A stretch of 64,000 nt of DNA. It comes from an uncultured Thermoleophilia bacterium. Lineage in GTDB: Bacteria > Actinomycetota > Thermoleophilia > UBA2241. The notes below the pieces were generated by a model. The model was not told the origin of the DNA. It did not search any database and saw nothing but the letters and a program-made list of their open reading frames with translations. Positions 1 through 64,000 of the stretch are shown here, piece by piece. The position numbers and the translations under genes are program-made. How positions within the stretch are numbered: the first letter of the stretch is position 1; each line of letters starts with the position of its first letter. The stretch is taken from positions 656,225 to 720,224 of the forward strand of contig CAWBRS010000021.1 of NCBI GenBank assembly GCA_963791345.1, written 5' to 3'.

Positions 1-596
1 TGCGTCGCCAGGAGCAGCGTCGTCCCGCCCCCGACCAGGCGCCGCAGCACGCCGGTGAGGGTGCGCCGCGCCGCCGGGTCGAGGCTCACGAAGGGCTCGT
101 CGAGGAGCAGCAGGCGGGGCCGCATGGCGAGCACGCCGGCGAGCGCCAGGCGGCGCTGCTCGCCGCCGGAGAGCGCGTACGGGTGGCGCTCGCCGAACAC
201 CGCCGGCGGCAGCCCGACGAGCTCGAGGGCGGCCTCGACCGCGGTCGTGACCTCGTCGGCCGGCCAGCCGAGGCGCCGGGGCCCGAACGCCACGTCCTCC
301 CGGGCGGACCCGGCGAAGAGCTGCAGCTCCGGGCGCTGGAAGACGAGCCCGACCTCGCGGCGACGGTCGGCAAAGCCTTCGTCCGTCGCCGCCAGGCCGT
401 CGAGCTCCACCGTGCCGGCTTCGGGCTCGAGGAGCCCTCTCAGCACCTGCAGCAGGGTCGACTTGCCGGCCCCCGTCGCCCCCAGCAAGGCGACCGAGGC
501 GCCCGCGGCGATGCTGAAGCCGACGTCGGTGAGGGCCGGTATCGGCCGCCCGCCCTCGTCGTAGACGACGGTCAGGCCGTGGCAGCGCAGACCCAT
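1..596 (-). CDS. ecfA2: ECF transporter ATPase, second ABC subunit (EcfA2-like); 3' end cut by window edge
   Basis: Not in ORF track because there is no stop inside the window. Own minus-strand translation from ATG 596 gives MGLRCHGLTVVYDEGG..LLGATGAGKSTLLQVL (Walker A)..YALSGGEQRRLALAGVL (ABC signature)..LLLLDEP (Walker B). Lies directly downstream of ecfA1. Alternative GTG start at 677 behind an AGGGGG Shine-Dalgarno. Confidence 0.85.
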   Translation of the reverse strand, partial: MGLRCHGLTVVYDEGGRPIPALTDVGFSIAAGASVALLGATGAGKSTLLQVLRGLLEPEAGTVELDGLAATDEGFADRRREVGLVFQRPELQLFAGSAREDVAFGPRRLGWPADEVTTAVEAALELVGLPPAVFGERHPYALSGGEQRRLALAGVLAMRPRLLLLDEPFVSLDPAARRTLTGVLRRLVGGGTTLLLAT

Positions 597-680
597 GCCG
601 GAGACCGCCGGCGGCGCGCCGGGCCCGGTGGGCCCTCCCGGACGTGCGCCGGCGGCGACCGGCGGCGCGGGCCTCACGCG

Positions 681-1547
681 TCACCCCCTGCGAGCAGTGA
701 CACGAGCTCGTCCAGGGTCAGCGGCAGGGCGGTCCCCGCAGCGCCCGGCGCGGCGCGCCGGCCTGGCGGGCTCCACCTCGGGGCGCCCTCCGAGTGCCAG
801 CGCCACCTCGGCAGCCGGTGGCAGCCCGAGTTGCAGGCGGGTGACGAGGGCGAGGTCGGCGAAGAGCCCCCGCGGCGTCCCGTCGTAGACGGCGGTCCCG
901 CGCTCCAGGGCGACGACGCGGTCGGCGAGACCGACCTCGCCCATCTCCTGGGTCACGTACACGGTGGCCAGGCCCTCCGCGCGCACGCGGCGTACGGCGG
1001 CCAGGACCTCGTCGCGGCCGCCCGGGTCGAGCATCGCCGTGGGTTCGTCGAGCACGAGCACGCGGCGCGGGATCGCGAGCACCCCGGCGAGAGCCGTGCG
1101 CTGCTTCTGACCGCCGGAGAGCAGGTGGGGGGCGCGCTCCCGCAGGCCCCCGAGGTCGAACGCGGCGAGCATCTCCTCGACGCGCGCCTTCATGCGCTCC
1201 GGCGGCCAGCCCAGGTTCTCCAGACCGAACGCCACGTCGGCCTCCACGTCCTCGGCGACGAGCTGGTTCTCGGGGTCCTGGAAGAGGATGCCCACGTCGC
1301 GGCGCGCGTCGAGCCGGCCGCGGGCGTCGAGCAGGTCGTGGCCGCAGACCGCGGCGCGGCGCGCACCCTCGGGCACGGCGAGCCCGGCGAGCAGGCGGGC
1401 GAGGGTCGACTTGCCGGAGCCGTTCGGCCCGACGAGGGCGACGGCCTCGCCCTCGGCGACTCTCAGATCGAGGCCGTCGAGAGCGGGTGAGGAGGCTCCC
1501 GGGTAGGCGAACCGGAGTGCTTCGATGTCGACGAGCGGCGCGCTCAT
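681..1547 (-). CDS. ecfA1: ECF transporter ATPase, first ABC subunit (EcfA1-like)
   Basis: ORF 681..1640. Conserved part starts MSAPLVDIEALRFAYPG (ATG 1547). Walker A GPNGSGKST, signature LSGGQKQRTALAGVL, Walker B VLVLDEPT. The rplQ-ecfA-ecfA order is typical of Gram-positive lineages. Confidence 0.9.
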   Translation of the reverse strand: MSAPLVDIEALRFAYPGASSPALDGLDLRVAEGEAVALVGPNGSGKSTLARLLAGLAVPEGARRAAVCGHDLLDARGRLDARRDVGILFQDPENQLVAEDVEADVAFGLENLGWPPERMKARVEEMLAAFDLGGLRERAPHLLSGGQKQRTALAGVLAIPRRVLVLDEPTAMLDPGGRDEVLAAVRRVRAEGLATVYVTQEMGEVGLADRVVALERGTAVYDGTPRGLFADLALVTRLQLGLPPAAEVALALGGRPEVEPARPARRAGRCGDRPAADPGRARVTARRG

Positions 1548-1753
1548 GTCGGCAAGCTTACCGGGCGCGCGACACCGCGGGCACGCACCCCGCGCCCGAA
1601 CGGAGGCCCGACCGTCGATCCGGGACCGAGGAGGGGGCACGGAGAGCCGGTGGCGGCGACGGCAGGTACGGCGCGGTCGCCCGCCGGGTGCGCAACGGCG
1701 CCGGGGGCGGCGCGGGCCCGAGGGCCCGCGCCGCCCCCGGCGCCGTCACGACC

Positions 1754-2104
1754 TCAGACCAGCTCGAGGTAGACCTGCTCGGAGCCGTCGCCCTGCCGGG
1801 GCCCGAGCTTGATGATGCGCGTGTAGCCACCGGGGCGGTCCTCGTACCGCGGGGCCACGTCATTGAAGAGCTTGTAGACGATCTTCTTGTTGCGCAGCAT
1901 CGAGATCGCTTGACGGCGCGCGTGGAGGTCGCCACGCTTGCCCAGCGTGATCGCCTGCTCGACGACCCCTCGGACCTCCTTGGCGCGCGCCTCACCGGTC
2001 TTGATCTTCTCGTGCTCGAGCAGCTGGCAGGCCAGGCCGCTGAGCAGCAGCCGGCGCTGGGCCGGCGACATGTTGAACTTGCGTCCCTGCTTCTGGTGGC
2101 GCAT
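1754..2104 (-). CDS. rplQ: 50S ribosomal protein L17
   Basis: 116-aa ORF MRHQKQGRKFNMSPAQRRLLL..; last gene of the alpha operon, directly after rpoA. Confidence 0.97.
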   Translation of the reverse strand: MRHQKQGRKFNMSPAQRRLLLSGLACQLLEHEKIKTGEARAKEVRGVVEQAITLGKRGDLHARRQAISMLRNKKIVYKLFNDVAPRYEDRPGGYTRIIKLGPRQGDGSEQVYLELV

Positions 2105-3052
2105 TCAGTCCTCACCCCGCAACCCGAGACCCCGGGCGATCAGCTTCTCCTTGACCTCGTCGATGCTCTTCTTGCCGAAGTTGGGGATGTTGAGCAGCTC
2201 GGCCTCGGTCTTGGAGATGAGGTCGCCGACCGTCTGGATGCCCTCGCGCTTGAGACAGTTGTACGAGCGCACGCCGAGCTCGAGCTCCTCGATCAGCACC
2301 TCGTCCATGCCGCCACCGGCGGGCGACGGCTCGAGGCCCTCGATGGCGAACTCCTCGCTCGGGCGGGCGCGCTCGGGGTCGGCGAAGATCGACAACCGGT
2401 CGACGAGCAGCTCGGCCGCCTCGCGCAGCGCCTCGTCCGGCGACATGGAGCCGTTGGTCGTCACCTCGAGGATCAGCTTGTCGTAGTCGGTGCGCTGCCC
2501 CACGCGGGCGCTGTCGACGTGGTACGACACGCGCTTGATGGGGCTGAAGATCGAGTCGATCGGGATGTCGCCGATGATCATGTCGGGGGTCTTGTTGCCG
2601 TCGGCCGTCACGTAGCCGGTGCCGCGGCGGATGGTCAGCGTCATCTCGAGCAGGCCGCCGTCGGCGAGCGTCGCGATGTGGTGGTCGGGGTTGAGGATCT
2701 CGAGCTCGGCCGGCATGTCGATGTCGGCCGCGACCACCTTGCCGGGCTTGTCCTTGACCAGCCGGACCTGGACCTCGTCGATCTCGCCGTGCAGGCGGCA
2801 GACGATCTCCTTGAGGTTGAGGATCACGTCGGTGACGTCCTCCTTGACCCCCGGCACCGTCGTGAACTCGTGGGCGACGCCCTCGATCTTTACAGAGCTG
2901 ACGGCGGCTCCCTCGAGCGACGAGAGGAGGACGCGGCGCAGCGCGTTGCCGAACGTGTGCCCGAACCCGCGGTCGAGCGGTTCGACCTCGAAGCGCACCC
3001 TGTTGGTGGCCAGTTGTTCGCGCGTGATGTTCGGCATCTGGAAGTGGAGCAC
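2105..3052 (-). CDS. rpoA: DNA-directed RNA polymerase subunit alpha
   Basis: 315-aa ORF. N-terminal domain FGHTFGNALRRVLLSSLEG and C-terminal domain LELGVRSYNCLKREGIQTVGDL. Lies between rpsD and rplQ. Confidence 0.97.
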   Translation of the reverse strand: MLHFQMPNITREQLATNRVRFEVEPLDRGFGHTFGNALRRVLLSSLEGAAVSSVKIEGVAHEFTTVPGVKEDVTDVILNLKEIVCRLHGEIDEVQVRLVKDKPGKVVAADIDMPAELEILNPDHHIATLADGGLLEMTLTIRRGTGYVTADGNKTPDMIIGDIPIDSIFSPIKRVSYHVDSARVGQRTDYDKLILEVTTNGSMSPDEALREAAELLVDRLSIFADPERARPSEEFAIEGLEPSPAGGGMDEVLIEELELGVRSYNCLKREGIQTVGDLISKTEAELLNIPNFGKKSIDEVKEKLIARGLGLRGED

Positions 3053-3098
3053 CTTGCCTCCCTGTCAGGTCTTCGCCGCTGGGGTGCCGCTGCAGCGG

Positions 3099-3719
3099 TT
3101 ACTTCGAGTAAAGCTCGATGATGAGCTGCTCCTGCACCGGCGTGTCGATGTCGTCACGCTCGGGCAGACGCAGGATCTTACCGGTCAGGTTGTCGTGGTC
3201 GGCGAGCAGCCACGGCGCCACCGCGGAGGTGAGGTCGGTGGCGGCGCGCACCGTCTCGACAGCCTTGCTGGAGGGCTTGACCGAGATCACGTCGTCTGGT
3301 CTGACCTGATAGGACGGGATGTCGACCTTGCGCCCGTTGACCAGGAAGTGCGCGTGGCGCACGAGCTGGCGGGCCTGGCGCCGCGAGGCGCCGAACCCCA
3401 GGCGGTACACGACGTTGTCCAGCCGCGTCTCGAGGAGCCGCAGCAGGTTCTCACCGGTGATGCCCTGCCGCCGGCTGGCCTCGACGTAGTACTGGTGGAA
3501 CTGCTTCTCGAGCACCTGGTAGTAGCGCCGCGCCTTCTGCTTCTCGCGCAGCTGCAGGAGGTACTCGGACTGCTTGATGCGCCCGCGGCCGTGCTCGCCC
3601 GGGGGGTATGAGCGCCGCTCGGCGGCGCACTTGTCGCTCAGGCAGCGCTCGCCCTTGAGGAAGAGCTTCTCGCTCTCACGGCGGCACTGCTTGCACTGGG
3701 GTGATGTGTCTCTCGCCAC
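3099..3719 (-). CDS. rpsD: 30S ribosomal protein S4
   Basis: 206-aa ORF with N-terminal Cys cluster [23 protein letters not shown] and an S4 RNA-binding domain; conserved position. Confidence 0.97.
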
Positions 3720-3731
3720 TGCCGGACCTCG

Positions 3732-4130
3732 TTAGACGCGGCGCCGCTTGCGCGGGCGGCAGCCGTTGTGGGGCACCGGCGTCACGTCTTTGACGCCGAG
3801 GATCTCGAGGCCCGCCGCCTGCAGCGAGCGGACGGCGGTCTCACGACCCGAGCCCGGCCCGCGGACGAAGACCTCGACCTTCTGGAGGCCGTGCTCCATG
3901 CCCTTCTTGGCGCACGACTCGGCCGTCACCTGGGCGGCGAACGGGGTGCTCTTGCGCGAGCCCTTGAACCCGACGGACCCGGCGCTCTCCCAGGCGATGA
4001 CGTTGCCCTCCTGGTCGGTCAACGTCACCAGCGTGTTGTTGAAGGAGGTCTTGATATGCGCCTGACCGATGGCGATGTTCTTGCGGACCCGGCGCCGTGT
4101 GCGCCCTTTCGCTCTCTGAGGCTTGGCCAC
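3732..4130 (-). CDS. rpsK: 30S ribosomal protein S11
   Basis: 132-aa ORF ..[33 protein letters not shown].. Confidence 0.97.
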
Positions 4131-4171
4131 TCTGCACTACTCCTGACGACGTCGCTCCGCGGGGAGCGGGC

Positions 4172-4540
4172 TCACTTCTTCTTCTTGCCGACGGTGCGCT
4201 TGGGACCCTTGCGGGTGCGGGCGTTGGTGCGCGTGCGCTGCCCGTCGACCGGCATGCCGCGACGATGGCGGATGCCCCGGTAGCAGCCGATGTCCATGAG
4301 GCGCTTGACGTTCTGCGAACGCTCGCGGCGCAGGTCGCCCTCGACCGTGACTTCGCGGTCGATGGCGTCGCGCAGACGGACGACCTCGTCTTCGGTGAGG
4401 TCGCGGACCTTGGTGTCGGGGTCGATGCCGACGCCGGTCAGGATCTTGTTGGACGTGGAGCGGCCGACGCCGTAGATGTAGGTGAGACCGATCTCGACCC
4501 GCTTCTGCGGCGGGATGTTGACGCCCGCGATTCGTGCCAT
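4172..4540 (-). CDS. rpsM: 30S ribosomal protein S13
   Basis: 122-aa [29 protein letters not shown].. Confidence 0.97.
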
Positions 4541-4547
4541 CTGGACC

Positions 4548-4661
4548 CTACCCCTGCCTCTGGCGATGCCGCGGGTTCGAGCAGATCACCTGCACCGTAC
4601 CGTGCCGGCGGATGATCTTGCACTTCTCGCACATCGGCTTGACTGACGCTCTGACCTTCAT
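4548..4661 (-). CDS. rpmJ: 50S ribosomal protein L36 (zinc-ribbon form)
   Basis: Too short for the track. Own translation [37 protein letters not shown] (37 aa). Lies between infA and rpsM. TAG stop. Confidence 0.9.
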
Positions 4662-4731
4662 GCTAGTCCTCGCTCACGGGCGCGCGGCGGCCGCCACGCG
4701 ACACTACCCTTCGGGTGACCGCGGGCGGCCA

Positions 4732-4953
4732 CTACTTGAACCGATAGGTGATCCTGCCCCTGCTGAGGTCGTACGGCGAAAGCTCGACCTTGACCCTGTC
4801 GCCCGGCAGGATGCGGATGTAGTGCATGCGCATCTTGCCGGAGATGTGGGCGAGGACCTCGTGGTCGTTGTCGAGGTGCACGCGGAACATCGTGTTCGGC
4901 AGCGCCTCGACGACCTCGCCTTCGATCTCGATGGCTTCTTCTTTTTGCGCCAT
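4732..4953 (-). CDS. infA: Translation initiation factor IF-1
   Basis: 73-aa ORF ..[67 protein letters not shown] stop. Confidence 0.97.
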
Positions 4954-5027
4954 ACTCCCTCTGGCTACGGACAGCGGCCTGCAATACTACCACAAACGGG
5001 AGGCTCGACAAACAAGGGCGGCGAGCC

Positions 5028-5792
5028 TCAGACGCGCTCCTCGCCCGCCCGCCTGGTCAGCACCCGGGGACCGTCGGCGGTGATCGCCACCGTGTGCTCG
5101 AAATGCGCCGACAGCGACCCGTCGCCGGTGTGGATCGCCCAGCCGTCGTCGGCGACGAAGATGTCGTGCGAGCCGGCGTTGACCATCGGCTCGATGGCGA
5201 AGACCATGCCCTCCTCCAGCCGCGGCCCGCGGCCGGGCTCCCCATGGTTGGGGATCTGCGGGTCCTCGTGCATCTCCCGGCCGACCCCGTGGCCGACGAG
5301 CGAGCGCACGACGCTGAAGCCGGCGGCCTCGACGACCTCCTGCACGGCGTGCGAGACGTCGCCGAGGCGACGCCCGGGCCGGCACTCGACGATCGCCGCC
5401 TCGAGCGACTCGCGCGTGACGTCGAGCAGGCGCCGGGCCTCACGGTCGATGTCACCGACCGGCACGGTGAGGGCGGAGTCGGCGACATAGCCCTCGAGCG
5501 TCACGCCGACGTCGAGACTGAGCAGGTCGCCCTCGTCCACGCGCTGTCGGCCCGGGATGCCGTGCACGACCATGTCGTTGGGCGAGGCGCAGATCGAGGC
5601 GGGGAAGCCGCGGTACCCCTTGAAGGTCGGCACCCCGCCGCGGCCGCGGATGAACTCCTCGGCGAGGCCGTCGAGCCTGGCCGTGGTCACCCCGGGGCGG
5701 ACGCTGCCGGCGAGGAGCTCGAGGCACGCGGCCACGACCCTCCCCGCGGCGCCGATGAGCGCGACCTCGCTGGCCGACTTGCGGATGATCAA
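5028..5792 (-). CDS. map: Type I methionine aminopeptidase
   Basis: 254-aa ORF with NDMVVHGIPG, LSLDVGVTLEGYVADSA, LVGHGVGREMHEDPQIPN, FAIEPMV, EHTVAIT. Sits in the adk-map-infA order. Confidence 0.93.
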   Translation of the reverse strand: MIIRKSASEVALIGAAGRVVAACLELLAGSVRPGVTTARLDGLAEEFIRGRGGVPTFKGYRGFPASICASPNDMVVHGIPGRQRVDEGDLLSLDVGVTLEGYVADSALTVPVGDIDREARRLLDVTRESLEAAIVECRPGRRLGDVSHAVQEVVEAAGFSVVRSLVGHGVGREMHEDPQIPNHGEPGRGPRLEEGMVFAIEPMVNAGSHDIFVADDGWAIHTGDGSLSAHFEHTVAITADGPRVLTRRAGEERV

Positions 5793-6463
5793 GAGGCGGC
5801 GGAGTCGAGGATCGCGACGACCTGCTCGAACACCTCGTCGGGCATCTTGCCGCCGCCGGAGGCGGTGCCCAGGATGCCCTGCGGGCGGTAGTGCTCGACC
5901 AGCGGCTCGGTCTGGGCGCGGTAGACGGCGAGCCGGTTGCGCACCGTCGCCTCGTCGTCGTCGGCGCGCTGATACAGCTCGCCGCCGCAGGCGTCGCAGA
6001 CGCCGTCACTGAGCGGCGGGTCGAAGACGACGTGGTAGCTCTTGCCGCAGGCGCGGCAGAGTCGACGCCCGGCGAGGCGCGCGACGAGCTCGTCCTCGGG
6101 CACCTCGAGCTGGATCACGTGCGTCAGGCCGCGCCCGGCCTCGGCCAGCAGCGCGTCGAGGCGCACGGCCTGGGCGATGGTGCGCGGGAAGCCGTCGAGG
6201 AGGAACCCGTCGCGGGCGTCGTCGTCGCCGAGCCGCTCGCCGACGACGCCGATCACGACCTCGTCGGGTACCAGCTCGCCGGCGTCCATGAAGCGCTTCG
6301 CCTCGCGGCCCATCTCGGTGCCCTTGGCGACGGCGGCGCGCAGCATGTCACCGGTGGAGATGTGCGGCAGGCCGTAACGCGCGACGACGCGCTCGGCCTG
6401 CGTGCCCTTGCCGGAGCCGGGCGCGCCGAGGAGCACGACGTTGCGTTCGCGGGGCCTCGCCAT
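5789..6463 (-). CDS. adk: Adenylate kinase (zinc-type LID)
   Basis: 224-aa ORF. P-loop LLGAPGSGKGTQ. LID CRACGKSYH..CDACGGELYQRADD. 4-nt overlap with map. Confidence 0.95.
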   Translation of the reverse strand: MARPRERNVVLLGAPGSGKGTQAERVVARYGLPHISTGDMLRAAVAKGTEMGREAKRFMDAGELVPDEVVIGVVGERLGDDDARDGFLLDGFPRTIAQAVRLDALLAEAGRGLTHVIQLEVPEDELVARLAGRRLCRACGKSYHVVFDPPLSDGVCDACGGELYQRADDDEATVRNRLAVYRAQTEPLVEHYRPQGILGTASGGGKMPDEVFEQVVAILDSAAS

Positions 6464-6472
6464 CGCCGGCCG

Positions 6473-7735
6473 CTACTTGAGGAAGCCCTCGTAGTGGCGC
6501 ATGAGCAGCTGGGCCTCCATCTGGCGCATCGTGTCGAGCGCGACGCCGACGACGATCAGGAGTGACGTGCCGCCGAAGTAGAAGGGCACGTCGAAGTACC
6601 GCGAGAGGATCCACGGCAGGAGCACGATGGCGCCGAGGAAGAGCGCCCCGGGCAGCGTGAGGCGGGTGAGGATGCGGTCGAGGAACTCGGCCGTCGGCCG
6701 CCCCGGGCGCACGCCGGGGATGAAGCCGCCGTACTTCTTCAGGTTGTTGGCCTGGTCGACCGGGTTGAAGGTGACCGCCGTGTAGAAGTAGGTGAACAGG
6801 ATGATGAGGAGGACCTCGCCGACGATGTAGAGGTAGCTCTGCGGCCCGAACGCCGTTGAGATCCACTCGGTCGGGCCGGTCGGGATGAACTGCGCGAGGG
6901 TCGGCGGGATCAGCATGATCGACGAGGCGAAGATCACCGGGATCACGCCGGCCATGTTGACCTTGAGCGGGATGAAGGTGCTGGAGCCGCCCATCATGCG
7001 GCGGCCCACCACGCGCTTGGCGTACTGCACGGGGATGCGGCGCTCGCCGGTCGTGATCCAGATGACGCCGACGATGACCGCGAGGGCGATGATCAGGAAG
7101 CTGATCTGGGCGACGAAGCTGAACGTGGTGAAGAACTGCACGACGCCGCCGGGGATGCTGCTCACGATGCTGATGAAGATCATGATCGACATGCCGTTGC
7201 CGATGCCGCGCGCGGTGATGAGCTCGCCGAGCCACATGACCGCCGTCGTGCCGGCGACCAGCGTGATCACGATGAGCGCGGCGCGCCACCAGTTGAGGTC
7301 GGGCAGCGCGTTGTAGCTGTTGAAGATCGTCAGGTAGCCGACCGACTGGACGAGGGCGAGCCCGACGGTCAGCCAGCGCGTGTACTTCGTGATCTGCTTC
7401 TGGCCCTGCTCGCCCTCCTTGGCCAGCTCCTCGAGCTTGGGGATGACCACGGTGAGGAGCTGCATGATGATCGAGGCGGTGATGTAGGGCATGATGCCCA
7501 GGGCGAAGACCGCCACCTGGCTGAGAGCGCCGCCGGAGAACAGGTTGAGGAGACCGACCACACCGGTGGAGCCGGTCTCGAAGAACTCCTGGAGCGCGTC
7601 GACGTCGACGCCCGGCGTCGGCACCCAGCAGCCGAAGCGATAGATCGCGATCATGCCGGCGGTGAAGAGCAGCTTGGCGCGCAGCTCCGGGATCTTCCAG
7701 GCGTTGACCAGCGACTGCCAGAGCTTGTTGTCCAC
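6473..7735 (-). CDS. secY: Preprotein translocase subunit SecY
   Basis: 420-aa polytopic ORF between rplO and adk; ..GIMPYITASIIMQLL.. TAG stop. Confidence 0.96.
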   Translation of the reverse strand: MDNKLWQSLVNAWKIPELRAKLLFTAGMIAIYRFGCWVPTPGVDVDALQEFFETGSTGVVGLLNLFSGGALSQVAVFALGIMPYITASIIMQLLTVVIPKLEELAKEGEQGQKQITKYTRWLTVGLALVQSVGYLTIFNSYNALPDLNWWRAALIVITLVAGTTAVMWLGELITARGIGNGMSIMIFISIVSSIPGGVVQFFTTFSFVAQISFLIIALAVIVGVIWITTGERRIPVQYAKRVVGRRMMGGSSTFIPLKVNMAGVIPVIFASSIMLIPPTLAQFIPTGPTEWISTAFGPQSYLYIVGEVLLIILFTYFYTAVTFNPVDQANNLKKYGGFIPGVRPGRPTAEFLDRILTRLTLPGALFLGAIVLLPWILSRYFDVPFYFGGTSLLIVVGVALDTMRQMEAQLLMRHYEGFLK

Positions 7736-7754
7736 GATGCTCCCCCCGGCGCCG

Positions 7755-8231
7755 TCAGAGAAGCTCGACGGTGCCGCCGGCGGCCTCGATCTTGGCCCTG
7801 GCGCTCGCCGAGAACAGGTGCATGCGCACGTTCAGCGCCTTGTCGAGGTCGCCGTCGCCGAGGATCTTGATCGGCGTGCGCGTGTTCTTGACGACGCCCT
7901 TCTCGACCAGCGCCTCGGGGGTGACCTCGGCGCCCGCCGCGAAGAGGGCGGCGAGGCGGCCGACGTTGACCGGCACGGCGTAGGTGCGGAACGGCCCGAT
8001 CGGCATGCTCTTCTTGTGGTTCGGCCCGCGCAGCTTGCCGAGCCGCATGTAGAGCGGCATCTGGCCGCCCTCGTAGCCCGGGCGCACGCCGCCGCCGGAC
8101 CGGGCGTTGTAGCCCTTGTGGCCCTTGCCGGCGGTCTTGCCCTGCCCGCTGCCCTTGCCGCGCCCGAGGCGCTTGCGGTCCTTGGTCGATCCCGCGTTGG
8201 GGCGGAGGTCGTGCAGTCCTATCTCAGCCAT
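7755..8231 (-). CDS. rplO: 50S ribosomal protein L15
   Basis: 158-aa ORF with Gly/Lys-rich N-terminus [21 protein letters not shown]; spc operon position. Confidence 0.96.
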
Positions 8232-8232
8232 C

Positions 8233-8424
8233 TCAGCCCTTCGTGACCTCGCGCACCTCGAGCAGGTACGCGATCTTCTTCACCATGCCGCGGATCACGG
8301 GCGTGTCGTCGTGCACGACCGTGTGGCCGATGCGCTTGAGGCCCAGCGCCCGCAGGGTACCCCGATGGTCGGGCTTGCGGCCGATCGAACTCTTCTTCTG
8401 GGTGATCTCGAGCCGCGCCGTCAT
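8233..8424 (-). CDS. rpmD: 50S ribosomal protein L30
   Basis: 63-aa ORF ..[44 protein letters not shown].. Confidence 0.95.
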
Positions 8425-8984
8425 GCGGACGCCTCACCGGCCGGGGCCGTCGCCTCCGCCTCGGGGGTCTTCTCGCGCTCGATGCCGAGCACCTGAGAGA
8501 CCGGGATGCCACGCAGCCGCGCGACACCCTCTGGCGTCTTCAGCGACTGCAGGCCCTGCACCGTGCCCCGCACGAGGTTGATGGGGTTCGTCGTACCCAG
8601 GGACTTGGTCAGGATGTCGCGCACCCCGGCCAGCTCGAGCACGGCCCGCACCCCGCCGGCGGCGATGACGCCGGTACCTTCGGAGGCCGGCTTGAGCAGC
8701 ACGCGGGCGGCGCCGTAGCGGCCGATCACCTGGTGGGTGATGGTCGTCTTGTAGCGGGGCACCTTGAAGAGGTTCTTCTTGGCGTCCTCGATCGCCTTCT
8801 GGATCGCCAGAGGGACCTCGCGGGCCTTGCCGTAGCCGGCGCCCACGTGCCCGTCCTCGTCGCCGACGACGACCAGGGCCGTGAACGAGAACCGCCGGCC
8901 GCCCTTGACGACCTTGGCCACGCGGTTGATGTCGACGACGCGCTCCTTGAGCTCGTTGCCCTCGCTATAGACTCCTCGAGCCAC
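8421..8984 (-). CDS. rpsE: 30S ribosomal protein S5
   Basis: 187-aa ORF ..[27 protein letters not shown].. Confidence 0.97.
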
Positions 8985-9002
8985 CTTGCCTCTCTTCCGT
9001 CG

Positions 9003-9356
9003 TCAGAACTCGAGGCCGCCCTCGCGGGCGCCCTCGGCGAGCGCCTTCACGCGCCCGTGGTAGAGATAACCTGACCGGTCGAAGACGACGCTGGCGATAC
9101 CCTTGTCCTTGGCCCGCGTCGCGACCAGCTCGCCGACCTTCTTCGCCACCGCGCTCTTGTCGAGGCCCTTGGTGTCGACCTCGGCGGAGCGCGCCGCGAC
9201 CAGGGTGCGGCCGGCGTCGTCGTCGACGATCTGCGCGTAGATCGCCTTGTTGGAGCGGAAGACCGCGAGGCGCGGCCGCTCGGCCACGCCCGAGATCTTG
9301 CCGCGGACGCGCCGCTTGCGTCGCGCGCGCGCCTCTCTCACGTTCACTGCACTCAT
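9003..9356 (-). CDS. rplR: 50S ribosomal protein L18
   Basis: 117-aa ORF ..[47 protein letters not shown]. Confidence 0.96.
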
Positions 9357-9387
9357 CGTTCTCGCGGTCCTCTCGTCTTCAGCTCAC

Positions 9388-9921
9388 TCAGGCGCGCTTG
9401 CCGACCTTGCGCTGCACGTGCTCGCCGGCGTAGCGGATGCCCTTGCCCTTGTACGGCTCGGGCGGCCGCACGGCGCGTATCTTGGCGGCGACCTCGCCGA
9501 CCACCTGCTTGTCGATGCCCTTGACCAGCACGACCGTGGGCTGCGGCGTCTCGAAGCTCACATGCTCGGGCGGCTCGACCACCACGGGGTGGCTGTACCC
9601 CACGGCGAGCTCGAGGGTGTCGCCCTTGAGCGTGGCGCGGTAGCCCACGCCGACGATCTCGAGCCGCTTCTCGAACCCCGCCGTGACGCCGTCGACCATG
9701 TTGGCGATCAGCGTGCGCGTGAGGCCGTGCAGCGAGCGGTGCCGGCCCGACTCGGTCGGCCGCATCACCGTGATGACGCCGTCCTTCTGCTCGACGAGCA
9801 TCTCGCGCGGCACGCGCTGGCTCAGCTCGCCCTTCGGGCCCTTGACGGTGACGAGGGCGTCGTCGTAGACCACCTCGACGCCGTCGGGGACCGTGATCGG
9901 TGCTCTTCCTATCCTCGACAT
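9388..9921 (-). CDS. rplF: 50S ribosomal protein L6
   Basis: 177-aa [42 protein letters not shown]. Confidence 0.97.
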
Positions 9922-9930
9922 CAGCCGTCC

Positions 9931-10329
9931 TTACCAGATGAAGCAGATGACTTCGCCGCCGACGCCGAGCTTCTTGGCCTCGGCGCTCGTCACGAGGCCG
10001 CGGGACGTGCTGAGGACGGCCGTCCCGAGACCGCCGAGCACCTTCGGCAGCGAGTCCTTGCGCGCGTAGATGCGGCGCCCCGGCTTGGACACACGCTTGA
10101 TGCCCGAGATGACGCGCTCGCGGTTGCGCCCGTACTTGAGCTCGATGCGCAGCACGTCGCCGTGCTCGCCCTGGACGACCTCGTAGCCGGACACGTAGCC
10201 CTGCTCGGTCATGATGCGGGCGATCTCGAGCTTCATGCGCGACGTGGGCATCTCGACGCGCGAGTGCCGCTGGGCGCTCGCGTTGCGCACCCGCGTCAGC
10301 ATGTCGGCGATCGGGTCGGTCATGGACAT
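9931..10329 (-). CDS. rpsH: 30S ribosomal protein S8
   Basis: 132-aa [20 protein letters not shown].. Confidence 0.97.
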
Positions 10330-10342
10330 CGCGCTCGCCTCC

Positions 10343-10528
10343 TCACCAGCTCGACTTCGTCAGGCCCGGCACGACGCCCTGATGGGCGAGCTCGCGCAGG
10401 CAGATCCGGCAGACGCCGAACTTGCGGTAGTACGCCCTGGGCCGCCCGCAGCGCGAACAGCGGTTGTACTCGCGTGTCCGGTAGCGCTGCCGGCGCGAGG
10501 CCTTCACCACCAGTGATGTCTTGGCCAT
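10343..10528 (-). CDS. rpsN: 30S ribosomal protein S14 type Z (zinc-binding)
   Basis: 61-aa ORF with [20 protein letters not shown] (CxxC..CxxC). Confidence 0.95.
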
Positions 10529-10535
10529 GCTTCAG

Positions 10536-11090
10536 CTACTCCTGGTTGGCGCGGAACGGCATACCGAGCCGAGCGAGGAGCGAACGCGCCTCGTCGTCGG
10601 TCTTCGCCGTCGTTGCGATGACGACATTGAGCCCCCGGGTCTGGTCGACCGAGTCGTAGTCGATCTCGGGGAAGATGGTCTGCTCGCGGACGCCCATGGC
10701 GAAGTTGCCACGGCCGTCGAACTGGCCGGGGTCGATGCCCCGGAAGTCGCGGATGCGCGGCAGCGCGATCGAGACCAGCCGGTCGAGCATCTCGTACATA
10801 CGCTCGCCGCGCAGCGTCACGCGGCAGCCGATCGCCATGCCCTCGCGCAGCTTGAAGCCGGCGATCGACTTGCGCGCCCGGGTGATCGACGGCCGCTGGC
10901 CGGCGATCAGGGCGAGCTCCTCGACGGCGTCGTCCAGCAGCTTCGCATTGGTCTTCGCCTCGCCGACCCCCATGTTGAGGGTGATCTTGGCGATGCGCGG
11001 GACCTGCATGACGTTGTCGTAGCCGAACTCCTCGATGAGCTCCGGCACGACGTCCTTCCGGTACTTGTCCTTGAGCCTCGCCATCATCAC
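10536..11090 (-). CDS. rplE: 50S ribosomal protein L5
   Basis: 184-aa ORF ..[30 protein letters not shown].. TAG stop. Confidence 0.97.
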
Positions 11091-11422
11091 ACCCTGTCGA
11101 TGTCCTTGCCGCAGGCGGCGCGCCGGCAGGCGCGTACCTTGCCCCCGTCGGCGAGCAGTCGGTAGCCGACCCGTGTCGGCTCGCCGCAGGCCGGGCAGAC
11201 CAGCATCACGTTGGAGATGTCGATCGGCGCCTCGCGCTCGATGATCCCTCCCTGCGGGTTCTTCTTCGGGTGCGGCTTCGTGTGCTTCTTCATCATGTTG
11301 AGCCGCTCGACGAACACCTTGCGGTGCTCGCGGTCGACGCGGATCACCTTGCCGGTCTTGCCGGTCTCCTTGCCGCTCACGACCCTGACCTGGTCGCCCT
11401 TCTTGATCTTCGACTTATCCAT
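11087..11422 (-). CDS. rplX: 50S ribosomal protein L24
   Basis: 111-aa ORF ..[24 protein letters not shown].. (KOW motif). C-terminal part carries CPACG..CRRAACG cysteines. Confidence 0.95.
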
Positions 11423-11451
11423 CTCGATGAACGCTCCCTCGCGCCGCCGCG

Positions 11452-11820
11452 CTAGAGCACCTCAGGCGCGAGCGAGACGATCTTCATGAAGTTCTTCTCG
11501 CGCAGCTCACGCGCCACGGGCCCGAAGATGCGGGTACCCCGCGGGTTGCCCTGGTTGTCGATCAGCACGGCCGCGTTCTCGTCGAAGGCGATGTAGGTGC
11601 CGTCCTTGCGGCCGAACTCCTTCTTGGTGCGGACGACGACGGCACGGACCACGTCGCCCTTCTTGACGCCCCCGCCGGGGGTCGCCTGCTTGACCGTGCC
11701 GACGATGATGTCGCCGACCGTCGCGTAACGGCGCCTCGACCCGCCCCTGATGCGGATGCAGAGGATCTCACGGGCGCCCGTGTTGTCCGCGACCTTCAGT
11801 CTCGACTCTACCTGGATCAT
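11452..11820 (-). CDS. rplN: 50S ribosomal protein L14
   Basis: 122-aa [27 protein letters not shown].. TAG stop. Confidence 0.98.
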
Positions 11821-11848
11821 CTGCTGTCTCCGCCGGCGCTGTCCGCGC

Positions 11849-12331
11849 TCACTTGGCCTTCTCGAGGACGTCGAGCAGCCGCCAGCGCTTCGTGGCGCTC
11901 AGCGGCCGCGTCTCGACGAGGCGCACGAGGTCGCCGACGCCGGCCGTGTTGTGCTCGTCGTGGGCGTGCAGCTTGGTCGAGCGGCGCACGACCTTGCCGT
12001 ACCGCTCGTGCTTCTGGACCACGTCGATGCGCACCACGATGGTCTTGTCCATGGCGTCGCTGACGACGATGCCCCGGCGCTCCTTGCGGCCCGGCACGCG
12101 CTCGGGCGCCGGCCGGGCGACCTTGGCCTTGGCGCGGGCGGCCGAGGTCTTCTTCGGGGCGGCCTTCGTCGCGGCGGTCTTGGCCGCCGCGGTCTTCTTG
12201 GCCGCCGCGCCCGACTTGGCCGCCGCGGTCTTCCTGGCCGCCTTGGCGGCCGCCGCCTTCTTGGCCGCCGGCTTGCGTGCCGCGCTCTGCTTCGGAGCGG
12301 GCTTGCCGCTGTCGGTCTTCTTCGTCGCCAT
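11849..12331 (-). CDS. rpsQ: 30S ribosomal protein S17 with about 75-aa Lys/Ala-rich N-terminal extension
   Basis: 160-aa ORF. S17 core [34 protein letters not shown].. is preceded by [39 protein letters not shown].. The ATG overlaps the rpmC stop (ATGA). A short-form start at GTG 12097 is possible. Confidence 0.88.
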
Positions 12332-12546
12332 CAGCCCTCACCACCCGCCGCCGCGCGCTCGCGCTGCCGCTCGTTCTGGAGCGTGAGCAGGCGCGCGATC
12401 TCGCGACGCGTCATGTTCAGTTTGTGCACGTCGTCGAGCTGGCCCGTCGCGTGCTGGAAGCGCAGGTTGAAGAGCTCCTTGCGCGCGTCGCGCAGGTGCA
12501 CGACGAGCTCGTCGTCCGACAGCTCTCTGAGCTGCTTAGCCTTCAA
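12331..12546 (-). CDS. rpmC: 50S ribosomal protein L29
   Basis: 71-aa [40 protein letters not shown].. Confidence 0.95.
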
Positions 12547-12961
12547 AGAGACTGCCCTCCCTCGTCACGAACTTGGTCTTCACGGGCAGCTTGTGCGACG
12601 CCAGCCGCATGGCCTCGCGGGCCACCGGTTCGCTGACGCCGGCGAGCTCGAACATGACCTTGCCGGGCTTGATCACGGCCACCCACGTCTCGGGGGAGCC
12701 CTTGCCGCCGCCCATGCGCGTCTCGGCCGCCTTGCGCGTGACCGGCTTGTGCGGGAAGACGTTGATCCACACCTTGCCGCCGCGCTTGATGTGACGGGTC
12801 ATGGCGACACGGGCGGCCTCGATCTGGCGGTTGGTGATCCAGCCGCACTCGAGGGCCTTGAGCCCGTACTGGCCGAACTCGACCTCGGTGCCGCCCTTGG
12901 CGGCGCCGGCCATACGGCCGCGCTGTTGCTTGCGGTGTTTGACTCGCTTTGGTAGGAGCAT
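12536..12961 (-). CDS. rplP: 50S ribosomal protein L16
   Basis: Conserved part of ORF 12536..13204 from [19 protein letters not shown].. (141 aa). The upstream ORF residues are an out-of-frame reading of the rpsC tail. Confidence 0.96.
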
Positions 12962-12983
12962 CGTGTCTCGTCTCTCGTGCCCG

Positions 12984-14006
<1,023 letters not shown>

Positions 14007-14007
<1 letters not shown>

Positions 14008-14357
14008 TAGGAACGGACCTCCCTCTGATCCACCGCGATGGTGATGTGGCTCGTGCGCTTGCGGATGCGGTTGACCCGGCCCATGGCGCGGAACTTCCAG
14101 CGCTTGAGCGTGGGCCCCTCGTCGACGCGGGCCACCTTGACGAACAGGTCGTCGGCGGCCATGTCGTTGTTGTTCTCCGCGTTGGCCACGGCCGAGTCGA
14201 GCACCTTCTTGACCACGCGGGCGGCGTTGCGGTTGGCGAAGAACAGGGTGCTGCGCGCGTCCGCGACCGACTTGCCGCGGATGAGGTCGACGACCTCGCG
14301 CGCCTTGCGCGGCGCGACCCGGACGTACTTCGCCTGTGCCTGTACTGCCATCGTCAC
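14007..14357 (-). CDS. rplV: 50S ribosomal protein L22
   Basis: 116-aa ORF ..[25 protein letters not shown].. TAG stop. Confidence 0.96.
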
Positions 14358-14362
14358 TCAGC

Positions 14363-14641
14363 TCACCTTCGCGCCGCTCGGTCGCCCCGCACGTGCCCGC
14401 GGAACGTGCGCGTGAGGGCGAACTCGCCCAGCTTGTGCCCGACCATCGACTCGGTCAGGAACACGGGCACGTGCTTGCGCCCGTCGTGCACGGCGATGGT
14501 GTGGCCCACCATCTCCGGGAAGACCGTCGAGGCCCTCGACCACGTCTTGATCATCTTCTTCTGGCCGCTGTCGTTCATCGCCACGATGCGCCGCATGAGG
14601 CGCTCGTCGACGAACGGGCCCTTCTTCGCTGACCTGCTCAT
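14363..14641 (-). CDS. rpsS: 30S ribosomal protein S19
   Basis: 92-aa [34 protein letters not shown].. Confidence 0.97.
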
Positions 14642-14656
14642 CGCTCGCCTCCCGCC

Positions 14657-15496
14657 TTACCCACGCTTGCCGCGTTTGCGGCCGCGGATGATGAACTTGT
14701 CGGACTGCTTCTTGCCGGGCCGCGTACGGTACCCCAGCGTCGGCACGCCCCACGGCGTGACCGGGTGACGCCCGGCGGTGGTCTTGCCTTCGCCGCCGCC
14801 GTGCGGGTGGTCGACCGGGTTCATGGCCGTGCCGCGCACCGTCGGGCGGACGCCCCGCCAGCGCGTGCGCCCGGCCTTGCCACCGGAGATGTTGGAGTGG
14901 TCGGAGTTGCCGACCTCGCCCACCGTCGCGCGACACTTGAGACTGATGCGGCGCAGCTCGCCCGAGGGCAACCTGACGACGCCGTAGCCCTTCTCCTTGG
15001 CCTGGAGCTGCGCGCTGGCGCCGGCGCTGCGCACGAGCTGCGCGCCACGGCCGGGCTGGAGCTCGAGGTTGTGGACCGTGGTGCCGGTCGGCACGTTCTC
15101 GAGCGGCAGCGCGTTGCCGGGCTTGATGTCGGCCTGGGGGCCGGACTCGACCGTGTCGCCCTGCTTGAGCCCGCGCGGGCAGATGATGTAGCGCTTCTCG
15201 CCGTCCACGTAGTGGAGCAGGGCGATGCGCGCCGAGCGGTTCGGGTCGTACTCGATGTGGGCGACCTTCGCCGGCACGCCGTCCTTGTCCCGCTTGAAAT
15301 CGATGATCCGGTAGCGGCGCTTGTGACCGCCGCCCTTGTGGCGCGTCGTGATGCGCCCGTAGGCGTTGCGGCCGCCGTTCTTCTTGAGCGGCGCCACCAG
15401 CGAGCGCTCGGGCTCGGTGCGCGTGATGTCCTCGAACGTCTCGACCGTCATGAAGCGACGGCCGGGTGAGGTCGGCCTGAATTTACGGATGCCCAT
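14657..15496 (-). CDS. rplB: 50S ribosomal protein L2
   Basis: 279-aa [39 protein letters not shown].. Confidence 0.98.
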
Positions 15497-15783
15497 TACC
15501 TGCCCTCGAAGAACTCGATCTTGTCGCCCTCGCGGAGCTGGACGACGGCTTTCTTCCAGCCCGGGGTGCGCCCGCGGCTCCAGCCGCGGCGCTTGGGCTT
15601 GCTCGGCACGTGCGCGGTCGCCACGCCGACGACGGTCACGTTGAAGAGCTGCGCGACCGCCTGGGCGATCATGGTCTTGTGCGCGTCCGGGTGCACCTCG
15701 AAGGTGTACCGGTTGTGGTCGATCTGCGCGTAGCTCTTCTCGGAGATGACCGGCCGGATGATGATCTTCTCAGCTTCTACCAT
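15496..15783 (-). CDS. rplW: 50S ribosomal protein L23
   Basis: 95-aa ORF ..[32 protein letters not shown].. Confidence 0.95.
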
Positions 15784-15786
15784 CGG

Positions 15787-16932
15787 TCACGCCTCGCTCA
15801 GGGCGGCGAACGCCTTCTCGGTCAGGAGCAGCGAGCGGCTGCGCAGCACGCGCTCGGTCGACAGGCCGCGGACCTCGACGCTCTCCGCGTAGGAAAGGTT
15901 GCGGACGGACTTCGTGAGCACCGGCTCGTCATGGGTGACGACGAGGACCGGGGCGGCGATGTCGAGCCCCACGAGGAACTCGTGCACGCGCTTGGTGCTC
16001 GGACCGTCGAGCTCGAGCCCGGCGGCGACGAACACGTGGCCGTTCTCGGCGCGGTTGGACAGCGCCATGGCGAGCGCCTTCTTCACGACCTTGCGGTTGA
16101 CCTTGATGGCGAAGCTCCGCGGCTTCGGCCCGAAGGCGATGCCGCCGCCCGTGCGCACCGGCGACTTGACGCTGCCGGCGCGGGCGCGGCCCGTGCCCTT
16201 CTGGCGGAAGAGCTTGGCGGTCGACCCGCTGACCTCGCCGCGCGTCTTGGTGGAGGCGGTGCCCCGGCGCCGCGCGAGCTGCTCGCCGCGCACGGCGAGG
16301 TGCAGCACGCCGACGTCGGCGGGCACGGCGAAGAGTTCGGGGCGCAGGTCGCGGGACTCGATCTCCTTGCCGTCGAGGCCGACGACCGTCGCCTTGCCGG
16401 CGACGCCGCGGCGCGGCTCGGGCCGCTCGGCCTTGGCCGGCTTGGGCGGTTTGGGCGGGCGCTCGGCGCGCACCGGCGCGACCGGGGCCGCGGCCTTGCC
16501 GCGGCGGCGCGGCTTGGCCGGCGCGGTCTCTGCCTTCGCGGCCTTGTCGGCCTTGGGCTTGGCGGCGCGGGCGCGCTTCGGCTTGGCGGCCGGCTCGTCG
16601 GCCTTGGCGGTCTCGTCGGCCTGCGGCGCGTCGGCCTTCGCGGCCTTGGGCTTGGCGGCCTTGGGCTTCGCGGCGCGGGCGCGCTTCGGCTTGGCGGCCG
16701 GCTCGTCGGCCTTGGCGGTCTCGTCGGCCTGCGGCGCGTCGGCCTTCGCGGCCTTGGGCTTGGCGGCCTTGGGCTTGGCGGCGCGGGCGCGCTTCGGCTT
16801 GGCGGCCGGCTCGTCGGCCTTGGCGGTCTGGTCGGCCTGCGGCGCCTCGTCGGCAGCCTTCGCGGCCGTGCTCTCGGCGGCGTCGAGCGCCGCGTCGCCG
16901 GTCGTTTTGTTCTTGGTCTCGTCGGCGGTCAC
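15787..16932 (-). CDS. rplD: 50S ribosomal protein L4 with about 170-aa N-terminal Lys/Ala/Pro-rich tandem-repeat extension
   Basis: L4 core ..GTASTKTRGEVSGSTAKLFRQKGTGRARAGSVKSPVRTGGGIAFGPKPR.. The frame is open up to GTG 16932, which overlaps the rplC stop (GTGA). The track ORF 15787..17766 extends further only by reading rplC out of frame. Alternative internal GTG start at 16473. Confidence 0.85.
   Translation of the reverse strand: MTADETKNKTTGDAALDAAESTAAKAADEAPQADQTAKADEPAAKPKRARAAKPKAAKPKAAKADAPQADETAKADEPAAKPKRARAAKPKAAKPKAAKADAPQADETAKADEPAAKPKRARAAKPKADKAAKAETAPAKPRRRGKAAAPVAPVRAERPPKPPKPAKAERPEPRRGVAGKATVVGLDGKEIESRDLRPELFAVPADVGVLHLAVRGEQLARRRGTASTKTRGEVSGSTAKLFRQKGTGRARAGSVKSPVRTGGGIAFGPKPRSFAIKVNRKVVKKALAMALSNRAENGHVFVAAGLELDGPSTKRVHEFLVGLDIAAPVLVVTHDEPVLTKSVRNLSYAESVEVRGLSTERVLRSRSLLLTEKAFAALSEA
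16530..16870 (-). repeat. Three tandem copies of a 108-nt (36-codon) unit inside the 5' part of rplD
   Basis: ggcgcgggcgcgcttcggcttggcggccggctcgtcggcc.. recurs at 16564, 16672 and 16780 (period 108 nt). It encodes ADAPQADETAKADEPAAKPKRARAAKPKAAKPKAAK. Confidence 0.9.
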
Positions 16933-17549
16933 GACGCCCTGCCCTTGACGACGACGACGGAGTTCTTGGCGCCCGGCACGGCGCCCCTGATGAGCAGCAG
17001 GTTGTTCTCGGGGTCGCGGCGCACGATGCGGAGGCCGCGCTGGGTGACCTGGTGCGCGCCCATGTGCCCGCTCATGCGCATGCCCTTGAAGACGCGGGCC
17101 GGGTAGGCGCTGGCGCCGATCGAGCCGGCCTGGCGGACGTTGTGCGAGCCATGCGTCTCGGGGCCGCGCGAGAAGTTGTGGCGCTTGATGGTGCCCTGGA
17201 AGCCCTTGCCCTTGGAGACGCCGGAGACGCTGACCGTCTCGCCGTCTGCGAACGCCTCGACGGTGACCGTGTCGCCGACCTTGAGCGCGCTCGGGCCGCG
17301 GAACTCGACGAGGTGCCGCATGCCGTGCTTGAGACCGGCCTTCTTGAGGTGGCCGAGCTCGGGCTTGGTCAGGTGCTTGTCCTTGCACTCCTCGAAGGCG
17401 AGCTGGACGGCGTCGTAGCCGTCCTTCTCGGCAGTGCGCACGAGGGTGACGGGGCAGGGCCCCGCCAGGATGACGGTGACCGGCACGACGTTGCCGTCGT
17501 CGTCGAACAGCTGGGTCATGCCGATCTTCTTGCCGATGATGCCGCTCAT
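16929..17549 (-). CDS. rplC: 50S ribosomal protein L3
   Basis: 206-aa conserved part of ORF 16929..18119 from MSGIIGKKIGMTQLFDDDGNVVPVTV.. Confidence 0.96.
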   Translation of the reverse strand: MSGIIGKKIGMTQLFDDDGNVVPVTVILAGPCPVTLVRTAEKDGYDAVQLAFEECKDKHLTKPELGHLKKAGLKHGMRHLVEFRGPSALKVGDTVTVEAFADGETVSVSGVSKGKGFQGTIKRHNFSRGPETHGSHNVRQAGSIGASAYPARVFKGMRMSGHMGAHQVTQRGLRIVRRDPENNLLLIRGAVPGAKNSVVVVKGRAS

Positions 17550-17554
17550 CCTCG

Positions 17555-17863
17555 TCACAGTTTGATCTCGATGTGGACGCCGGCGGGCAGGTCGAGGCGC
17601 ATGAGCTGGTCGACCGTCTTGGGCGTCGGCTGGTGGATGTCGATGAGCCGCTTGTGCGTGCGGATCTCGAAGTGCTCGCGCGAGTCCTTGTCCTTGAACG
17701 GGCTCTTGATGACGCAGTAGACGTTCTTCTCGGTGGGCAGCGGCACCGGACCCGAGATGGTCGCACCGCTGCGCTGAGCCGTCTCCACGATGGACTGAGC
17801 GCTGCGCTCGATGAGCTCGTGGTCGTAACTCTTCAACCGTATGCGGATCTTCTGCTGAGCCAC
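17555..17863 (-). CDS. rpsJ: 30S ribosomal protein S10
   Basis: C-terminal 102 aa of ORF 17555..18637 from GTG 17863: (V)[43 protein letters not shown].. Confidence 0.96.
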
Positions 17864-17973
17864 TCTCGTCTTCTCGCTCTCGCCGTGTCCGGCTTCGTTC
17901 CCCTTGTTCACGGGTCCGGGCGTGTCGGCCGCCGCGGCGTGCGCGGCACGCCCGTCCCGTTCTCTCCGTGTGG

Positions 17974-19182
<1,209 letters not shown>

Positions 19183-19275
19183 CGCTCCTACTCTCCTTTT
19201 GCCGACACCGTGAAGGTGGTGGTCACACAAGGATGGCGCGGCCGGCACCCAGTGCCTGCCGCACCAAAGGACGGC

Positions 19276-19305
19276 AGTATACAGCAGGCGCGGCCGCGAG
19301 GGCAA
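19276..19305 (-). promoter_or_regulatory. Candidate sigma-70-type promoter for tuf
   Basis: Minus strand reads TTGCCC - 18 nt - TATACT, about 95 nt upstream of the tuf ATG, in the fusA-tuf spacer. AT-rich hexamers are rare in this sequence. Confidence 0.4.
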
Positions 19306-19330
19306 ACATCGGACCGCGTGCGTGAAGCGA

Positions 19331-21410
19331 TCATCCGCGCACCTTGGCGACGATCTCGCTGGCGATCTGCGCCGGCACTTCGGCGTAGTGCTTGAACTGC
19401 ACCGTGTAGGTCGCCCGGCCCTGGGTGGTCGAGCGCAGGTCGGTCGCGTAGCCGAACATCGAGGAGAGGGGCACGGTGGCCTCGATGACCTGCGCCGTGC
19501 CCCGCTGCTCCATGCCGTCGATGTGGCCGCGGCGCCCGCTGAGGTCGCCCATGACGTCACCCATGAACTCGAGCGGGGCGACGACCTCGACCGCCATCAT
19601 CGGCTCGAGCAGCACCGGGTGCGCCTTGTGCACGGCGTTCTTGAGCGCCAGCGAGCCGGCGATCTTGAAGGCCATCTCGGAGGAGTCGACCTCGTGGTAG
19701 CTGCCGTCGATGAGGGTGACCTTGAGGTCGACCATCGGGTAGCCGGCGAGGACGCCGGTGCTCATGGCCTCCTGGATACCCTCGTCGACCGCGGGGATGT
19801 AGTCGCGCGGGATCGCGCCGCCCTCGATGCGGCTCTCGAACACGTAGCCGCCGCCGGGCTCGTTGGGCTCCAGGTCGATGTACACGTGGCCGTACTGGCC
19901 GCGGCCCCCGGTCTGGCGCACGAAGCGGCCCTCGACCTTCTGGACCGCGCGGCGCATCGTCTCGCGGTAGGCGACCTGCGGCTTGCCGACGTTGGCGTCG
20001 ACGCCGAACTCGCGCAGCAGGCGGTCGACGATGATCTCGAGGTGCAGCTCGCCCATGCCGGAGATGATGGTCTGCGCCGGTCTCCTCGTCGGTGCGCACC
20101 CGGAAGGTCGGGTCCTCCTCGGCGAGGCGCTGCAGCGAGGCGGCGAGCTTCTCCTCGTCGGCCTTGGTCTTGGGCTCGATGGCGACGGCGATCACCGGCT
20201 CGGGGAACTCCATCGACTCGAGCACGATCGGCTTGGACGGGTCGCAGAGCGTGTCGCCGGTGCCGGTCGACTTGAGGCCGACGGCGGCGGCGATGTCGCC
20301 GGCGTAGAGCTCGTCGCGGTCCTCGCGGTGGTTGGCGTGCATCTGCAGGATGCGGCTGATGCGCTCGCGCTTGCCCTTGGTCGAGTTGAGGACGTACGAC
20401 CCGGCCTTGAGCGTGCCGGAGTAGACGCGGAAGTAGGTCAGCTTGCCGACGTACGGGTCGGTCACGACCTTGAAGGCGAGGGCGGCGAACGGCGCCGTCG
20501 TCGTCGGGCTTGCGGTGCGGCCGTCGTCGCCGTTCGGGCTTGACGCCCTCGATCGGGGGCACGTCGAGCGGCGACGGGAGGTAGTCGACGATCGCGTCCA
20601 GGAGCGGCTGCACGCCCTTGTTCTTGAAGCTCGAGCCGCAGAGCACCGGGCGTGATGCTGATGTCGAGCGTCGCCTGGCGGATCGACCTCGCGCAGGTGC
20701 TCGACGGTGATCTCGCGGCCCTCGAGGTAGGTCTCGAGCAGGTCGTCGTCGTGGTCGGCCACCGCCTCGATGAGCTTCTGGCGGTACTCGTCGGCGCGCT
20801 CGCGCAGCTCGTCGGGGATCGCCTGCGTCTCGAAGGTCGTGCCGAGCTCGTCGAGGTAGACGATGGCGTTCATCTCGATGAGGTCGATGATGCCGCGGAA
20901 GTCGGCCTCGGCGCCGATCGGCAGCTGCAGGGCGACCGGGTTGGCGCCGAGGCGGTCGACCAGCATCTGCAGGCCGCGGAAGAAGTCGGCCCCGATGCGG
21001 TCCATCTTGTTGATGTAGGCGATGCGCGGGATGCCGTACTTGTCGGCCTGGCGCCAGACGGTCTCGGACTGCGGCTCGACGCCGCCGACCGAGCAGAAGA
21101 GGGCGATGGCGCCGTCGAGCACGCGGAGGCTGCGCTCGACCTCGACGGTGAAGTCCACGTGCCCGGGCGTGTCGATGATGTTGACCTGCGTGTCGCGCCA
21201 GAAGACGGTGGTCGCCGCCGAGGTGATGGTGATGCCGCGCTCCTGCTCCTGCTGCATCCAGTCCATCACCGCCGCGCCCTCGTGCACCTCACCGATCTTG
21301 TGGGTCTTGCCGGTGTAGTAGAGGATGCGCTCGGTCGTCGTCGTCTTGCCCGCGTCGATGTGGGCCATGATGCCGATGTTGCGCGTTCTGTCGAGCGGGT
21401 ACTGCCGCAT
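19331..21410 (-). CDS. fusA: Elongation factor G, reading frame broken by four single-base insertions as given
   Basis: [32 protein letters not shown].. (ORF 19557..21455). [26 protein letters not shown] (ORF 19762..20646). [27 protein letters not shown] (the first frame again). [34 protein letters not shown].. to the stop (ORF 19331..20056). Start ATG 21410 has AGGA 5 nt upstream. Confidence 0.9.
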
Positions 21411-21452
21411 GTTTCCTGTCTCGGGCCGCCGGGCGGCCGGTCGCGGTCGTGA

Positions 21453-21494
21453 CAAAGGCCCCTGACCGGCCGGCGGCCGGGTCAGGGGCCTTTG
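21453..21494 (-). terminator. 15-bp perfect hairpin between rpsG and fusA (attenuator/processing-type stem-loop)
   Basis: caaaggcccctgacc / ggtcaggggcctttg flank a 12-nt GC loop. On the transcript the stem is followed by only UUUG, so termination would be partial at best. Confidence 0.4.
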
Positions 21495-21498
21495 CGGG

Positions 21499-21969
21499 TC
21501 ACCAGCGGTAGTGCGCGAAGGCCTTGTTGGCCTGGGCCATACGGAAGATGTCGTCCTTCTTCTTGAACGCGCCGCCCTGCCCCTGGAGGGCGTCGAGCAT
21601 CTCGTCGGCGAGACGCTCGGTCATGACCTTCTCGCGACGGTCGCGGGAGTAGGCCACGAGCCAGCGGATGGCCAGGGTACGGGCACGGCGCCCGGGCACC
21701 TCGACGGGCACCTGGTAGGTGGCGCCGCCGACGCGCCGGCTGCGCACCTCGAGGTGCGGGGTGAGCGCCTGGACGGCCTCCTGCAGCACCTCGACGGGGT
21801 CGCGGCCGGTCTTCTGGCGCACCATCTCGAGGGCGCCGTAGACGATCTGCTCGGCCGTGGACTTCTTGCCGTCGAGCAGGACCTTGTTGATGACCTGGGT
21901 CACCAGCTTGCTGTTGTACACGGGGTCGGGGAGGACCTCCCGCCGCGTGATCGTGCCTCTACGCGGCAT
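21499..21969 (-). CDS. rpsG: 30S ribosomal protein S7
   Basis: 156-aa [40 protein letters not shown].. Confidence 0.97.
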
Positions 21970-21972
21970 GGC

Positions 21973-22344
21973 TTACCTCGATCCCTTGGCGCCGTAGCGG
22001 GAGCGCGCCTTCTTGCGGTCGGACACGCCTGCCGTGTCGAGCGTGCCGCGAATGACCTTGTAGCGCACGCCCGGCAGGTCCTTGACGCGGCCGCCGCGCA
22101 CGAGCACCACGGAGTGCTCCTGCAGGTTGTGGCCGATGCCCGGGATGTAGGTCGTGACCTCCATGCCGTTCACCAGCCTGACGCGGGCGACCTTGCGCAG
22201 GGCGGAGTTGGGCTTCTTGGGCGTCGCCGTGTAGACGCGCGTACAGACGCCGCGCTTCTGCGGCGAACCCTTGAGCGCGGGGGTCTTGGCCCGCTTGGTC
22301 TTCTGCTCGCGCCCCTTACGGACGAGCTGGCTGATCGTCGTCAT
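21973..22344 (-). CDS. rpsL: 30S ribosomal protein S12
   Basis: 123-aa [35 protein letters not shown].. Confidence 0.98.
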
Positions 22345-22385
22345 CTACCCTCTCTGGTCAGGCCGGCTTCGGACAGCGGCCACGT

Positions 22386-22414
22386 AGTCTAGCAATTGAG
22401 GGCGGCGGCCGCAA
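22386..22414 (-). promoter_or_regulatory. Candidate promoter of the str operon (rpsL)
   Basis: Minus strand reads TTGCGG - 17 nt - TAGACT, about 40 nt upstream of the rpsL ATG. Confidence 0.4.
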
Positions 22415-22445
22415 CAGCGCGGAGCGCGTGCGGCGGCCGCCGCCC
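22400..22445 (-). terminator. GC-rich hairpin just downstream of rpoC
   Basis: gggcggcggccgc (22400-22412) pairs with gcggccgccgccc (22433-22445), 12 nt after the rpoC stop. No U-tract. Confidence 0.4.
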
Positions 22446-22456
22446 CTGAGCTCAGG

Positions 22457-26820
<4,364 letters not shown>

Positions 26821-26847
26821 TGATCGCTCCCTCTCGCCGTCGCGGCG

Positions 26848-30603
<3,756 letters not shown>

Positions 30604-30903
30604 GCGAGTCTCCTCTGATGACGGCGGAACAGGGAAAAGAAGCTCACCACGCCACCGGGATCATGGCACGGTCGCAGACGACGCACAGCCACGTAGAATA
30701 CCACGCGGCCAAAGGGCGTGCAAGGCTCGGCCGCCGCACGGTCACAGACTCCCGCGACCGGTCCGCGGTGTTGCCCGTGCTGACAACACCCCATCGCGAC
30801 CCGGCGCCGTGACCCGGCGTCCGCGCGCCGACGGAGACGGCCGGCGCACGCGCCGCGGACACGGCCACGCTCGAGGCGGGCGGCGGTCGCGGCAGGCGGC
30901 GGA

Positions 30904-30949
30904 GACGCGCGGGGGCCCGGACCGGCGCGCCGGCCCGGGCCCCCGCGTC
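30904..30949 (-). terminator. Strong GC hairpin between rplL and rpoB (classical L10-operon/rpoBC attenuator position)
   Basis: gacgcgcgggggcccgg..ccgggcccccgcgtc, 24 nt downstream of the rplL stop. No U-tract. About 300 nt of spacer follow before rpoB. Confidence 0.45.
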
Positions 30950-30972
30950 AGACATGAAGCGCGCCGCGCGAG

Positions 30973-31371
30973 CTACTTGAGCTCGACGGTGGCGCCGGCG
31001 TCCTCGAGCTGCTTCTTGGCGTCCTCGGCCTCGTCCTTGGTGACGCCTTCCTTGATCGTCTTGGGCGCGCCCTCGACCACGTCCTTGGCCTCCTTGAGGC
31101 CGAGGCCGGTCAGCGCGCGGACGACCTTGATGACCTGGATCTTCTGGTCGCCGAAGGCGGTGAGGACCACGTCGAACGCGGTCTGCTCCTCGACCTCGGC
31201 CTCGGCCGGAGCCGCGCCGGCGGGAGCGGCCGCCATGGCCACGGGGGCCGCCGCGCTCACACCGAACTCCTCCTCGAGGGCTTTGACGAGCTCGGAGAGC
31301 TCGATCACGCTCATGCCTTTGATGGCCTCGATGAGCTGGTCCTTCGTCAGGGTCTTGCCTGCCATCGTCAC
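30973..31371 (-). CDS. rplL: 50S ribosomal protein L7/L12
   Basis: 132-aa ORF ..[47 protein letters not shown].. TAG stop. Confidence 0.97.
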
Positions 31372-31422
31372 TTCACCTCGCCGTTCTGGCTTGTCGTCGT
31401 TGTGCGGAGGGGGCGCCGGGGC

Positions 31423-31974
31423 TCACGCCTCGCCGGCCGCCGCCTTCTGCTCGGCTACCTGGTTCAGCGCCCGCACGAAGCCGCCGATCGTGCCCTGCAG
31501 CACCGTGACGAGACCCGTCATGGGCGCCGCGAGAGTGCTGACCACCTGGGCGACCAGGGTGTCGCGCGGCGGCAGGCTGGCGAGTGCGCGCAGCTGCCCG
31601 GCGTCGAGCAGCGCGCCGGCCATCAGGCCGCCGCGCACCTCGAGCTGTGGGTGGGTGCGTGCGTAGTCGGCGATCGCCTTGGCCGCCGCCACCGGGTCGT
31701 CGCCGCAGAAGGTCACGGCGGTGGGCCCGCTGAGCAGGTCCTTGAGGGTCTCGCGGCCGGCGCGCTCGGCGGCGAGGGTCCCCAGGGTGTTCTTGACGAT
31801 CTTGAAGCGCGCCCCGCTCTGACGGAGCGTGCCGCGCAGCTCCGAGAGCTGGGCCACCGTCAGGCCGCGGTAGTCGCTCACGAACACCGTCTCGGTGCCC
31901 TCGAGCAGCTCCGCCACCTCGGCGATCACAGCCTCTTTCTCACTTCTCAGCATCTCGACCTCGCTGTCCGACAA
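31423..31974 (-). CDS. rplJ: 50S ribosomal protein L10
   Basis: 183-aa ORF upstream of rplL; ..VFVSDYRGLTVAQLSELRGTLRQSGARFKIVKNTL.. Confidence 0.95.
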   Translation of the reverse strand: MSDSEVEMLRSEKEAVIAEVAELLEGTETVFVSDYRGLTVAQLSELRGTLRQSGARFKIVKNTLGTLAAERAGRETLKDLLSGPTAVTFCGDDPVAAAKAIADYARTHPQLEVRGGLMAGALLDAGQLRALASLPPRDTLVAQVVSTLAAPMTGLVTVLQGTIGGFVRALNQVAEQKAAAGEA

Positions 31975-32177
31975 GAAAGCCCACTCCCGGGGACGGGAGC
32001 GGGCACGGCGGCGGGTGCGGCACGCTCATCGCCTCGGGTGGCGGGCCCTGCGGCCCATTAAGCTCCCCGGAGGGAGCGCCGACCTTCATCGGCCGCGGCG
32101 CCGGTGGCGCCGCGAGGGCGGAGTATAGAACGCCGGGGGCGGCGGCGGCAACCCCTCGGGCGGGCGGCCCGCGCGGT
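31975..32177 (-). promoter_or_regulatory. Untranslated leader of rplJ (position of the L10 autoregulatory leader)
   Basis: 203-nt ORF-poor gap between rplA stop and rplJ start. Called from position only; I did not fold it. Confidence 0.3.
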
Positions 32178-32882
32178 TCAGTCCTCGGCCAGGTCGCGCG
32201 TGCGCGCCGGGTCGAGGGCGATGCTCGGCCCCATCGTCGTGGCGATGTGGATGCTCTTGAGGTACTTGCCCTTCGCCGCCGCCGGCTTGGCGCGCACGAT
32301 CTCGTCGAGCACGCCGCCGTAGTTCTCGAGCAGCTGCGACTCACCGAACGACTTGCGCCCGATCGAGAGGTGGATGATGCCCGAGCGGTCGGTGCGGTAC
32401 TCGACCTTGCCGCCCTTGGCGTCGCCGACCGCCTTGGCGACGTCGAAGGTGACGGTGCCCGACTTCGGGTTGGGCATGAGGCCGCGCGGACCGAGGATGC
32501 GGCCCAGCTTGCCGACCGTGCCCATCATGTCGGGCGTCGCGATGGCGACGTCGAAGTCGAGCTTGCCCTCCTGCACCTGCTTGACGAGGTCGGCGGAGCC
32601 GACCAGGTCGGCGCCGGCCTCCTGCGCCTCGCGCGCCTTGTCGCCCTCGGCGAACACCGCGACCCGCATCTCCTTGCCGGTCCCGTGCGGCAGCACAGTC
32701 GTACCGCGCACGATCTGGTCGGCGTGGCGCACGTCGACGCCGAGACGGAAGTGCACCTCGACGGTCTCGTCGAACTTGGCGCCCTCGAGCGATTTGAGCA
32801 GGCGGAAGCCCTCGAGCGGGCTGTAGAGATGCGTGCCGTCGATGGCGCGCCGGGCGGTGGTGTACGTGCGGCCTCTGGCCAT
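32178..32882 (-). CDS. rplA: 50S ribosomal protein L1
   Basis: 234-aa ORF ..[34 protein letters not shown].. Confidence 0.97.
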
Positions 32883-32965
32883 GGTGCTGAACCTCCTGTG
32901 GTCCGAGCGGCGACCCGAGGTCGCCTCCCACTCCTCGCCGCGGTACGGCCGCGGCCATGTCTACG

Positions 32966-33391
32966 TCAGTCGGCGACCTCGACGCCCATGCTGCGCGCCG
33001 TGCCCTCGATGATCTTCATCGCCGCGTCGACGTCGTTGGCGTTGAGGTCGGGCATCTTGAGCTCGGCGATCTCGCGGACCTTCTCGCGCGAGACGGTGCC
33101 GACCTTGACGCGGTTGGGCTCGCCGGAGCCCTTGTCGATGCCGAGCGCCTCACGCAGCAGGACGGCGGCCGGCGGCGTCTTCGTGATGAACTTGAAGCTG
33201 CGGTCCTCGAAGACCGTGATCTCGACCGGGATGATGGTGCCGTCCTGGGCCTGCGTCTGGGCGTTGAACGCCTTGCAGAATTCCATGATGTTGACGGCGT
33301 GCTGGCCGAGGGCCGGCCCGACCGGCGGCGCTGGGTTGGCCTGCCCGGCGGGGATCTGCAGCTTGATGAGCGTCAGGACCTTCTTGGCCAC
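32966..33391 (-). CDS. rplK: 50S ribosomal protein L11
   Basis: 141-aa [47 protein letters not shown].. Confidence 0.97.
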
Positions 33392-33416
33392 TGCTTCCTC
33401 GCTTCGTCGTGCGTCG

Positions 33417-33941
33417 TCAGGATGTCTTCTTGACCTGGTCGAACCCGAGCTCGACCGGCGTCTCGCGGCCGAAGATCGAGACCATCACCTTGAGCCTGCT
33501 CTGGTCGAGGTTGACCTCGACCACCTCACCCGAGAAGTCGGAGAGCGGGCCCGACGTGACGCGCACGACCTCTCCGACCGAGAACTCGGCCTTCTGCTTG
33601 GGCCGCTCGACGGTGGCCGTGTGGAGGATGCGGTCGACCTCGGCGCGGGAGAGCGCCACGGGCTTGTTGTTGGCGCCGACGAACCCGGTGACGCCGGGCG
33701 TGTTCTTCACGACCGACCAGGTGTCGTCGGTGAGCTCCATCTGGACCAGGACGTAGCCCGGGAACACACGGCGCTCCTGGGTGACCTTCTGGCCGTCCTT
33801 CGTCTCGACGACCTGCTCGGTCGGCACGACGATCTGGACGATGCGCTCCTCTTGCTTCATCGACTGGCGCCGGTGCTCGAGATTGGCCTTGACCTTGTTC
33901 TCGTGACCGGAATACGTGTTGACGACGTACCACTGGAACAT
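33417..33941 (-). CDS. nusG: Transcription termination/antitermination factor NusG
   Basis: 174-aa [29 protein letters not shown]..; [22 protein letters not shown]. Confidence 0.96.
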
Positions 33942-33948
33942 GCGCGCC

Positions 33949-34308
33949 TCAGGTGATCAGGTTGAGGATCTGGTCGACCACCTCGGAGAAGGCGGCGTCC
34001 AGCCCGGCGACGTACACGGCGGCGATGGCGACGGCGACGAGCACGACGAGCGTCGACTGCATGAGGTCGCGGCGACTGGGCCACGAGACCTTGCCGAGCT
34101 CGATGCGCACCTCGCGCATGAACTTGCGGAGACTGCGCTTCTCCCGCCCGCTGCGGGCCGACGACTTCGTCTGGGCCCGCGCCCGCGTCGACTTGCCGGC
34201 CTTGCCGCCGCTCTTGGCCTCGCTCGCGCGGCCGGCCTTGTCGGACGCCTTGCCGGTGCCCTGCGTGGGGCGGGTCTTGCTCTGCTTGTTCCTGACGGCC
34301 TTAGCCAC
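33949..34308 (-). CDS. secE: Preprotein translocase subunit SecE (basic N-terminal extension)
   Basis: 119-aa ORF. C-terminal KFMREVRIELGKVSWPSRRDLMQSTLVVLVAVAIAAVYV is a single TM. Lies between tRNA-Trp and nusG. Confidence 0.87.
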   Translation of the reverse strand: MAKAVRNKQSKTRPTQGTGKASDKAGRASEAKSGGKAGKSTRARAQTKSSARSGREKRSLRKFMREVRIELGKVSWPSRRDLMQSTLVVLVAVAIAAVYVAGLDAAFSEVVDQILNLIT

Positions 34309-34328
34309 TCAACCGCTCCGATGATCGT

Positions 34329-34404
34329 TGGCAGGGCTGGAGGGACTCGAACCCCCGACCCCCGGTTTTGGAGACCGGTGCTCTACCAATTGAGCTACAG
34401 CCCT
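34329..34404 (-). tRNA. tRNA-Trp (anticodon CCA), CCA end encoded
   Basis: Reverse complement AGGGCTGTAGCTCAATTGGTAGAGCACCGGTCTCCAAAACCGGGGGTCGGGGGTTCGAGTCCCTCCAGCCCTGCCA. Canonical cloverleaf, GTTCGAGTC T-arm, anticodon loop CTCCAAA. Confidence 0.95.
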
Positions 34405-34421
34405 AGTAGCCCAAGGAGGCG

Positions 34422-34571
34422 CTAGCGCGTCTCCTTGTGGACGGTGTGCGTCCCGCACCAGCGACAGTACTTCTTGAGCTCGATGCGGTCCGGGTCGTTC
34501 TTCTTGTTCTTGTTGGTGTGGTAGTTGCGGCGCTTGCACTCCTGGCAAGCGAGCGTGACCATCTGGCGCAC
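34422..34571 (-). CDS. rpmG: 50S ribosomal protein L33 (zinc-ribbon form)
   Basis: Too short for the track. Own translation (V)[51 protein letters not shown] 34571 sits behind GGGTGA; ATG at 34562 is an alternative. TAG stop. Confidence 0.88.
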
Positions 34572-35228
34572 GTCTCACCCTTTCTGCGAAAGCACGTAAG
34601 GATACCCCGACCCCGAGAGACCGGTCAACGCGACCGCGACGCACGCGGCGGGGGCCGACGCACGGCGCGCCAGTATAGCAGAGCGGGCCCGGGGCGCGAA
34701 CCGGGCGCGGGCGGCGCGCCCGTGCCGCCGCGCCGGCGGGCGCCCGCCGGCGGCCGGGCGGGGGCACGTCGCGGCCGGGCGGGGCAGGCGACCGGCCGAA
34801 GGCGGGCGCCACCGGCGCCTGCGCCCGCCGCGCGATGGGGTATCGTGTCCTCACGCACCATGGCCGAAGACGACGACATGAGGGAGCTCGCAGGCGCCGG
34901 CGGAACGGGCGGTGGCGGCGGGGCCGGCGGCTCGCCGCCGCCACCGCCCGACACACCCTCGGCGCCCCCGGACCCGGTCTCGGCGCCCCCCGGCCCGGTC
35001 ACGGCGCCCAAGGCCCGATCCCGGCGCCGCTGACCCCGGTCCCGGCGCCGCCGGAGGCGCCCCCGCCACGGCCGACTCACGTCGTGCCGCCGCCGCTCGC
35101 ACGGCGCCCCGCGCCTCCACCACCGCCCCCACCGGGCCAGAGCGTCCCTCCGCCGTCGTCGCCGCGACGCCACCCGGTGCCTCCGCCGCCGCCCTACGTC
35201 GCGCCGGCCGGCCCCCAGCCGATGACCG

Positions 35229-36006
35229 GTGGCGAAGCTCCCGCCGGCACCCGACCGCCCGTCTACACCCAGCCGCCCACCGGCGCCCAGCCGATACGGT
35301 CCGCGGCGACCCCGACGCTCGAGCGCCAGGGCGTGGGGCTGGCCGGAGGCGCTGCTCGGCGTCGTCGTCGGCTTCGGCCCCCAGGTCCTGCTCTACGTGG
35401 CGGCCCTGTACGGAGGCGCCCTCGAGACCGAGACGACGATCGCAGAGGTCACCCTCTTCAGCGCGGGCGTCGTCATCGTCTCCACCCTCGTCCTGTACGG
35501 ATGGCAGACCGCCGCCGCCTGGCTCTTCTCGCTGCGGATCGGCCGTCAGGGCCTTGCCGGCTGGGGTTTCGCCAGGCCGAGTGCGGCCTTCTTCTGGACC
35601 ATCCCCGTCGCCCTCGTGGCGAGCTACGCGGTCTCCGCCGTGCACGAGGAGATCGTCGAACCCCCCGCCCCAGGACATCGTCGAGCAGTTCCCGCGCACG
35701 GTCGCCGGCGGGGCGCTCTTCGTCGTCATCGCCGTGGTCTTCGCACCGCTCTTCGAGGAGATCTTCTTCCGCGGCTTCGTCTACAAGGGGCTCCGGAACT
35801 CCTGGGGCTGGTGGCCGGCGGCGCTCGGCTCGGCGGCCGTCTTCAGCATGGCGCACCTGCAGTTGACCGTCTTCGTGCCGATCTTCGCCCTCGGGGTCGC
35901 GCTCGCTTGGGTGTACGAGCGCACGGGGTCGTTGTGGACGAGCATCGCCATGCACGCGATCTTCAACGGGCTGGCCGTGCTCGTCTGGGCGCTGGGTGTG
36001 GCGTAG
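35229..36006 (+). CDS. CPBP-family intramembrane glutamic endopeptidase (CAAX protease/Abi), frame broken at a C-run (about 35661-35666)
   Basis: TM region ..AWGWPEALLGVVVGFGPQVLLYV.. is in the frame of ORF 35229..36320. The catalytic part ..FAPLFEEIFFRGFVYKGL..AAVFSMAHL..HAIFNG is in the frame of ORF 34912..36006. The 5' limit is uncertain because proline-rich ORFs lie upstream. Confidence 0.75.
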
Positions 36007-36046
36007 GCCGGTCTGACGAGACGAGCGGCGGTCCGGCCGCCGAAGC

Positions 36047-36124
36047 GGGGCCAGCGCAGCAGCGTCGGGCGCCGCGGCGTGCGGCGGGGTCAGCGCAGCA
36101 GCGTCGGCCGCCGCAGCGTGCGGC
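36047..36124. repeat. Imperfect 39-nt tandem duplication covering the 3' end of the MTAP-like gene
   Basis: ggggccagcgcagcagcgtcgggcgccgcggcgtgcggc is followed directly by ggggtcagcgcagcagcgtcggccgccgcagcgtgcggc (3 mismatches). Confidence 0.85.
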
Positions 36125-36911
36125 AGTGGCAGTCGTCGTCCGCGGGCAGGGCGCGCAGCGCCTCGAGGAGGACGCGCCCGATCAGCGGGCCGTCGTCGCG
36201 GAAGATGCGCGCCAGCTCCTCGTGCTCCCAGTCCCGCACGACCCCCTCGCCGTAGTTCACGACGACGTAGAGGCCCGCGTAGCAGGCGCCGATGTCGCGC
36301 GCCAGCCAGACCTCGGGTGAGAAGCTCTGGCCCACGATGTCGCCCATGGTCTGCAGGCGGCGCACCTCGGCCGGCGACTCGAAGCGCGGGCCCTCGGTGA
36401 CCACGTAGACCCCGCGCGAGAAGAGGCGGCGTTCGGGCGCGAGCCGCCGGGCCGCGGCGAGCAGCGCCTCGCGCCCCGTCGCGCACACCGGCTCCCGCAT
36501 GATCAGCAGATGGTCGCCCACGACCATGCCGAGGCGGTCGCGGTCGGTGGTCAGGTCGACGAAGTCGTCGGGCACGACCAGGTCACCGGGATCGAGCAGG
36601 TGGTCGAGGCTGCCGACGCCGGCGTCGGAGAGGATGCGGCGCACGCCGGCCCGGTGGAGCACGCTGAAGACCTGGCGCGAGGCGCGCCCGCGCGACACGC
36701 CCGGCCGCCAGCCGTGCATGCCCACGTGGAGCGCGCGCCGCCCGTCGAGTTCGAACAACACGAACGGAGGACTGTCGCCCCATGGGGTCTCGATGACGAG
36801 GTCGCGCTCGAGGACCCTGACCGCCGGGTCGAGACCCTCGGGGAACGGTGCCGTGTACGAGCCGGACCCGCCGATGACCGCCAGCCCCGCCGTGGGGACG
36901 CCGGCGGTCAC
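36090..36911 (-). CDS. S-methyl-5'-thioadenosine / purine nucleoside phosphorylase family protein
   Basis: 273-aa ORF; ..LAVIGGSGSY..; ..TEGPRFESPAEVRRLQTMGDIVGQSFSPEVWLARDIGACYAGL.. resembles MTAP family blocks. Confidence 0.8.
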   Translation of the reverse strand: MTAGVPTAGLAVIGGSGSYTAPFPEGLDPAVRVLERDLVIETPWGDSPPFVLFELDGRRALHVGMHGWRPGVSRGRASRQVFSVLHRAGVRRILSDAGVGSLDHLLDPGDLVVPDDFVDLTTDRDRLGMVVGDHLLIMREPVCATGREALLAAARRLAPERRLFSRGVYVVTEGPRFESPAEVRRLQTMGDIVGQSFSPEVWLARDIGACYAGLYVVVNYGEGVVRDWEHEELARIFRDDGPLIGRVLLEALRALPADDDCHCRTLRRPTLLR

Positions 36912-36912
36912 G

Positions 36913-37692
36913 TCAGAACGCCCCGAGCTCGGCGGCCACGCTCAGGACCATGAGCTGCGCGTGGTCGCCGTTGTCCGAGGTGAACTGGCGCAGCGCCTGG
37001 TCGAGCTCGCGCGCGAAGGCGCGCACCTCGCCGATGGGCGTCTCGCCGGCGACGACCTGTTCGCCGGGCTCGACACGTACGTCGGCGACGTGCGTGATCA
37101 CGAGCAGCAGCGTGGGGTCGGAGGCCAGCCGGATGTCGACCTGGACGTCGCGGTGGCGCCCGAGGAGGTCGTACTCCTTGACCGCGGTGACGACGCCGTC
37201 GACCGGGCTGACGATGCTCGAGCCGGGAGCGGCGCCGACGGAGAGGCCGGCCGTGCCGGCCGAGGCGTCGCCGCCTTCGCCCTCGATCAGGTAGTACTGC
37301 ACGCCGCCGCCGCTCTTGAAGATGTCGGCGAGACGACGGCCGATGCCGCCGCCGCTGACGCACTCACCCTGCGGCGAGAAGGCGACGGCCTCCGGCGTGC
37401 CCACCGGGTGAAAGGCGATCGCCGTCGTGGCCTCGCCCGGGACGGGCAGGACGATGGGCACGTCGCCGACGTGGGCGATGACGATCTGGTCGCCGGCCGG
37501 CGTGGCGCCGAACGTGGGGTGGACGACCGTCTGCGGCACCCGGGCCGGCGTCGCCGTCGGCAACGCGGCCGCAGCCCATATCGCGAAGGAAACGAGGGTC
37601 ACGGCGAGCACCAGCACCCCCAAGCGCCGGCGCCTGATCTGCTTGCGGCGGGCGTCGCGGGCTCGCCGCCGGTCAGTGGTCAGGCCGTACAT
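36913..37692 (-). CDS. Membrane-anchored hypothetical protein with degenerate LytM/M23-like C-terminal domain
   Basis: 259-aa ORF with a basic N-terminus plus TM (LGVLVLAVTLVSFAIWAAAAL). SPVDGVVTAVKEY..ITHVADVRVEPGEQVVAGETPIGEV resembles the M23 barrel but lacks the HxH motif. Confidence 0.5.
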   Translation of the reverse strand: MYGLTTDRRRARDARRKQIRRRRLGVLVLAVTLVSFAIWAAAALPTATPARVPQTVVHPTFGATPAGDQIVIAHVGDVPIVLPVPGEATTAIAFHPVGTPEAVAFSPQGECVSGGGIGRRLADIFKSGGGVQYYLIEGEGGDASAGTAGLSVGAAPGSSIVSPVDGVVTAVKEYDLLGRHRDVQVDIRLASDPTLLLVITHVADVRVEPGEQVVAGETPIGEVRAFARELDQALRQFTSDNGDHAQLMVLSVAAELGAF

Positions 37693-37861
37693 ACGCCCGG
37701 CAGCTTACCGCGACCCTCGGGAAGGGGCAAATCGCGGCGACCGTCGCCGGCCTCCCGGTCGCCGCCCGGGACAACGCTTGAGGTCGCCGCTGCGGGAGCC
37801 GATAGAGAGAGTGAAGTCCCTTGACGGGCGCGAACCGACGCGCCCGCGCACAGGAGTCGTG

Positions 37862-37966
37862 ATGAGAGTCCTGAGAGCAAGAGCCGCCCTCGTCATCGCC
37901 GTGTCGGCGCTGCTCGCCGCGCTGCTCGTGCCGCTGATCGCCTACGCGGCGCAGAACCAGCCGTGA
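37862..37966 (+). CDS. Possible 34-aa hydrophobic micro-protein
   Basis: MRVLRARAALVIAVSALLAALLVPLIAYAAQNQP. The ATG is preceded by AGGAG at 6 nt. Lies in an otherwise gene-free gap upstream of the helicase. Confidence 0.25.
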   Translation: MRVLRARAALVIAVSALLAALLVPLIAYAAQNQP

Positions 37967-38073
37967 CCGGCGCCGCGCGCCCCTGACGGTCGCCCGCCGT
38001 CGCTCCCCACGCTTGCCCGGGGCGTGCCGCCCTTCGACACCGGGCGCGTGCCGTCCTTCGGTAGGATGGGCGC

Positions 38074-40516
38074 ATGCTCCCGCCGAGCGAAGCCCTGCGC
38101 AGCCTGTTCGACCCCGGCCGTCACGGGCAGGTCGTCGCCATCGCCCACGAGGCCGCCCGGCGGGCGCGCCTCTCCGACCTGCCGCGCGACCTCCACCCGG
38201 GGGTGCGCGCCGCGCTGGAGGGCTCCGGCGTCACCCGGCTGTACGCGCACCAGCGCGCGGCGTGGGACCTGCTCGAGAGCGGCGCCAACGTCATCCTCGC
38301 GACCGGCACGGCGAGCGGCAAGTCGCTGGCCTTCACGCTGCCCACCCTGCAGGCCATCGCCGCCGACCCCCAGGCGCGGGCGCTGTACCTCTACCCCACC
38401 AAGGCGCTCGCCCAGGACCAGCTGCGCAAGCTCGGCGCGCTGCGCGCGCCCGGCGCGTCGCCCGCCGTCTACGACGGCGACACGCCGGCCGACCAGCGCG
38501 CCGCGATCCGCCGCACGGTCAACGTGCTCCTCTCCAACCCCGACATGCTGCACGTCGGCGTCCTGCCGGCGCACGAGCGCTGGGCGGAGTTCCTCCACCA
38601 CCTGCGCTACGTCGTGCTCGACGAGGCGCACGTGTACCGCGGCGTGTTCGGCTCGCACGTCGCCCAGGTCGTGCGGCGCCTGCGGCGGCTCTGCGCCGCC
38701 TACGGCGCCGACCCGCGCTTCGTGCTCGCCTCGGCGACGATCGCCGCGCCGCAGGCCTTCGCCGAGCGGCTCGTCGGGCTGCCGTTCGAGGCCATCGAGG
38801 ACGACGGCGCCCCGCGCCACGAGCGCGCCGTCGTCTTCTGGAACCCCCCGCTCGAGGACCCCGGCCAGGGCACCCGGCGGAGCGCTCTCGCCGAGGCCGC
38901 CTACGTGACGAGCGAGGCGGTGCTCGGCGGCGCGCGGGTGATCGCCTTCGCGCCGACGCGCAAGGCGGCGGAGCTCGTCTTCGCGGCGGTCCGCCGCCGG
39001 CTCGACGAACGCGACCCCGCCGCCGCCGAACGCGTGCGGCCCTACCGCGCCGGCTACACGCCGCAGCAGCGCCGCGAGATCGAGCGCCGCCTGTTCGAGC
39101 ACGAGCTCGACGCCGTGGTCGCGACCAGCGCCCTCGAGCTCGGCATCGACGTCGGCGAGCTCGACGTCGCGCTGGTGACCGGCTTCCCCGGCACGGTCAC
39201 CAGCCTGCGGCAGCGCTGGGGCCGGGCCGGCCGGCGAGGTCACGGCTACGCCGTGCTCGTCGCCGGCCAGGACGCGCTCGACCAGTACTTCATGCGCGAG
39301 CCCGAGCGCCTCCTCGGCCGGAGCGTCGAGGAGGCCGTCATCGACCTTCACAACCCGCACATCAGCGCGCCGCACCTCGAGGCCGCCGCCTACGAGCGGC
39401 CGCTCACGGCCGCCGACGAGGTCTACTTCGGGGAGCGCGGGCTCCTTCTCGCCGAACGCCTGGCGGAGGGCGGGCGCCTGCGGCGGCGGGGCGACGGCCT
39501 GGCCTGGGCCAGGCCGCACTCGCCCGCCGCCGAGACCTCGCTGCGCAGCGCCTCCACCGAGCGCTTCGCCATCGTCGAGTCGCGCGACGGCGCGATCCTC
39601 GGCACTCTCGAGGCGGAGCGCGTCTTCCGCTTCGCCCACCCGGGGGCCGTCTACCTGCACCTGGGCGACAGCTACCTCGTGCGTCGTCTCGACCTCGAGC
39701 AGCGGCTCGTGCTCGTCGACGACTTCCCCGGCGCCTACTACACCCAGGCCAAGGTCGACAAGCACGTGCTGATCGCCGGCCAGGGGCTGCCACAGCCGCT
39801 GGCCGAGGGCGCCTCGCTCTTCTTCGGCGAGATCGAGGTCAGCGAGCAGGTCATCGCCTTCCAGAAGCGCGACGTGAGCGACGGGCGCGTGCTCGACACG
39901 ACCCCGCTCGAGCTCCCCGAGCAGGTCTTCACGACCGAGGCCCTGTGGCTCACGCTCACGCCCGAGCTGCTGCAGGGGGCACTGGCCGGTCTGGCGGACG
40001 AGGAGGCCGGCGTCGCGCCGCCGCGCCGGCGCCGGGCAGATCGCCGACCCCGCCCCGCACGTGCCCGGCGCCCTGCACGCCGCCGAGCACGTCCTCATCG
40101 CCCTCCTGCCGCTCTACGCGATGTGCGACCGCTGGGACGTCGGCGGGCTCTCGACCCCGTGGCACTCGCAGACCGACCTGGCGACGATCTTCGTCTACGA
40201 CGGCTACCCCGGCGGCATCGGCCTCTCGCGGCGCGCGCACGACGCCTTCGTCGAGCTGGCCGCCGACGCCCGCCGCCTGGTCGCCGAGTGCCCCTGCGAG
40301 GACGGCTGTCCCTCGTGCGTGCAGAGCCCGAAGTGCGGTAACCTCAACGAGCCGCTCAGCAAGGCCGGCGCGGTGCGGCTGCTCGACGCGGTGCTCGCCG
40401 GCGACGCGGGGCCCGGCGCAGGGTCGGTGGGACCGGCATCGAACGACGCCGAGCCCTCCGCGGCGACCGGGACGGGCCCGCCCGTGCCGCGCCCGGCCGA
40501 GGGCACTGCCACCTGA
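38074..40516 (+). CDS. DEAD/DEAH-box helicase with C-terminal DUF1998 zinc domain (MrfA/YprA-like), frame broken once (about 40000-40030)
   Basis: ORF 38074..40341 has motif I ATGTASGKS, II VLDEAH, III SAT, VI QRWGRAGRRG. ORF 40061..40516 has ..GALHAAEHVLIALLPLYAMCDRWDVGG.. and CPCEDGCPSCVQSPKCGNLNEPL (4-Cys DUF1998). Confidence 0.88.
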
Positions 40517-40527
40517 CGAGGAGACGC

Positions 40528-41115
40528 GTGCCGGACGACATCACCATCGCCCCGCTCGACCCCGCCGACATCGAGGACGTGGCGCCGCTGTGGAAGGCCC
40601 TGCTCGACCACATCGCCGTGCTGCCCGGGGCCGTCGTGCCGGTGCGCCCGTTCGAGCAGTCGTGGCCGATCGAGCGCGCCGAGATGCTCGAGGCGCTGGC
40701 CGGCGGGGCGTTCGTGCTCGCCGCACGGCGCGGCGGCGAGGTCCTGGGCTACGCCTACGTCCTCGTCGAGGGGCCGGACGCGGTCTGGTACACCGGCGAC
40801 AGCCACGCCGTGCTGGCCCACCTGAGCGTCGCCGACGGGTCGCGCGGCGCCGGCGTCGGCACGGCGCTCATGGACGCCGTCGACGCGGAGCTCGAGCGCC
40901 GCGGCATCGAGGACGTCGAGATCGGCGTCGACCCCGCGAACCACGACGCGGCGCGCTTCTACGAGCAGCGCGGCTACCGCCACGACTTCCACATCTACTA
41001 CGGCTCCCCAGGGCGCAGACCGTGGGCCTGCCTGCGTCGCGAGGCGGCCGACCGCGAGGCCGGGCGCGGGCGCTTCGCGCCGCCCGGCGACCCGTCCGGG
41101 GCTCACTCCGCCTGA
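40528..41115 (+). CDS. GNAT family N-acetyltransferase
   Basis: 195-aa ORF 11 nt after the helicase. ..VADGSRGAGVGTALMDAVDAELERRG..DPANHDAARFYEQRGY (acetyl-CoA binding motif A). Confidence 0.85.
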   Translation: MPDDITIAPLDPADIEDVAPLWKALLDHIAVLPGAVVPVRPFEQSWPIERAEMLEALAGGAFVLAARRGGEVLGYAYVLVEGPDAVWYTGDSHAVLAHLSVADGSRGAGVGTALMDAVDAELERRGIEDVEIGVDPANHDAARFYEQRGYRHDFHIYYGSPGRRPWACLRREAADREAGRGRFAPPGDPSGAHSA

Positions 41116-41197
41116 GCGCAACGCTCGTGTCGCCGGGTCGTGCCGGGCCCGGTGAGACGGCGCATCGAGCGACGCCGCGGTCGAAGGTGAGCGCGGC

Positions 41198-41229
41198 CTT
41201 GACAACCCCCGACGTGTCGTGTGGTATAG
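41198..41229 (+). promoter_or_regulatory. Candidate promoter (TTGACA .. extended -10 TGgTATAGA)
   Basis: TTGACA at 41198-41203 and tgg-TATAGA at 41221-41229. The spacer is 20 nt, longer than optimal. About 205 nt upstream of the secreted-protein ATG. Confidence 0.3.
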
Positions 41230-41435
41230 ACGGTCCCAAGGGACGCGTCCCGCTCGCTGGGACACAGGGGCGACGAGCGGGGAGGTGAGCCGCACAGCAC
41301 ACCACGTTCGGTCGCCGCCAGCGAGCCGGCCGGATGAAGGAGAAGCCCGTCCGCCGCGGCAAGCGCCGCCCCGGGAGCCTCGGCCGAAGGCCGACAGCGG
41401 CTGCGGACGGTGGGGGGAACTCAAGGGGGTCCATC

Positions 41436-42510
41436 ATGGCCATTCGTTCTCGTGCGCTCGTATGCGCGCTCCTCGCACTGCTCGTCGCGGCACTTGTCGT
41501 CGCCGCTCCGGCTTCCGGCAAGGGCAGACCGACGCCGGCGACCGAGTTCGGCAACAACGTGTCGGTGCCCGTCATCTTCTCCGAGGGCTACAACATCGTC
41601 GGGGGCGACGTGAGCGATCCCCTCGTCGGATCGGGCTTCCGTTCGACCGAGCTCGTCGACAACTTCGGCGCCCTGACCACCTACGCGCCGCTCAGCTTCC
41701 TCGGCGTGACCGACCCTGAGACAGGTCTCACCGTGGACCTGGCGGGCAACCCGCTGCTCTCCAACTGGTTCTACGAACAGAAGACGGAGGCCACCTGGCA
41801 GGCGGAGTGGGTCGACGCCACCGATCCCGAGACGTCCATGACCACGGTCGGCGTCACCCGCCTCGACTGGGGCGACAGCCTGCTCTCGCAAGGCGTGGAC
41901 CGTACGATCGAAGATCCGCCTCGAGGTCCGCCTCTACCGCACCAATGACCTCACGAGCAGCGATGGTTCGGCCGGCCTCAAGGGCTACGGCATGAACCAC
42001 CTGTCCGGGTCGGGGCTCGACGAGGTCTGGGGCGCCGCGGACGCGTCCGCGATCGGCGCTCTCGAGGCGAGCGCGGGCCGCACCTGTTCGCCCCGGCGGA
42101 GACGACGGTCTACTCGAACTGCGCCCGGCTGACGCTGTGCAGGATCGACGGCGATCGGCGGCGCCGTCGTCGGCGACCCGATCTTCTCGATGCCGGTCGC
42201 CGACAAGTACGGCACCGACGGTCCCGGCCTCTTCGGCGCCGAGGTCAACGTGGGCGGCTACGTCCTGTACGGGTACACGCTCGACGCCAAGGCGCTGAGG
42301 CTCGCCGCCGGCTACTACCGGGTCATGTTCAGCCTCGACCCGACGGCGACGTGGGACACCGTCACTGTCACGCGCAACACCGTGATCACCGCCCTCGACC
42401 AGACCGACTCGATCCGCGACGGCGCGACCGAGAGCGAGTGGCCGTTCAAGTCCGAGATGAACGCCGACGGCACCGCCTCCTGGGTGGACATCGAGATCCT
42501 CGCGAAGTGA
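41436..42510 (+). CDS. Secreted hypothetical protein (signal peptide), frame broken about three times between 41910 and 42156
   Basis: MAIRSRALVCALLALLVAALVVAAPASGKG.. (ORF 41334..41948) has AAGGGGG as SD. Own translation of other frames continues IRLEVRLYRTNDLTSSDGSAGLKGYGMNHLSGSGLDEVWG, then HLFAPAETTVYSNCARLTLCRIDG, then AIGGAVVGDPIFSMPVADKYG.. (ORF 42190..42510). Confidence 0.6.
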
Positions 42511-42595
42511 CGATGCCCACCGTCACCGCCTGACGGAGCCGACCGGCCGCGTCCGGGCCGCACCGCCCGCGGTCCGGAGCGAGCGCGGAGCGAGC

Positions 42596-42628
42596 GCGAG
42601 GGGCGGGCGCATAGCGCCCGCCCCTCGC
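42596..42628 (+). terminator. Perfect 15-bp GC hairpin after the secreted-protein gene
   Basis: gcgaggggcgggcgc ata gcgcccgcccctcgc. No U-tract. Confidence 0.45.
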
Positions 42629-42671
42629 GCCTCTCGAGCACGCGGCGGCGACTACGATCTCCCCGGGTAGC

Positions 42672-43208
42672 ATGCGGGGTGGATCCCTTGCGTCAGAGCT
42701 CTACGTCAGCGTGATCGGCGCGAGCCGCTGCGGCCCCGAGCTCGCGGCCAAGGCCGAGGAGCTCGGCCGCCTGCTCGCGCGCCGCGGCTGTGTCGTCGTC
42801 TGCGGCGGCCGCTCGGGCGTGATGGAGGCCGTCGCGCGCGGCGTGGCCGCGGAGGGCGGCGTCTCGATCGGCCTCCTCCCGGAGGCCGATCGCTCACGCG
42901 CCGCCCCCGACCTCACCTTCTCGATCCCCACCGCCATCGGCTGGGCGCGCAACCTCGCCGTGGTCGCGAGCGGCGACGCCGTGATCGCCGTCGGCGGCGC
43001 CTGGGGCACGCTGAGCGAGATCGCGCTGGCGCGCAATCTCGGCCGACAGGTCGTCCTGCTCGAGAGCTGGGAGCTGCGCCCGCCGGGGGGCCCGGGCGAC
43101 GCCGCCGGGGGCTCCGGGACGGACGAGGGCGAGCTCGACGGCGTGGTGCGGGCGGGCTCGCCCGCCGAGGCCGTCGAGCTCGCCCTCGGCGCGCTGCCGC
43201 CGGCCTGA
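42672..43208 (+). CDS. TIGR00725/LOG-family Rossmann-fold protein
   Basis: 178-aa ORF ..VVCGGRSGVMEAVARG..AVIAVGGAWGTLSEIALA.. (GGxxGxM and GGxGTxxE blocks of the LOG / lysine-decarboxylase-like family). Confidence 0.7.
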   Translation: MRGGSLASELYVSVIGASRCGPELAAKAEELGRLLARRGCVVVCGGRSGVMEAVARGVAAEGGVSIGLLPEADRSRAAPDLTFSIPTAIGWARNLAVVASGDAVIAVGGAWGTLSEIALARNLGRQVVLLESWELRPPGGPGDAAGGSGTDEGELDGVVRAGSPAEAVELALGALPPA

Positions 43209-43253
43209 GCGCCGGGCTCACCCCGGGGCCTCACGATACCCGAGGCGCACGAA

Positions 43254-43290
43254 GGAGCCGGCGGCGGTCGTGACGACCGCCGCCGGCTCC
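43254..43290. terminator. Perfect 17-bp hairpin between convergent genes (bidirectional terminator candidate)
   Basis: ggagccggcggcggtcg tga cgaccgccgccggctcc. Confidence 0.5.
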
Positions 43291-43323
43291 GACAGCGCAG
43301 TCCTCCGGGCCGGGCGGGCCGGG

Positions 43324-44523
43324 TTACTGCCCGGCCCACCAGCCGTCGCTCAGGGTGAGCAGGAAGGCGATGATCTGGTTCTCCTGGGTGGGGGTCAGAC
43401 CCAGGTCGCCCATCGTCGCCGTCTCGAGGTTGTCGGCCACCTCGGGCTCCGGCCAGCCCTCGCCGGGCACGTCGCGCGTGTTGTAGAAGTGGACGATGTC
43501 CTTGAGGGTCTTGAAGTAGCCGTTGTGACCGTACGGGGCCGTGTGGGCCACGTTGCGCAGGCTCGGCGTCCTGAACATGCCGTCGAACTGCGGGTTGGCC
43601 TCGACGCCGCCCGGCAGGTCGGCCGCCAGACCGTGGTCGATGTACTCGGCGCCGTCCGGGTTGAAGAGCGCCGGCAGCGTGAGGAAGGGACTCGCCCAGT
43701 TCTTGGGGATGCCGAGGTTGGCGAAGCGGTAGTCGCTGTAGAGGATCGGCTCGGTCGGCACGATGGTGCTGGCCTCGCTCGGGGGCAGTCCGCTCATCGG
43801 GTTCACGTGGCAGACCGAGCACTGCGCCGCGCCGTTGAAGAGCATCATGCCCATGCGTTCGTCGGCCGTGAAGGTCATCATCCGCGGGGGGCCGATCAGG
43901 GTCATGGCGTAGTCGTGCTTCGCGGTGAAGGAGTTGAGCTCGGTGCTCCGCTCGTAGGCGGCGATCGCCCCGACGATGCGGTCGTAGGCGCGGCGCACGT
44001 CGGTGAGCGACAGGCTGCGGCGACCGAAGACCGCCCTGAAGTCGTCGGCGTACTCCGACGCGGCGACACGCTTCACGACCGCCCGCCTGTTCGCCATGTT
44101 CATCTCGAGCGGGTTGAGGAAGGGCTCCTTCGCCTGCTCCTCGAGGGTCGGGGCGCGGCCGTCCAGGAACTGGCCGCCCACGTACGTCCCGAGCGTCTCG
44201 TCGAAGCTCCGGATCGGAGTGAACGAGGCGTACGCGGCACTCGGCGCGTTGCGAGCGCCGAAAAGACCCAGCACGGCGCCCTCGGAGACCGGAAGCAGGA
44301 TCTCCGGGTCGGCGAAGCCGGCTCCCGGGTCGTGGCAGCTGGCGCACGACTGCCCGCGCGGCGAGGACAGATCGGTGTCAAAGAAGATCTGCTCGCCGAC
44401 GGATGCCGGCGTCGGCGCCGCGCTCGCCACGGGGACCAGACACGCCGTCGCGAGCGCCACAAGACCGGCCACTACGACCAAACGTCCTCTCACAAAGACC
44501 ACCTTCCTCTTCTCGCCGCGCAT
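43324..44523 (-). CDS. Di-haem cytochrome c peroxidase (CCP/MauG family), secreted
   Basis: Conserved part of ORF 43324..44817 from MRGEKRKVVFVRGRLVVVAGLVALATA (signal). Two CxxCH motifs (CASCH, CSVCH). FRTPSLRNVAHTAPYGHNGYFKTLKDIVHFYN. Confidence 0.88.
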   Translation of the reverse strand: MRGEKRKVVFVRGRLVVVAGLVALATACLVPVASAAPTPASVGEQIFFDTDLSSPRGQSCASCHDPGAGFADPEILLPVSEGAVLGLFGARNAPSAAYASFTPIRSFDETLGTYVGGQFLDGRAPTLEEQAKEPFLNPLEMNMANRRAVVKRVAASEYADDFRAVFGRRSLSLTDVRRAYDRIVGAIAAYERSTELNSFTAKHDYAMTLIGPPRMMTFTADERMGMMLFNGAAQCSVCHVNPMSGLPPSEASTIVPTEPILYSDYRFANLGIPKNWASPFLTLPALFNPDGAEYIDHGLAADLPGGVEANPQFDGMFRTPSLRNVAHTAPYGHNGYFKTLKDIVHFYNTRDVPGEGWPEPEVADNLETATMGDLGLTPTQENQIIAFLLTLSDGWWAGQ

Positions 44524-44795
44524 CCGCGGCGCCGATTCATGCCAGGACCGGAGATCACCCCGGCCAGGGCGGCCCGCCGATCTCCGTGGGTCGCCGGCCG
44601 TGGCTGCCCGGCGCCCTGTCGCAGGCGCCTCACGACCTGGAGGAGCGTACGCGACGCGGGGTGCGCCCCTTGCGCACCCGATGCGGCACTTGCCGCGCGA
44701 CATACCCCGCAGGGTACGTGCGCCAAACCGTTCTCGCCCGAGCGTGCCTCGAGCCGAGCAGACATTCCACGACAGGACGCGCGAGGAGAAGCAGG

Positions 44796-44868
44796 TGGCG
44801 GGGACTAGGGGAGTCACACCCCTCTACACGGGTTTAGAGCCCGTGCTGATCCTTCCGATCGAGCCCCC
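44796..44868 (-). tRNA. pylT: Amber-suppressor tRNA(CUA) with tRNA-Pyl architecture
   Basis: Reverse complement GGGGGCT C GATC GGAAG GATC AG CACGGG CTCTAAA CCCGTG TAG AGGGG TGTGACT CCCCT AGTCCCC G CCA. 7-bp acceptor stem, 1 nt to the D stem, 4-bp D stem with a 5-nt loop, 6-bp anticodon stem, anticodon CUA, 3-nt variable loop, non-TPsiC T loop, G73, encoded CCA. Same strand as pylBCD. Confidence 0.85.
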
Positions 44869-44879
44869 GCGCCGTCCCG

Positions 44880-44885
44880 ATCATA
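44880..44885 (-). promoter_or_regulatory. Candidate -10 element (TATGAT) for pylT
   Basis: Minus strand TATGAT ends 11 nt upstream of tRNA position 1. No convincing -35. Confidence 0.3.
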
Positions 44886-45052
44886 CCGCGATGGCGCCCA
44901 GGCCGCCCGCCGGCGACCGTCTCGCGCAGGCAGCGGGAAGCGCGGGCGACGTCGTGACCATTGCGGCGCAGGCCCACATCCGCGTAGAGTTGCCCATCAC
45001 CCGTATGGCCCGACGTCGGCGCGAAGCGCGACCGGGGCCGCGGGCGTCCACG

Positions 45053-46126
45053 ATGCGAACGGGGGTACTCATGGGTGGCAAGGGACTGGGGTGGCTGCTG
45101 GCCATCGTCGGGGTCGTCCTCGTGGCGGCCGGGCTGGTCGTCATGCTGGTCGTCGTGCCGGGGATGAAGCAGCTGCCCGCCGACACCGACACCACGCGCA
45201 CGTACGAGGGCACGATGGCGTCCATGCTCAACCCGGCGACGTTCGAGATGATGACCGACCTGCCGATCGAGCTCGAGCGCCGCTTCTTCGTCGTCGAGAC
45301 CAGCGACGGCCTCGCCCTCGTCAAAGAGGAGCGCGCGATGACGAGCGGCGGCCAGCCGCTGCAGCAGGGCGTGAACCACTACTCCGTCGACCGCGTGACC
45401 ATGGAGTGGAGCGACGCCTACCCGGAGGAGTGGGCCGAGAACGAGGGCTTCTGGCCCCGCGAGGGCAACGTGATCGGCTGGCCGATGGACACCCAGCAGA
45501 GCGACTACACGGGCTGGAGCGACGACTACATGAGCACCGTGCCGCTGACCTTCGTCGAGGAGACGACGCACGAGCGCAGCGGCATGACGCTGTACAAGTT
45601 CACCTCGGCCAGCGACGCGCAGCCCATCGTCCCCGAGATGGTCCAGGGCATGGGGCTGCCCACCGAGCTGCCCAAGTCACAGCTCGCCCTCCTGCTCGGC
45701 GGCGTCGACCTCGGCCCCGCGGTCCAGGCACTGCTGCCGACGCTGCTCGAGCAGCTTCCGGAGACGGTGCCCCTCGGCTACTACTACGACTACGAGGGCA
45801 CGTACTGGGTCGACCCCGCGACGGGCATCATCGTCGACACCGAGAAGCGCGAGACGCGCACCGTCGGCTTGAGTCCGGACGGCATCGTGGGGACGGCTCT
45901 CGAGCTGCTGCCCGCCGAGCAGCTCGGCGCCCTGCAGGTGCCCATCCTGGACTACACCTACACGGCCACCGACGTCGCGGTCGAAGAGGCGAAGGCCGAC
46001 GCCGAGGACGCGGCCGGCATGCTGCAGCTCTACGGCATGACCCTGCCGCTGATCGGGATCGTCGCCGGCGCCCTTCTCCTGGTGCTCGGCATCGTGTTCA
46101 TCGCACGCAAGCCGAAGGCCGCCTGA
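45053..46126 (+). CDS. DUF3068-family (PorA-like) membrane protein
   Basis: C-terminal 357 aa of ORF 44003..46126 from MRTGVLMGGKGLGWLLAIVGVVLVAAGLVV.. N- and C-terminal TM helices flank a large extracytoplasmic domain. The upstream part of the ORF is antisense to the peroxidase gene. ATG 45071 is an alternative start. Confidence 0.75.
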   Translation: MRTGVLMGGKGLGWLLAIVGVVLVAAGLVVMLVVVPGMKQLPADTDTTRTYEGTMASMLNPATFEMMTDLPIELERRFFVVETSDGLALVKEERAMTSGGQPLQQGVNHYSVDRVTMEWSDAYPEEWAENEGFWPREGNVIGWPMDTQQSDYTGWSDDYMSTVPLTFVEETTHERSGMTLYKFTSASDAQPIVPEMVQGMGLPTELPKSQLALLLGGVDLGPAVQALLPTLLEQLPETVPLGYYYDYEGTYWVDPATGIIVDTEKRETRTVGLSPDGIVGTALELLPAEQLGALQVPILDYTYTATDVAVEEAKADAEDAAGMLQLYGMTLPLIGIVAGALLLVLGIVFIARKPKAA

Positions 46127-46176
46127 GAACGGCGACTGAGGAGACGCGCCCCCGCCTCGGTGGCGGCGGCGCAAGG

Positions 46177-46218
46177 CCGAAGGGGCCGCCGGGCGTTCAC
46201 GCCCGGCGGCCCCTTCGG
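46177..46218. terminator. Perfect 19-bp hairpin between convergent DUF3068 gene and pylD
   Basis: ccgaaggggccgccgggcg ttca cgcccggcggccccttcgg, followed by ttctct on the plus strand. Confidence 0.55.
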
Positions 46219-46319
46219 TTCTCTGCGGGTCCGGCATCGCCGCGCCCGCCAACGCCGCGCGGCGCCGGCCCGGCGGGCGCGGCCTCGAGGGACGCGTGCG
46301 GTCAGACGGGCGCCCGCAC

Positions 46320-47186
46320 TCAGGCGAGGGCCCGCGCCGCCATGACGGCGACGCCGATGGCGAGCGGCTCGTGGATGTGGCGCACGCCGAGCCGGGCCTG
46401 CGCCGCGCCCGTGAAGGCCGACGGGACACCGGGGACGGCGGCGATCGTGCGCGGCCCGACCTGCGCCTCGTCGATGACGGCCGGCGCCGGGGTGGCGTCG
46501 AAGACCAGGTCGACGCCGCGCAGGCCCTCGGCGAGCTCGACGCGCTCGAACGCCAGCCCCCGAGCCGCGGCCAGCGCGGCGCGCTCGCCGTCGGGTTCGA
46601 CCACCGAAAGGCGGGCGCCGCGGGCGAGGAGTCGGCCCGCGGCGGCGCAGCCCACGGGCCCGAGGCCGAGCAACAGCACCCGCCGGCCGGCGAGGCCGCC
46701 CGCGGCCGCCTCCAGCGCCGTCACGTAGCCGTGCGCCGTCGCCGGGTCGTCGTCGACGCAGCGTCCCTTACGGACGTTCACGGCGACGAAGCGGTGGTCG
46801 TCGGCCATGAAGAACACCTCGGCGCCGCCGTCGACCGCCTCCTGGATGCCGCGCACGTCGGCCTGGGCCGTCACCGTGGCCTTCCACCCCATGTGACGGA
46901 GGATGACGGCGACGCACTCGCTGAAGCCCGAGATGAGACCTTCACCGGTCGTGACCGGCACGCAGGCGAAGGCGGCGTCACTCCGAAGACCGGAAGCAGA
47001 CGCGGGAGAAGGGGCAGCGGCGGGAAGGGCTGCTGGGTGACCGGGGCTCGGGGCTGCCGCGTCCGCGGCCACCGTGCGGGCGGCGAGGGTGCGCAGCGTG
47101 AGGCCGGAGACCTCGACCAGCCCGCTCTCGAAGCGGAGGAGACCCGCCGTCAAGGCTCTGACGTCGTCCTCGGTCAGGCGGGTCAT
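46320..47186 (-). CDS. pylD: Pyrrolysine biosynthesis protein PylD (3-methylornithyl-N6-L-lysine dehydrogenase)
   Basis: 288 aa from MTRLTEDDVRALTAGLL.. in ORF 46320..48197. Blocks VPVTTGEGLISGFS, FFMADDHRFVAVNVRKGR, LLLGLGPVG and IHEPLAIGVAVM match remembered Methanosarcina PylD blocks. ATGA overlap with the pylC stop. Confidence 0.9.
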   Translation of the reverse strand: MTRLTEDDVRALTAGLLRFESGLVEVSGLTLRTLAARTVAADAAAPSPGHPAALPAAAPSPASASGLRSDAAFACVPVTTGEGLISGFSECVAVILRHMGWKATVTAQADVRGIQEAVDGGAEVFFMADDHRFVAVNVRKGRCVDDDPATAHGYVTALEAAAGGLAGRRVLLLGLGPVGCAAAGRLLARGARLSVVEPDGERAALAAARGLAFERVELAEGLRGVDLVFDATPAPAVIDEAQVGPRTIAAVPGVPSAFTGAAQARLGVRHIHEPLAIGVAVMAARALA

Positions 47187-48403
47187 GGCGCCTCCTGCGC
47201 GACGAGATCCAGCGTTTCGCGCCGCGCCAGGTCGCGGGTGACCTCGTCGGCGCGGGCCCGCGCCTCGGCGACCGTCGCGCCGGCGCAGATCAGCGTCGCC
47301 GACCACGAGGCGGCGCCGGGCGCGTAGTCGGTCAGGGCCTCGTCGGCGCCGTAGAAGCCCTCGACGAGGCGCAGCGGGCGGGCACTCCCCATGACGTGCT
47401 CGCCGAGCACGGCCAGGCGCCCGCCCGCGGCGTGCACGTGCTGGTAGACGCAGGCGGCGCGCGGCGCGCGGTCGAGCACGGGCGGCGCGCCGCGCGCGAC
47501 GCAGGCGACGAGGCCCTCGAGCAGGTTGACGCCGCTGGACCACAGGACCGCGGTCGGAGTCTGGCTGGGCAGCCGGGCGTCGATCTCGAGCAGCCGCGGC
47601 CCGTCGGGCGCCACCATCACCTCGACGTCCATCAGGCCGGTGAGGCCGAGGCCCTCGGCGAGCCGCACGGCGATGTCGTCGAGGGCCTCGAGCGTGCCGG
47701 CCGGGACGGCGCGCGACCAGTCGGCGGAAGCGGTCGGGGAGGCGGCGGCGGGCAGCGTGCCCGCCGCCGCCTCCCCGACCGGCGCCACGACGCGCTTGCA
47801 GTCGTAGCCCTCGTCGAACTCGAGCCCCGTCGCCTGCAGCGGCACCGCCCGGCCGCCCGCCGCGAGGACCTCGATCGACAGCGACGGCCCGGCCACGAAC
47901 TCCTCGACCACCACCTCGTGGCCGGCGCCGCTGAGACGCGCCCGTGCCGCGCTCAAGCTTGCCTCGTCGTCGACCACCGTGACGCCCTCGCTGCCGCTGG
48001 CCGAGGAGGGCTTGACCACGGCGGGGAAGCCGCACCCAGGCCACGCCCGCGGCCCGGCCACGCCGAGCTCGGCCGCGAGCCGGTTCGAGGCGAGCTTGGA
48101 CGCGGTCACCCGGTACGCGGCAAGGTCGAAGAGGAGCGGCACACCCCAAGCCCCCACGTGGGCGTCGAGCCAGGCGAGCGTCTCGTCGTCTTCGCAAGCC
48201 GGCAGCACCGCGTCACAGGCGCACAGGACGGAGCGACTCGTCTCCTCGTCGGCGGTCACGTCGAGCGCCACGACCCGGTCGGCCAAGCCCGCTGCCGGCG
48301 CCTCCTCGCGGCGGTCGACGAGGACGGTCTCGTACCCGGCCTTCCGCGCCAGGTAGACGGCCTCGGTCCCCTGCAGCTTGCCGCCGACGATCGCGAGCCT
48401 CAC
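47183..48403 (-). CDS. pylC: Pyrrolysine biosynthesis protein PylC (3-methylornithine--L-lysine ligase, ATP-grasp)
   Basis: 406 aa from GTG 48403 (GGGAGG upstream): VRLAIVGGKLQGTEAVYLARKAG.., LFDLAAYRVTASK, LEIDARLPSQTPTAVLWSSGVNLLE. Lies in ORF 47183..48643. Confidence 0.9.
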   Translation of the reverse strand: MRLAIVGGKLQGTEAVYLARKAGYETVLVDRREEAPAAGLADRVVALDVTADEETSRSVLCACDAVLPACEDDETLAWLDAHVGAWGVPLLFDLAAYRVTASKLASNRLAAELGVAGPRAWPGCGFPAVVKPSSASGSEGVTVVDDEASLSAARARLSGAGHEVVVEEFVAGPSLSIEVLAAGGRAVPLQATGLEFDEGYDCKRVVAPVGEAAAGTLPAAASPTASADWSRAVPAGTLEALDDIAVRLAEGLGLTGLMDVEVMVAPDGPRLLEIDARLPSQTPTAVLWSSGVNLLEGLVACVARGAPPVLDRAPRAACVYQHVHAAGGRLAVLGEHVMGSARPLRLVEGFYGADEALTDYAPGAASWSATLICAGATVAEARARADEVTRDLARRETLDLVAQEAP

Positions 48404-48455
48404 GCGGTCCGACCTCCCCCCGCCCGCCTCGGCGCCCCGCCGCTGACCCCGCGAG

Positions 48456-49565
48456 TCACGCCCGGGCCTCCCACGCCGCCCCCGGCCTGGCGACCTCGGT
48501 GCCGACCCCGCGGCGTGCCTCCTCGACCCATGCGGCGTAGGCCGCCGCGCCGGCGTGGCGCAGGCCGAGCCTGGCCAGGTGCGGCAGGACGCCGGCGACG
48601 GTGCGGTGACCTTCCTCGATGTCCAGCTCCGACTGAGAGACACCGGCGAGCCCCGTCGTCGGCGGCACGATCGAGGTGACGACGTTGGCCCCGGCCAGCA
48701 GACGGCGCTCGAGACCGCGTATGCCGTCGACGTCGAGCGAGGCGGGGATCAGACGGTCGGGCATCGCCAGCCGCATGACGGCGATGGTGCGCAGCTCGTC
48801 GCCGTCGTCCGGCGGCGGGGTCCCCGCCAGCGGCGTCCCCGCCTGCGGGACGAAGGTCATCACGCGCACCTGCTGCCAGCCGCCCGCGCGCATCGTGGCG
48901 ATGGATCGGGCGCGGTCGGCGACCGCGTCGCCGATGCCGGTGAGGAGGCCGTCCTCGACGAGGAGGCCGGCGGCGCGGGCCGCGGCGCGGGCCGCGACGC
49001 GCCGTGCGAACGGCTGGCCGACGCGCAGGCGCGCGTAGAGCTCCGACGAGTGCGTCTCCTGGTAGAGCGCGTACCAGTCGGCGCCGCGCCGCCGCAGCTC
49101 ACCGAGCACCTCGTCGTCGACGACTCCCGGCGAGACCATGACCGGGAGCCCGGTGGCCTTGCGCACGGCGCCGACCAGCTCGACGAGCCGCGCGGCGCCG
49201 TCTCGAAGGAGCACGGGGTCCTCGCCCATCGTCAGGTCGAGAAGGTCGACGCCCGAGCCGGCCAGGTCGCGGCAGATGGCGACGACCTCGTCGGGGCTCT
49301 TGCGGTACCGCGGGCTCTCGGGGTTGCCGACGCGGTAGTAGCAGAACGTGCACGCGTTACGGCAGAAGGTCGAGAAGTAGACGAAGCCGTAGAGGAAGAC
49401 GGCGTCGCCGAAGTGGCGTGTGCGCTGCTCGCGGGCGGCGGCGTAGAGCTCCTCGGCGCCCTCGTCGTCGGCGTCGAGGAGCCGCCCCAGAGCGGCCTCG
49501 CCGAGGGCACCGCGCTCGAGGGCCCGCGCGCACAGCTCGCGGATCTCGGCGACTGGGGTGGTCAC
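48456..49565 (-). CDS. pylB: Pyrrolysine biosynthesis radical-SAM protein PylB (methylornithine synthase)
   Basis: 369 aa from GTG 49565 (GGGAGGA upstream): ..FVYFSTFCRNACTFCYY (CxxxCxxC), DLTMGEDP, ALYQETHSSELYARLRVGQ, VRVMTFVPQAGTPL, RLIPASLDVDGI, GANVVTSIVPP. Lies in ORF 48456..49673. Confidence 0.9.
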   Translation of the reverse strand: MTTPVAEIRELCARALERGALGEAALGRLLDADDEGAEELYAAAREQRTRHFGDAVFLYGFVYFSTFCRNACTFCYYRVGNPESPRYRKSPDEVVAICRDLAGSGVDLLDLTMGEDPVLLRDGAARLVELVGAVRKATGLPVMVSPGVVDDEVLGELRRRGADWYALYQETHSSELYARLRVGQPFARRVAARAAARAAGLLVEDGLLTGIGDAVADRARSIATMRAGGWQQVRVMTFVPQAGTPLAGTPPPDDGDELRTIAVMRLAMPDRLIPASLDVDGIRGLERRLLAGANVVTSIVPPTTGLAGVSQSELDIEEGHRTVAGVLPHLARLGLRHAGAAAYAAWVEEARRGVGTEVARPGAAWEARA

Positions 49566-49791
49566 GGTCCTCCCTCGTTCAGCTGACGCCCACCGCGTGA
49601 GGGTGGAGGCGCGGCCGCGGCCGCCGTCCGAGTGTACCGACGGCCCCGACGGGCGCGCAACACTCGCGCCCACGCGAGCGTGAGGAAGCGTCGTCGTCCA
49701 AGCGCTACCGGCGAGCGTGCGCGGCGGCCGGCGGGCACAGCCAGGCGGTCGTTGAGGCGAGCGTGCGCGGCGGGGCGGGCCCAGGCCCTCC

Positions 49792-50454
49792 TCAGCGGAA
49801 CTCGAGGACGTCGTCTACAGGGCGCCGCGGTCCGCGCCGCGGGCGTCCGGCCGGGCGCCCGACGGGCACGACGGCCACCAGGCAAGCGGGGGCTTCGACG
49901 CCGAGCAGCTCCTCGATCGCCGGGGCGGCGATCACCGGGCCGGTCATCCAGCAGCTCCCGTAGCCCATCGCGTGGGCCGCCGTGCAGAGGACCTGTACGG
50001 CGGCGCCGATGCTCTGCAGGTCGGGCCGCTGGCGCAGGCGGTCGTGCTCCTCCCGCGAGAGCCCGCGGAGTCGCAGCAGCTCATCGCCGCGTGACTCGTA
50101 GGGGAGAACGAAGACGGCGATGACCACGGGCGCGGCGACGAAGAAGGTCGCGTACGCCCTGATCGCCTTGACGTCGGCGGCGCGGCCCGCGCACTCCGGC
50201 CAGGCCGCGACCTCGTCGAGCGCCGCGTCGACGGCCGTCGCCATGGCACGGCGGGTGGCCTCGTCCTCGACGGCCACGAAGCGCCAGCACTGAGCGTTTC
50301 CCGCGTTCGCGGCCCGCGTCGCGCAGGCCACCATGGCGCGGACGTCGTCGCGCGGTACCGCGTCGGGCAGGAAGCGCCGCACGCTGCAGCGCCCCTCGAC
50401 CGCAGCGGAGAGGCTGACCCCCTCGAGCAAGTGCCCACAGGCCGTCTCGTCCAT
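49792..50454 (-). CDS. Nitroreductase family protein
   Basis: 220-aa ORF ..RCSVRRFLPDAVPRDDVRAMVACATRAANAGNAQCWRFVAV..GYGSCWMTG.. The ATG lies 7 nt after a TAGCAT hexamer, so a leaderless mRNA is possible. Confidence 0.85.
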   Translation of the reverse strand: MDETACGHLLEGVSLSAAVEGRCSVRRFLPDAVPRDDVRAMVACATRAANAGNAQCWRFVAVEDEATRRAMATAVDAALDEVAAWPECAGRAADVKAIRAYATFFVAAPVVIAVFVLPYESRGDELLRLRGLSREEHDRLRQRPDLQSIGAAVQVLCTAAHAMGYGSCWMTGPVIAAPAIEELLGVEAPACLVAVVPVGRPAGRPRRGPRRPVDDVLEFR

Positions 50455-50494
50455 GCCGGGGATGCTACCAGAGTAGTCAACGGACGCGGCGGAG

Positions 50495-50565
50495 CCCCGA
50501 GATCACGACGGGGCCTGCGACCCCGAGACCGCGACGGGGCTACCGGTTCCGAGGGCGCGACGGGG
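50495..50565. repeat. Three direct repeats, period 26 nt (ccccgagaYcRcgacgggg), upstream of the nitroreductase gene
   Basis: ccccgagatcacgacgggg at 50495, ccccgagaccgcgacgggg at 50521, ttccgagggcgcgacgggg at 50547. Each has ccccg/cgggg inverted ends. Confidence 0.8.
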
Positions 50566-50594
50566 CGGGCGGCCCGGTGGGCCGCCCGCCCCGT
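50558..50594 (-). terminator. Perfect 17-bp hairpin downstream of the MoaD-like gene
   Basis: gacggggcgggcggccc ggt gggccgcccgccccgtc, 25 nt after the stop at 50620. Confidence 0.5.
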
Positions 50595-50619
50595 CGTCCC
50601 TCGCTTCGCGCCGACCGCC

Positions 50620-50889
50620 TCAGCCGCCGGAGATCGGCGGCACGACCTTCATCGTGTCGCCGTCCTCGAGCACCGTAGAGAGCCCCTCGCGGGCGTTGAT
50701 GTTGCGCCCGTTGAGGAACACGCCGGCCCACATGCGGCCGTCGTCGCGGAAGATCCGCGGCCTGAGCCGCGGCTCGACGGCGACGGCCTGCTCGAGGGCC
50801 TCACCGACGGTCGCCGCGTCACACTCGACCTCGCGGCGACCGTCGGCGGTCGTCATCCCGACCGGCAGCTTGACGCTGACCCCTGCCAT
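50620..50889 (-). CDS. MoaD/ThiS-family ubiquitin-like sulfur-carrier protein
   Basis: 89 aa from MAGVSVKLPVGMTTADGRREVECD.. to ..DTMKVVPPISGG (C-terminal Gly-Gly). C-terminal part of ORF 50620..51114. Confidence 0.8.
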   Translation of the reverse strand: MAGVSVKLPVGMTTADGRREVECDAATVGEALEQAVAVEPRLRPRIFRDDGRMWAGVFLNGRNINAREGLSTVLEDGDTMKVVPPISGG

Positions 50890-50893
50890 GCGC

Positions 50894-51392
50894 CTAGCCC
50901 TGCAGCTCCCGGTCCATCTTGTCGACCTTGAGGTCGACGGCGAGGACGTGCGGGTTCTGGCAGAAGGCGATGCACTGGGGCTCGCCCTCGCAGAGGTCGC
51001 ACTTGAAGGCGACCTCCCTCTCGGGGTGCTCGTGGATGACCCCGGTCGGGCAGACCTCGTAGCACTCGCCGCAGTTCGTGCACTTCTCTTCGTCGACGAC
51101 GAGCACGTAGCCACGGACGAGCTCGCCGTTCTTCGCCTTCGAGGGGTAGTCGCCCTTGACCCGCAGCGTGATCTCGCGGGTCACGATGGCGTCCTTGGGG
51201 CAGGCGTCCTGGCACTTGGCGCAGGCGGTCTGCAGGCAGGTGTGGCCCTTGATCTGCCCCGTCGTCGGGTTGACCTCGACTGAAGAGGCGGGCGACCGAG
51301 GGCCGGTAGGCGCCCTCGTGCTGCGCCGAGCAGGCGAGCTCGCACATGTGGCAGCCGGTGCACTTCTTCGAGCTGATCATCACGTGAGGCAT
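50894..51392 (-). CDS. 4Fe-4S dicluster ferredoxin-type electron-transfer subunit, frame broken once (about 51280)
   Basis: MPHVMISSKKCTGCHMCELACS.. (ORF 50853..51392). After one extra base it continues VEVNPTTGQIKGHTCLQTACAKCQDACPKDAIV..EEKCTNCGECYEVCP..KCDLCEGEPQCIAFC (ORF 50894..51184). Confidence 0.8.
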
Positions 51393-51428
51393 GGTCTTCT
51401 GTCCCTTCGTCTCTCGTGGACCGGCCGG

Positions 51429-53244
51429 CTAGAGGCGCACGTCGATGCCGAGCTCGGAGAGCTTGGCCTCGGAGGGGACGCCGGAGGCGTCCCAGCCGCG
51501 CTGCGTGTAGTACTCGGCCATCATGGCGTTGAACCTGTCTTCGCCGATCGCCTGACCCGCCGACGGGCCGTCGGCGAAGGCGCCCGACTTCGCGTAGAGC
51601 TTCTTCGGCAGGTCGTCCTTCTCGACGCCCTCGCGCAGGTTGAACAGGCGGCCGAGGTTCCAGACGCGCTCGCCGATCTCGAGGACCTCGTCCTCGGTGA
51701 AGTCGCGGCCCCACAGCTCCTTGAAGAGGATCACGATCTGCTCAGGCGTGATCGCCCAGAAGTCGCACCAGATGCCGCTGAACTTGATCGAGCTCATGTT
51801 CTGCCCGATGAAGCCCTTGGAGGAGTCGCCGACGACGATCTGCTCGACCTTGTCGGGGTCGAGCTCGTTCGGCGGCGAGGTACCGGCGACGAGCTCGTCG
51901 CCGGTGGGATAGGTGCGCATGTGGCAGCCGCCGCGGTCGCTGGTCGCGTAGCCGACGCTCATGCCGAACGACCCGCGCGGGTCGTAGCCGGGGAGCTCGA
52001 GGCCCTTGACCTCCATGGCGAGCTCGGGATGGCCGTACTTGGCGGCCAGGGCACGCGTGCCGAGGGCGAGCTCGGCGCCGATGCCTTCACGCTGCGCGAT
52101 CAGCGTCGGCGCCGCGACGTAACCCTCGACCTCGCCGAAGCGCAGACCGAAGTCCTTGATGCCCTTCTCGGTCAGGTCCATGGCGAGGCCGACGACGGCG
52201 CCGCTCGAGATGGTGTCGAGGCCGAGCTCGTCGCAGAGCTCGTTGAACTTCATCAGGGCGTCGATGTCGTCGATGCCGCAGTTGGCGCCGCAGAGGGCGA
52301 TGGTCTCATACTCAGGACCCTCGCCGCGGACCTCCTCGCCGCTCGAAGGTCGTGGCGTGGAAGTTGCGGCAGCCGATCGCGCACTGGTAGCAGGCGCGCT
52401 TCTTGGTGCGGATCTTCTGGAACGACTCGGAGTTGATCTTCGCGGCGCCCTCGAAGGAGCCCGCCGACCAGTTGCGGGTCGGGAAGGCGCCGCCGCCATT
52501 GATGACGTCGACCAGCACCGGCGTGCCCTCTTCGTGCGCCCAGAGGTTGTCTTCGGTGAGGATGTACTCCTCGTGCATCTTGTAGATGAGGTCGAGGAAC
52601 GCCTTCGCGTCGCCCACGGGGACCGAGCCGGTGCCACGCACGACCACGGCCTTGAGGTTCTTGTCGCCCATGAGGGCGCCGTGACCGCCACGGCCGGCCT
52701 TGTGGTACTGGTCGGTCGAGATGCAGGCCCAGGGGATCTTCGCCTCGCCGGCGGGGCCGATGGAGAGCGTCTTGGCGTCGGGGTCGACGTCCTTGCGCAT
52801 GGCCTCCTCGACCGCGGAGGTCTTCATGCCCACGTACTTGTCGGCCGGGCGGAACTCGACGACGTCGTCCTTGATGACGACGACCGTCGGCTTCGCCGCC
52901 TTGCCCGTGATGATGACCGCGTCGTAGCCCGCGAACTTGAGCTCGGGCGCGAACGAGCCGCCGACGTAGCTGTCGGTGTAGATGCCGGTCGTCGGGCTCT
53001 TGCATCCGACCACGAGGCGCGACGCCGTGGTCACGCCGGTGCCCGCGAACGGCCCCGTCATCAGGATGATGGGGTTCTCGGGCGCCCACGGGTCGACCTT
53101 CGCCGGCACCTCCTGCCACATGTAGCGCAGCAGCAGACCCTTGCCGCCGATGTACTGCTCGGCCCACTCCATGTTCAGCGGCTCGACGGCCGTCGTGTCG
53201 GCGCTCAGGTCGACCCTGAGCACGTTGCCCTTGTAGAAGTCCAA
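51429..53244 (-). CDS. aor: Tungsten/molybdopterin aldehyde:ferredoxin oxidoreductase (AOR family), frame broken once (about 52341)
   Basis: N-terminus MDFYKGNVLRVDLSADTTAVEPLNMEWAEQYIGGKGLLLRYM.. up to ..ACYQCAIGCRNFHATTFE (ORF 52312..53244). Continues GEEVRGEGPEYETIALCGANCGIDD.. to ..ELGIDVRL (ORF 51429..52691). Total about 605 aa. TAG stop. Confidence 0.9.
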
Positions 53245-53316
53245 GGCGTCCTCCCGGGAGACTCGCTGACTCGTGCCCCGCGATGCTGCGTGGTTGACGG
53301 GGGATAGGCGACTGCC

Positions 53317-53346
53317 ATTCTAGCCAGTGGCCGGTGGCGGGAGCAA
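53317..53346 (-). promoter_or_regulatory. Candidate promoter of the AOR operon
   Basis: Minus strand reads TTGCTC - 18 nt - TAGAAT, about 70 nt upstream of the aor ATG and just downstream of the cupin-gene terminator hairpin. Confidence 0.35.
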
Positions 53347-53452
53347 CTGACGACGCGTGAGACCGGGCTCGGACGGGTGTCCGAAAAGGCCAGCAAACGG
53401 CGGGCGCTCCGCAAATGCGATACGGGCGTCGGAGCGGCCCGCTGGCGGCGCC

Positions 53453-53489
53453 GGTGGGGGGCGGAGGGCACCGCCCTCCGCCCCCCACC
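53453..53489 (-). terminator. Perfect 17-bp hairpin downstream of the cupin gene
   Basis: ggtggggggcggagggc acc gccctccgccccccacc, 7 nt after the stop at 53496. Confidence 0.5.
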
Positions 53490-53495
53490 GGGTGA

Positions 53496-53852
53496 CTAGT
53501 CCTCGTAGATCGCCCAGAGCTTGCGCACGGGCTTCAGGCTGCGCCAGAAGCCGCTGCTGCCCTTCGGCGTGTCGAGGATGTCGCCCGGGCCGGCGTGCAC
53601 CACGGTGCCGTCGTCGAGCTCGATCTCGACCTCGCCCTCGAGGATCAGCGCGACCTCGTGGTACGGACGCGTGAACGGCCGGCGCTGCAGGTCCCGCTGC
53701 CAGTAGCCGACGTGGAACTTGCCGTCGGGCGAGCCGGCGGCGGTGAACTCACCGCCCGGCGGGTCGGTCTCCTCGGGGTTGCGCGCGGCCTCGCTCCAGA
53801 CCACGTCGTCCGGACCGATGACCCTGATCTGCGGGCTGGTCTCGTCGCTCAT
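53496..53852 (-). CDS. Cupin-domain protein (cupin_3/DUF861-like)
   Basis: 118-aa ORF ..GYWQRDLQRRPFTRPYHEVALILEGEVEIELDDGTVVHAGPGDIL.. Confidence 0.7.
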   Translation of the reverse strand: MSDETSPQIRVIGPDDVVWSEAARNPEETDPPGGEFTAAGSPDGKFHVGYWQRDLQRRPFTRPYHEVALILEGEVEIELDDGTVVHAGPGDILDTPKGSSGFWRSLKPVRKLWAIYED

Positions 53853-53868
53853 GCTGCACCTCCGTGGT

Positions 53869-55143
53869 TCACAGGATGCCGAAACGCTCGGGCTTCAGCA
53901 GGGCCAGGTCGACGGACGGTTCCAGCCCGTCGGCGACTTCGGCCACCAGCTTGCCGGTCACGGGACCGTACATGATGCCGTTCATGTTGTGGCCCGTCGC
54001 CACCACGAGATTGTCGTAGGCTGCCGCTCGCCCGACGATCGGCAGCCCGTCGGGCGTCATCGGGCGCAGCCCGCGCCAGAGCGCGGTCGGCGCCGCCGTC
54101 TCGACCCCGGCGAAGTAGCGGCCTGCGCCGCGGCGGATGGCCCCGACGCGGTTCGTGAGCACGCGGTCGTTGATGCCCGAGAGCTCCAGCGTGCCGGCGA
54201 ACCGCAGACCGTCGCCGAACGGCGTCACGCAGGCGTGGCCCTCGGGCAGGTAGAGGGCGAGATCGGCCGGCACGCCCTCGGGGCGCGGCACGGTGACGCT
54301 GTAACCCTTCGCCGGCTGGAGGGGAAGCGACACGCCGAGGCCGCGCGCGAGCCGCCCGGACCAGACGCCTGCCGCGAGGACCACCGTCTCGGCCCGCAGC
54401 ATGCCGTGCGTCGTCATGACACCGGTGACGCAGCGGCCGGCGCGCGTGAAGCCGAGCGCTTCTGTCGCGGTCAGCACGGTCGCACCCAGGTCCTCCGCCG
54501 CACGGGCCAGCCCCCGGGTGAGCTTGAGCGGGTCGACGTGGCCGTCCTCGGCGGTGAAGACGCCACCGGTCACGTCGGGTAGCGCCGCCGGCACGCACGC
54601 GTGCACGGCCGCCGAATCCCAGACCTCGGCCTCGACCCCGAACGACTCCTTCATCGGGGCGGCGCCGGCCGCAGCCGCGTCGAGCGCCGCCTGGGTGAGG
54701 TACAGGCTGAGGATCCCGGTGTGCTTGTAGTCGGCGTCGACCACGCCCGACTCACAGACCTCCTCGAACGCCTTCAGCCCCTCGACGCCGAGGGCGCGCA
54801 GCACCGGCATCCCGCGCCGCATGCGGCTCTCGCGGGAGGCCGCGACGAACCCCAGCAGCCAGCGCGCGAGCGCCGGGCTGGGCCGCGGCCTGATGTACAG
54901 GGGGCTCGAGCTGTCGAGCAGCCATTTCACCCCTTGGCCGAGCACTCCCGGGGAGGGCAGTGGGTACGGGTCGCTCGGCATCACGAGACCGGCGTTGGCG
55001 TAGCTGCTGGCGCCCACTGGGCAGACCGCCTCGTCGCGCTCGATGAGCGTGACCTCCCTGCCGGCACGCGCCAGGTAGTAGGCGCACGAGGCGCCGATGA
55101 TGCCCCCGCCGATCACCAGGACATCGACTTCTCTCTCAGACAT
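53869..55143 (-). CDS. FAD-dependent oxidoreductase (DAO family: D-amino-acid / amine dehydrogenase-like)
   Basis: 424 aa from MSEREVDVLVIGGGIIGASCAYYLARAG.. in ORF 53869..56010. GGAGG lies 9 nt upstream of ATG 55143 (ATG 55149 is an alternative). ..VVATGHNMNGIMYGPVTG.. Confidence 0.85.
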   Translation of the reverse strand: MSEREVDVLVIGGGIIGASCAYYLARAGREVTLIERDEAVCPVGASSYANAGLVMPSDPYPLPSPGVLGQGVKWLLDSSSPLYIRPRPSPALARWLLGFVAASRESRMRRGMPVLRALGVEGLKAFEEVCESGVVDADYKHTGILSLYLTQAALDAAAAGAAPMKESFGVEAEVWDSAAVHACVPAALPDVTGGVFTAEDGHVDPLKLTRGLARAAEDLGATVLTATEALGFTRAGRCVTGVMTTHGMLRAETVVLAAGVWSGRLARGLGVSLPLQPAKGYSVTVPRPEGVPADLALYLPEGHACVTPFGDGLRFAGTLELSGINDRVLTNRVGAIRRGAGRYFAGVETAAPTALWRGLRPMTPDGLPIVGRAAAYDNLVVATGHNMNGIMYGPVTGKLVAEVADGLEPSVDLALLKPERFGIL

Positions 55144-55178
55144 GGGCATCCGCCTCCTTCTGCGCCGGACCGGCGTGC

Positions 55179-56282
55179 TCACGCGCCACAGTCGAGCACG
55201 GTCCGGATCGCGCGTCCGGCCATGAGGTCCTCGAAGGCCTGCTGCGCTTCGCCCAGCGGCCGGTGTCCGGTGATGAGCTCGTCGATCATCAGGCGGCCGC
55301 TCATGTAGAGGTCGACGAGCCGGGGGAAGTCGACGCTCGGCCGCATGCTGCCGTAGTTGGAGCCGATGATGCGCTGCTCGTAGCAGCTCAGGAGGAGCGC
55401 GTCGTAGGAGGGCCGCGTGCCGGCCTTGGGCTGGCCGACGACGACCACAGTGCCGCCGAAGGCGAGCATCGCCGCGGCCTGCTCGCAGGTGTCGGCGAGA
55501 CCGATGCACTCGAAGACGTAGTCGACCCCGCCGCCGCTGAGCTCGCGCACGGCGGCGACGGGGTCGTCGGTCGTCGAGTCGACGACGTCGGTGGCGCCGA
55601 AGGTGCGCGCCGCCTCGAGCTTCGCCGCGACGACGTCGACGGCGACGATCCGCGTCGCCGCCGAGAGCCGGGCCGCCTGGATCGCCGAGAGGCCGACGGC
55701 GCCGCAGCCGATGACCGCCACCGTCGATCCCCACTCCATCTTCGCCGTGTTGACGACGGCGCCGAAGCCGGTGGCCACGGCGCAGCCGACGATCGAGACC
55801 TTCTCGAGCGGGGCGTCGTCTCTGATCGTGATCGCCCCGGCGGCGGGGACCACCGCCTCCTCGGCGAACACCGCCGAGGAGAGGTAGTGGTAGACCGGTG
55901 AGCCGTCGGCGCGGGCGAGACGCGTGGTGCCGTCGAACATCATGTCGGTGCCCACGGCGTTCATCGCCGTCTCGCAGAGCTGGGGCTTGCCGGAGACGCA
56001 GAAGCGGCACTCGCGGCAGGAGGGCATCCAGGAGAGGATGACGTGGTCGCCGACGGCCGGCGATGAGACCCCGGGGCCGACCTCGGTGACGACACCGGCG
56101 CCCTCGTGACCGAGGACCAGCGGCGTCTTGTGGTGCCAGTCGCCCTTGAAGACGTGCAGGTCCGAGTGGCAGACGCCGGCGCCGACGAGCTTGACGCGGA
56201 CCTCGCCGGCCTTCGGCGCCGCCAGTGTCAGCTCCTCGACCTCGAGCGGCTGCCCGGGCCCGTTGAACACGACTGCGCGCAT
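55179..56282 (-). CDS. Zinc-dependent alcohol dehydrogenase (class III-like)
   Basis: MRAVVFNGPGQPLEVEEL..GVCHSDLH..GHEGAGVVTEVG..GCGAVGLSAIQAA. GGAGG lies 7 nt upstream of ATG 56282. The track ORF starts 6 codons earlier. Confidence 0.88.
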   Translation of the reverse strand: MRAVVFNGPGQPLEVEELTLAAPKAGEVRVKLVGAGVCHSDLHVFKGDWHHKTPLVLGHEGAGVVTEVGPGVSSPAVGDHVILSWMPSCRECRFCVSGKPQLCETAMNAVGTDMMFDGTTRLARADGSPVYHYLSSAVFAEEAVVPAAGAITIRDDAPLEKVSIVGCAVATGFGAVVNTAKMEWGSTVAVIGCGAVGLSAIQAARLSAATRIVAVDVVAAKLEAARTFGATDVVDSTTDDPVAAVRELSGGGVDYVFECIGLADTCEQAAAMLAFGGTVVVVGQPKAGTRPSYDALLLSCYEQRIIGSNYGSMRPSVDFPRLVDLYMSGRLMIDELITGHRPLGEAQQAFEDLMAGRAIRTVLDCGA

Positions 56283-56429
56283 CTCTCGGCCTCCGTTCAT
56301 CGTGCGGACCGTGGCGGCCGACTCATGACCACCCGGTCGGCCCGCGGGGGCGTGCGAGGAGAGGCCTGCGGCCCCCGGCTGCGCGCGGCCGCGCTCGCGC
56401 CGGGGCGGGCCCCTTCAGTCAGCCGGCCG

Positions 56430-57620
56430 TCACGCCGGCGTGACGACGTCCTCCGACGGCGTGGCGTCGGCCCCGTCATGCGACCCGCTGTCGGTCACGA
56501 CGACGCTGTGGCCGACGGCCCAGCTCACCGTCACCTCAGGACCGACGACGGCGTCGACGCCCTCAGTGCCCGCCTGCACCCGGACCACCGCCGTCGCCCC
56601 GCCGTCGAGATCCACGACGTACTTGCGGTCAGACCCCAGGTAGATGAGCTCGCGAAGGCGCCCGGACAGCCGCGCGACCGCCGCGTCGTCGGCGGCGGGC
56701 CCGTCGCCGGCTCCACCCTGCCGGATGCTCATGCGCTCCGGCCTGATGACGACGGCCGCACTGTCGCCCGAGGAGAGCCCGACCCTCTCGCCGGCGCGTG
56801 CCGGTACACGCACGGCAGGGCCTTCGGCACGCGCGATGCACGGGTACGGCTCCGACTGCAGCGTGCCGCGATAGATGTTCGAGTCGCCAACGAAGTCGGC
56901 GACGAAGCGTGAGACCGGCCGCTCGTAGAGGTCCTCGCCGCTGCCGATCTGCTCGATGCGGCCCTCGTTGTAGATCGCGATGCGGTCGCTCATCACCAGT
57001 GACTCCTCCTGGTCGTGCGTCACGTACACGACGGTCACGGCGAGCTGGCGGCTGATGCGGATGACCTCGAGCTGCAGCGCCTCGCGGAGCTTCTTGTCGA
57101 GGGCTCCCAGAGGCTCGTCCATGAGGAGCAGCTGGGGGTTGAAGCTGAACGATCGCGCCAGGGCGACGCGCTGCTGCTGGCCGCCGGAGAGCTGCTTCGG
57201 GTAGCGGTCCCCGAGCTGCTCGAGGCGCACGAGACGAAGGGCCTCGCGGACCCGCTCCTTCATCTGCGCCTTGGGAACACGCCTCATCGAGAGCGGGAAA
57301 CCGACGTTCTCGGCGGCCGTCATGTGCGGGAAGAGGGCGTAGTTCTGGAAGACCATGCCGATGTCGCGCTTGTAAGGCTGGACCTTCGTCAGGTCGCGGC
57401 CGTCGAGCACCACCGTGCCGACGTCGGGCTTGATGAACCCGCCGATGATACGCAGGGTCGTGGTCTTGCCCGAACCCGACGGGCCGAGCAGAGTGACGAA
57501 CTCACCGGGGGCGACGTCCAGCGAGACGTCGTCGACGGCCCGCAGGTCGCCGTAGAGCTTGGTCACGTCGTGCAGCGACAGGGCGCCCTTGGTCGGGGCG
57601 GTACGTTCTTCGTTCGACAT
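56430..57620 (-). CDS. ABC transporter ATP-binding protein (PotA/spermidine-putrescine-type)
   Basis: 396 aa from MSNEERTAP.. in ORF 56430..57818. GPSGSGKTT, LSGGQQQRVALAR, LLLMDEPLGALD, and a C-terminal TOBE-like domain. Confidence 0.88.
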   Translation of the reverse strand: MSNEERTAPTKGALSLHDVTKLYGDLRAVDDVSLDVAPGEFVTLLGPSGSGKTTTLRIIGGFIKPDVGTVVLDGRDLTKVQPYKRDIGMVFQNYALFPHMTAAENVGFPLSMRRVPKAQMKERVREALRLVRLEQLGDRYPKQLSGGQQQRVALARSFSFNPQLLLMDEPLGALDKKLREALQLEVIRISRQLAVTVVYVTHDQEESLVMSDRIAIYNEGRIEQIGSGEDLYERPVSRFVADFVGDSNIYRGTLQSEPYPCIARAEGPAVRVPARAGERVGLSSGDSAAVVIRPERMSIRQGGAGDGPAADDAAVARLSGRLRELIYLGSDRKYVVDLDGGATAVVRVQAGTEGVDAVVGPEVTVSWAVGHSVVVTDSGSHDGADATPSEDVVTPA

Positions 57621-57634
57621 CTGCGCCACGGATC

Positions 57635-58425
57635 TCACTTCCCTCGTTTGCCAAGGTTCCGAGCCAGCAGCGCACCGGCCAGGAGCACGATCGTCAACGC
57701 CGTCAGCATGCCCGCGAGGGCGGCGATCGTCGGATCGATCTGGCTGCGCACCACACTCCACATCACGACCGGCAGCGTCCGCACGAAGCGGACTGGACAA
57801 GAAGATCGAGACGACCACCTCGTCCCACGACTCGATGAAGGCGAAGAGCGCCCCCGCGATCGACGCCGGGCATGATCAGCGGGAGGGTGATCTTGAAGAA
57901 CGTCCGGAACGGGCCGGCACCCAGGTTCTGCGCCGCCATCTCCAGGTTGCGGTCCAGCGTCTGGAGACTCGCGGCCACGTTGACCACGACGAGGGGGATC
58001 CCCAGGGCGGCGTGGGCGACGACGAAGCCGAAGAGCGTGCCCTGGATGCGCCAGTCCACGAAGACCAGGTAGGTGCCCACGGCGACGATGACGATGGGCA
58101 CGATCATCGGGCTCAGGATCAGCGCGGTCACGGCACTCTTGAAGGGGAAGCGCCCGCGCATGAGCCCGAGCGCGGTGAGCGTGCCGAGCACGGTGGCGGT
58201 AAGGGTCGCGAGGAGCGCGACCTGGGTGCTGGTCCAGAGGGCGTCCGTCCACTGCGGGCTCTCGAAGAAGTTGCGGTACCACTGCAGGCTCAAGTCGGGC
58301 GGCGGGAAGCGCAGCGAGCTGAGCGACGAGAACGACATGATGATGACGAGGACCGTGGGGAGGATGAGGAAGATGGCGATCAGCACGACCACGGAGATGA
58401 GCAGCGGGTGCGGTCGGCGATTCAT
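57635..58425 (-). CDS. ABC transporter permease (PotC-like), frame broken twice (about 57861 and 57788)
   Basis: MNRRPHPLLISVVVLIAIFLILP..AAQNLGAGPFRTFFKITLPLIMPGV (ORF 57763..58425). Continues IAGALFAFIESWDEVVVSIFLSSP (frame of ORF 56430..57818). Continues FVRTLPVVMWSVVRSQIDPTIAALAGML..KRGK (ORF 57635..58453). Confidence 0.8.
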
Positions 58426-59342
58426 TGGCCGATCTCCACGCCCAGCACGTCACCGAGCCGGACCACGCGGGTGCCGATCCACAGCAACGCCAGGGTCACG
58501 AGCAGCAGGACGACCCCCATGGCGCTCCCGACGCCGAACTGGAGCTGGCGGCTGACCATGTCGACGACGAGCACGCTGTACATGGTGTTCGCCGGGCTGC
58601 CGAGCAGGGCGGGAGTGATGTAGAAGCCGATCGAGAGCACGAACACGAGCAGGCTCCCCGCGAAGACACCGGGCAGGCTGAGCGGCCAGAAGACCCTGAC
58701 GAAGGCGCGCCAGGGGCGCGCCCCGAGACTCTCGGCCGCCGGCATGAGATCCGGGTCGATCCGCGTCATGACGGCGTAGATCGGAAAGACCATGAACGGC
58801 AGAAGGATGTGGCTCATGCCGATGGTCACGCCGAGGTCGTTGCGCATCAGGCTCAGCGCCTCGTCGATGAGCCCCAGGCGTTGAAGCGCTGAGTTGATGA
58901 CCCCGCTGTCCTGGAGCAGCACCGTCCACGCGTAGGTGCGCACGAGGATGCTGGACCAGAACGGCAGCAGCACGAGGCCGCCCAGCACGGCCGTCATCCG
59001 GAAGCCCGAGCGCAGCATCACGTAGGCGTACGGGTAGGCGAGCAGCAGCGTGGCGACGGTGACGATGGCCGAGGTGCGAAGGGTGGTCCAGAGCACGCGC
59101 ACGTAGATCTCGTTCTCGACGAAGATCCGGTAGGTCTCGGGGCCAGGGTCGGTGAAGCTCCGGTAGATCATCCCGCCGAGCGGGATCAGGAAGAACGCGG
59201 TGAGGAACGCGAGGCCCGGGACGATCGTGACCGCCCAGGCGTTGAAGCGCAGGCGGGCGGGGCGCGCTGCGCGCGCCCCGCCGGCCTTGCCTTCACTCCC
59301 CGGCGCCGGCTGCGGCGCGGGCTGGGTTACTGCTGGACCCAA
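58422..59342 (-). CDS. ABC transporter permease (PotB-like)
   Basis: Conserved part of ORF 58422..59621: ..AWAVTIVPGLAFLTAFFLIPLGGMIY..AAESLGARPWRAFVRVFWPLSLPGV.. No ATG or GTG lies in frame after the SBP stop; TTG 59342 is proposed, so the start is uncertain. Confidence 0.78.
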   Translation of the reverse strand: MGPAVTQPAPQPAPGSEGKAGGARAARPARLRFNAWAVTIVPGLAFLTAFFLIPLGGMIYRSFTDPGPETYRIFVENEIYVRVLWTTLRTSAIVTVATLLLAYPYAYVMLRSGFRMTAVLGGLVLLPFWSSILVRTYAWTVLLQDSGVINSALQRLGLIDEALSLMRNDLGVTIGMSHILLPFMVFPIYAVMTRIDPDLMPAAESLGARPWRAFVRVFWPLSLPGVFAGSLLVFVLSIGFYITPALLGSPANTMYSVLVVDMVSRQLQFGVGSAMGVVLLLVTLALLWIGTRVVRLGDVLGVEIGQ

Positions 59343-60394
59343 TTCTGCCAGTCGGGGTTGAGGGTGCTGTAGTTCTCGCCCCACCAGACGTCGTCGAAGC
59401 CGACGGCCGTGTCGACGTACGCCGTGGGAAGTCCTGACGCGATCGCGGGGTCGACCTTCGGGATCGCATTGATGTTGGGAGGCCCGTAGTTGATGAAGTT
59501 GCTGATCTCGGCGCTGTTCTCGGCCGAGGTCATCCAGGCGATGAGCTGCATCGCCGCGTCGATGTTCTTGCAGCCTTTGGGGATCATGAGGTAGTCGGCG
59601 GTCAGGATGTGCTGGTCCCACATGATCTCGATCGGTGCGCCCTCCTCCTGAGCCTCACTCAGGCGACCGTTCCAGCTCATCCCCATGCTCACTTCACCGT
59701 CGGCAAGGAGCTGGGCCGACTGCGCCCCGGTATCCCACCAGACGATCTGGTCCTTGATCGTGTCCAGCTTCCTGTAGGCGCGCTCCATGTCCAGAGGGTA
59801 GAGCTCCTCGGGAGCGACGCCGTCAGCCAGCAGGGCGATCTCAGGGAGACCACCGCTCAAGTAGTTGTAGCAGCCCCGCTTGCCGGGGAACTTCTCGAGG
59901 TCGAAGAAGTCGGCGAAGCTCGTGGGCACGTTGCCGTTCAGCTTGTCCGGCCGATAGCCGAGGACCACGGAGTAGGCGATGACCGGGACGCGGTAGCCGG
60001 TGGTGGCGAAGACGTCCGGCTGGAGCTCATCGAAGGGGATGACGGCCGGGTCGAGCGGCTCGCACAGCTCCTCGAACTCACCGATGGCGAAGTCGTTGCC
60101 GACGTCGACCACGTCCCACGTCACGTTGCCCGACTCCACCATCGCCTGGATCTTGGCGTAGTCGGTCGGCTCGTCCTGGATGACCGTGATGTTCGGGTTC
60201 GCCGCCATGAACGGATCGATCCAGGCCTGCGTCTGAGCCTCCTGGAAGGTGCCGCCATAGCTGCAGAAGACGATCGTCGCTTCTTCCTGCGCCGCCGTCT
60301 CTTCGCCGTCTCCCTCGTCCCCACATCCCGCCACGATGCCCAGAGCCAGCACGAAGGCAAGCACGACTGCGATGGCCCTACCCCAATCACGCAT
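59327..60394 (-). CDS. ABC transporter substrate-binding lipoprotein (PotD/PotF-like)
   Basis: 355-aa ORF with lipoprotein signal MRDWGRAIAVVLAFVLALGIVAGC. SD AAAGGGGAG. Confidence 0.85.
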   Translation of the reverse strand: MRDWGRAIAVVLAFVLALGIVAGCGDEGDGEETAAQEEATIVFCSYGGTFQEAQTQAWIDPFMAANPNITVIQDEPTDYAKIQAMVESGNVTWDVVDVGNDFAIGEFEELCEPLDPAVIPFDELQPDVFATTGYRVPVIAYSVVLGYRPDKLNGNVPTSFADFFDLEKFPGKRGCYNYLSGGLPEIALLADGVAPEELYPLDMERAYRKLDTIKDQIVWWDTGAQSAQLLADGEVSMGMSWNGRLSEAQEEGAPIEIMWDQHILTADYLMIPKGCKNIDAAMQLIAWMTSAENSAEISNFINYGPPNINAIPKVDPAIASGLPTAYVDTAVGFDDVWWGENYSTLNPDWQNWVQQ

Positions 60395-60656
60395 AGCGAC
60401 TCCCCTTTCTGGTCACACTCGGAGTCGGCAGTTCGGGCCCGCTGGCGCCGCGCCGGCGAGCGACGCGGCTGAGCCGAGACCGATGCCGACTCAAGGTCTA
60501 CCACTCGGGCCCCGAACGAGGCCGCATGACGTGCACGCCAGCCTGCGTTCGAATGATGCCGAGCACACTACTCACCCGCAGGGACAGACGTCAAGGGTCG
60601 TAGGTCAGGCGCGCGCTCGTCCGACGGTCCAGAGGGAGTACTCCTGCCGCAGGCGC

Positions 60657-61750
60657 TCACGAGCCCGGCGCTGCCCACCTCAGACGCCCTGCGAGCGTCG
60701 CGATCGCCACCCCGACCAGCGTGACGGCGGCGCCGATCGCAAGCTTCCAGCTGTAGCGCTCGCCGAGAAACCGCATGCCTCCGAGGATCGCGAAGACGGG
60801 CGAGGACGCGATGATCAGCACCGTCAGGACGGAGCCGATCTCGTCGATCAGGAGGTAGTAGGCGACGGCGAAGTAGGCCTCGAGCACGCTGGCGATGAGG
60901 ACGAAGCGCACGACCAGCCGCCACTCCGGGCGGGTCAGGCGGCGCACGACGACGCGGTGTCGCCGCCAGACGATCGGCAGCAGCATCAGCAGCCCCATCG
61001 TCTGGCTCTGCAGCATCATGGTGGCGCTGGCGGCGCCGAGCGACTCTGTGGCCAGTTCGATGAACACGGGCCCCAGACCCCACCCCACCGCGGCCAGCAG
61101 CGCGAGCGCGATGACGTCGAAGCGCAGGCGCGCGGCCGACTTCTGCGGCGCCGCCGGATCCGTGGACGGCGGCGCCGTCTCCGCTGGAAGCGGCGGCGCC
61201 GGCTCGACGGGGAACGACGCCACCGGTGGCGGCCCCGCCTGCCCGACGTCGGCCAACGGCTCGAGGGCCACGGCGATCGACGACGCGCCCGCACGGGGTT
61301 CCATCCAGCGCGAGATGAGCACGACGCCGACGGTCGAGAGGACCAGCCCGCCGATCACGAGGGGCCCCGGGACGGCGTTCAGGAGAATCACGGCGAAGAC
61401 CGCCGTGAACAGCGGGTCGGTGGCCATGATCGGGGTCACCACGCCAAGGGCGCCGAGACGCAGCACCAGGTAGTACGCGTTGAACGCGATGAGCCAGGTG
61501 ACGACGGCGGAGGCGGTGATCCAGGCGAACGACGACCACGTCACCCCGAACCCCAGGTCCCAGGCGTCCGTGACCGTGAGGAGGGTGGCGGAGACGCGAT
61601 GAGGGCGATCGTCGGCACCCGCATGATGAGGTTCAGCGCGAACGGGTCGACGTACTGCAGCGTGCGCTTGTTGACGACGACGGTGAGCCCCCAGGCGGCG
61701 GCCGCACCGAACGCCAGCAGGACCCAGACCCAGAACGAGACGTCATTCAC
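60657..61750 (-). CDS. DMT-superfamily (EamA) transporter with Pro-rich inter-domain linker, frame broken once (about 61590-61598)
   Basis: (V)[51 protein letters not shown] is in the frame of ORF 61541..63271. Continues [31 protein letters not shown].. in ORF 60657..61544. The frame arithmetic fits a 1-nt deletion. Confidence 0.75.
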
Positions 61751-61776
61751 GGGACACGACCAAGCGCTGCACGCCC

Positions 61777-61848
61777 GGCGACGCGGGCAGCCGCGGCGAC
61801 GCGGACGGTCGCGGCGACGCGGGCAGCCGCGGCGGCAGCGGGTGGCGG
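61777..61848. repeat. Four tandem copies (last degenerate) of an 18-nt unit ggcgacgcgggcagccgc
   Basis: Copies at 61777, 61795, 61813 and 61831, in the spacer between the DUF3467 gene and the EamA gene. Confidence 0.85.
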
Positions 61849-61905
61849 ACGGGCTGGATCGCGTGGACGCCATGCGACGAGAGCTCCCGGAGCCGCGCGG
61901 CGAGG

Positions 61906-62154
61906 TCAGTGCTCGTCCGGCGGCGTCTCGGGCAGGTCGCGGATACTCTGCGCCGTCGCCCATTTCGCGTAGTTGTCCTGGAGCGCGTCGAGCAGCTCGC
62001 TCGTGAAACGCGGCGACATGTTCACCCGGCTGACGACGACGCCGTTGACCTGGTCGTCCTCCTCGCTCTCGTGGTCGAGGCGGACGAAGGTGATCGAGAA
62101 CTCGTACTCGGAGTGACTGACGTTGGCGAAGTTGGCGTAGACGCCGGCCATCAT
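61906..62154 (-). CDS. DUF3467-family small protein
   Basis: 82-aa [32 protein letters not shown].. The family assignment is from memory. Confidence 0.6.
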
Positions 62155-62265
62155 CTCCGGCGTGGCGTGCAGGTTGATGCGCCGTTCGTTGCGTCCATCG
62201 CGCCTCCTCTCCTTCGTTGGCGCCCGCTGCGGGACGGCCGGGCTCAGCCGTCGATCCGGCCGGCC

Positions 62266-63271
62266 TCAGCCCTCGATCCGGCGCGCGACGGCGGCCGCCA
62301 TCGCCTGCGTGCCGGCGCTGCCGCCGAGGTCGTAGGTGACCTCCCTGCCCTCGGCGATCACGGCGGCGACGGCCTCCTGCATCCGCGCCGCCGCTTGGTC
62401 CTCGCCGAGGTGGTAGAGCATCAGGACGCCGCTGCGCAGCAGCGCCGTCGGGTTCACCTTGTCCTGCCCGGCGTACTTCGGCGCGCTGCCGTGCACGGGC
62501 TCGAACACGGCCACCTCGTCGCCGATGTTGGCCCCGGGTGCGACGCCGAGCCCGCCGACGAGGCCGGCGCAGAGGTCGCTCACGATGTCGCCGTAGAGGT
62601 TCGGCAGGACGAGGACGTCGTAGAGCTCGGGCTTCTGCACGAGCTGCATGCACATGTTGTCGACGATGCGGTCCTCGAACTCGATGTCGGGGTAGCGCTC
62701 GGCGACCTCGCCGGCGACGCGCAAGAAGAGGCCGTCGGTGCACTTCATGATGTTGGCCTTGTGCACGGCGGTGACCTTGCGCCGGCCGTGCCGCCGGGCG
62801 TACTCGAAGGCGAAGCGCACGATGCGCTCGCTGCCCTTGCGGGTGATGATCTTGATGCTCTCGGCGGCGTCCTCGCCGACCATGTGCTCGATGCCGGCGT
62901 AGAGGTCCTCGGTGTTCTCGCGCACGATCACGAGGTCGACGTCGTCGGTAGCGGCTGCGCACGCCCTCGAGCGACTGCGCCGGCCGCAGGCAGGCGTAGA
63001 GGTCGAGCTCCTTGCGCAGCGCCACGTTGACGCTGCGGAAGCCGGTGCCGATCGGGGTCGTGATCGGCCCCTTGATGGCGACGCGGTTGCGGCGCACCGA
63101 GGCGAGCACGTGCTCGGGCAGCGGCGTGCCGTAGTGGGCCATCACGTCGAGGCCGGCGTCCTGGCGCTCCCACTCGATCGCCACGCCGGTCGCGGCGATG
63201 ACCGTCTCGAGCGCCTGGGCGAGCTCGGGGCCGGTGCCGTCGCCGGGGATGAGGGTCACTGTGTGCGCCAT
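62266..63271 (-). CDS. Isocitrate/homoisocitrate/isopropylmalate dehydrogenase family enzyme, frame broken once (about 62947)
   Basis: [43 protein letters not shown] (ORF 61541..63271). Continues [48 protein letters not shown].. (ORF 62266..62931). Confidence 0.85.
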
Positions 63272-63335
63272 GGGCCTCCGCGTGGTCGCTGGGACGGGGA
63301 CTGTGCCGGCAGGGCTGAACGGCGGGCGGCTCGCC

Positions 63336-63848
63336 TCACGATCCGGGCAGGGCGAACCCGCCGTGCTTCTTGACGTGGGCGACGAGCCCGCCGTCGCCGA
63401 GGATCGTCACCATCACCGCGGGCAGCGGGACGAAGGGCACGACGAGCCCCTTCGTGACGTCGCGCACCTCGCCGGCCGTCAGGTCGACGACGAGCTCGTC
63501 GCCCTGCTCGATGCCGCTGGTGTCGCACTGCAGCACCGGCAGGCCGACGTTGATCGCGTTGCGGAAGAAGATGCGCGCGAACGACTGCGCCAGCACCGCA
63601 CCGACGCCGGCCAGCTTGATGATGCGCGGCGCGTGCTCGCGGCTCGAGCCGAGCCCGAAGTTGCGCCCGCCGACGATGAAGTCGCCGGGGCTCATCGCCG
63701 CGGCGAATCCGGGGTCGGCGTCCTCCATCACGTGCTTGGCCAGCTCGGGCAGGTCGGTGCGCAGGTGGAAGAGCCGCCCCGGCGCGATGTGGTCGGTCGA
63801 GATGTCGTCGCCGAACGTCCAGGCGCGGCCGCGCGAGCTCGGCCGCAG
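63336..63848 (-). CDS. 3-isopropylmalate/homoaconitate dehydratase small subunit-like (LeuD/aconitase swivel domain); start uncertain
   Basis: ..[42 protein letters not shown].. in ORF 63336..63971. No ATG or GTG lies close to the core. CTG 63848 behind GAGG, or ATG 63896, are the candidates. Confidence 0.75.
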
Positions 63849-63856
63849 TCGCCGCC

Positions 63857-64000
63857 TCAGGCCATCCTGCTCTCGGCGATCGTCGACGCTGGTCATGGCG
63901 AGTCCGGGCTCGCGCGCCGTCATCGGGTCGCGCTCGGGGATGGCGAGCACGACGTCCATGCCCTCGACCACCCTGCCGAAGACGGTGTGGCGGTCGTCGA
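63857..64000 (-). CDS. Cyclophilin-type peptidyl-prolyl isomerase, C-terminal fragment (5' part outside window)
   Basis: Own translation from the window edge gives DDRHTVFGRVVEGMDVVLAIPERDP.. As given it runs in frame into the LeuD-like ORF. Removing one G at about 63883 gives ..AMTSVDIAESRMA followed by TGA at 63857. Confidence 0.6.

Follow-up and report, generated by a model that had tools for sequence, protein, structure and literature searches.

A pyrrolysine gene cluster that ends at pylT in a sub-lineage of the Thermoleophilia

Gene content of the 64-kb window

The window (the whole stretch of DNA that was analysed, 64 kb) comes from a soil actinobacterium of the class Thermoleophilia, a member of a barely described clade, and contains genes connected with pyrrolysine (Pyl), the 22nd amino acid. 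They are arranged in the order nitroreductase-pylB-pylC-pylD, a convergent PorA/DUF3068 gene, tRNA-Pyl(CUA) and a di-haem peroxidase gene, and this split arrangement, described in the original prediction, was borne out by ARAGORN, NCBIfam and Pfam calls. The nitroreductase-family gene (49792..50454, minus strand; PF00881, 108.6 bits) opens the conserved Thermoleophilia pyl cluster; its top NCBIfam match was BluB, at 57 bits and far under the cut-off of 150. Three biosynthetic genes follow on the minus strand, and all exceed the NCBIfam equivalog cut-offs: pylB, encoding the radical SAM methylornithine synthase (48456..49565; TIGR03910, 444.4 versus 348.2 bits), pylC, encoding 3-methylornithine--L-lysine ligase (47183..48403; TIGR03909, 321.8 versus 248.3 bits) and pylD, encoding 3-methylornithyl-N6-L-lysine dehydrogenase (46320..47192; TIGR03911, 187.2 versus 150 bits, with a PF21455 PylD_N domain), which overlaps the 3΄ end of pylC by 10 nt. 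The PylD protein on record (P0001) is encoded on a contig of 743,095 bp.

The tRNA-Pyl gene pylT (44796..44868, minus strand, anticodon CUA) was called by ARAGORN. Its 73 nt form a 7-bp acceptor stem, which one base separates from the D stem; the D loop has 5 nt, the anticodon stem 6–7 bp and the variable loop 2–3 nt, and the CCA end is encoded. Direct reading of the sequence also gave G1:C72 and the discriminator G73, which are major identity elements for pyrrolysyl-tRNA synthetase (PylRS) (PMC1851642). In both its atypical architecture and its PylRS identity elements, the gene corresponds to an amber-suppressor tRNA-Pyl.

Inserted between pylD and pylT, and convergent with pylD, is a gene for a PorA/PgfA-like envelope protein (45071..46126, plus strand; PF11271, formerly DUF3068, 155 bits), which scored 134 bits against NF053601 (PgfA), under the cut-off of 160. 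The gene on the other side of pylT encodes a di-haem protein of the cytochrome c peroxidase/MauG family (43324..44430, minus strand; PF03150, 120.6 bits). No homologue was found at that position in the eight other sub-lineage loci (see below) reaching past pylT, where a SLOG gene directly follows pylT; the peroxidase gene is a window-specific insertion that lies outside the Pyl system. Beyond it, family models identified a block (35734..43208, no strand assigned) made up of a CPBP protease fragment, MTAP, one unknown gene, genes for a DEAH helicase and GNAT, a secreted protein gene broken by a frameshift, and a SLOG/TIGR00725 gene; this unrelated SLOG ... helicase ... MTAP block separates pylT from the rpmG-secE-nusG region. 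Upstream of the cluster, family models placed aldehyde:ferredoxin oxidoreductase (AOR), ferredoxin and ThiS/MoaD-like genes (50620..53244, minus strand), of which AOR and the ferredoxin gene are frameshifted and end in TAG at 51429 and 50894, respectively.

It had also been claimed that the 64 kb hold no PylSc, PylSn, methylamine methyltransferase or corrinoid protein, and frameshift-tolerant six-frame profile searches agreed. The catalytic class II PylRS core, PylSc, was not found in the window (tblastn with the D. hafniense protein, best E = 1.0; six-frame HMM, best E = 1.6), nor was PylSn, the tRNA-binding small subunit represented by TIGR03912 (tblastn with Thermoleophilia PylSn, best E = 0.08). 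The six-frame set comprised 1106 fragments of at least 20 aa, which were searched with PylSc and PylSn profile HMMs and with phmmer queries for MtbB, an MttB fragment and the corrinoid protein; nothing better than E = 0.8 was obtained. Pfam and NCBIfam scans of 35 called genes (all non-ribosomal genes and the TAG-terminated ribosomal genes) found no methyltransferase and no B12-binding protein, and the window yielded no mtmB, mtbB or mttB gene with an in-frame TAG and no corrinoid partner. Two family-less ORFs (41559-41948 and 42190-42510) had no NCBIfam match, and neither tblastn nor the six-frame searches gave a PylSn or PylSc signal within the block 35734..43208. The assembly is rich in frameshifts (EF-G spans three frames, and the genes for AOR, ferredoxin and the secreted protein are split), so the further claim that no gene is interrupted by an in-frame TAG is not decidable from ORFs alone; the homology searches for the absent Pyl parts are independent of ORF integrity.

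Pyl clusters in related Thermoleophilia

The original prediction compared the locus with what it called the usual bacterial arrangement, which is the Firmicutes order; the relevant comparison is the differently ordered cluster of the Thermoleophilia. In approximately 45 related loci from MAGs and metagenomes, partly annotated already by public pipelines, we found a compact nitroreductase-pylBCD-pylT-pylSn-radical SAM-corrinoid protein cluster with a convergent pylSc, pylSn lying 1–7 kb past pylT and pylSc farther on. The upstream AOR-ferredoxin-ThiS genes and the nitroreductase-pylBCD-pylT series are common to these clusters and the window (the order from AOR to pylBCD also occurs in L001, L003 and L004), and nearly every related locus has a nitroreductase homologue (60–96% identity) immediately upstream of pylB. 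Between the window and the canonical clusters, PylB is 69–75%, PylD 57–64% and the tRNA 84–90% identical, the last with compensatory changes in its stems. Most related clusters include corrinoid genes, and some also mtbB (L007, L030). In L004/L007, pylSc is next to mtbB and approximately 17 kb from pylD on a 1.14-Mb contig; the PylSn of L004 scored 126.5 bits against TIGR03912 (cut-off, 51), and the mtbB of L007 is interrupted by one in-frame TAG (codon 345 of 462). PylD and PylSc were linked on four contigs other than that of the window (490,952, 1,137,818, 126,948 and 294,386 bp). As a separate observation, the convergent pylSc of the Thermoleophilia cluster comes after an amidase gene.

The canonical clusters run on to pylSn, the radical SAM gene, the corrinoid gene and the convergent pylSc, whereas in the sub-lineage of the window, which consists of the window and nine independent assemblies, the cluster is cut just after pylT in all ten members and PorA precedes pylT. 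The block 35734..43208, which stands in place of pylSn-radical SAM-corrinoid-pylSc, likewise follows pylT in L003, L009, L011, L044, L055 and L087, and the gene order places a probable rearrangement breakpoint between this block and pylT. PorA occupies the same position in a neighbouring sub-clade (L031, L065, L089, L094 and L102), which retains pylSn and pylSc, and is absent from most other Thermoleophilia clusters.

The best-known bacterial counterpart is the split-PylRS cassette of the Desulfitobacterium hafniense type, pylT-pylSc-pylB-pylC-pylD-pylSn. The window shares with it pylB, pylC, pylD, a tRNA-Pyl(CUA) bearing G1:C72 and G73, and a lack of TAG avoidance (PMC3941956, PMC1851642, PMC9630628), and the relatives of the window share its separate pylSn and pylSc genes, the PylSc of the clade sharing approximately 50% identity with that of D. 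hafniense. The Thermoleophilia order departs from this cassette in having a nitroreductase gene ahead of pylB, pylT after pylD and a convergent pylSc at the opposite end; the window differs further in having neither pylSn nor pylSc in its cluster. Bacteria in which other genes interrupt the pyl cluster are documented (PMC3941956), and the interrupted or dispersed clusters of Methanohalobium evestigatum, Methanomassiliicoccus luminyensis and several bacteria provide a precedent for non-contiguous pyl genes, although in those complete genomes all parts are known, whereas here only the first half has been located.

Selection on pylT and pylBCD and the location of the synthetase

Within the sub-lineage, pylT is identical at 72–73 of 73 positions, compared with 54–66% identity in the 150 nt of upstream flank. 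The Ka/Ks values were 0.14–0.18 for pylB, 0.22–0.34 for pylC and 0.20–0.34 for pylD, with Ks values of 0.3–0.9 for pylBCD, and 0.12–0.21 for the nitroreductase gene. Covariation was analyzed in 15 distinct Thermoleophilia sequences from the 51 tRNA-Pyl genes in related loci: 99.1% of cells were paired, six pairs had changed on both sides (0–1 such pairs in slid controls), and the covariation score was 0.201, compared with 0.094 in shuffles, none of 500 reaching the actual value. Thus, purifying selection acts on the intact pylBCD genes and, strongly, on pylT. Since the near-identity of pylT beside a diverged flank and the low Ka/Ks of pylBCD were both measured within the split sub-lineage, selection persisted after the split.

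The gene order and these comparisons suggest that the window probably contains one half of a functional Pyl system of the conventional kind, rearranged in gene order, whose pylS and methyltransferase genes would lie outside it. The ancestral Thermoleophilia cluster would have been nitroreductase-pylB-pylC-pylD-pylT-pylSn-radical SAM-corrinoid protein with a convergent pylSc after an amidase gene, and a rearrangement in the sub-lineage of the window probably severed it immediately 3΄ of pylT. PylSc, PylSn and one or more Pyl-dependent methylamine methyltransferases would then be encoded beyond the 64 kb, and Pyl-tRNA(Pyl) would read UAG in those methyltransferase genes. That pylS is distal had been one of the alternatives proposed earlier; it agrees with the cut falling exactly where relatives carry pylSn and pylSc, 1–7 kb past pylT, but no synthetase of the sub-lineage was found, and it is the best-supported reading, although indirectly so. 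A tRNA so constrained needs a synthetase.

We searched for this enzyme in several data sets. No PylSc or PylSn was found within 10 kb on either side in nine sub-lineage loci, or from the contig of the window itself among the listed proteins (the best 120, or 15 members of a cluster). Five sub-lineage GTDB genomes (DATHSP01, JAFGAW01, JAZBOM01, CAWFDC01 and CAWBNR01), scanned with a fused PylD+PylSc alignment and the pattern [EA]QVFWL[ED][DN], gave no PylSc match, the pattern being about half sensitive (it matches 6 of 13 independently ascertained Thermoleophilia PylSc genes). The failure to find PylS for any of the ten members or in the five GTDB genomes, a break exactly between pylT and pylSn, and continuing selection on pylT and pylBCD would also fit a true loss of PylRS at the cluster break, with pylBCD and pylT still selected for another charging enzyme or for a non-canonical use of pyrrolysine or methylornithine and the tRNA. 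We consider this unlikely: the negatives are weak (approximately 50% pattern sensitivity, 10 kb per side and best-listed proteins only), we know of no established Pyl system without PylRS, and the tRNA has kept both its identity elements for PylRS and its distinctive tRNA-Pyl shape (PMC1851642). That the whole sub-lineage is without a pyrrolysyl-tRNA synthetase while its tRNA-Pyl and pylBCD are under strong purifying selection appears slightly less likely still.

A locus with amidase-pylSc, corrinoid and pylSn genes and no pylT nearby (L073) was rejected as the missing half of the lineage because contigs with the same PylSn type (L076, L106, L108 and L112) have their own pylD (41–52% identical to that of the window) and their own tRNA-Pyl (88–90%), merely separated from pylSn by a SulP/MalT insertion. 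The PylSc protein P0403 (from NCBI and Logan, like P0005) is not that of L001; it belongs to another MAG with a compact cluster. Other high-GC PylSc representatives were from Desulfovibrio or Deltaproteobacteria where assigned, and none was from Thermoleophilia.

It had further been suggested that pylT is a relic and pylBCD serve another purpose, which is contradicted by the identity of pylT relative to its flank, the Ka/Ks values of pylBCD and the six compensatory pairs in the tRNA stems. A decaying leftover of a lost Pyl system might be expected from a window without pylS or Pyl-dependent genes in which TAG is freely used as a stop; given the selection described above, the equivalog scores of PylB, PylC and PylD, and Ks values of 0.3–0.9, which exclude recent mutual copying of the sub-lineage sequences, we regard it as very improbable. 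Least credible of all is that the split arose as an artefact when an error-prone long-read MAG was assembled or binned, as the many frameshifts might hint, for the pylD-PorA-pylT-SLOG junctions recur in nine independent short-read and long-read assemblies from NCBI, ENA, JGI and Logan (L001/L010, L002, L003, L009, L011, L044, L055, L086 and L087).

UAG decoding and methylamine use in Thermoleophilia

Among 73 called genes in the window, 12 (16%) end in TAG, 51 in TGA and 10 in TAA. The nine genes originally listed as TAG-terminated (rpmJ, infA, secY, rplE, rplN, rplV, rplL, rpmG and AOR) do all end in TAG, as do three others, and the identities of the nine are backed by family models except for the C-terminal half of AOR. 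The conflict between a suppressor tRNA and many TAG stops is therefore genuine but not novel, being a known condition of Pyl-using bacteria, in which the use of TAG as a stop is unreduced and its coexistence with the Pyl suppressor tRNA is thought to be managed by regulation (PMC3941956). In Methanosarcina, UAG is read as both stop and Pyl, and the expression of pyl genes is adjusted to demand (PMC12626013). In relatives, TetR-type or MalT-type genes lie close by, whereas no regulator gene is evident adjoining the pyl genes of the window, and Rfam (E-value mode) and promoter/terminator scans of 42–52 kb gave no riboswitch or other regulatory element. With a probable conventional system, read-through at ordinary TAG codons may be held down by conditional expression and release factor competition, as proposed for other Pyl-using bacteria; the earlier suggestion of tight regulation is compatible with a distal pylS.

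Pyrrolysine decoding in Actinobacteria is almost undescribed. Two PylRS genes from Actinobacteria were counted in one survey (PMC9630628), and a full-text literature search for Thermoleophilia and pyrrolysine returned a single paper, apparently on another subject. What is new here is the Thermoleophilia cluster context, to which the window contributes no more than a rearranged variant. Were the synthetase truly absent from the sub-lineage, the window would be of far greater importance, implying that tRNA-Pyl is charged in a non-canonical way, or that it and pyrrolysine act outside translation. The window and its relatives indicate that selection on pylT and pylBCD can outlast a break of the pyl cluster between pylT and pylSn. 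More broadly, the data point to Pyl cassettes that are widespread in soil and sediment Thermoleophilia, with a gene order of their own, a nitroreductase gene and a radical SAM gene as conserved extra genes, and, in at least one cassette, a TAG-containing dimethylamine methyltransferase gene, which suggests methylamine use by abundant soil Thermoleophilia.

Pyl genes within the window

The bulk of the window (G+C content, 70.7%) is an actinobacterial ribosomal-protein, rpoBC and secE-nusG region, and family scans showed that its non-ribosomal genes include transporters, dehydrogenases, leu genes, a helicase, a GNAT gene and a SLOG protein. Using ARAGORN, we detected two tRNAs, namely tRNA-Trp and tRNA-Pyl (pylT, anticodon CUA, 44796-44868, minus strand). 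Rfam RF00005 missed the latter both at the gathering score and at E ≤ 1, and pylT would be overlooked by annotation relying on Rfam alone. The biosynthetic genes pylB (48456-49565), pylC (47183-48403) and pylD (46320-47192), all on the minus strand, were assigned by NCBIfam equivalog models with scores of 444, 322 and 187 bits against cut-offs of 348, 248 and 150 bits, respectively. The nearest named relatives of this PylD are MAGs labelled Thermoleophilia bacterium. A nitroreductase-family gene (49792-50454, minus strand) lies upstream of pylB, a convergent PorA gene (family match to PF11271, formerly DUF3068) lies between pylD and pylT, and a di-haem CCP/MauG-family gene (43324-44430, minus strand) lies beyond pylT; ARAGORN and the family models thus reproduced the gene order of the original prediction. 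The best NCBIfam match of the nitroreductase-family gene was BluB, at 57 bits, far under the cut-off.

Several conserved genes of the window are broken. EF-G (19331-21500, minus strand) is spread over three frames; an AOR gene (51429-53244, minus strand), a ferredoxin gene (50894-51392, minus strand) and a gene for a secreted protein (41334-42510, plus strand) are split by frameshifts; and the stretch 12914-14006 of the ribosomal-protein operon is a gap without a callable ORF. This pattern suggests that indel errors were left uncorrected in a long-read MAG, and the long-read 'MFD' MAGs that are numerous among the relatives would fit such errors. Because indels break genes, claims of absence based on ORFs are unsafe here. 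For this reason, the 1106 six-frame fragments with a length of 20 residues or more were all searched again, using profile HMMs and phmmer. No match with E ≤ 0.8 was obtained for PylSc, PylSn, MtbB, an MttB fragment or a corrinoid protein. Likewise, the lowest E-values obtained in tblastn searches of the window were 1 for Desulfitobacterium hafniense PylSc (query checked against PDB 3DSQ) and 0.08 for a Thermoleophilia PylSn, and no methyltransferase or B12-binding protein emerged from the family scans of non-ribosomal genes. The reported absence of pylSc, pylSn, methyltransferase and corrinoid genes from the 64 kb was therefore upheld: the four features found in the window are pylB, pylC, pylD and pylT, and the three without a match in it are pylSc, pylSn and a Pyl-dependent gene.

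The cluster in related Thermoleophilia and its break

Related loci came from exact-protein look-ups and from two scans with fused alignments, one of PylD+PylSc against GTDB (65 loci) and one of PylD+PylSn against metagenomes (78 loci); the gene content of each locus was then mapped with tblastn and blastn. A common order, nitroreductase-pylB-pylC-pylD-pylT-pylSn-(292-aa radical SAM)-corrinoid protein, is present in some 45 Thermoleophilia loci, with a convergent pylSc that overlaps the end of an amidase gene and is followed by BacA/OsmC, tldD/pmbA and gltX. On one 1.14-Mb contig (loci L004 and L007), additional genes interrupt the cluster, with ~17 kb between pylD and pylSc; the PylSn of L004 scored 126.5 bits with TIGR03912 against a cut-off of 51. 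Adjoining pylSc in L007 is an mtbB gene (11137-12525, minus strand) whose sole in-frame stop is a TAG at codon 345 of 462 and whose terminator is TGA; mtbB in general has been described as nearly confined to Methanosarcinales (PMC3941956). Since relatives carry pylSn, pylSc and a TAG-containing mtbB, the Thermoleophilia clade has a complete and apparently working Pyl system, probably for the use of dimethylamine and other methylamines.

Some further features of these loci were observed. An 89-aa MTTB fragment (12561-12830, minus strand) lies beside the L007 mtbB. In almost every Thermoleophilia pyl cluster, pylB is immediately preceded by a nitroreductase-family gene under purifying selection (~40 loci, e.g. 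L004 6845-7507). The radical-SAM gene (~292 aa), named YgiQ/UPF0313-like by JGI, is conserved between pylSn and the corrinoid gene in most related loci (L076 7323-8201, minus strand; L004 about 12385-13400, minus strand), and it is not known to belong to the pyl clusters of Firmicutes or archaea.

The window and nine independent assemblies (loci L001/L010, L002, L003, L009, L011, L044, L055, L086 and L087; PylD 64-88% identical to that of the window) form a sub-lineage in which the cluster is cut just after pylT. All members that reach far enough share the order nitroreductase-pylBCD-PorA-pylT, then SLOG, secreted protein, GNAT, helicase, MTAP, CPBP protease and rpmG, and the flanks of the nine, visible for 10 kb in each direction, contain no pylSn, corrinoid or pylSc gene. 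A misassembly as the cause of the split is ruled out, as independent assemblies show the same arrangement. The CCP/MauG-family gene beside pylT is found only in the window among the sub-lineage loci extending past pylT, and is apparently a recent insertion. In a neighbouring sub-clade (L031, L065, L089, L094 and L102), PorA also lies between pylD and pylT, yet pylSn and pylSc are kept further on, which indicates that PorA was inserted earlier and that the break after pylT came later.

Selection on the half-cluster and the location of PylS

Within the sub-lineage, the 73-nt pylT is identical or differs at one position, whereas identity falls to 54-66% in its 150-nt upstream flank. The pylB, pylC, pylD and nitroreductase genes show Ks values of 0.28-0.89 and Ka/Ks ratios of 0.12-0.34. 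Across 15 distinct Thermoleophilia sequences of tRNA-Pyl, 99.1% of cells are paired and six pairs changed on both sides; the observed covariation score was reached by none of 500 shuffles, and control structures slid by 1-3 columns gave 0-1 two-sided pair changes. Four of these compensatory changes set the sub-lineage of the window apart from the rest. Moreover, the tRNA-Pyl of the window has G1:C72 and G73, which are the major identity elements for bacterial PylRS (PMC1851642). The half-cluster is alive and under continued selection, and the near-identity of pylT against its diverged flank, the low Ka/Ks of pylBCD, the tRNA covariation and the identity elements speak against the suggestion that pylT is a relic.

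Because this selection continues and pylSn and pylSc are universal in sister lineages, we infer from the sequence comparisons that pylS would be distal in the lineage of the window. Among the best 120 of 2879 PylSc homologues, some share a contig with one of four other PylD genes, and none is from the contig of the window. A peptide pattern found no PylSc in the five GTDB genomes of the sub-lineage, namely DATHSP01, JAFGAW01, JAZBOM01, CAWFDC01 (MFD04716.bin.2.196) and CAWBNR01 (MFD01299.bin.2.115); this pattern matches no more than roughly half of the Thermoleophilia PylSc genes ascertained by independent means, and the null result is therefore not evidence of absence. The related locus L073 was rejected as the missing half of the cluster, as it belongs to a different lineage that has a pylD and a pylT of its own. 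Its PylSc gene (9648-10469, plus strand) can be read only with four or more frame changes, and the neighbouring genes are fragmented too, which could reflect a very low-quality assembly or a real pseudogene.

A more specific form of the distal location is speculative. In two related loci, L164 (1-10864) and L008 (1-10855), the genes to the left of pylSc are amidase ... tldD/pmbA ... gltX-cysS-rlmB-yacP-sigma factor, with a SpoU methylase at the rlmB position. None of the amidase, tldD/pmbA, gltX, cysS, SpoU methylase, yacP and sigma-factor genes is present in the window, although rpmG-secE-nusG is. In Bacillus, the gltX-cysS-rlmB-yacP-sigma factor block stands directly before rpmG-secE-nusG. 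If a similar order holds in Thermoleophilia, the lineage of the window would be without one contiguous block between rpmG and pylT; because essential genes lie in this block, it would have been relocated, not lost, and pylSc and pylSn would have travelled with it.

TAG stops and the nature of the system

The stop codons of the 73 called genes are TAG in 12, TGA in 51 and TAA in 10. The TAG-ended genes are rpmJ, infA, secY, rplE, rplN, rplV, rplL, rpmG, AOR and three others, in agreement with the nine named in the original prediction. Past the TAG of secY (6473), the reading frame stays open for >50 codons and takes in the start of adk, and after that of AOR (51429), the ferredoxin gene continues in frame; amber read-through at either would give fusion proteins. 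The TAG conflict in the window is real. It is shared by Pyl-using bacteria, which are thought to depend on regulation and not on codon avoidance (PMC3941956), and UAG has both meanings even in Methanosarcina, where pyl genes are expressed according to demand (PMC12626013). We found no riboswitch or regulator beside the pyl genes of the window, whereas TetR-type or MalT-type genes occur near those of Thermoleophilia relatives.

It is very improbable that PylRS is truly absent while pylT and pylBCD are retained under selection, although this would be the one exciting reading, if true. Functionally, the gene set of the window works like the bacterial split-PylRS system, and the most fitting description is that of a conventional Pyl system whose cluster was broken in one particular lineage of a little-described host clade.

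What the first reader, a model, noticed from the sequence alone, without database searches (positions are those of the whole stretch)
44796..44868. Unannotated amber-suppressor tRNA carrying every structural idiosyncrasy of tRNA-Pyl (pylT)
The reverse complement of 44796-44868 reads GGGGGCU-C-GAUC-GGAAG-GAUC-AG-CACGGG-CUCUAAA-CCCGUG-UAG-AGGGG-UGUGACU-CCCCU-AGUCCCC-G-CCA (73 nt). Folded by hand it has these parts. The acceptor stem is 7 bp (G1:C72, one G:U). Only one nucleotide separates the acceptor and D stems. The D stem is 4 bp (GAUC/GAUC) with a 5-nt D loop that lacks G18G19. The anticodon stem is 6 bp. The loop CUCUAAA gives anticodon CUA, which reads UAG. The variable loop is 3 nt. The T stem is 5 bp (G51:C63) with a T loop lacking the T-Psi-C consensus. 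The discriminator is G73 and the CCA end is encoded. Each deviation from a canonical elongator tRNA is a published hallmark of tRNA-Pyl, and the GAUC D stem and CUCUAAA loop match Methanosarcina and Desulfitobacterium pylT as I remember them. The gene is on the same strand as pylBCD, 1.45 kb downstream of pylD, and a TATGAT hexamer ends 11 nt upstream.
Basis: partly seen in the sequence, partly recalled or inferred. Interest (0 to 1): 0.92.

Follow-up and report, generated by a model that had tools for sequence, protein, structure and literature searches.

The report
Pyrrolysine tRNA gene in a Thermoleophilia genome
This 73-base stretch is a real gene for the special tRNA that reads the UAG stop codon as the 22nd amino acid, pyrrolysine; it sits beside the pyrrolysine-synthesis genes in an uncultured soil actinobacterium, making it a new example of a known system rather than a new kind of thing.

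Summary
The minus-strand sequence at 44796-44868 is a genuine tRNA-Pyl gene (pylT).

- **Detection:** ARAGORN calls it at exactly these coordinates. A covariance model built only from pylT genes of other lineages hits it at 90.7 bits (E 4e-20), the only significant hit in 64 kb.
- **Structure:** Across 17 distinct homologues, 99% of cells pair and 9 of 23 pairs show compensatory changes.
- **Context:** It lies 1.45 kb downstream of pylB, pylC and pylD, which all score above their NCBIfam cut-offs. A -10-like box ends 11 nt upstream and is conserved across relatives.
- **Organism:** An uncultured Thermoleophilia (Actinomycetota). The pylBCD-pylT module occurs in more than 50 species-level MAGs of this class.

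No pylS (PylRS) gene is in the window, although most related genomes carry pylSn and pylSc within about 5 kb of pylT. In the window's clade the module sits near the ribosomal-protein and rpoBC cluster instead. Related contigs carry pylSc and pylSn without pylT or pylBCD, so PylRS is probably encoded elsewhere, but I could not show this. No in-frame UAG gene is in the window.

Pyl systems in Actinobacteria are already reported, so this is a new member of a known kind, of modest interest.

The parts
44796..44868 (-). pylT, the tRNA-Pyl gene. It is 73 nt with anticodon CUA, discriminator G73 and an encoded CCA.
   Evidence: ARAGORN calls it. The MFE fold is a cloverleaf at -35.7 kcal/mol. Covariance model R1 scores 90.7 bits, E 4.4e-20. 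Nine of 23 pairs show compensatory changes, and RNAalifold predicts the same structure. The sequence is identical in L003-L006, L078 and L079, where PylD is only 77-87% identical to the window's.
44880..44885 (-). A -10-like hexamer, TATGAT, that ends 11 nt upstream of the mature 5' end. It is the putative promoter of pylT.
   Evidence: Read directly from the sequence. In 54 of 66 distinct pylT upstream regions a TANNNT hexamer starts at -16 to -18, against 2 or fewer at any other offset. The strict two-hexamer sigma-70 scan was negative. Function is inferred.
46320..47186 (-). pylD, encoding 3-methylornithyl-N6-L-lysine dehydrogenase.
   Evidence: TIGR03911 scores 187 bits against a cut-off of 150. 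The 288-aa product equals P0001. It matches L001 PylD over residues 1-282 of 292.
47183..48403 (-). pylC, encoding 3-methylornithine--L-lysine ligase.
   Evidence: TIGR03909 scores 320.7 bits against a cut-off of 248. It is collinear with L001 PylC over residues 1-406.
48456..49565 (-). pylB, encoding methylornithine synthase (radical SAM). The start is placed by homology; the open frame extends to 49673.
   Evidence: TIGR03910 scores 443.9 bits against a cut-off of 348. tblastn with L001 PylB matches 49565-48477.
45071..46126 (+). A PorA-family membrane protein gene on the opposite strand, inserted between pylD and pylT. It rules out co-transcription of pylT with pylBCD.
   Evidence: It is 93% identical to the L001 gene that carries PF11271 PorA. 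The same insertion is present in L003, L033/L074 and L078. It is absent in most Thermoleophilia, where pylT follows pylD by about 25-150 nt.
43324..44526 (-). A MauG/MbnH-like di-haem cytochrome c peroxidase gene, the next gene downstream of pylT on the same strand. It is probably unrelated to the Pyl system.
   Evidence: PF03150 scores 120 bits and TIGR04039 114.6 bits, below its cut-off. It follows pylT in L076 and L077 but not in L003, L033 or L078.

Best explanation
This is a functional pylT gene, the amber-decoding tRNA of a bacterial pyrrolysine system, in an uncultured member of the class Thermoleophilia (Actinomycetota).

**Shown here**
- The sequence folds into the compact tRNA-Pyl cloverleaf.
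- The cloverleaf is kept by compensatory substitutions.
- The sequence is identical or nearly so within the window's clade, while the flanks and neighbouring proteins diverge.
- It has a positionally conserved -10-like box.
- It lies next to intact pylB, pylC and pylD.

**Inferred mechanism**
1. pylT is transcribed from its own promoter with a leader of a few nucleotides, and RNase P trims it.
2. PylB, PylC and PylD make pyrrolysine from two lysines.
3. A split PylRS (PylSc plus PylSn), encoded outside this 64-kb window, charges the tRNA. It would recognise G73, G1:C72, the GAUC D stem and the small variable and T-loop surface.
4. Pyl-tRNA(CUA) then inserts pyrrolysine at in-frame UAG codons of methylamine methyltransferase genes elsewhere in the genome.
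5. UAG remains an ordinary stop for other genes.

**Genome arrangement**
In the window's clade the AOR-Fer4-ThiS-nitroreductase-pylBCD-pylT block has been separated from pylS. It now lies about 10 kb from the tRNA-Trp, ribosomal-protein and rpoBC cluster.
For: **The tRNA itself**
- ARAGORN calls it at the exact coordinates.
- The MFE fold and the RNAalifold consensus are the same cloverleaf.
- Model R1, built without the window clade, gives 90.7 bits, E 4.4e-20, as the only significant hit.
- 99.2% of cells pair, 9 of 23 pairs are compensatory, and 0 of 500 shuffles reach this.
- The window clade differs from the main Thermoleophilia pylT by five double substitutions that all preserve pairing.
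- It is 63% identical to a published Methanosarcina PylT and has the same architecture.

**Biosynthesis genes**
- pylB, pylC and pylD score above their equivalog cut-offs and are full length.

**Conservation**
- pylT lies downstream of pylD on the same strand in about 60 loci.
- The tRNA is identical in the window, L003-L006, L078 and L079, where PylD is 77-87% identical to the window's.
- The flanks are variable except for the -10 box and a GCGC just before G1.

**PylRS in relatives**
- pylSn and pylSc lie within about 5 kb of pylT in most Thermoleophilia loci.
- L072, L075 and a JGI contig carry pylSc, a corrinoid protein, a radical SAM gene and (L072, L075) pylSn. This is the complement of the window's layout.
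- A window-clade PylD and a split-type PylSc occur in consecutive runs SRR28876184-86.

**Use of Pyl in the phylum**
- Dimethylamine methyltransferase (MtbB) genes lie next to pyl genes in other Actinomycetota; the L064 copy has an in-frame UAG and scores 733 bits to PF09505.
- Actinobacteriota MAGs express Pyl-type mttB and mtbB (PMC10805028).
Against: - No pylSc or pylSn is detectable in the window, which spans 44.8 kb downstream of pylT and about 14 kb upstream of pylB. None is detectable in the loci of its closest relatives L001-L007 and L033.
- I could not show that the same genome encodes PylRS. No PylSc hit sits on a contig of 743,095 bp, the length of the window's contig.
- No in-frame UAG gene is present in the window.
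- UAG ends 6-9 of about 54 confident ORFs there, so decoding must be selective.
- No Rfam tRNA hit appears even at E up to 10. To my knowledge this is usual for tRNA-Pyl, but it means the standard model gives no support.
- Expression, processing and charging are untested.
Confidence: 0.88

Rival explanations
1. pylT and pylBCD are kept in a lineage that has lost PylRS. The tRNA would then be a decaying relic, or it would be charged by another enzyme or serve a non-decoding role, with pyrrolysine made as a free metabolite.
For: pylS is absent from the window and from every window-clade locus: L001-L007 and L033 by tblastn, and L074 and L076-L079 by their gene tables. Nearly all other Thermoleophilia keep pylSn and pylSc beside pylT. 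No Pyl-dependent gene is seen in the window. Two nearby genes, AOR and Fer4, carry frameshifts.
Against: - The tRNA is 100% identical across clade members whose PylD is 77-87% identical to the window's.
- Five compensatory double changes separate the clade from other Thermoleophilia without breaking a single pair.
- The -10 box is retained, and pylB, pylC and pylD are intact.
- All of this indicates continuing selection on a working tRNA.
- pylS loci lacking pylT and pylBCD exist in related organisms, as expected if the two halves are simply unlinked.
Confidence: 0.07
2. It is an ordinary amber-suppressor tRNA derived from a canonical elongator tRNA such as Gln, Lys or Tyr, not a tRNA-Pyl.
For: It has a CUA anticodon. 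To my knowledge, ARAGORN's 'Pyl' label follows from the anticodon alone.
Against: - It does not match the general tRNA model RF00005 even at E up to 10, whereas the neighbouring tRNA-Trp scores 73 bits.
- It has a single base at position 8, a 5-nt D loop, an extended anticodon stem, a variable region of 3 nt or fewer and no T-Psi-C.
- It scores 90.7 bits on a pylT-only model.
- It is syntenic with pylD in about 60 genomes.
Confidence: 0.02
3. It is a chance tRNA-like fold, or a structured element of the divergent porA/CCP intergenic region such as a regulatory element or an integration site, and not a tRNA gene.
For: The single-sequence folding z-score is only -2.5, and 3 of 200 shuffles fold as well. 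GC-rich DNA folds easily.
Against: Covariation, the covariance-model hit, exact conservation and the encoded CCA argue against chance. The element keeps its position relative to pylD, not to porA or CCP, which are absent from most loci.
Confidence: 0.01

Closest known systems
Bacterial 'class S' pyrrolysine system (Desulfitobacterium hafniense type: pylT with split PylSn + PylSc and pylBCD)
   Same: - It is a bacterial tRNA-Pyl with G73, G1:C72, a GAUC D stem, a 5-nt D loop, a CUCUAAA loop and a short variable region.
- pylB, pylC and pylD are present.
- Thermoleophilia relatives encode PylSn and PylSc as separate genes, the bacterial architecture described in PMC9630628 and PMC11467909.
   Different: - In this clade pylT and pylBCD are not next to pylS.
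- pylT lies downstream of pylD and is separated from it by an opposite-strand porA gene.
- The host is a high-GC actinobacterium (70.7% GC), not a Firmicute or a deltaproteobacterium.
- The tRNA is 73 nt and has a covarying extra pair that extends the anticodon stem.
Methanosarcina PylT (72 nt; sequence as printed in PMC6566996)
   Same: The segment plan is the same, and 46 of 73 aligned positions are identical. Shared features include the GAUC/GAUC D stem, the CUCUAAA loop, the NAG variable region, G73 and CCA.
   Different: The window tRNA has one extra nucleotide between the D and anticodon stems. Its T loop is UGUGACU rather than UUAGAUU, and its stems are GC-rich. The Methanosarcina partner is a fused PylSn-PylSc enzyme, whereas Thermoleophilia have split genes.
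pylT of other Actinomycetota MAGs (L054, L064)
   Same: They belong to the same phylum, have the CUA anticodon and the compact architecture, and are linked to pylS and pylBCD.
   Different: They are 72 nt and have a U73 discriminator and a GGUC/GACC D stem. They sit beside pylSn, pylSc and mtbB genes; the L064 copy has an in-frame UAG. The window tRNA has G73 and none of these neighbours.
tRNA-Sec (selC), the other natural stop-codon-recoding tRNA
   Same: It is a dedicated, structurally atypical tRNA that reads a stop codon (UGA) as a non-canonical amino acid.
   Different: From general knowledge, tRNA-Sec has a long variable arm and an 8+5 or 9+4 acceptor/T arrangement. It is charged with Ser and then converted, and it needs SelB and a SECIS element. 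None of these features is present here.

Membership tests
tRNA-Pyl (pylT) | CUA anticodon in a 7-nt loop (CUCUAAA) | tested here: met
   Seen in the sequence and reported by ARAGORN as anticodon cta. The loop is invariant in the 17-sequence alignment.
tRNA-Pyl (pylT) | [quoted passage not shown] | tested here: met
   The D loop is GGAAG, and its second base varies among homologues. The variable region is UAG, or AG if the seventh pair forms.
tRNA-Pyl (pylT) | An extended anticodon stem of 6 bp or more | tested here: met
   There are six Watson-Crick pairs plus a seventh G:U. Five of the seven pairs covary.
tRNA-Pyl (pylT) | A T loop lacking the T-Psi-C consensus | tested here: met
   The T loop is UGUGACU. 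It differs at one position in 3 of the 17 homologues.
tRNA-Pyl (pylT) | The G73 discriminator and the G1:C72 pair, which are PylRS identity elements (from memory of Herring 2007 and Ambrogelly 2007; G is called the canonical discriminator in PMC11467909) | tested here: met
   Both are present and invariant in Thermoleophilia. That they act as identity elements for this organism's PylRS is not tested.
tRNA-Pyl (pylT) | A significant match to a structure and sequence model of known pylT genes | tested here: met
   Model R1, built from 14 pylT genes of other clades including Desulfobacterales and Eubacteriales, gives 90.7 bits, E 4.4e-20, as a unique hit.
tRNA-Pyl (pylT) | Genomic association with the pyrrolysine biosynthesis genes pylBCD | tested here: met
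   TIGR03910, TIGR03909 and TIGR03911 all score above their cut-offs, 1.45-4.8 kb upstream on the same strand.
tRNA-Pyl (pylT) | A cognate PylRS (pylS, or pylSc + pylSn) in the same genome | tested here: inconclusive
   None is in the 64-kb window or in the close relatives' loci. It is present beside pylT in most other Thermoleophilia. Unlinked pylS loci exist in related contigs. The rest of this genome could not be searched.
tRNA-Pyl (pylT) | Target genes with in-frame UAG (mttB, mtbB or mtmB) | tested here: inconclusive
   None is in the window; the only same-frame UAG junction is the secY stop followed by the next gene, inferred to be adk. Such genes are present next to pyl genes in other Actinomycetota. 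The rest of the genome was not available.
tRNA-Pyl (pylT) | Charged with pyrrolysine and decodes UAG | not testable with these tools
   This needs aminoacylation assays, suppression assays or proteomics.
Canonical elongator tRNA (Rfam RF00005) | A score at or above the 29-bit gathering threshold on the general tRNA model | tested here: not met
   There is no RF00005 hit at the gathering threshold, or at E up to 10 on 44600-45100. tRNA-Trp in the same window scores 73.3 bits.

The most novel reading that the evidence does not exclude
In this Thermoleophilia clade the pylBCD-pylT block has been moved away from pylS. It now lies about 10 kb from the tRNA-Trp, ribosomal-protein and rpoBC cluster. 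The evidence does not exclude that the lineage has no PylRS at all. In that case a perfectly conserved tRNA-Pyl would be charged by a different enzyme or serve a role other than Pyl decoding, and pyrrolysine would be made without the known route into proteins.
Probability: 0.06. Interest if true: 0.8.

Novelty: new member of a known kind. Interest (0 to 1): 0.3.

Why it matters
The pyrrolysine system is usually associated with methanogenic archaea and a limited set of anaerobic Firmicutes and Deltaproteobacteria. A 2022 survey counted PylRS in only two Actinobacteria (PMC9630628).

Here the pylBCD-pylT module appears in more than 50 species-level Thermoleophilia or Actinomycetota MAGs. The full-text search found no paper on pyrrolysine in Thermoleophilia; the one hit mentions each term only once. 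These bacteria may therefore be an under-recognised group of UAG-recoding, probably methylamine-using organisms.

Gene callers will truncate their Pyl proteins unless pylT is recognised, so annotating it is useful.

The tRNA and its partner PylSc and PylSn form a natural GC-rich variant that could interest genetic-code-expansion work. This particular gene adds no new mechanism.

Tried and rejected
1. **Rfam.** There was no tRNA hit on the site at the gathering threshold or at E up to 10. This is uninformative rather than negative, because a dedicated pylT model hits strongly.
2. **Source genome.** Looking up the window's own PylD found nothing on record, so the rest of the genome could not be searched.
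4. **Linking a pylS locus to the window's genome.**
   - No PylSc cluster sits on a 743,095-bp contig, or on the contigs of L003, L007 or L033.
   - Sample accessions of the split-type pylS contigs (ERZ25039527, SRR28876184, JGI 3300056388) differ from those of the window-clade pylD contigs (ERZ25039600, ERZ25039477, SRR28876185/86, JGI 3300027690 and 3300005254).
   - Only the adjacent SRR run numbers hint at co-occurrence.
5. **In-frame UAG genes.** The window gave only the secY junction with the next gene, inferred to be adk. Thermoleophilia loci gave only adjacent same-frame genes. MtbB was found only in non-Thermoleophilia loci.
6. **Promoter and terminator scan.** The strict scan found nothing.
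7. **Guo et al. 2022 supplement.** It was not held, so the two Actinobacteria they list could not be identified.
8. **Frame errors of mine.** Two family scans used a wrong reading frame: porA at 45004 and Fer4 at 50894-51392. These produced empty results and were corrected with tblastn.
9. **MauG-like peroxidase.** I considered that this gene downstream of pylT belongs to the system. I rejected the idea because it is missing from most window-clade loci.

Full report
**Observation**

ARAGORN finds two tRNAs in the 64-kb window. One is tRNA-Trp at 34329-34404. The other has anticodon cta and lies at 44796-44868 on the minus strand. To my knowledge ARAGORN assigns the label 'Pyl' from the anticodon, so I did not treat the label as evidence of identity.

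The minimum-free-energy fold is a cloverleaf at -35.7 kcal/mol:
- a 7-bp acceptor stem with one G:U;
- one unpaired base before the D stem;
- a 4-bp GAUC/GAUC D stem with a 5-nt loop;
- a 7-nt CUCUAAA anticodon loop;
- a 5-bp T stem with a UGUGACU loop;
- G73 and an encoded CCA.

The folding z-score is only -2.5, so the fold alone is weak evidence in 70.7% GC DNA. Rfam's general tRNA model does not match the site, either at the gathering threshold or at E up to 10 on a 501-nt slice. It scores the neighbouring tRNA-Trp at 73 bits. The molecule is therefore far from a canonical elongator tRNA.

**Is it more than chance?**

I collected homologous loci with the window's PylD protein. ARAGORN found a cta tRNA on the pylD strand, downstream of pylD, in almost every locus. 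A covariance search recovered the one ARAGORN missed, in L008.

The 63 extracted sequences collapse to 25 distinct ones. On the 17 distinct 73-nt sequences (alignment A2):
- The cloverleaf pairs in 99.2% of cells.
- 9 of 23 pairs show changes on both sides.
- None of 500 column shuffles reaches the observed values for paired cells, compensatory pairs or covariation score.
- Sliding the 3' partners by 1-3 columns drops pairing to 37-56%.
- RNAalifold predicts the same structure without being given it.

The window's clade differs from the main Thermoleophilia sequence by double substitutions at five pairs: C6:G instead of G:C, two pairs in the anticodon stem and two in the T stem. Every one preserves pairing.

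The set excluded the window's clade and included Desulfobacterales, Eubacteriales, Syntrophobacterales and other Actinomycetota. Against the whole window, both strands, it gives one significant hit at 44796-44868 (-): 90.7 bits, E 4.4e-20. The next best hit has E 0.85.

**What it is**

The published description of tRNA-Pyl stresses a compact core with a 3-nt variable loop and a 5-nt D loop (PMC11467909). A Methanosarcina PylT sequence printed in PMC6566996 aligns to the window sequence with 46 of 73 identities and the same segment plan. The window tRNA has one extra base between the D and anticodon stems.

- **D loop.** It is GGAAG, so it does contain GG. Its second base is G, A, U or C in relatives, so this is not a conserved G18G19.
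- **Anticodon stem.** It can extend to a seventh pair (column 23 with 43). This pair is G:U here and G:C or A:U elsewhere, which would leave a 2-nt variable region.

**Surroundings**

NCBIfam equivalog models identify three genes on the same strand:

| Gene | Coordinates | Bits | Cut-off |
|---|---|---|---|
| pylB | 48456-49565 | 443.9 | 348 |
| pylC | 47183-48403 | 320.7 | 248 |
| pylD | 46320-47186 | 187 | 150 |

All three are collinear with intact orthologues. Between pylD and pylT lies an opposite-strand PorA-family membrane protein gene at 45071-46126, so pylT cannot be co-transcribed with pylBCD.

A TATGAT hexamer at 44885-44880 ends 11 nt before G1. In 54 of 66 distinct pylT upstream regions from all clades, a TANNNT hexamer starts at -16 to -18. 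No other offset has more than two. The four bases before G1 are GCGC in 48 of the 66. The flanks are otherwise unalignable, so the tRNA with its -10 box is an island of conservation. A strict two-hexamer sigma-70 scan finds nothing, so promoter function is inferred.

Upstream of pylB there is a conserved block: nitroreductase, a ThiS/SAMP-like gene, a 4Fe-4S protein and an aldehyde:ferredoxin oxidoreductase. Downstream of pylT is a MauG-like di-haem peroxidase gene. It is not consistently linked to pylT in relatives.

**Organism and distribution**

The closest named relatives of PylD are Thermoleophilia MAGs at 85-88% identity. Thermoleophilia is a class of Actinomycetota. The scan of one genome per species returned 68 loci. 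More than 50 of them come from Thermoleophilia, Actinomycetota or Actinomycetes MAGs.

**The missing synthetase**

tBLASTn finds no pylS in the window, either with M. mazei PylRS or with Thermoleophilia PylSc and PylSn taken from locus L055. It also finds none in the loci of the closest relatives L001-L007 and L033. The same queries find pylSn about 1.1 kb after pylT, and pylSc about 3-4 kb further on the opposite strand, in most other Thermoleophilia loci.

The window extends 44.8 kb beyond pylT into the tRNA-Trp, ribosomal-protein and rpoBC region, and about 14 kb beyond pylB. In this clade the biosynthesis-plus-tRNA block has therefore been separated from pylS.

The complementary arrangement exists. 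L072 (a 407-kb contig), L075 and a JGI contig share the same gene order:
- **All three** carry BacA, an amidase, pylSc, a corrinoid protein and a radical SAM gene, and none carries pylBCD.
- **L072 and L075** continue with pylSn, a Germane-domain gene and a MalT-like regulator.
- **L072 and L075** have no pylT. The DNA of the JGI contig was not available, so pylT could not be checked there.

A normal locus, L073, continues from the Germane gene straight into pylT-pylD-pylC-pylB.

I could not tie a split pylS locus to the window's genome:
- No PylSc cluster is on a 743,095-bp contig.
- Sample accessions differ.
- The only hint is that a split-type PylSc (SRR28876184) and a window-clade PylD (SRR28876185 and SRR28876186) occur in consecutive runs.

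**Use of UAG**

Among confident high-GC3 ORFs in the window, the stops are TGA 38, TAG 9 and TAA 7. Three of the TAG cases look like antisense artefacts. UAG is therefore still a stop codon.

The only place where coding sequence continues in frame past a TAG is the end of secY, followed by the next gene, which I infer from gene order to be adk. No Pyl-dependent gene lies in the window or in Thermoleophilia loci within 10 kb.

Other Actinomycetota loci carry a dimethylamine methyltransferase gene next to the pyl genes. The L064 copy has an in-frame UAG and scores 733 bits to PF09505, and L054 has homologues. Actinobacteriota MAGs have been reported to express Pyl-type mttB and mtbB (PMC10805028).

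**Mechanism**

*Shown:* a conserved, covarying tRNA-Pyl gene with its own conserved -10 box, beside intact pylBCD.

*Inferred:*
- It is transcribed independently.
- It is charged by a split PylRS encoded elsewhere in the genome.
- It decodes selected UAG codons in methylamine methyltransferase genes.

The main rival is loss of PylRS in this clade. The evidence argues against it: the tRNA is perfectly conserved across members whose PylD is 77-87% identical to the window's, and five compensatory changes arose on the branch leading to the clade. The rival is not excluded, and I give it 6-7%.

**Novelty and score**

- Bacterial Pyl systems with split PylSn and PylSc are well known.
- PylRS has been reported in two Actinobacteria (PMC9630628).
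- NCBI already names PylD and the PylRS large subunit in Thermoleophilia MAGs.
- The full-text search found no paper on pyrrolysine in Thermoleophilia; its single hit mentions each term only once.

The breadth of the system in this class and the unlinked arrangement are mildly new. The tRNA itself is a new member of a known kind. I score interest at 0.3.

Noticed in passing
window 51429-53244 (-) and 50894-51392 (-): The aldehyde:ferredoxin oxidoreductase gene changes frame at about 52344, and the adjacent 4Fe-4S gene changes frame at about 51246-51277. Both are intact in the orthologous locus L001. pylB, pylC, pylD and porA are intact in the window. These are either single-base assembly errors or real pseudogenes.
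   Followed up: partly
L054 5215-5286 and L064 2571-2642: Two other Actinomycetota MAGs carry a 72-nt pylT with a U73 discriminator and a GGUC/GACC D stem. It lies next to pylSn, pylSc and dimethylamine methyltransferase genes; the L064 copy has an in-frame UAG (L064 39-1466, PF09505, 733 bits). U73 pylT genes were noted as rare in PMC9630628.
   Followed up: partly
L072 10001-20123; L075 10001-14953: These loci carry pylSc, a corrinoid (B12-binding) protein, a radical SAM gene, pylSn and a Germane-domain gene, followed by a MalT-like regulator. They have no pylT and no pylBCD. This is the complement of the window's layout.
   Followed up: partly
window 49792-53244 and loci L001, L003, L073, L074, L078: A conserved gene order lies upstream of pylB across Thermoleophilia: aldehyde:ferredoxin oxidoreductase, a 4Fe-4S protein, a ThiS/SAMP1-like small protein, then pylBCD. 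The window clade also has a nitroreductase (BluB/FbiB-like) before pylB, which L073 lacks. Any functional link to pyrrolysine is unknown.
   Followed up: no
L048 10001-10867: The PylD match covers only residues 71-287, and a tRNA-Ser(tga) sits where pylT is expected. No pylT, pylSn or pylSc was detected. This may be a decayed pyl cluster.
   Followed up: no
L008 10831-10903: ARAGORN missed a pylT here that the covariance model scores at 101 bits, so ARAGORN alone slightly under-counts these genes.
   Followed up: yes
window 6473-6475 (-): secY ends with TAG, and the next gene, inferred to be adk, follows immediately in the same frame. If tRNA-Pyl is active, read-through here would fuse the two proteins. 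Other genes ending in TAG include the 4Fe-4S gene (stop codon 50894-50896) and the cupin gene (53496-53498).
   Followed up: no
L007 12444-12516: In this closest species-level relative the pylT 3' end reads CCG instead of CCA, and its PylD match stops at residue 279. Both may be long-read assembly errors.
   Followed up: no

Follow-up and report, generated by a model that had tools for sequence, protein, structure and literature searches.

Most accounts of pyrrolysine (Pyl) decoding assign it to methanogens, with a few Firmicutes and Deltaproteobacteria in addition. The 64,000-nucleotide stretch of DNA analysed here (the window) comes from an uncultured Thermoleophilia bacterium, and a first-pass annotation had read in it an intact pylB-pylC-pylD operon of a high-GC actinobacterial host, which it took for an unusual or new lineage. 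The locus raises the question of whether these genes are a real pyrrolysine biosynthesis operon, whether they belong to an expanded genetic code and how new their host is. The genes concerned are the following:

48456..49565, minus strand: pylB, methylornithine synthase, a radical SAM enzyme (TIGR03910, 3T7V match)
47183..48403, minus strand: pylC, 3-methylornithine--L-lysine ligase, an ATP-grasp enzyme (TIGR03909, Pfam domains, 4FFL match)
46320..47186, minus strand: pylD, 3-methylornithyl-N6-lysine dehydrogenase (TIGR03911, PylD_N, 4J43/4Q39 match)

All three genes are adjacent and co-directional, in the order B-C-D on the minus strand, within a region of 0.76 GC content. A gap of 52 nt separates pylB from pylC, and the pylC stop overlaps the ATG start of pylD as ATGA, an overlap that had been pointed out before and is borne out by the junction sequence. 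A GGAGG-type ribosome-binding site lies upstream of each start codon; pylB starts with GTG, and its GGAGG stands 6 nt upstream. The hmmsearch against the NCBIfam models for PylB, PylC and PylD that had been suggested as a check placed every protein above its equivalog cut-off, with the next-best families far below: PylB scored 444.4 bits against TIGR03910 (cut-off 348.2), PylC 321.8 bits against TIGR03909 (248.3) and PylD 187.2 bits against TIGR03911 (150.05). Among paralogue families in NCBIfam, PylB reached only 101 bits for HydE and 81 bits for BioB.

Comparison with known structures gave the same picture. The best PDB match of PylB is Methanosarcina barkeri PylB (3T7V, 3e-89, residues 16-344), and its CxxxCxxC [4Fe-4S] motif, C68-RNA-C72-TF-C75, is aligned with that of 3T7V; Pfam Radical_SAM scored 57 bits. 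For PylC, the sole PDB match at the 1e-10 threshold is M. barkeri 4FFL (3e-45, in two stretches). Its ATP-grasp domains match Pfam, the PylC-type N-domain (PF21360, PylC-like_N) scored 27.2 against a cut-off of 27, and relative to M. barkeri PylC the protein has an insert of about 34 aa at residues ~209-242. PylD matches M. barkeri 4J43 and 4Q39 best (4e-28) and Pfam PylD_N (PF21455) with 101 bits; its Rossmann motif GLGPVG aligns with GLGKVG of 4J43, and an Ala/Pro-rich insert occupies residues ~35-70. Every motif quoted in the first-pass annotation is present in the translations at its place. The Methanosarcina strings that it cited match the PDB sequences almost exactly, the sole difference being TPTVVYY in the PDB where it gave TPTAVYY. 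With full-length frames, scores above the equivalog cut-offs and best structural matches to PylB, PylC and PylD, the reading as an intact operon holds.

Downstream of pylD lies a tRNA gene, with a single oppositely oriented gene inserted between the two. This interval contains:

46182..46213, no strand: GC-rich perfect hairpin, GGGGCCGCCGGGCG-TGAA-CGCCCGGCGGCCCC, read from the sequence
45002..46126, plus strand: gene for a PgfA-like/DUF3068-type membrane protein (NF053601, 133.6 bits, below the cut-off of 160)
44796..44868, minus strand: pylT, tRNA-Pyl with a CUA anticodon (ARAGORN)

In the predicted tRNA the D-loop measures 5 nt, the anticodon stem 6 bp and the variable loop 3 nt; the discriminator is G, CCA is encoded, and the cloverleaf is the minimum-free-energy fold (−35.7 kcal/mol). 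Since Rfam at its gathering threshold reported tRNA-Trp alone and no pylT, the call rests on ARAGORN together with covariation. The pylT sequence is identical in the window and in locus L002 of a close relative. In an alignment of 10 distinct Thermoleophilia sequences, 99.1% of the cells are paired and six pairs are changed on both sides, with a covariation score reached by 0 of 500 shuffles. This pattern indicates that the structure is maintained through compensatory changes. Judged by homology, then, the window holds a real pyrrolysine biosynthesis operon with a predicted amber-suppressor tRNA. Neither pylT nor the absence of pylS from the window had been mentioned in the first-pass annotation.

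The window, L002 and L058/L084 are the only loci with the membrane-protein gene between pylD and pylT; other Thermoleophilia pyl loci are without this insertion, pylT following pylD directly. The gene lies outside the Pyl machinery. The hairpin sits between the convergent pylD and PgfA-like genes and probably acts as a two-way transcription stop. The consensus terminator scan was silent on it because it has no T-run, and between 44.6 and 50.7 kb neither a consensus promoter nor a consensus terminator was detected, as expected given the GC content.

What kind of genome carries this operon? RpoB encoded on the contig best matches Solirubrobacterales and Gaiellales, both Thermoleophilia, at 67-71% identity versus at most 61% for other groups, among the matches listed; this is a class-level placement only, and it bears out the proposed high-GC actinobacterial host. 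The pyl genes, with GC 0.76 and GC3 above 0.9, have the same composition as the rest of the contig. PylB is 91-92% identical to its closest relatives, reaches 92% at best in any representative genome and is at most 59% identical to PylB of non-actinobacterial groups. In a neighbour-joining tree of PylB, the Thermoleophilia-type loci form one clade, within which L001 and L002 are the window's neighbours, and the sister of this clade consists of Desulfobacterales and Thermincola-type sequences.

The genes upstream of pylB extend the similarity to these relatives:

49792-50454, minus strand: nitroreductase-family gene (NCBIfam)
50620-50886, minus strand: MoaD/SAMP-like gene (NCBIfam)
50894-51392, minus strand: polyferredoxin gene, frameshifted in the window (NCBIfam)
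51429-53244, minus strand: aldehyde:ferredoxin oxidoreductase (AOR) gene, frameshifted in the window (NCBIfam)

The order AOR-polyferredoxin-MoaD-nitroreductase stands before pylB at most Thermoleophilia loci that were examined, and about 28 Thermoleophilia MAG species, some of them with contigs of 0.3-1.5 Mb, share the whole block from AOR through ferredoxin, MoaD and nitroreductase to pylBCD and pylT in syntenic arrangement. The relatives have leuD, an IPMDH-like gene, AOR and the genes that follow it up to pylT in common with the window, and a tRNA-Pyl gene accompanies the operon at nearly every Thermoleophilia locus scanned. We regard the four upstream genes as syntenic context and assign them no role in Pyl. 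Sample names of the relatives refer mostly to soils, peat and sediments. On the other side of the operon, synteny with all relatives stops exactly at pylT, where the L002 contig ends; nothing in the pyl loci of relatives corresponds to the genes past pylT (34.4-44.8 kb).

The first-pass annotation had also stressed that pylBCD are intact although their neighbours are disrupted. The observation itself is correct, but it is no sign of selective retention. Frame disruptions also split the essential fusA (EF-G, at 19.3-21.5 kb), and wherever the window can be compared with an 89%-identical relative they are single-base indels; for these reasons they are most likely indel errors of the assembly. 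Relative to L002, the indels lie at ~52343 and at 51277-51281. Two candidate recoding events in this region were rejected as well. The in-frame stop of AOR is not a Pyl or Sec codon, for the two AOR halves form one uninterrupted frame in relatives and a +1 indel accounts for the split in the window. Nor is there a read-through fusion of AOR and ferredoxin across TAG, as neither the TAG stop nor the in-frame spacing is conserved: among 28 loci, AOR ends with TAG in 17, TGA in eight and TAA in three, and the spacing is in frame in 15. A scan of the window for stops flanked on both sides by coding-like GC3 returned ordinary gene junctions and no in-frame TAG gene. The confident ORFs of the window end with TGA (46), TAG (13) or TAA (7).

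Are the remaining parts of a decoding system present? When PylSc and PylSn of Thermoleophilia were used as tblastn queries, the 64 kb gave nothing below E = 0.7; an M. mazei PylRS query found no match, and NCBIfam identified no pylS among the confident ORFs of 36.9-64 kb. Neither pylSc nor pylSn occurs in the 44.8 kb that follow pylT or the 14.4 kb that precede pylB, and there is no mtbB, mttB or mtmB anywhere in the window. In most of the ~28 syntenic MAG species, pylSn, a corrinoid protein gene and pylSc adjoin the pyl block. The relatives' PylSn scored 118 bits (cut-off 51) and their PylSc 310 bits (cut-off 178), and the corrinoid protein is annotated as such; pylSc is encoded on the other strand at a distance of several kb, beyond a radical-SAM gene and the corrinoid protein gene. 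In the two closest relatives pylSc is found on separate contigs: the MAG of L002 has it on L089, together with pylSn, and the MAG of L001 on L093. In one of the two pylSn and a corrinoid gene stand beside the intact pylSc. At L098, an mtbB with an in-frame TAG adjoins pylSc (TIGR02368, 467 bits against a cut-off of 369). TAG occupies the Pyl site in all 118 mtbB alignments from relatives' loci that span it, and SMAG_U16054, the closest relative of the window, has three mtbB copies, each with TAG at this site.

The reading that we prefer, at a probability of roughly 85%, is that an uncultured Thermoleophilia bacterium has a pyrrolysine system of the bacterial type, of which the region represents the biosynthetic half and the tRNA, with the remaining parts elsewhere in the genome. 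Assigning functions from family membership and the established pathway, PylB would isomerise L-lysine to (3R)-3-methyl-D-ornithine, PylC would join this product to the epsilon-amine of a second lysine at the expense of ATP, and PylD would oxidise the PylC product, which then cyclises to pyrrolysine; pylT would provide the tRNA with the CUA anticodon. By analogy with the two closest relatives, PylSc, PylSn, the cognate corrinoid protein and TAG-containing mtbB are expected elsewhere on the chromosome. The presence of pylS and mtbB in this particular genome is an inference from relatives whose PylB is only 91-92% identical. An ancestral contiguous locus (pylBCD, pylT, pylSn, radical SAM, corrinoid, pylSc) was probably broken at pylT in the sub-lineage of the window. 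The system would probably serve Pyl-dependent demethylation of dimethylamine, perhaps also of other methylamines. Since TAG is still the ordinary stop of about one-fifth of the genes, Pyl insertion would have to compete with termination, as it does in other Pyl-using bacteria.

It is unlikely that we are instead looking at an orphaned or decaying remnant, in which pylS and Pyl decoding were lost and pylBCD and pylT either persist as leftovers or serve some other purpose by producing free pyrrolysine or methylornithine. The lack of synthetase genes on either flank, the synteny break at pylT and the frameshifts in several neighbours would all fit such a history. However, the two closest relatives are split in the same way and yet retain intact pylSc, one of them with pylSn and the corrinoid gene, and one has the three TAG-containing mtbB genes. 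In the window itself, pylB, pylC and pylD are full length and keep their catalytic motifs, a pylT identical to the L002 copy has retained all helices through compensatory changes, and frameshifts that also reach fusA are not evidence of decay.

It is very improbable that the three proteins are paralogues recruited to secondary metabolism, for instance to make a natural product containing methylornithine, rather than to expand the genetic code. Radical-SAM and ATP-grasp tailoring enzymes abound in Actinomycetota and no synthetase is nearby, but scores that exceed all three equivalog cut-offs and leave every paralogue family far behind, the tRNA-Pyl gene attached to nearly every operon scanned and the adjacent pylSn and pylSc of most relatives speak against this origin, as does the absence of NRPS, PKS and RiPP genes among the annotated neighbours. 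An assembly or binning artefact that joined a pyl segment from another organism, such as a Firmicute or deltaproteobacterium, to an actinobacterial contig might explain the indel errors and the synteny break at pylT, where the contig of the closest relative ends, but it is hardly credible given the uniform composition, the same upstream genes in ~28 MAGs, some on Mb-scale contigs, and the low PylB identity outside Actinobacteria.

Returning to a split but complete pyrrolysine system as the preferred reading, how new is it? The expectation of an unusual or new lineage has to be abandoned. Guo et al. 2022 (PMC9630628) include two Actinobacteria among PylRS-encoding genomes, and expression of Pyl-encoding mttB and mtbB by Actinobacteriota MAGs from Stordalen Mire (Bog-752, RBG-16-64-13) is reported in Ellenbogen et al. 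2023 (PMC10805028). Among publicly collected genomes, pylSc occurs in more than 60 MAG species of Thermoleophilia or Actinomycetota, and Stordalen MAGs (bog_752, palsa_647, palsa_645, fen_672) are among the pylSc and mtbB matches. RpoB thus places the contig in a lineage already known for Pyl, a result that the first-pass annotation itself had named as counting against it, and the novelty largely falls away. Literature searches on pyrrolysine or mtbB in Thermoleophilia returned nothing specific. With the trait noted in papers and the locus carried by dozens of related genomes, the window adds one more species and the split arrangement; the gain from the window itself is modest, being neither a new lineage nor a new mechanism.

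Taken together with its many relatives, the locus nevertheless indicates that Pyl decoding is common and conserved in position in an uncultured Thermoleophilia clade. A broader proposal, whose chances we consider evenly balanced, is that this high-GC clade constitutes a large and barely described Pyl-decoding reservoir, with a pyl locus vertically inherited at a fixed site beside the AOR-ferredoxin module, several TAG-mtbB paralogues per genome, TAG ending about one-fifth of ordinary genes, and the biosynthesis and tRNA module unlinked from the synthetase in the window's sub-lineage. If it is true, Thermoleophilia become candidate dimethylamine consumers in soils, peat and sediments and a supply of GC-rich PylRS/tRNA-Pyl pairs. 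The locus and its relatives bear on the identity of methylamine consumers in such habitats, and their high-GC hosts may yield new PylRS/tRNA-Pyl pairs. Gene calling in Thermoleophilia MAGs is affected too, mtbB being called truncated at TAG.

Set against known systems, the window shares phylum and trait with the Stordalen Mire MAGs and the Actinobacteria of Guo et al. and represents a different species, PylB being at most 92% identical to representative genomes. Those two sources (PMC10805028, PMC9630628) deal with methyltransferases or PylRS; in their accessible portions the pylBCD-pylT locus, the conserved position next to AOR and the split arrangement go unmentioned. The M. barkeri proteins (3T7V, 4FFL, 4J43) are matched over nearly their full length, with the radical-SAM cysteines, ATP-grasp core and Rossmann motif conserved; in contrast to the window, the archaeal proteins have no Ala/Pro-rich inserts in PylC and PylD, and in their hosts PylRS is a fused, full-length protein and TAG stops are few. 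Also comparable are the bacterial clusters of Desulfitobacterium hafniense, Acetohalobium arabaticum and Desulfobacterales (pylT-pylSc-pylB-pylC-pylD-pylSn), which have the same three enzymes in the same B-C-D order. Like the D. hafniense-type cluster, the window encodes a tRNA-Pyl(CUA) of the same unusual shape, and its relatives have the split synthetase, with separate pylSc and pylSn, that is typical of bacteria. Unlike in that cluster, pylT follows pylD instead of standing at the head, pylSc of Thermoleophilia is encoded on the other strand and set several kb apart by the radical-SAM and corrinoid genes, the window's sub-lineage shows no linkage to pylS and has a membrane-protein gene between pylD and pylT, and the host is a thermoleophilian of about 70% GC.

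The window carries a genuine, intact pylBCD operon accompanied by the tRNA-Pyl gene pylT. Very probably these genes belong to a functioning pyrrolysine (Pyl) system, with the synthetase and the client genes elsewhere in the genome. The first-pass annotation had described three packed ORFs and quoted motifs for each; every one of these motifs is present in the translations, confirming the observation as written, and all three products score above the cut-offs of the corresponding NCBIfam models. What it had missed was the tRNA-Pyl gene itself.

Genes of the pyl block, with window coordinates, strand and NCBIfam scores
46320-49565, minus strand: pylBCD, three closely packed ORFs
48456-49565, minus strand: pylB, TIGR03910, 444.4 bits (cut-off 348.2)
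47183-48403, minus strand: pylC, TIGR03909, 321.8 bits (cut-off 248.3)
46320-47186, minus strand: pylD, TIGR03911, 187.2 bits (cut-off 150.05)
45002-46126, plus strand: PgfA-like/DUF3068-type membrane protein gene between pylD and pylT, below the family cut-off
44796-44868, minus strand, same as pylBCD: pylT, tRNA-Pyl with a CUA anticodon (ARAGORN)

The nearest NCBIfam paralogue families of PylB, HydE (101 bits) and BioB (81 bits), stay far under its TIGR03910 score, and the Pfam domains found are Radical_SAM in PylB, PylC-like_N plus ATP-grasp in PylC and PylD_N in PylD. In the whole PDB, the M. barkeri proteins PylB (3T7V, 3e-89), PylC (4FFL, 3e-45) and PylD (4J43, 4e-28) match best, and the PylB CxxxCxxC motif (C68, C72, C75) and the PylD GLGPVG Rossmann motif align with them. 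A GGAGG-type ribosome-binding site precedes each of the three start codons, the pylC and pylD frames overlap in ATGA, and a perfect GC-rich hairpin (46182-46213) lies 3' of pylD.

The window pylT shows the tRNA-Pyl hallmarks: its acceptor and D stems are one base apart, the D-loop has 5 nt, the anticodon stem 6 bp and the variable loop 3 nt, and the discriminator is G. Its minimum-free-energy fold is a cloverleaf. Across 10 distinct pylT sequences from related loci, 99.1% of cells are paired; six pairs have changed on both sides, and the observed covariation score was reached by none of 500 shuffles. Compared with the majority, the window pylT differs on both sides in two anticodon-stem and two T-stem pairs, and has C-G in place of G-C as its sixth acceptor pair, with pairing kept throughout. 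Since pairing has survived such two-sided changes, pylT is under structural constraint. The window shares the membrane-protein gene inserted between pylD and pylT with a further related locus (L058) and with L002, one of its two closest relatives, the other being L001.

Among the matches listed, which support placement at class level only, the window RpoB is closest to MAGs of Solirubrobacteraceae, Solirubrobacterales and Gaiellales (67-71% identity), other Actinomycetota and Firmicutes reaching at most 61%. Taken with the synteny of the locus, these matches place the host, on sequence grounds, in Thermoleophilia, that is, in a high-GC actinobacterial lineage as first proposed. A PylB scan with one genome per species retrieved, at 64-92% identity, some 30 MAGs that bear the label Thermoleophilia, Actinomycetes or Actinomycetota, while PylB of Firmicutes, Desulfobacterales and archaea is at most 59% identical to that of the window. 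Most of these MAGs keep the order aldehyde:ferredoxin oxidoreductase (AOR), polyferredoxin, MoaD-like, nitroreductase-family, pylB, pylC, pylD, and leuD and an IPMDH-like gene stand ahead of this block. In most related loci, several of them on contigs of 0.3-1.5 Mb, pylT directly follows pylD, the split-synthetase gene pylSn lies about 1.1 kb past pylT, and pylSc, on the opposite strand, follows after another 2-4 kb. In one such locus, L004, PylSn (TIGR03912, 118 bits, cut-off 51) and PylSc (TIGR02367, 310 bits, cut-off 178) are annotated along with a B12-type radical SAM gene and a methyltransferase-cognate corrinoid protein.

Neighbour joining of 78 PylB sequences places all 29 assigned to Thermoleophilia (L001-L029, L058, window) in one clade free of outsiders, in which the window clusters with L001 and L002; the sister group consists of Desulfobacterales and Thermincola-type sequences. 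By these affinities, the window locus is classed as a bacterial-type pyl cluster. Most likely, the locus entered the Thermoleophilia clade once and was then inherited vertically at a fixed site. Pyl genes closest to the Thermoleophilia versions also occur in MAGs labelled Zixibacteria and Deltaproteobacteria (L028/L122, CAVTJJ010000002; L120, L284, JBLMXT01), the latter also carrying a Thermoleophilia-like mtbB (dimethylamine methyltransferase gene). The L028 PylB shares 66% identity with that of the window and lies inside the Thermoleophilia clade; these labels probably reflect mis-binning or mislabelling, not transfer. The AOR/polyferredoxin/MoaD-SAMP-like/nitroreductase-family module (49792-53244, minus strand) adjoins pylB upstream in most Thermoleophilia loci compared; it is absent from L028, and L027 lacks the nitroreductase gene. 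The nitroreductase-family protein matches BluB weakly (57 bits, cut-off 150).

Within the 64-kb window, no genes for PylSc, PylSn, a methylamine methyltransferase or a corrinoid protein were found. Searches of the window by tblastn with an approximate M. mazei PylRS sequence, or with Thermoleophilia PylSc and PylSn from related loci, gave nothing below E = 0.7, and one Thermoleophilia MtbB gave no match. The NCBIfam scan of confident ORFs at 36.9-64 kb yielded no synthetase, methyltransferase or corrinoid gene, and a scan of the window for in-frame stops inside coding-like sequence returned gene junctions only. When aligned Thermoleophilia PylSc sequences served as the query of a second scan, pylSc was detected in over 60 MAG species of Thermoleophilia or Actinomycetota. 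In the MAGs of L002 and L001, it lies on separate contigs (L089 and L093, respectively). L089 reads UppP, amidase, pylSc, aminotransferase, corrinoid protein, radical SAM, pylSn; pylT and pylBCD are missing from it, and it shares no gene with the window. This is most simply read as a break of the ancestral locus between pylT and pylSn in the window's sub-lineage; by analogy, we infer that the synthetase of the window genome is located elsewhere.

Window and L002 share 12 kb at 89% nucleotide identity. None of the window genes beyond pylT has a counterpart in the pyl loci of the relatives; they encode a MauG/MbnH-like dihaem enzyme, a LOG-family protein, a GNAT, a DEAH helicase, MTAP and a CPBP protease. 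The first, a peroxidase-family gene with a signal peptide (43324-44440, minus strand), is directly downstream of pylT, and it and the next 9 kb lack any counterpart in those loci. Because the L002 contig stops precisely at pylT, this gene is marked as the site of either a rearrangement or an assembly break. Two genes located a few kb upstream of the pyl block are shared with L002, one for a D-amino-acid dehydrogenase/ThiO-like FAD oxidase (about 53869-55131, minus strand) and one for a class III/NDMA-type alcohol dehydrogenase (55179-56300, minus strand). A PotABCD-type polyamine ABC transporter operon (56430-60412, minus strand) is absent at the corresponding place in L002, where the alcohol dehydrogenase gene comes immediately after the EamA-like transporter gene (window 60657-61742).

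Client genes emerged from an in-frame TAG scan of related loci: a gene beside pylSc in L098 becomes, when read through, a dimethylamine methyltransferase (TIGR02368, 467 bits, cut-off 369). With three TAG-containing sequences of this type as queries, 77 mtbB loci (L241-L317) were found, nearly all in Thermoleophilia or Actinomycetota MAGs and often several per genome. TAG occupies the Pyl position in 118 of the 118 tblastn alignments spanning the site. Standard gene callers will truncate such genes. The window's closest relative, SMAG_U16054, has three TAG-containing copies.

mtbB copies in SMAG_U16054
L249, 2778-4163
L261, 103-1467
L300, 6001-7380

Confident window ORFs end in TGA (46), TAG (13) or TAA (7), with secY and several ribosomal protein genes ending in TAG. 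Because TAG is thus an ordinary stop, Pyl insertion must compete with termination, as described for other Pyl-using bacteria. Among Thermoleophilia pylSc genes (L081-L143, e.g. L004 16537-17511, minus strand), the stop codon is TAG for 19 of 35 (TGA 15, TAA 1), above the roughly 20% TAG share of window stops; that of the closest relative, in L089, ends in TGA. A TAG-ended pylSc could give the synthetase a Pyl-dependent C-terminal extension, or the excess may simply reflect shared ancestry.

The first-pass annotation had stressed that pylBCD is intact although neighbouring genes are disrupted. This carries no biological message, the disruptions being apparent assembly indels. Relative to L002, the AOR gene of the window contains one additional base at about 52343 and the polyferredoxin gene shows a net gain of one base (51277-51281), neither in a long homopolymer.

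Other genes with frame disruptions
35229-36006, plus strand: CPBP-family protease, split by a single-base frame disruption
62266-63271, minus strand: IPMDH/isocitrate-dehydrogenase-like gene, split by a single-base frame disruption
19331-21455, minus strand: fusA (EF-G), two overlapping ORFs in different frames (19557-21455, 19331-20191)

The two fusA parts cover model positions 3-445 (N-terminal) and 445-689 (C-terminal). An essential translation factor is not expected as a pseudogene; assembly indels are therefore the likely source of the roughly five single-base frame errors across the 64 kb.

The lineage had been thought unusual or new for Pyl. The trait is already recorded in Actinomycetota, if thinly: two Actinobacteria are among the 81 bacterial genomes in which PylRS was found (Guo et al. 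2022, PMC9630628), a count repeated in a 2025 review, and Stordalen Mire Actinobacteriota MAGs express Pyl-encoding mttB and mtbB, Bog-752 and RBG-16-64-13 being the most active genera (Ellenbogen et al. 2023, PMC10805028). Our pylSc and mtbB matches include Stordalen MAGs, bog_752 among them. RBG-16-64-13 we take to belong to the class Thermoleophilia in GTDB. Our literature search found no paper describing the Thermoleophilia pylBCD-pylT locus itself. What the window contributes to the existing record is one more species and a split gene arrangement. The wider pattern, with Thermoleophilia as a large, hardly documented reservoir of Pyl decoding that is rich in mtbB paralogues, merits more attention than the single locus.
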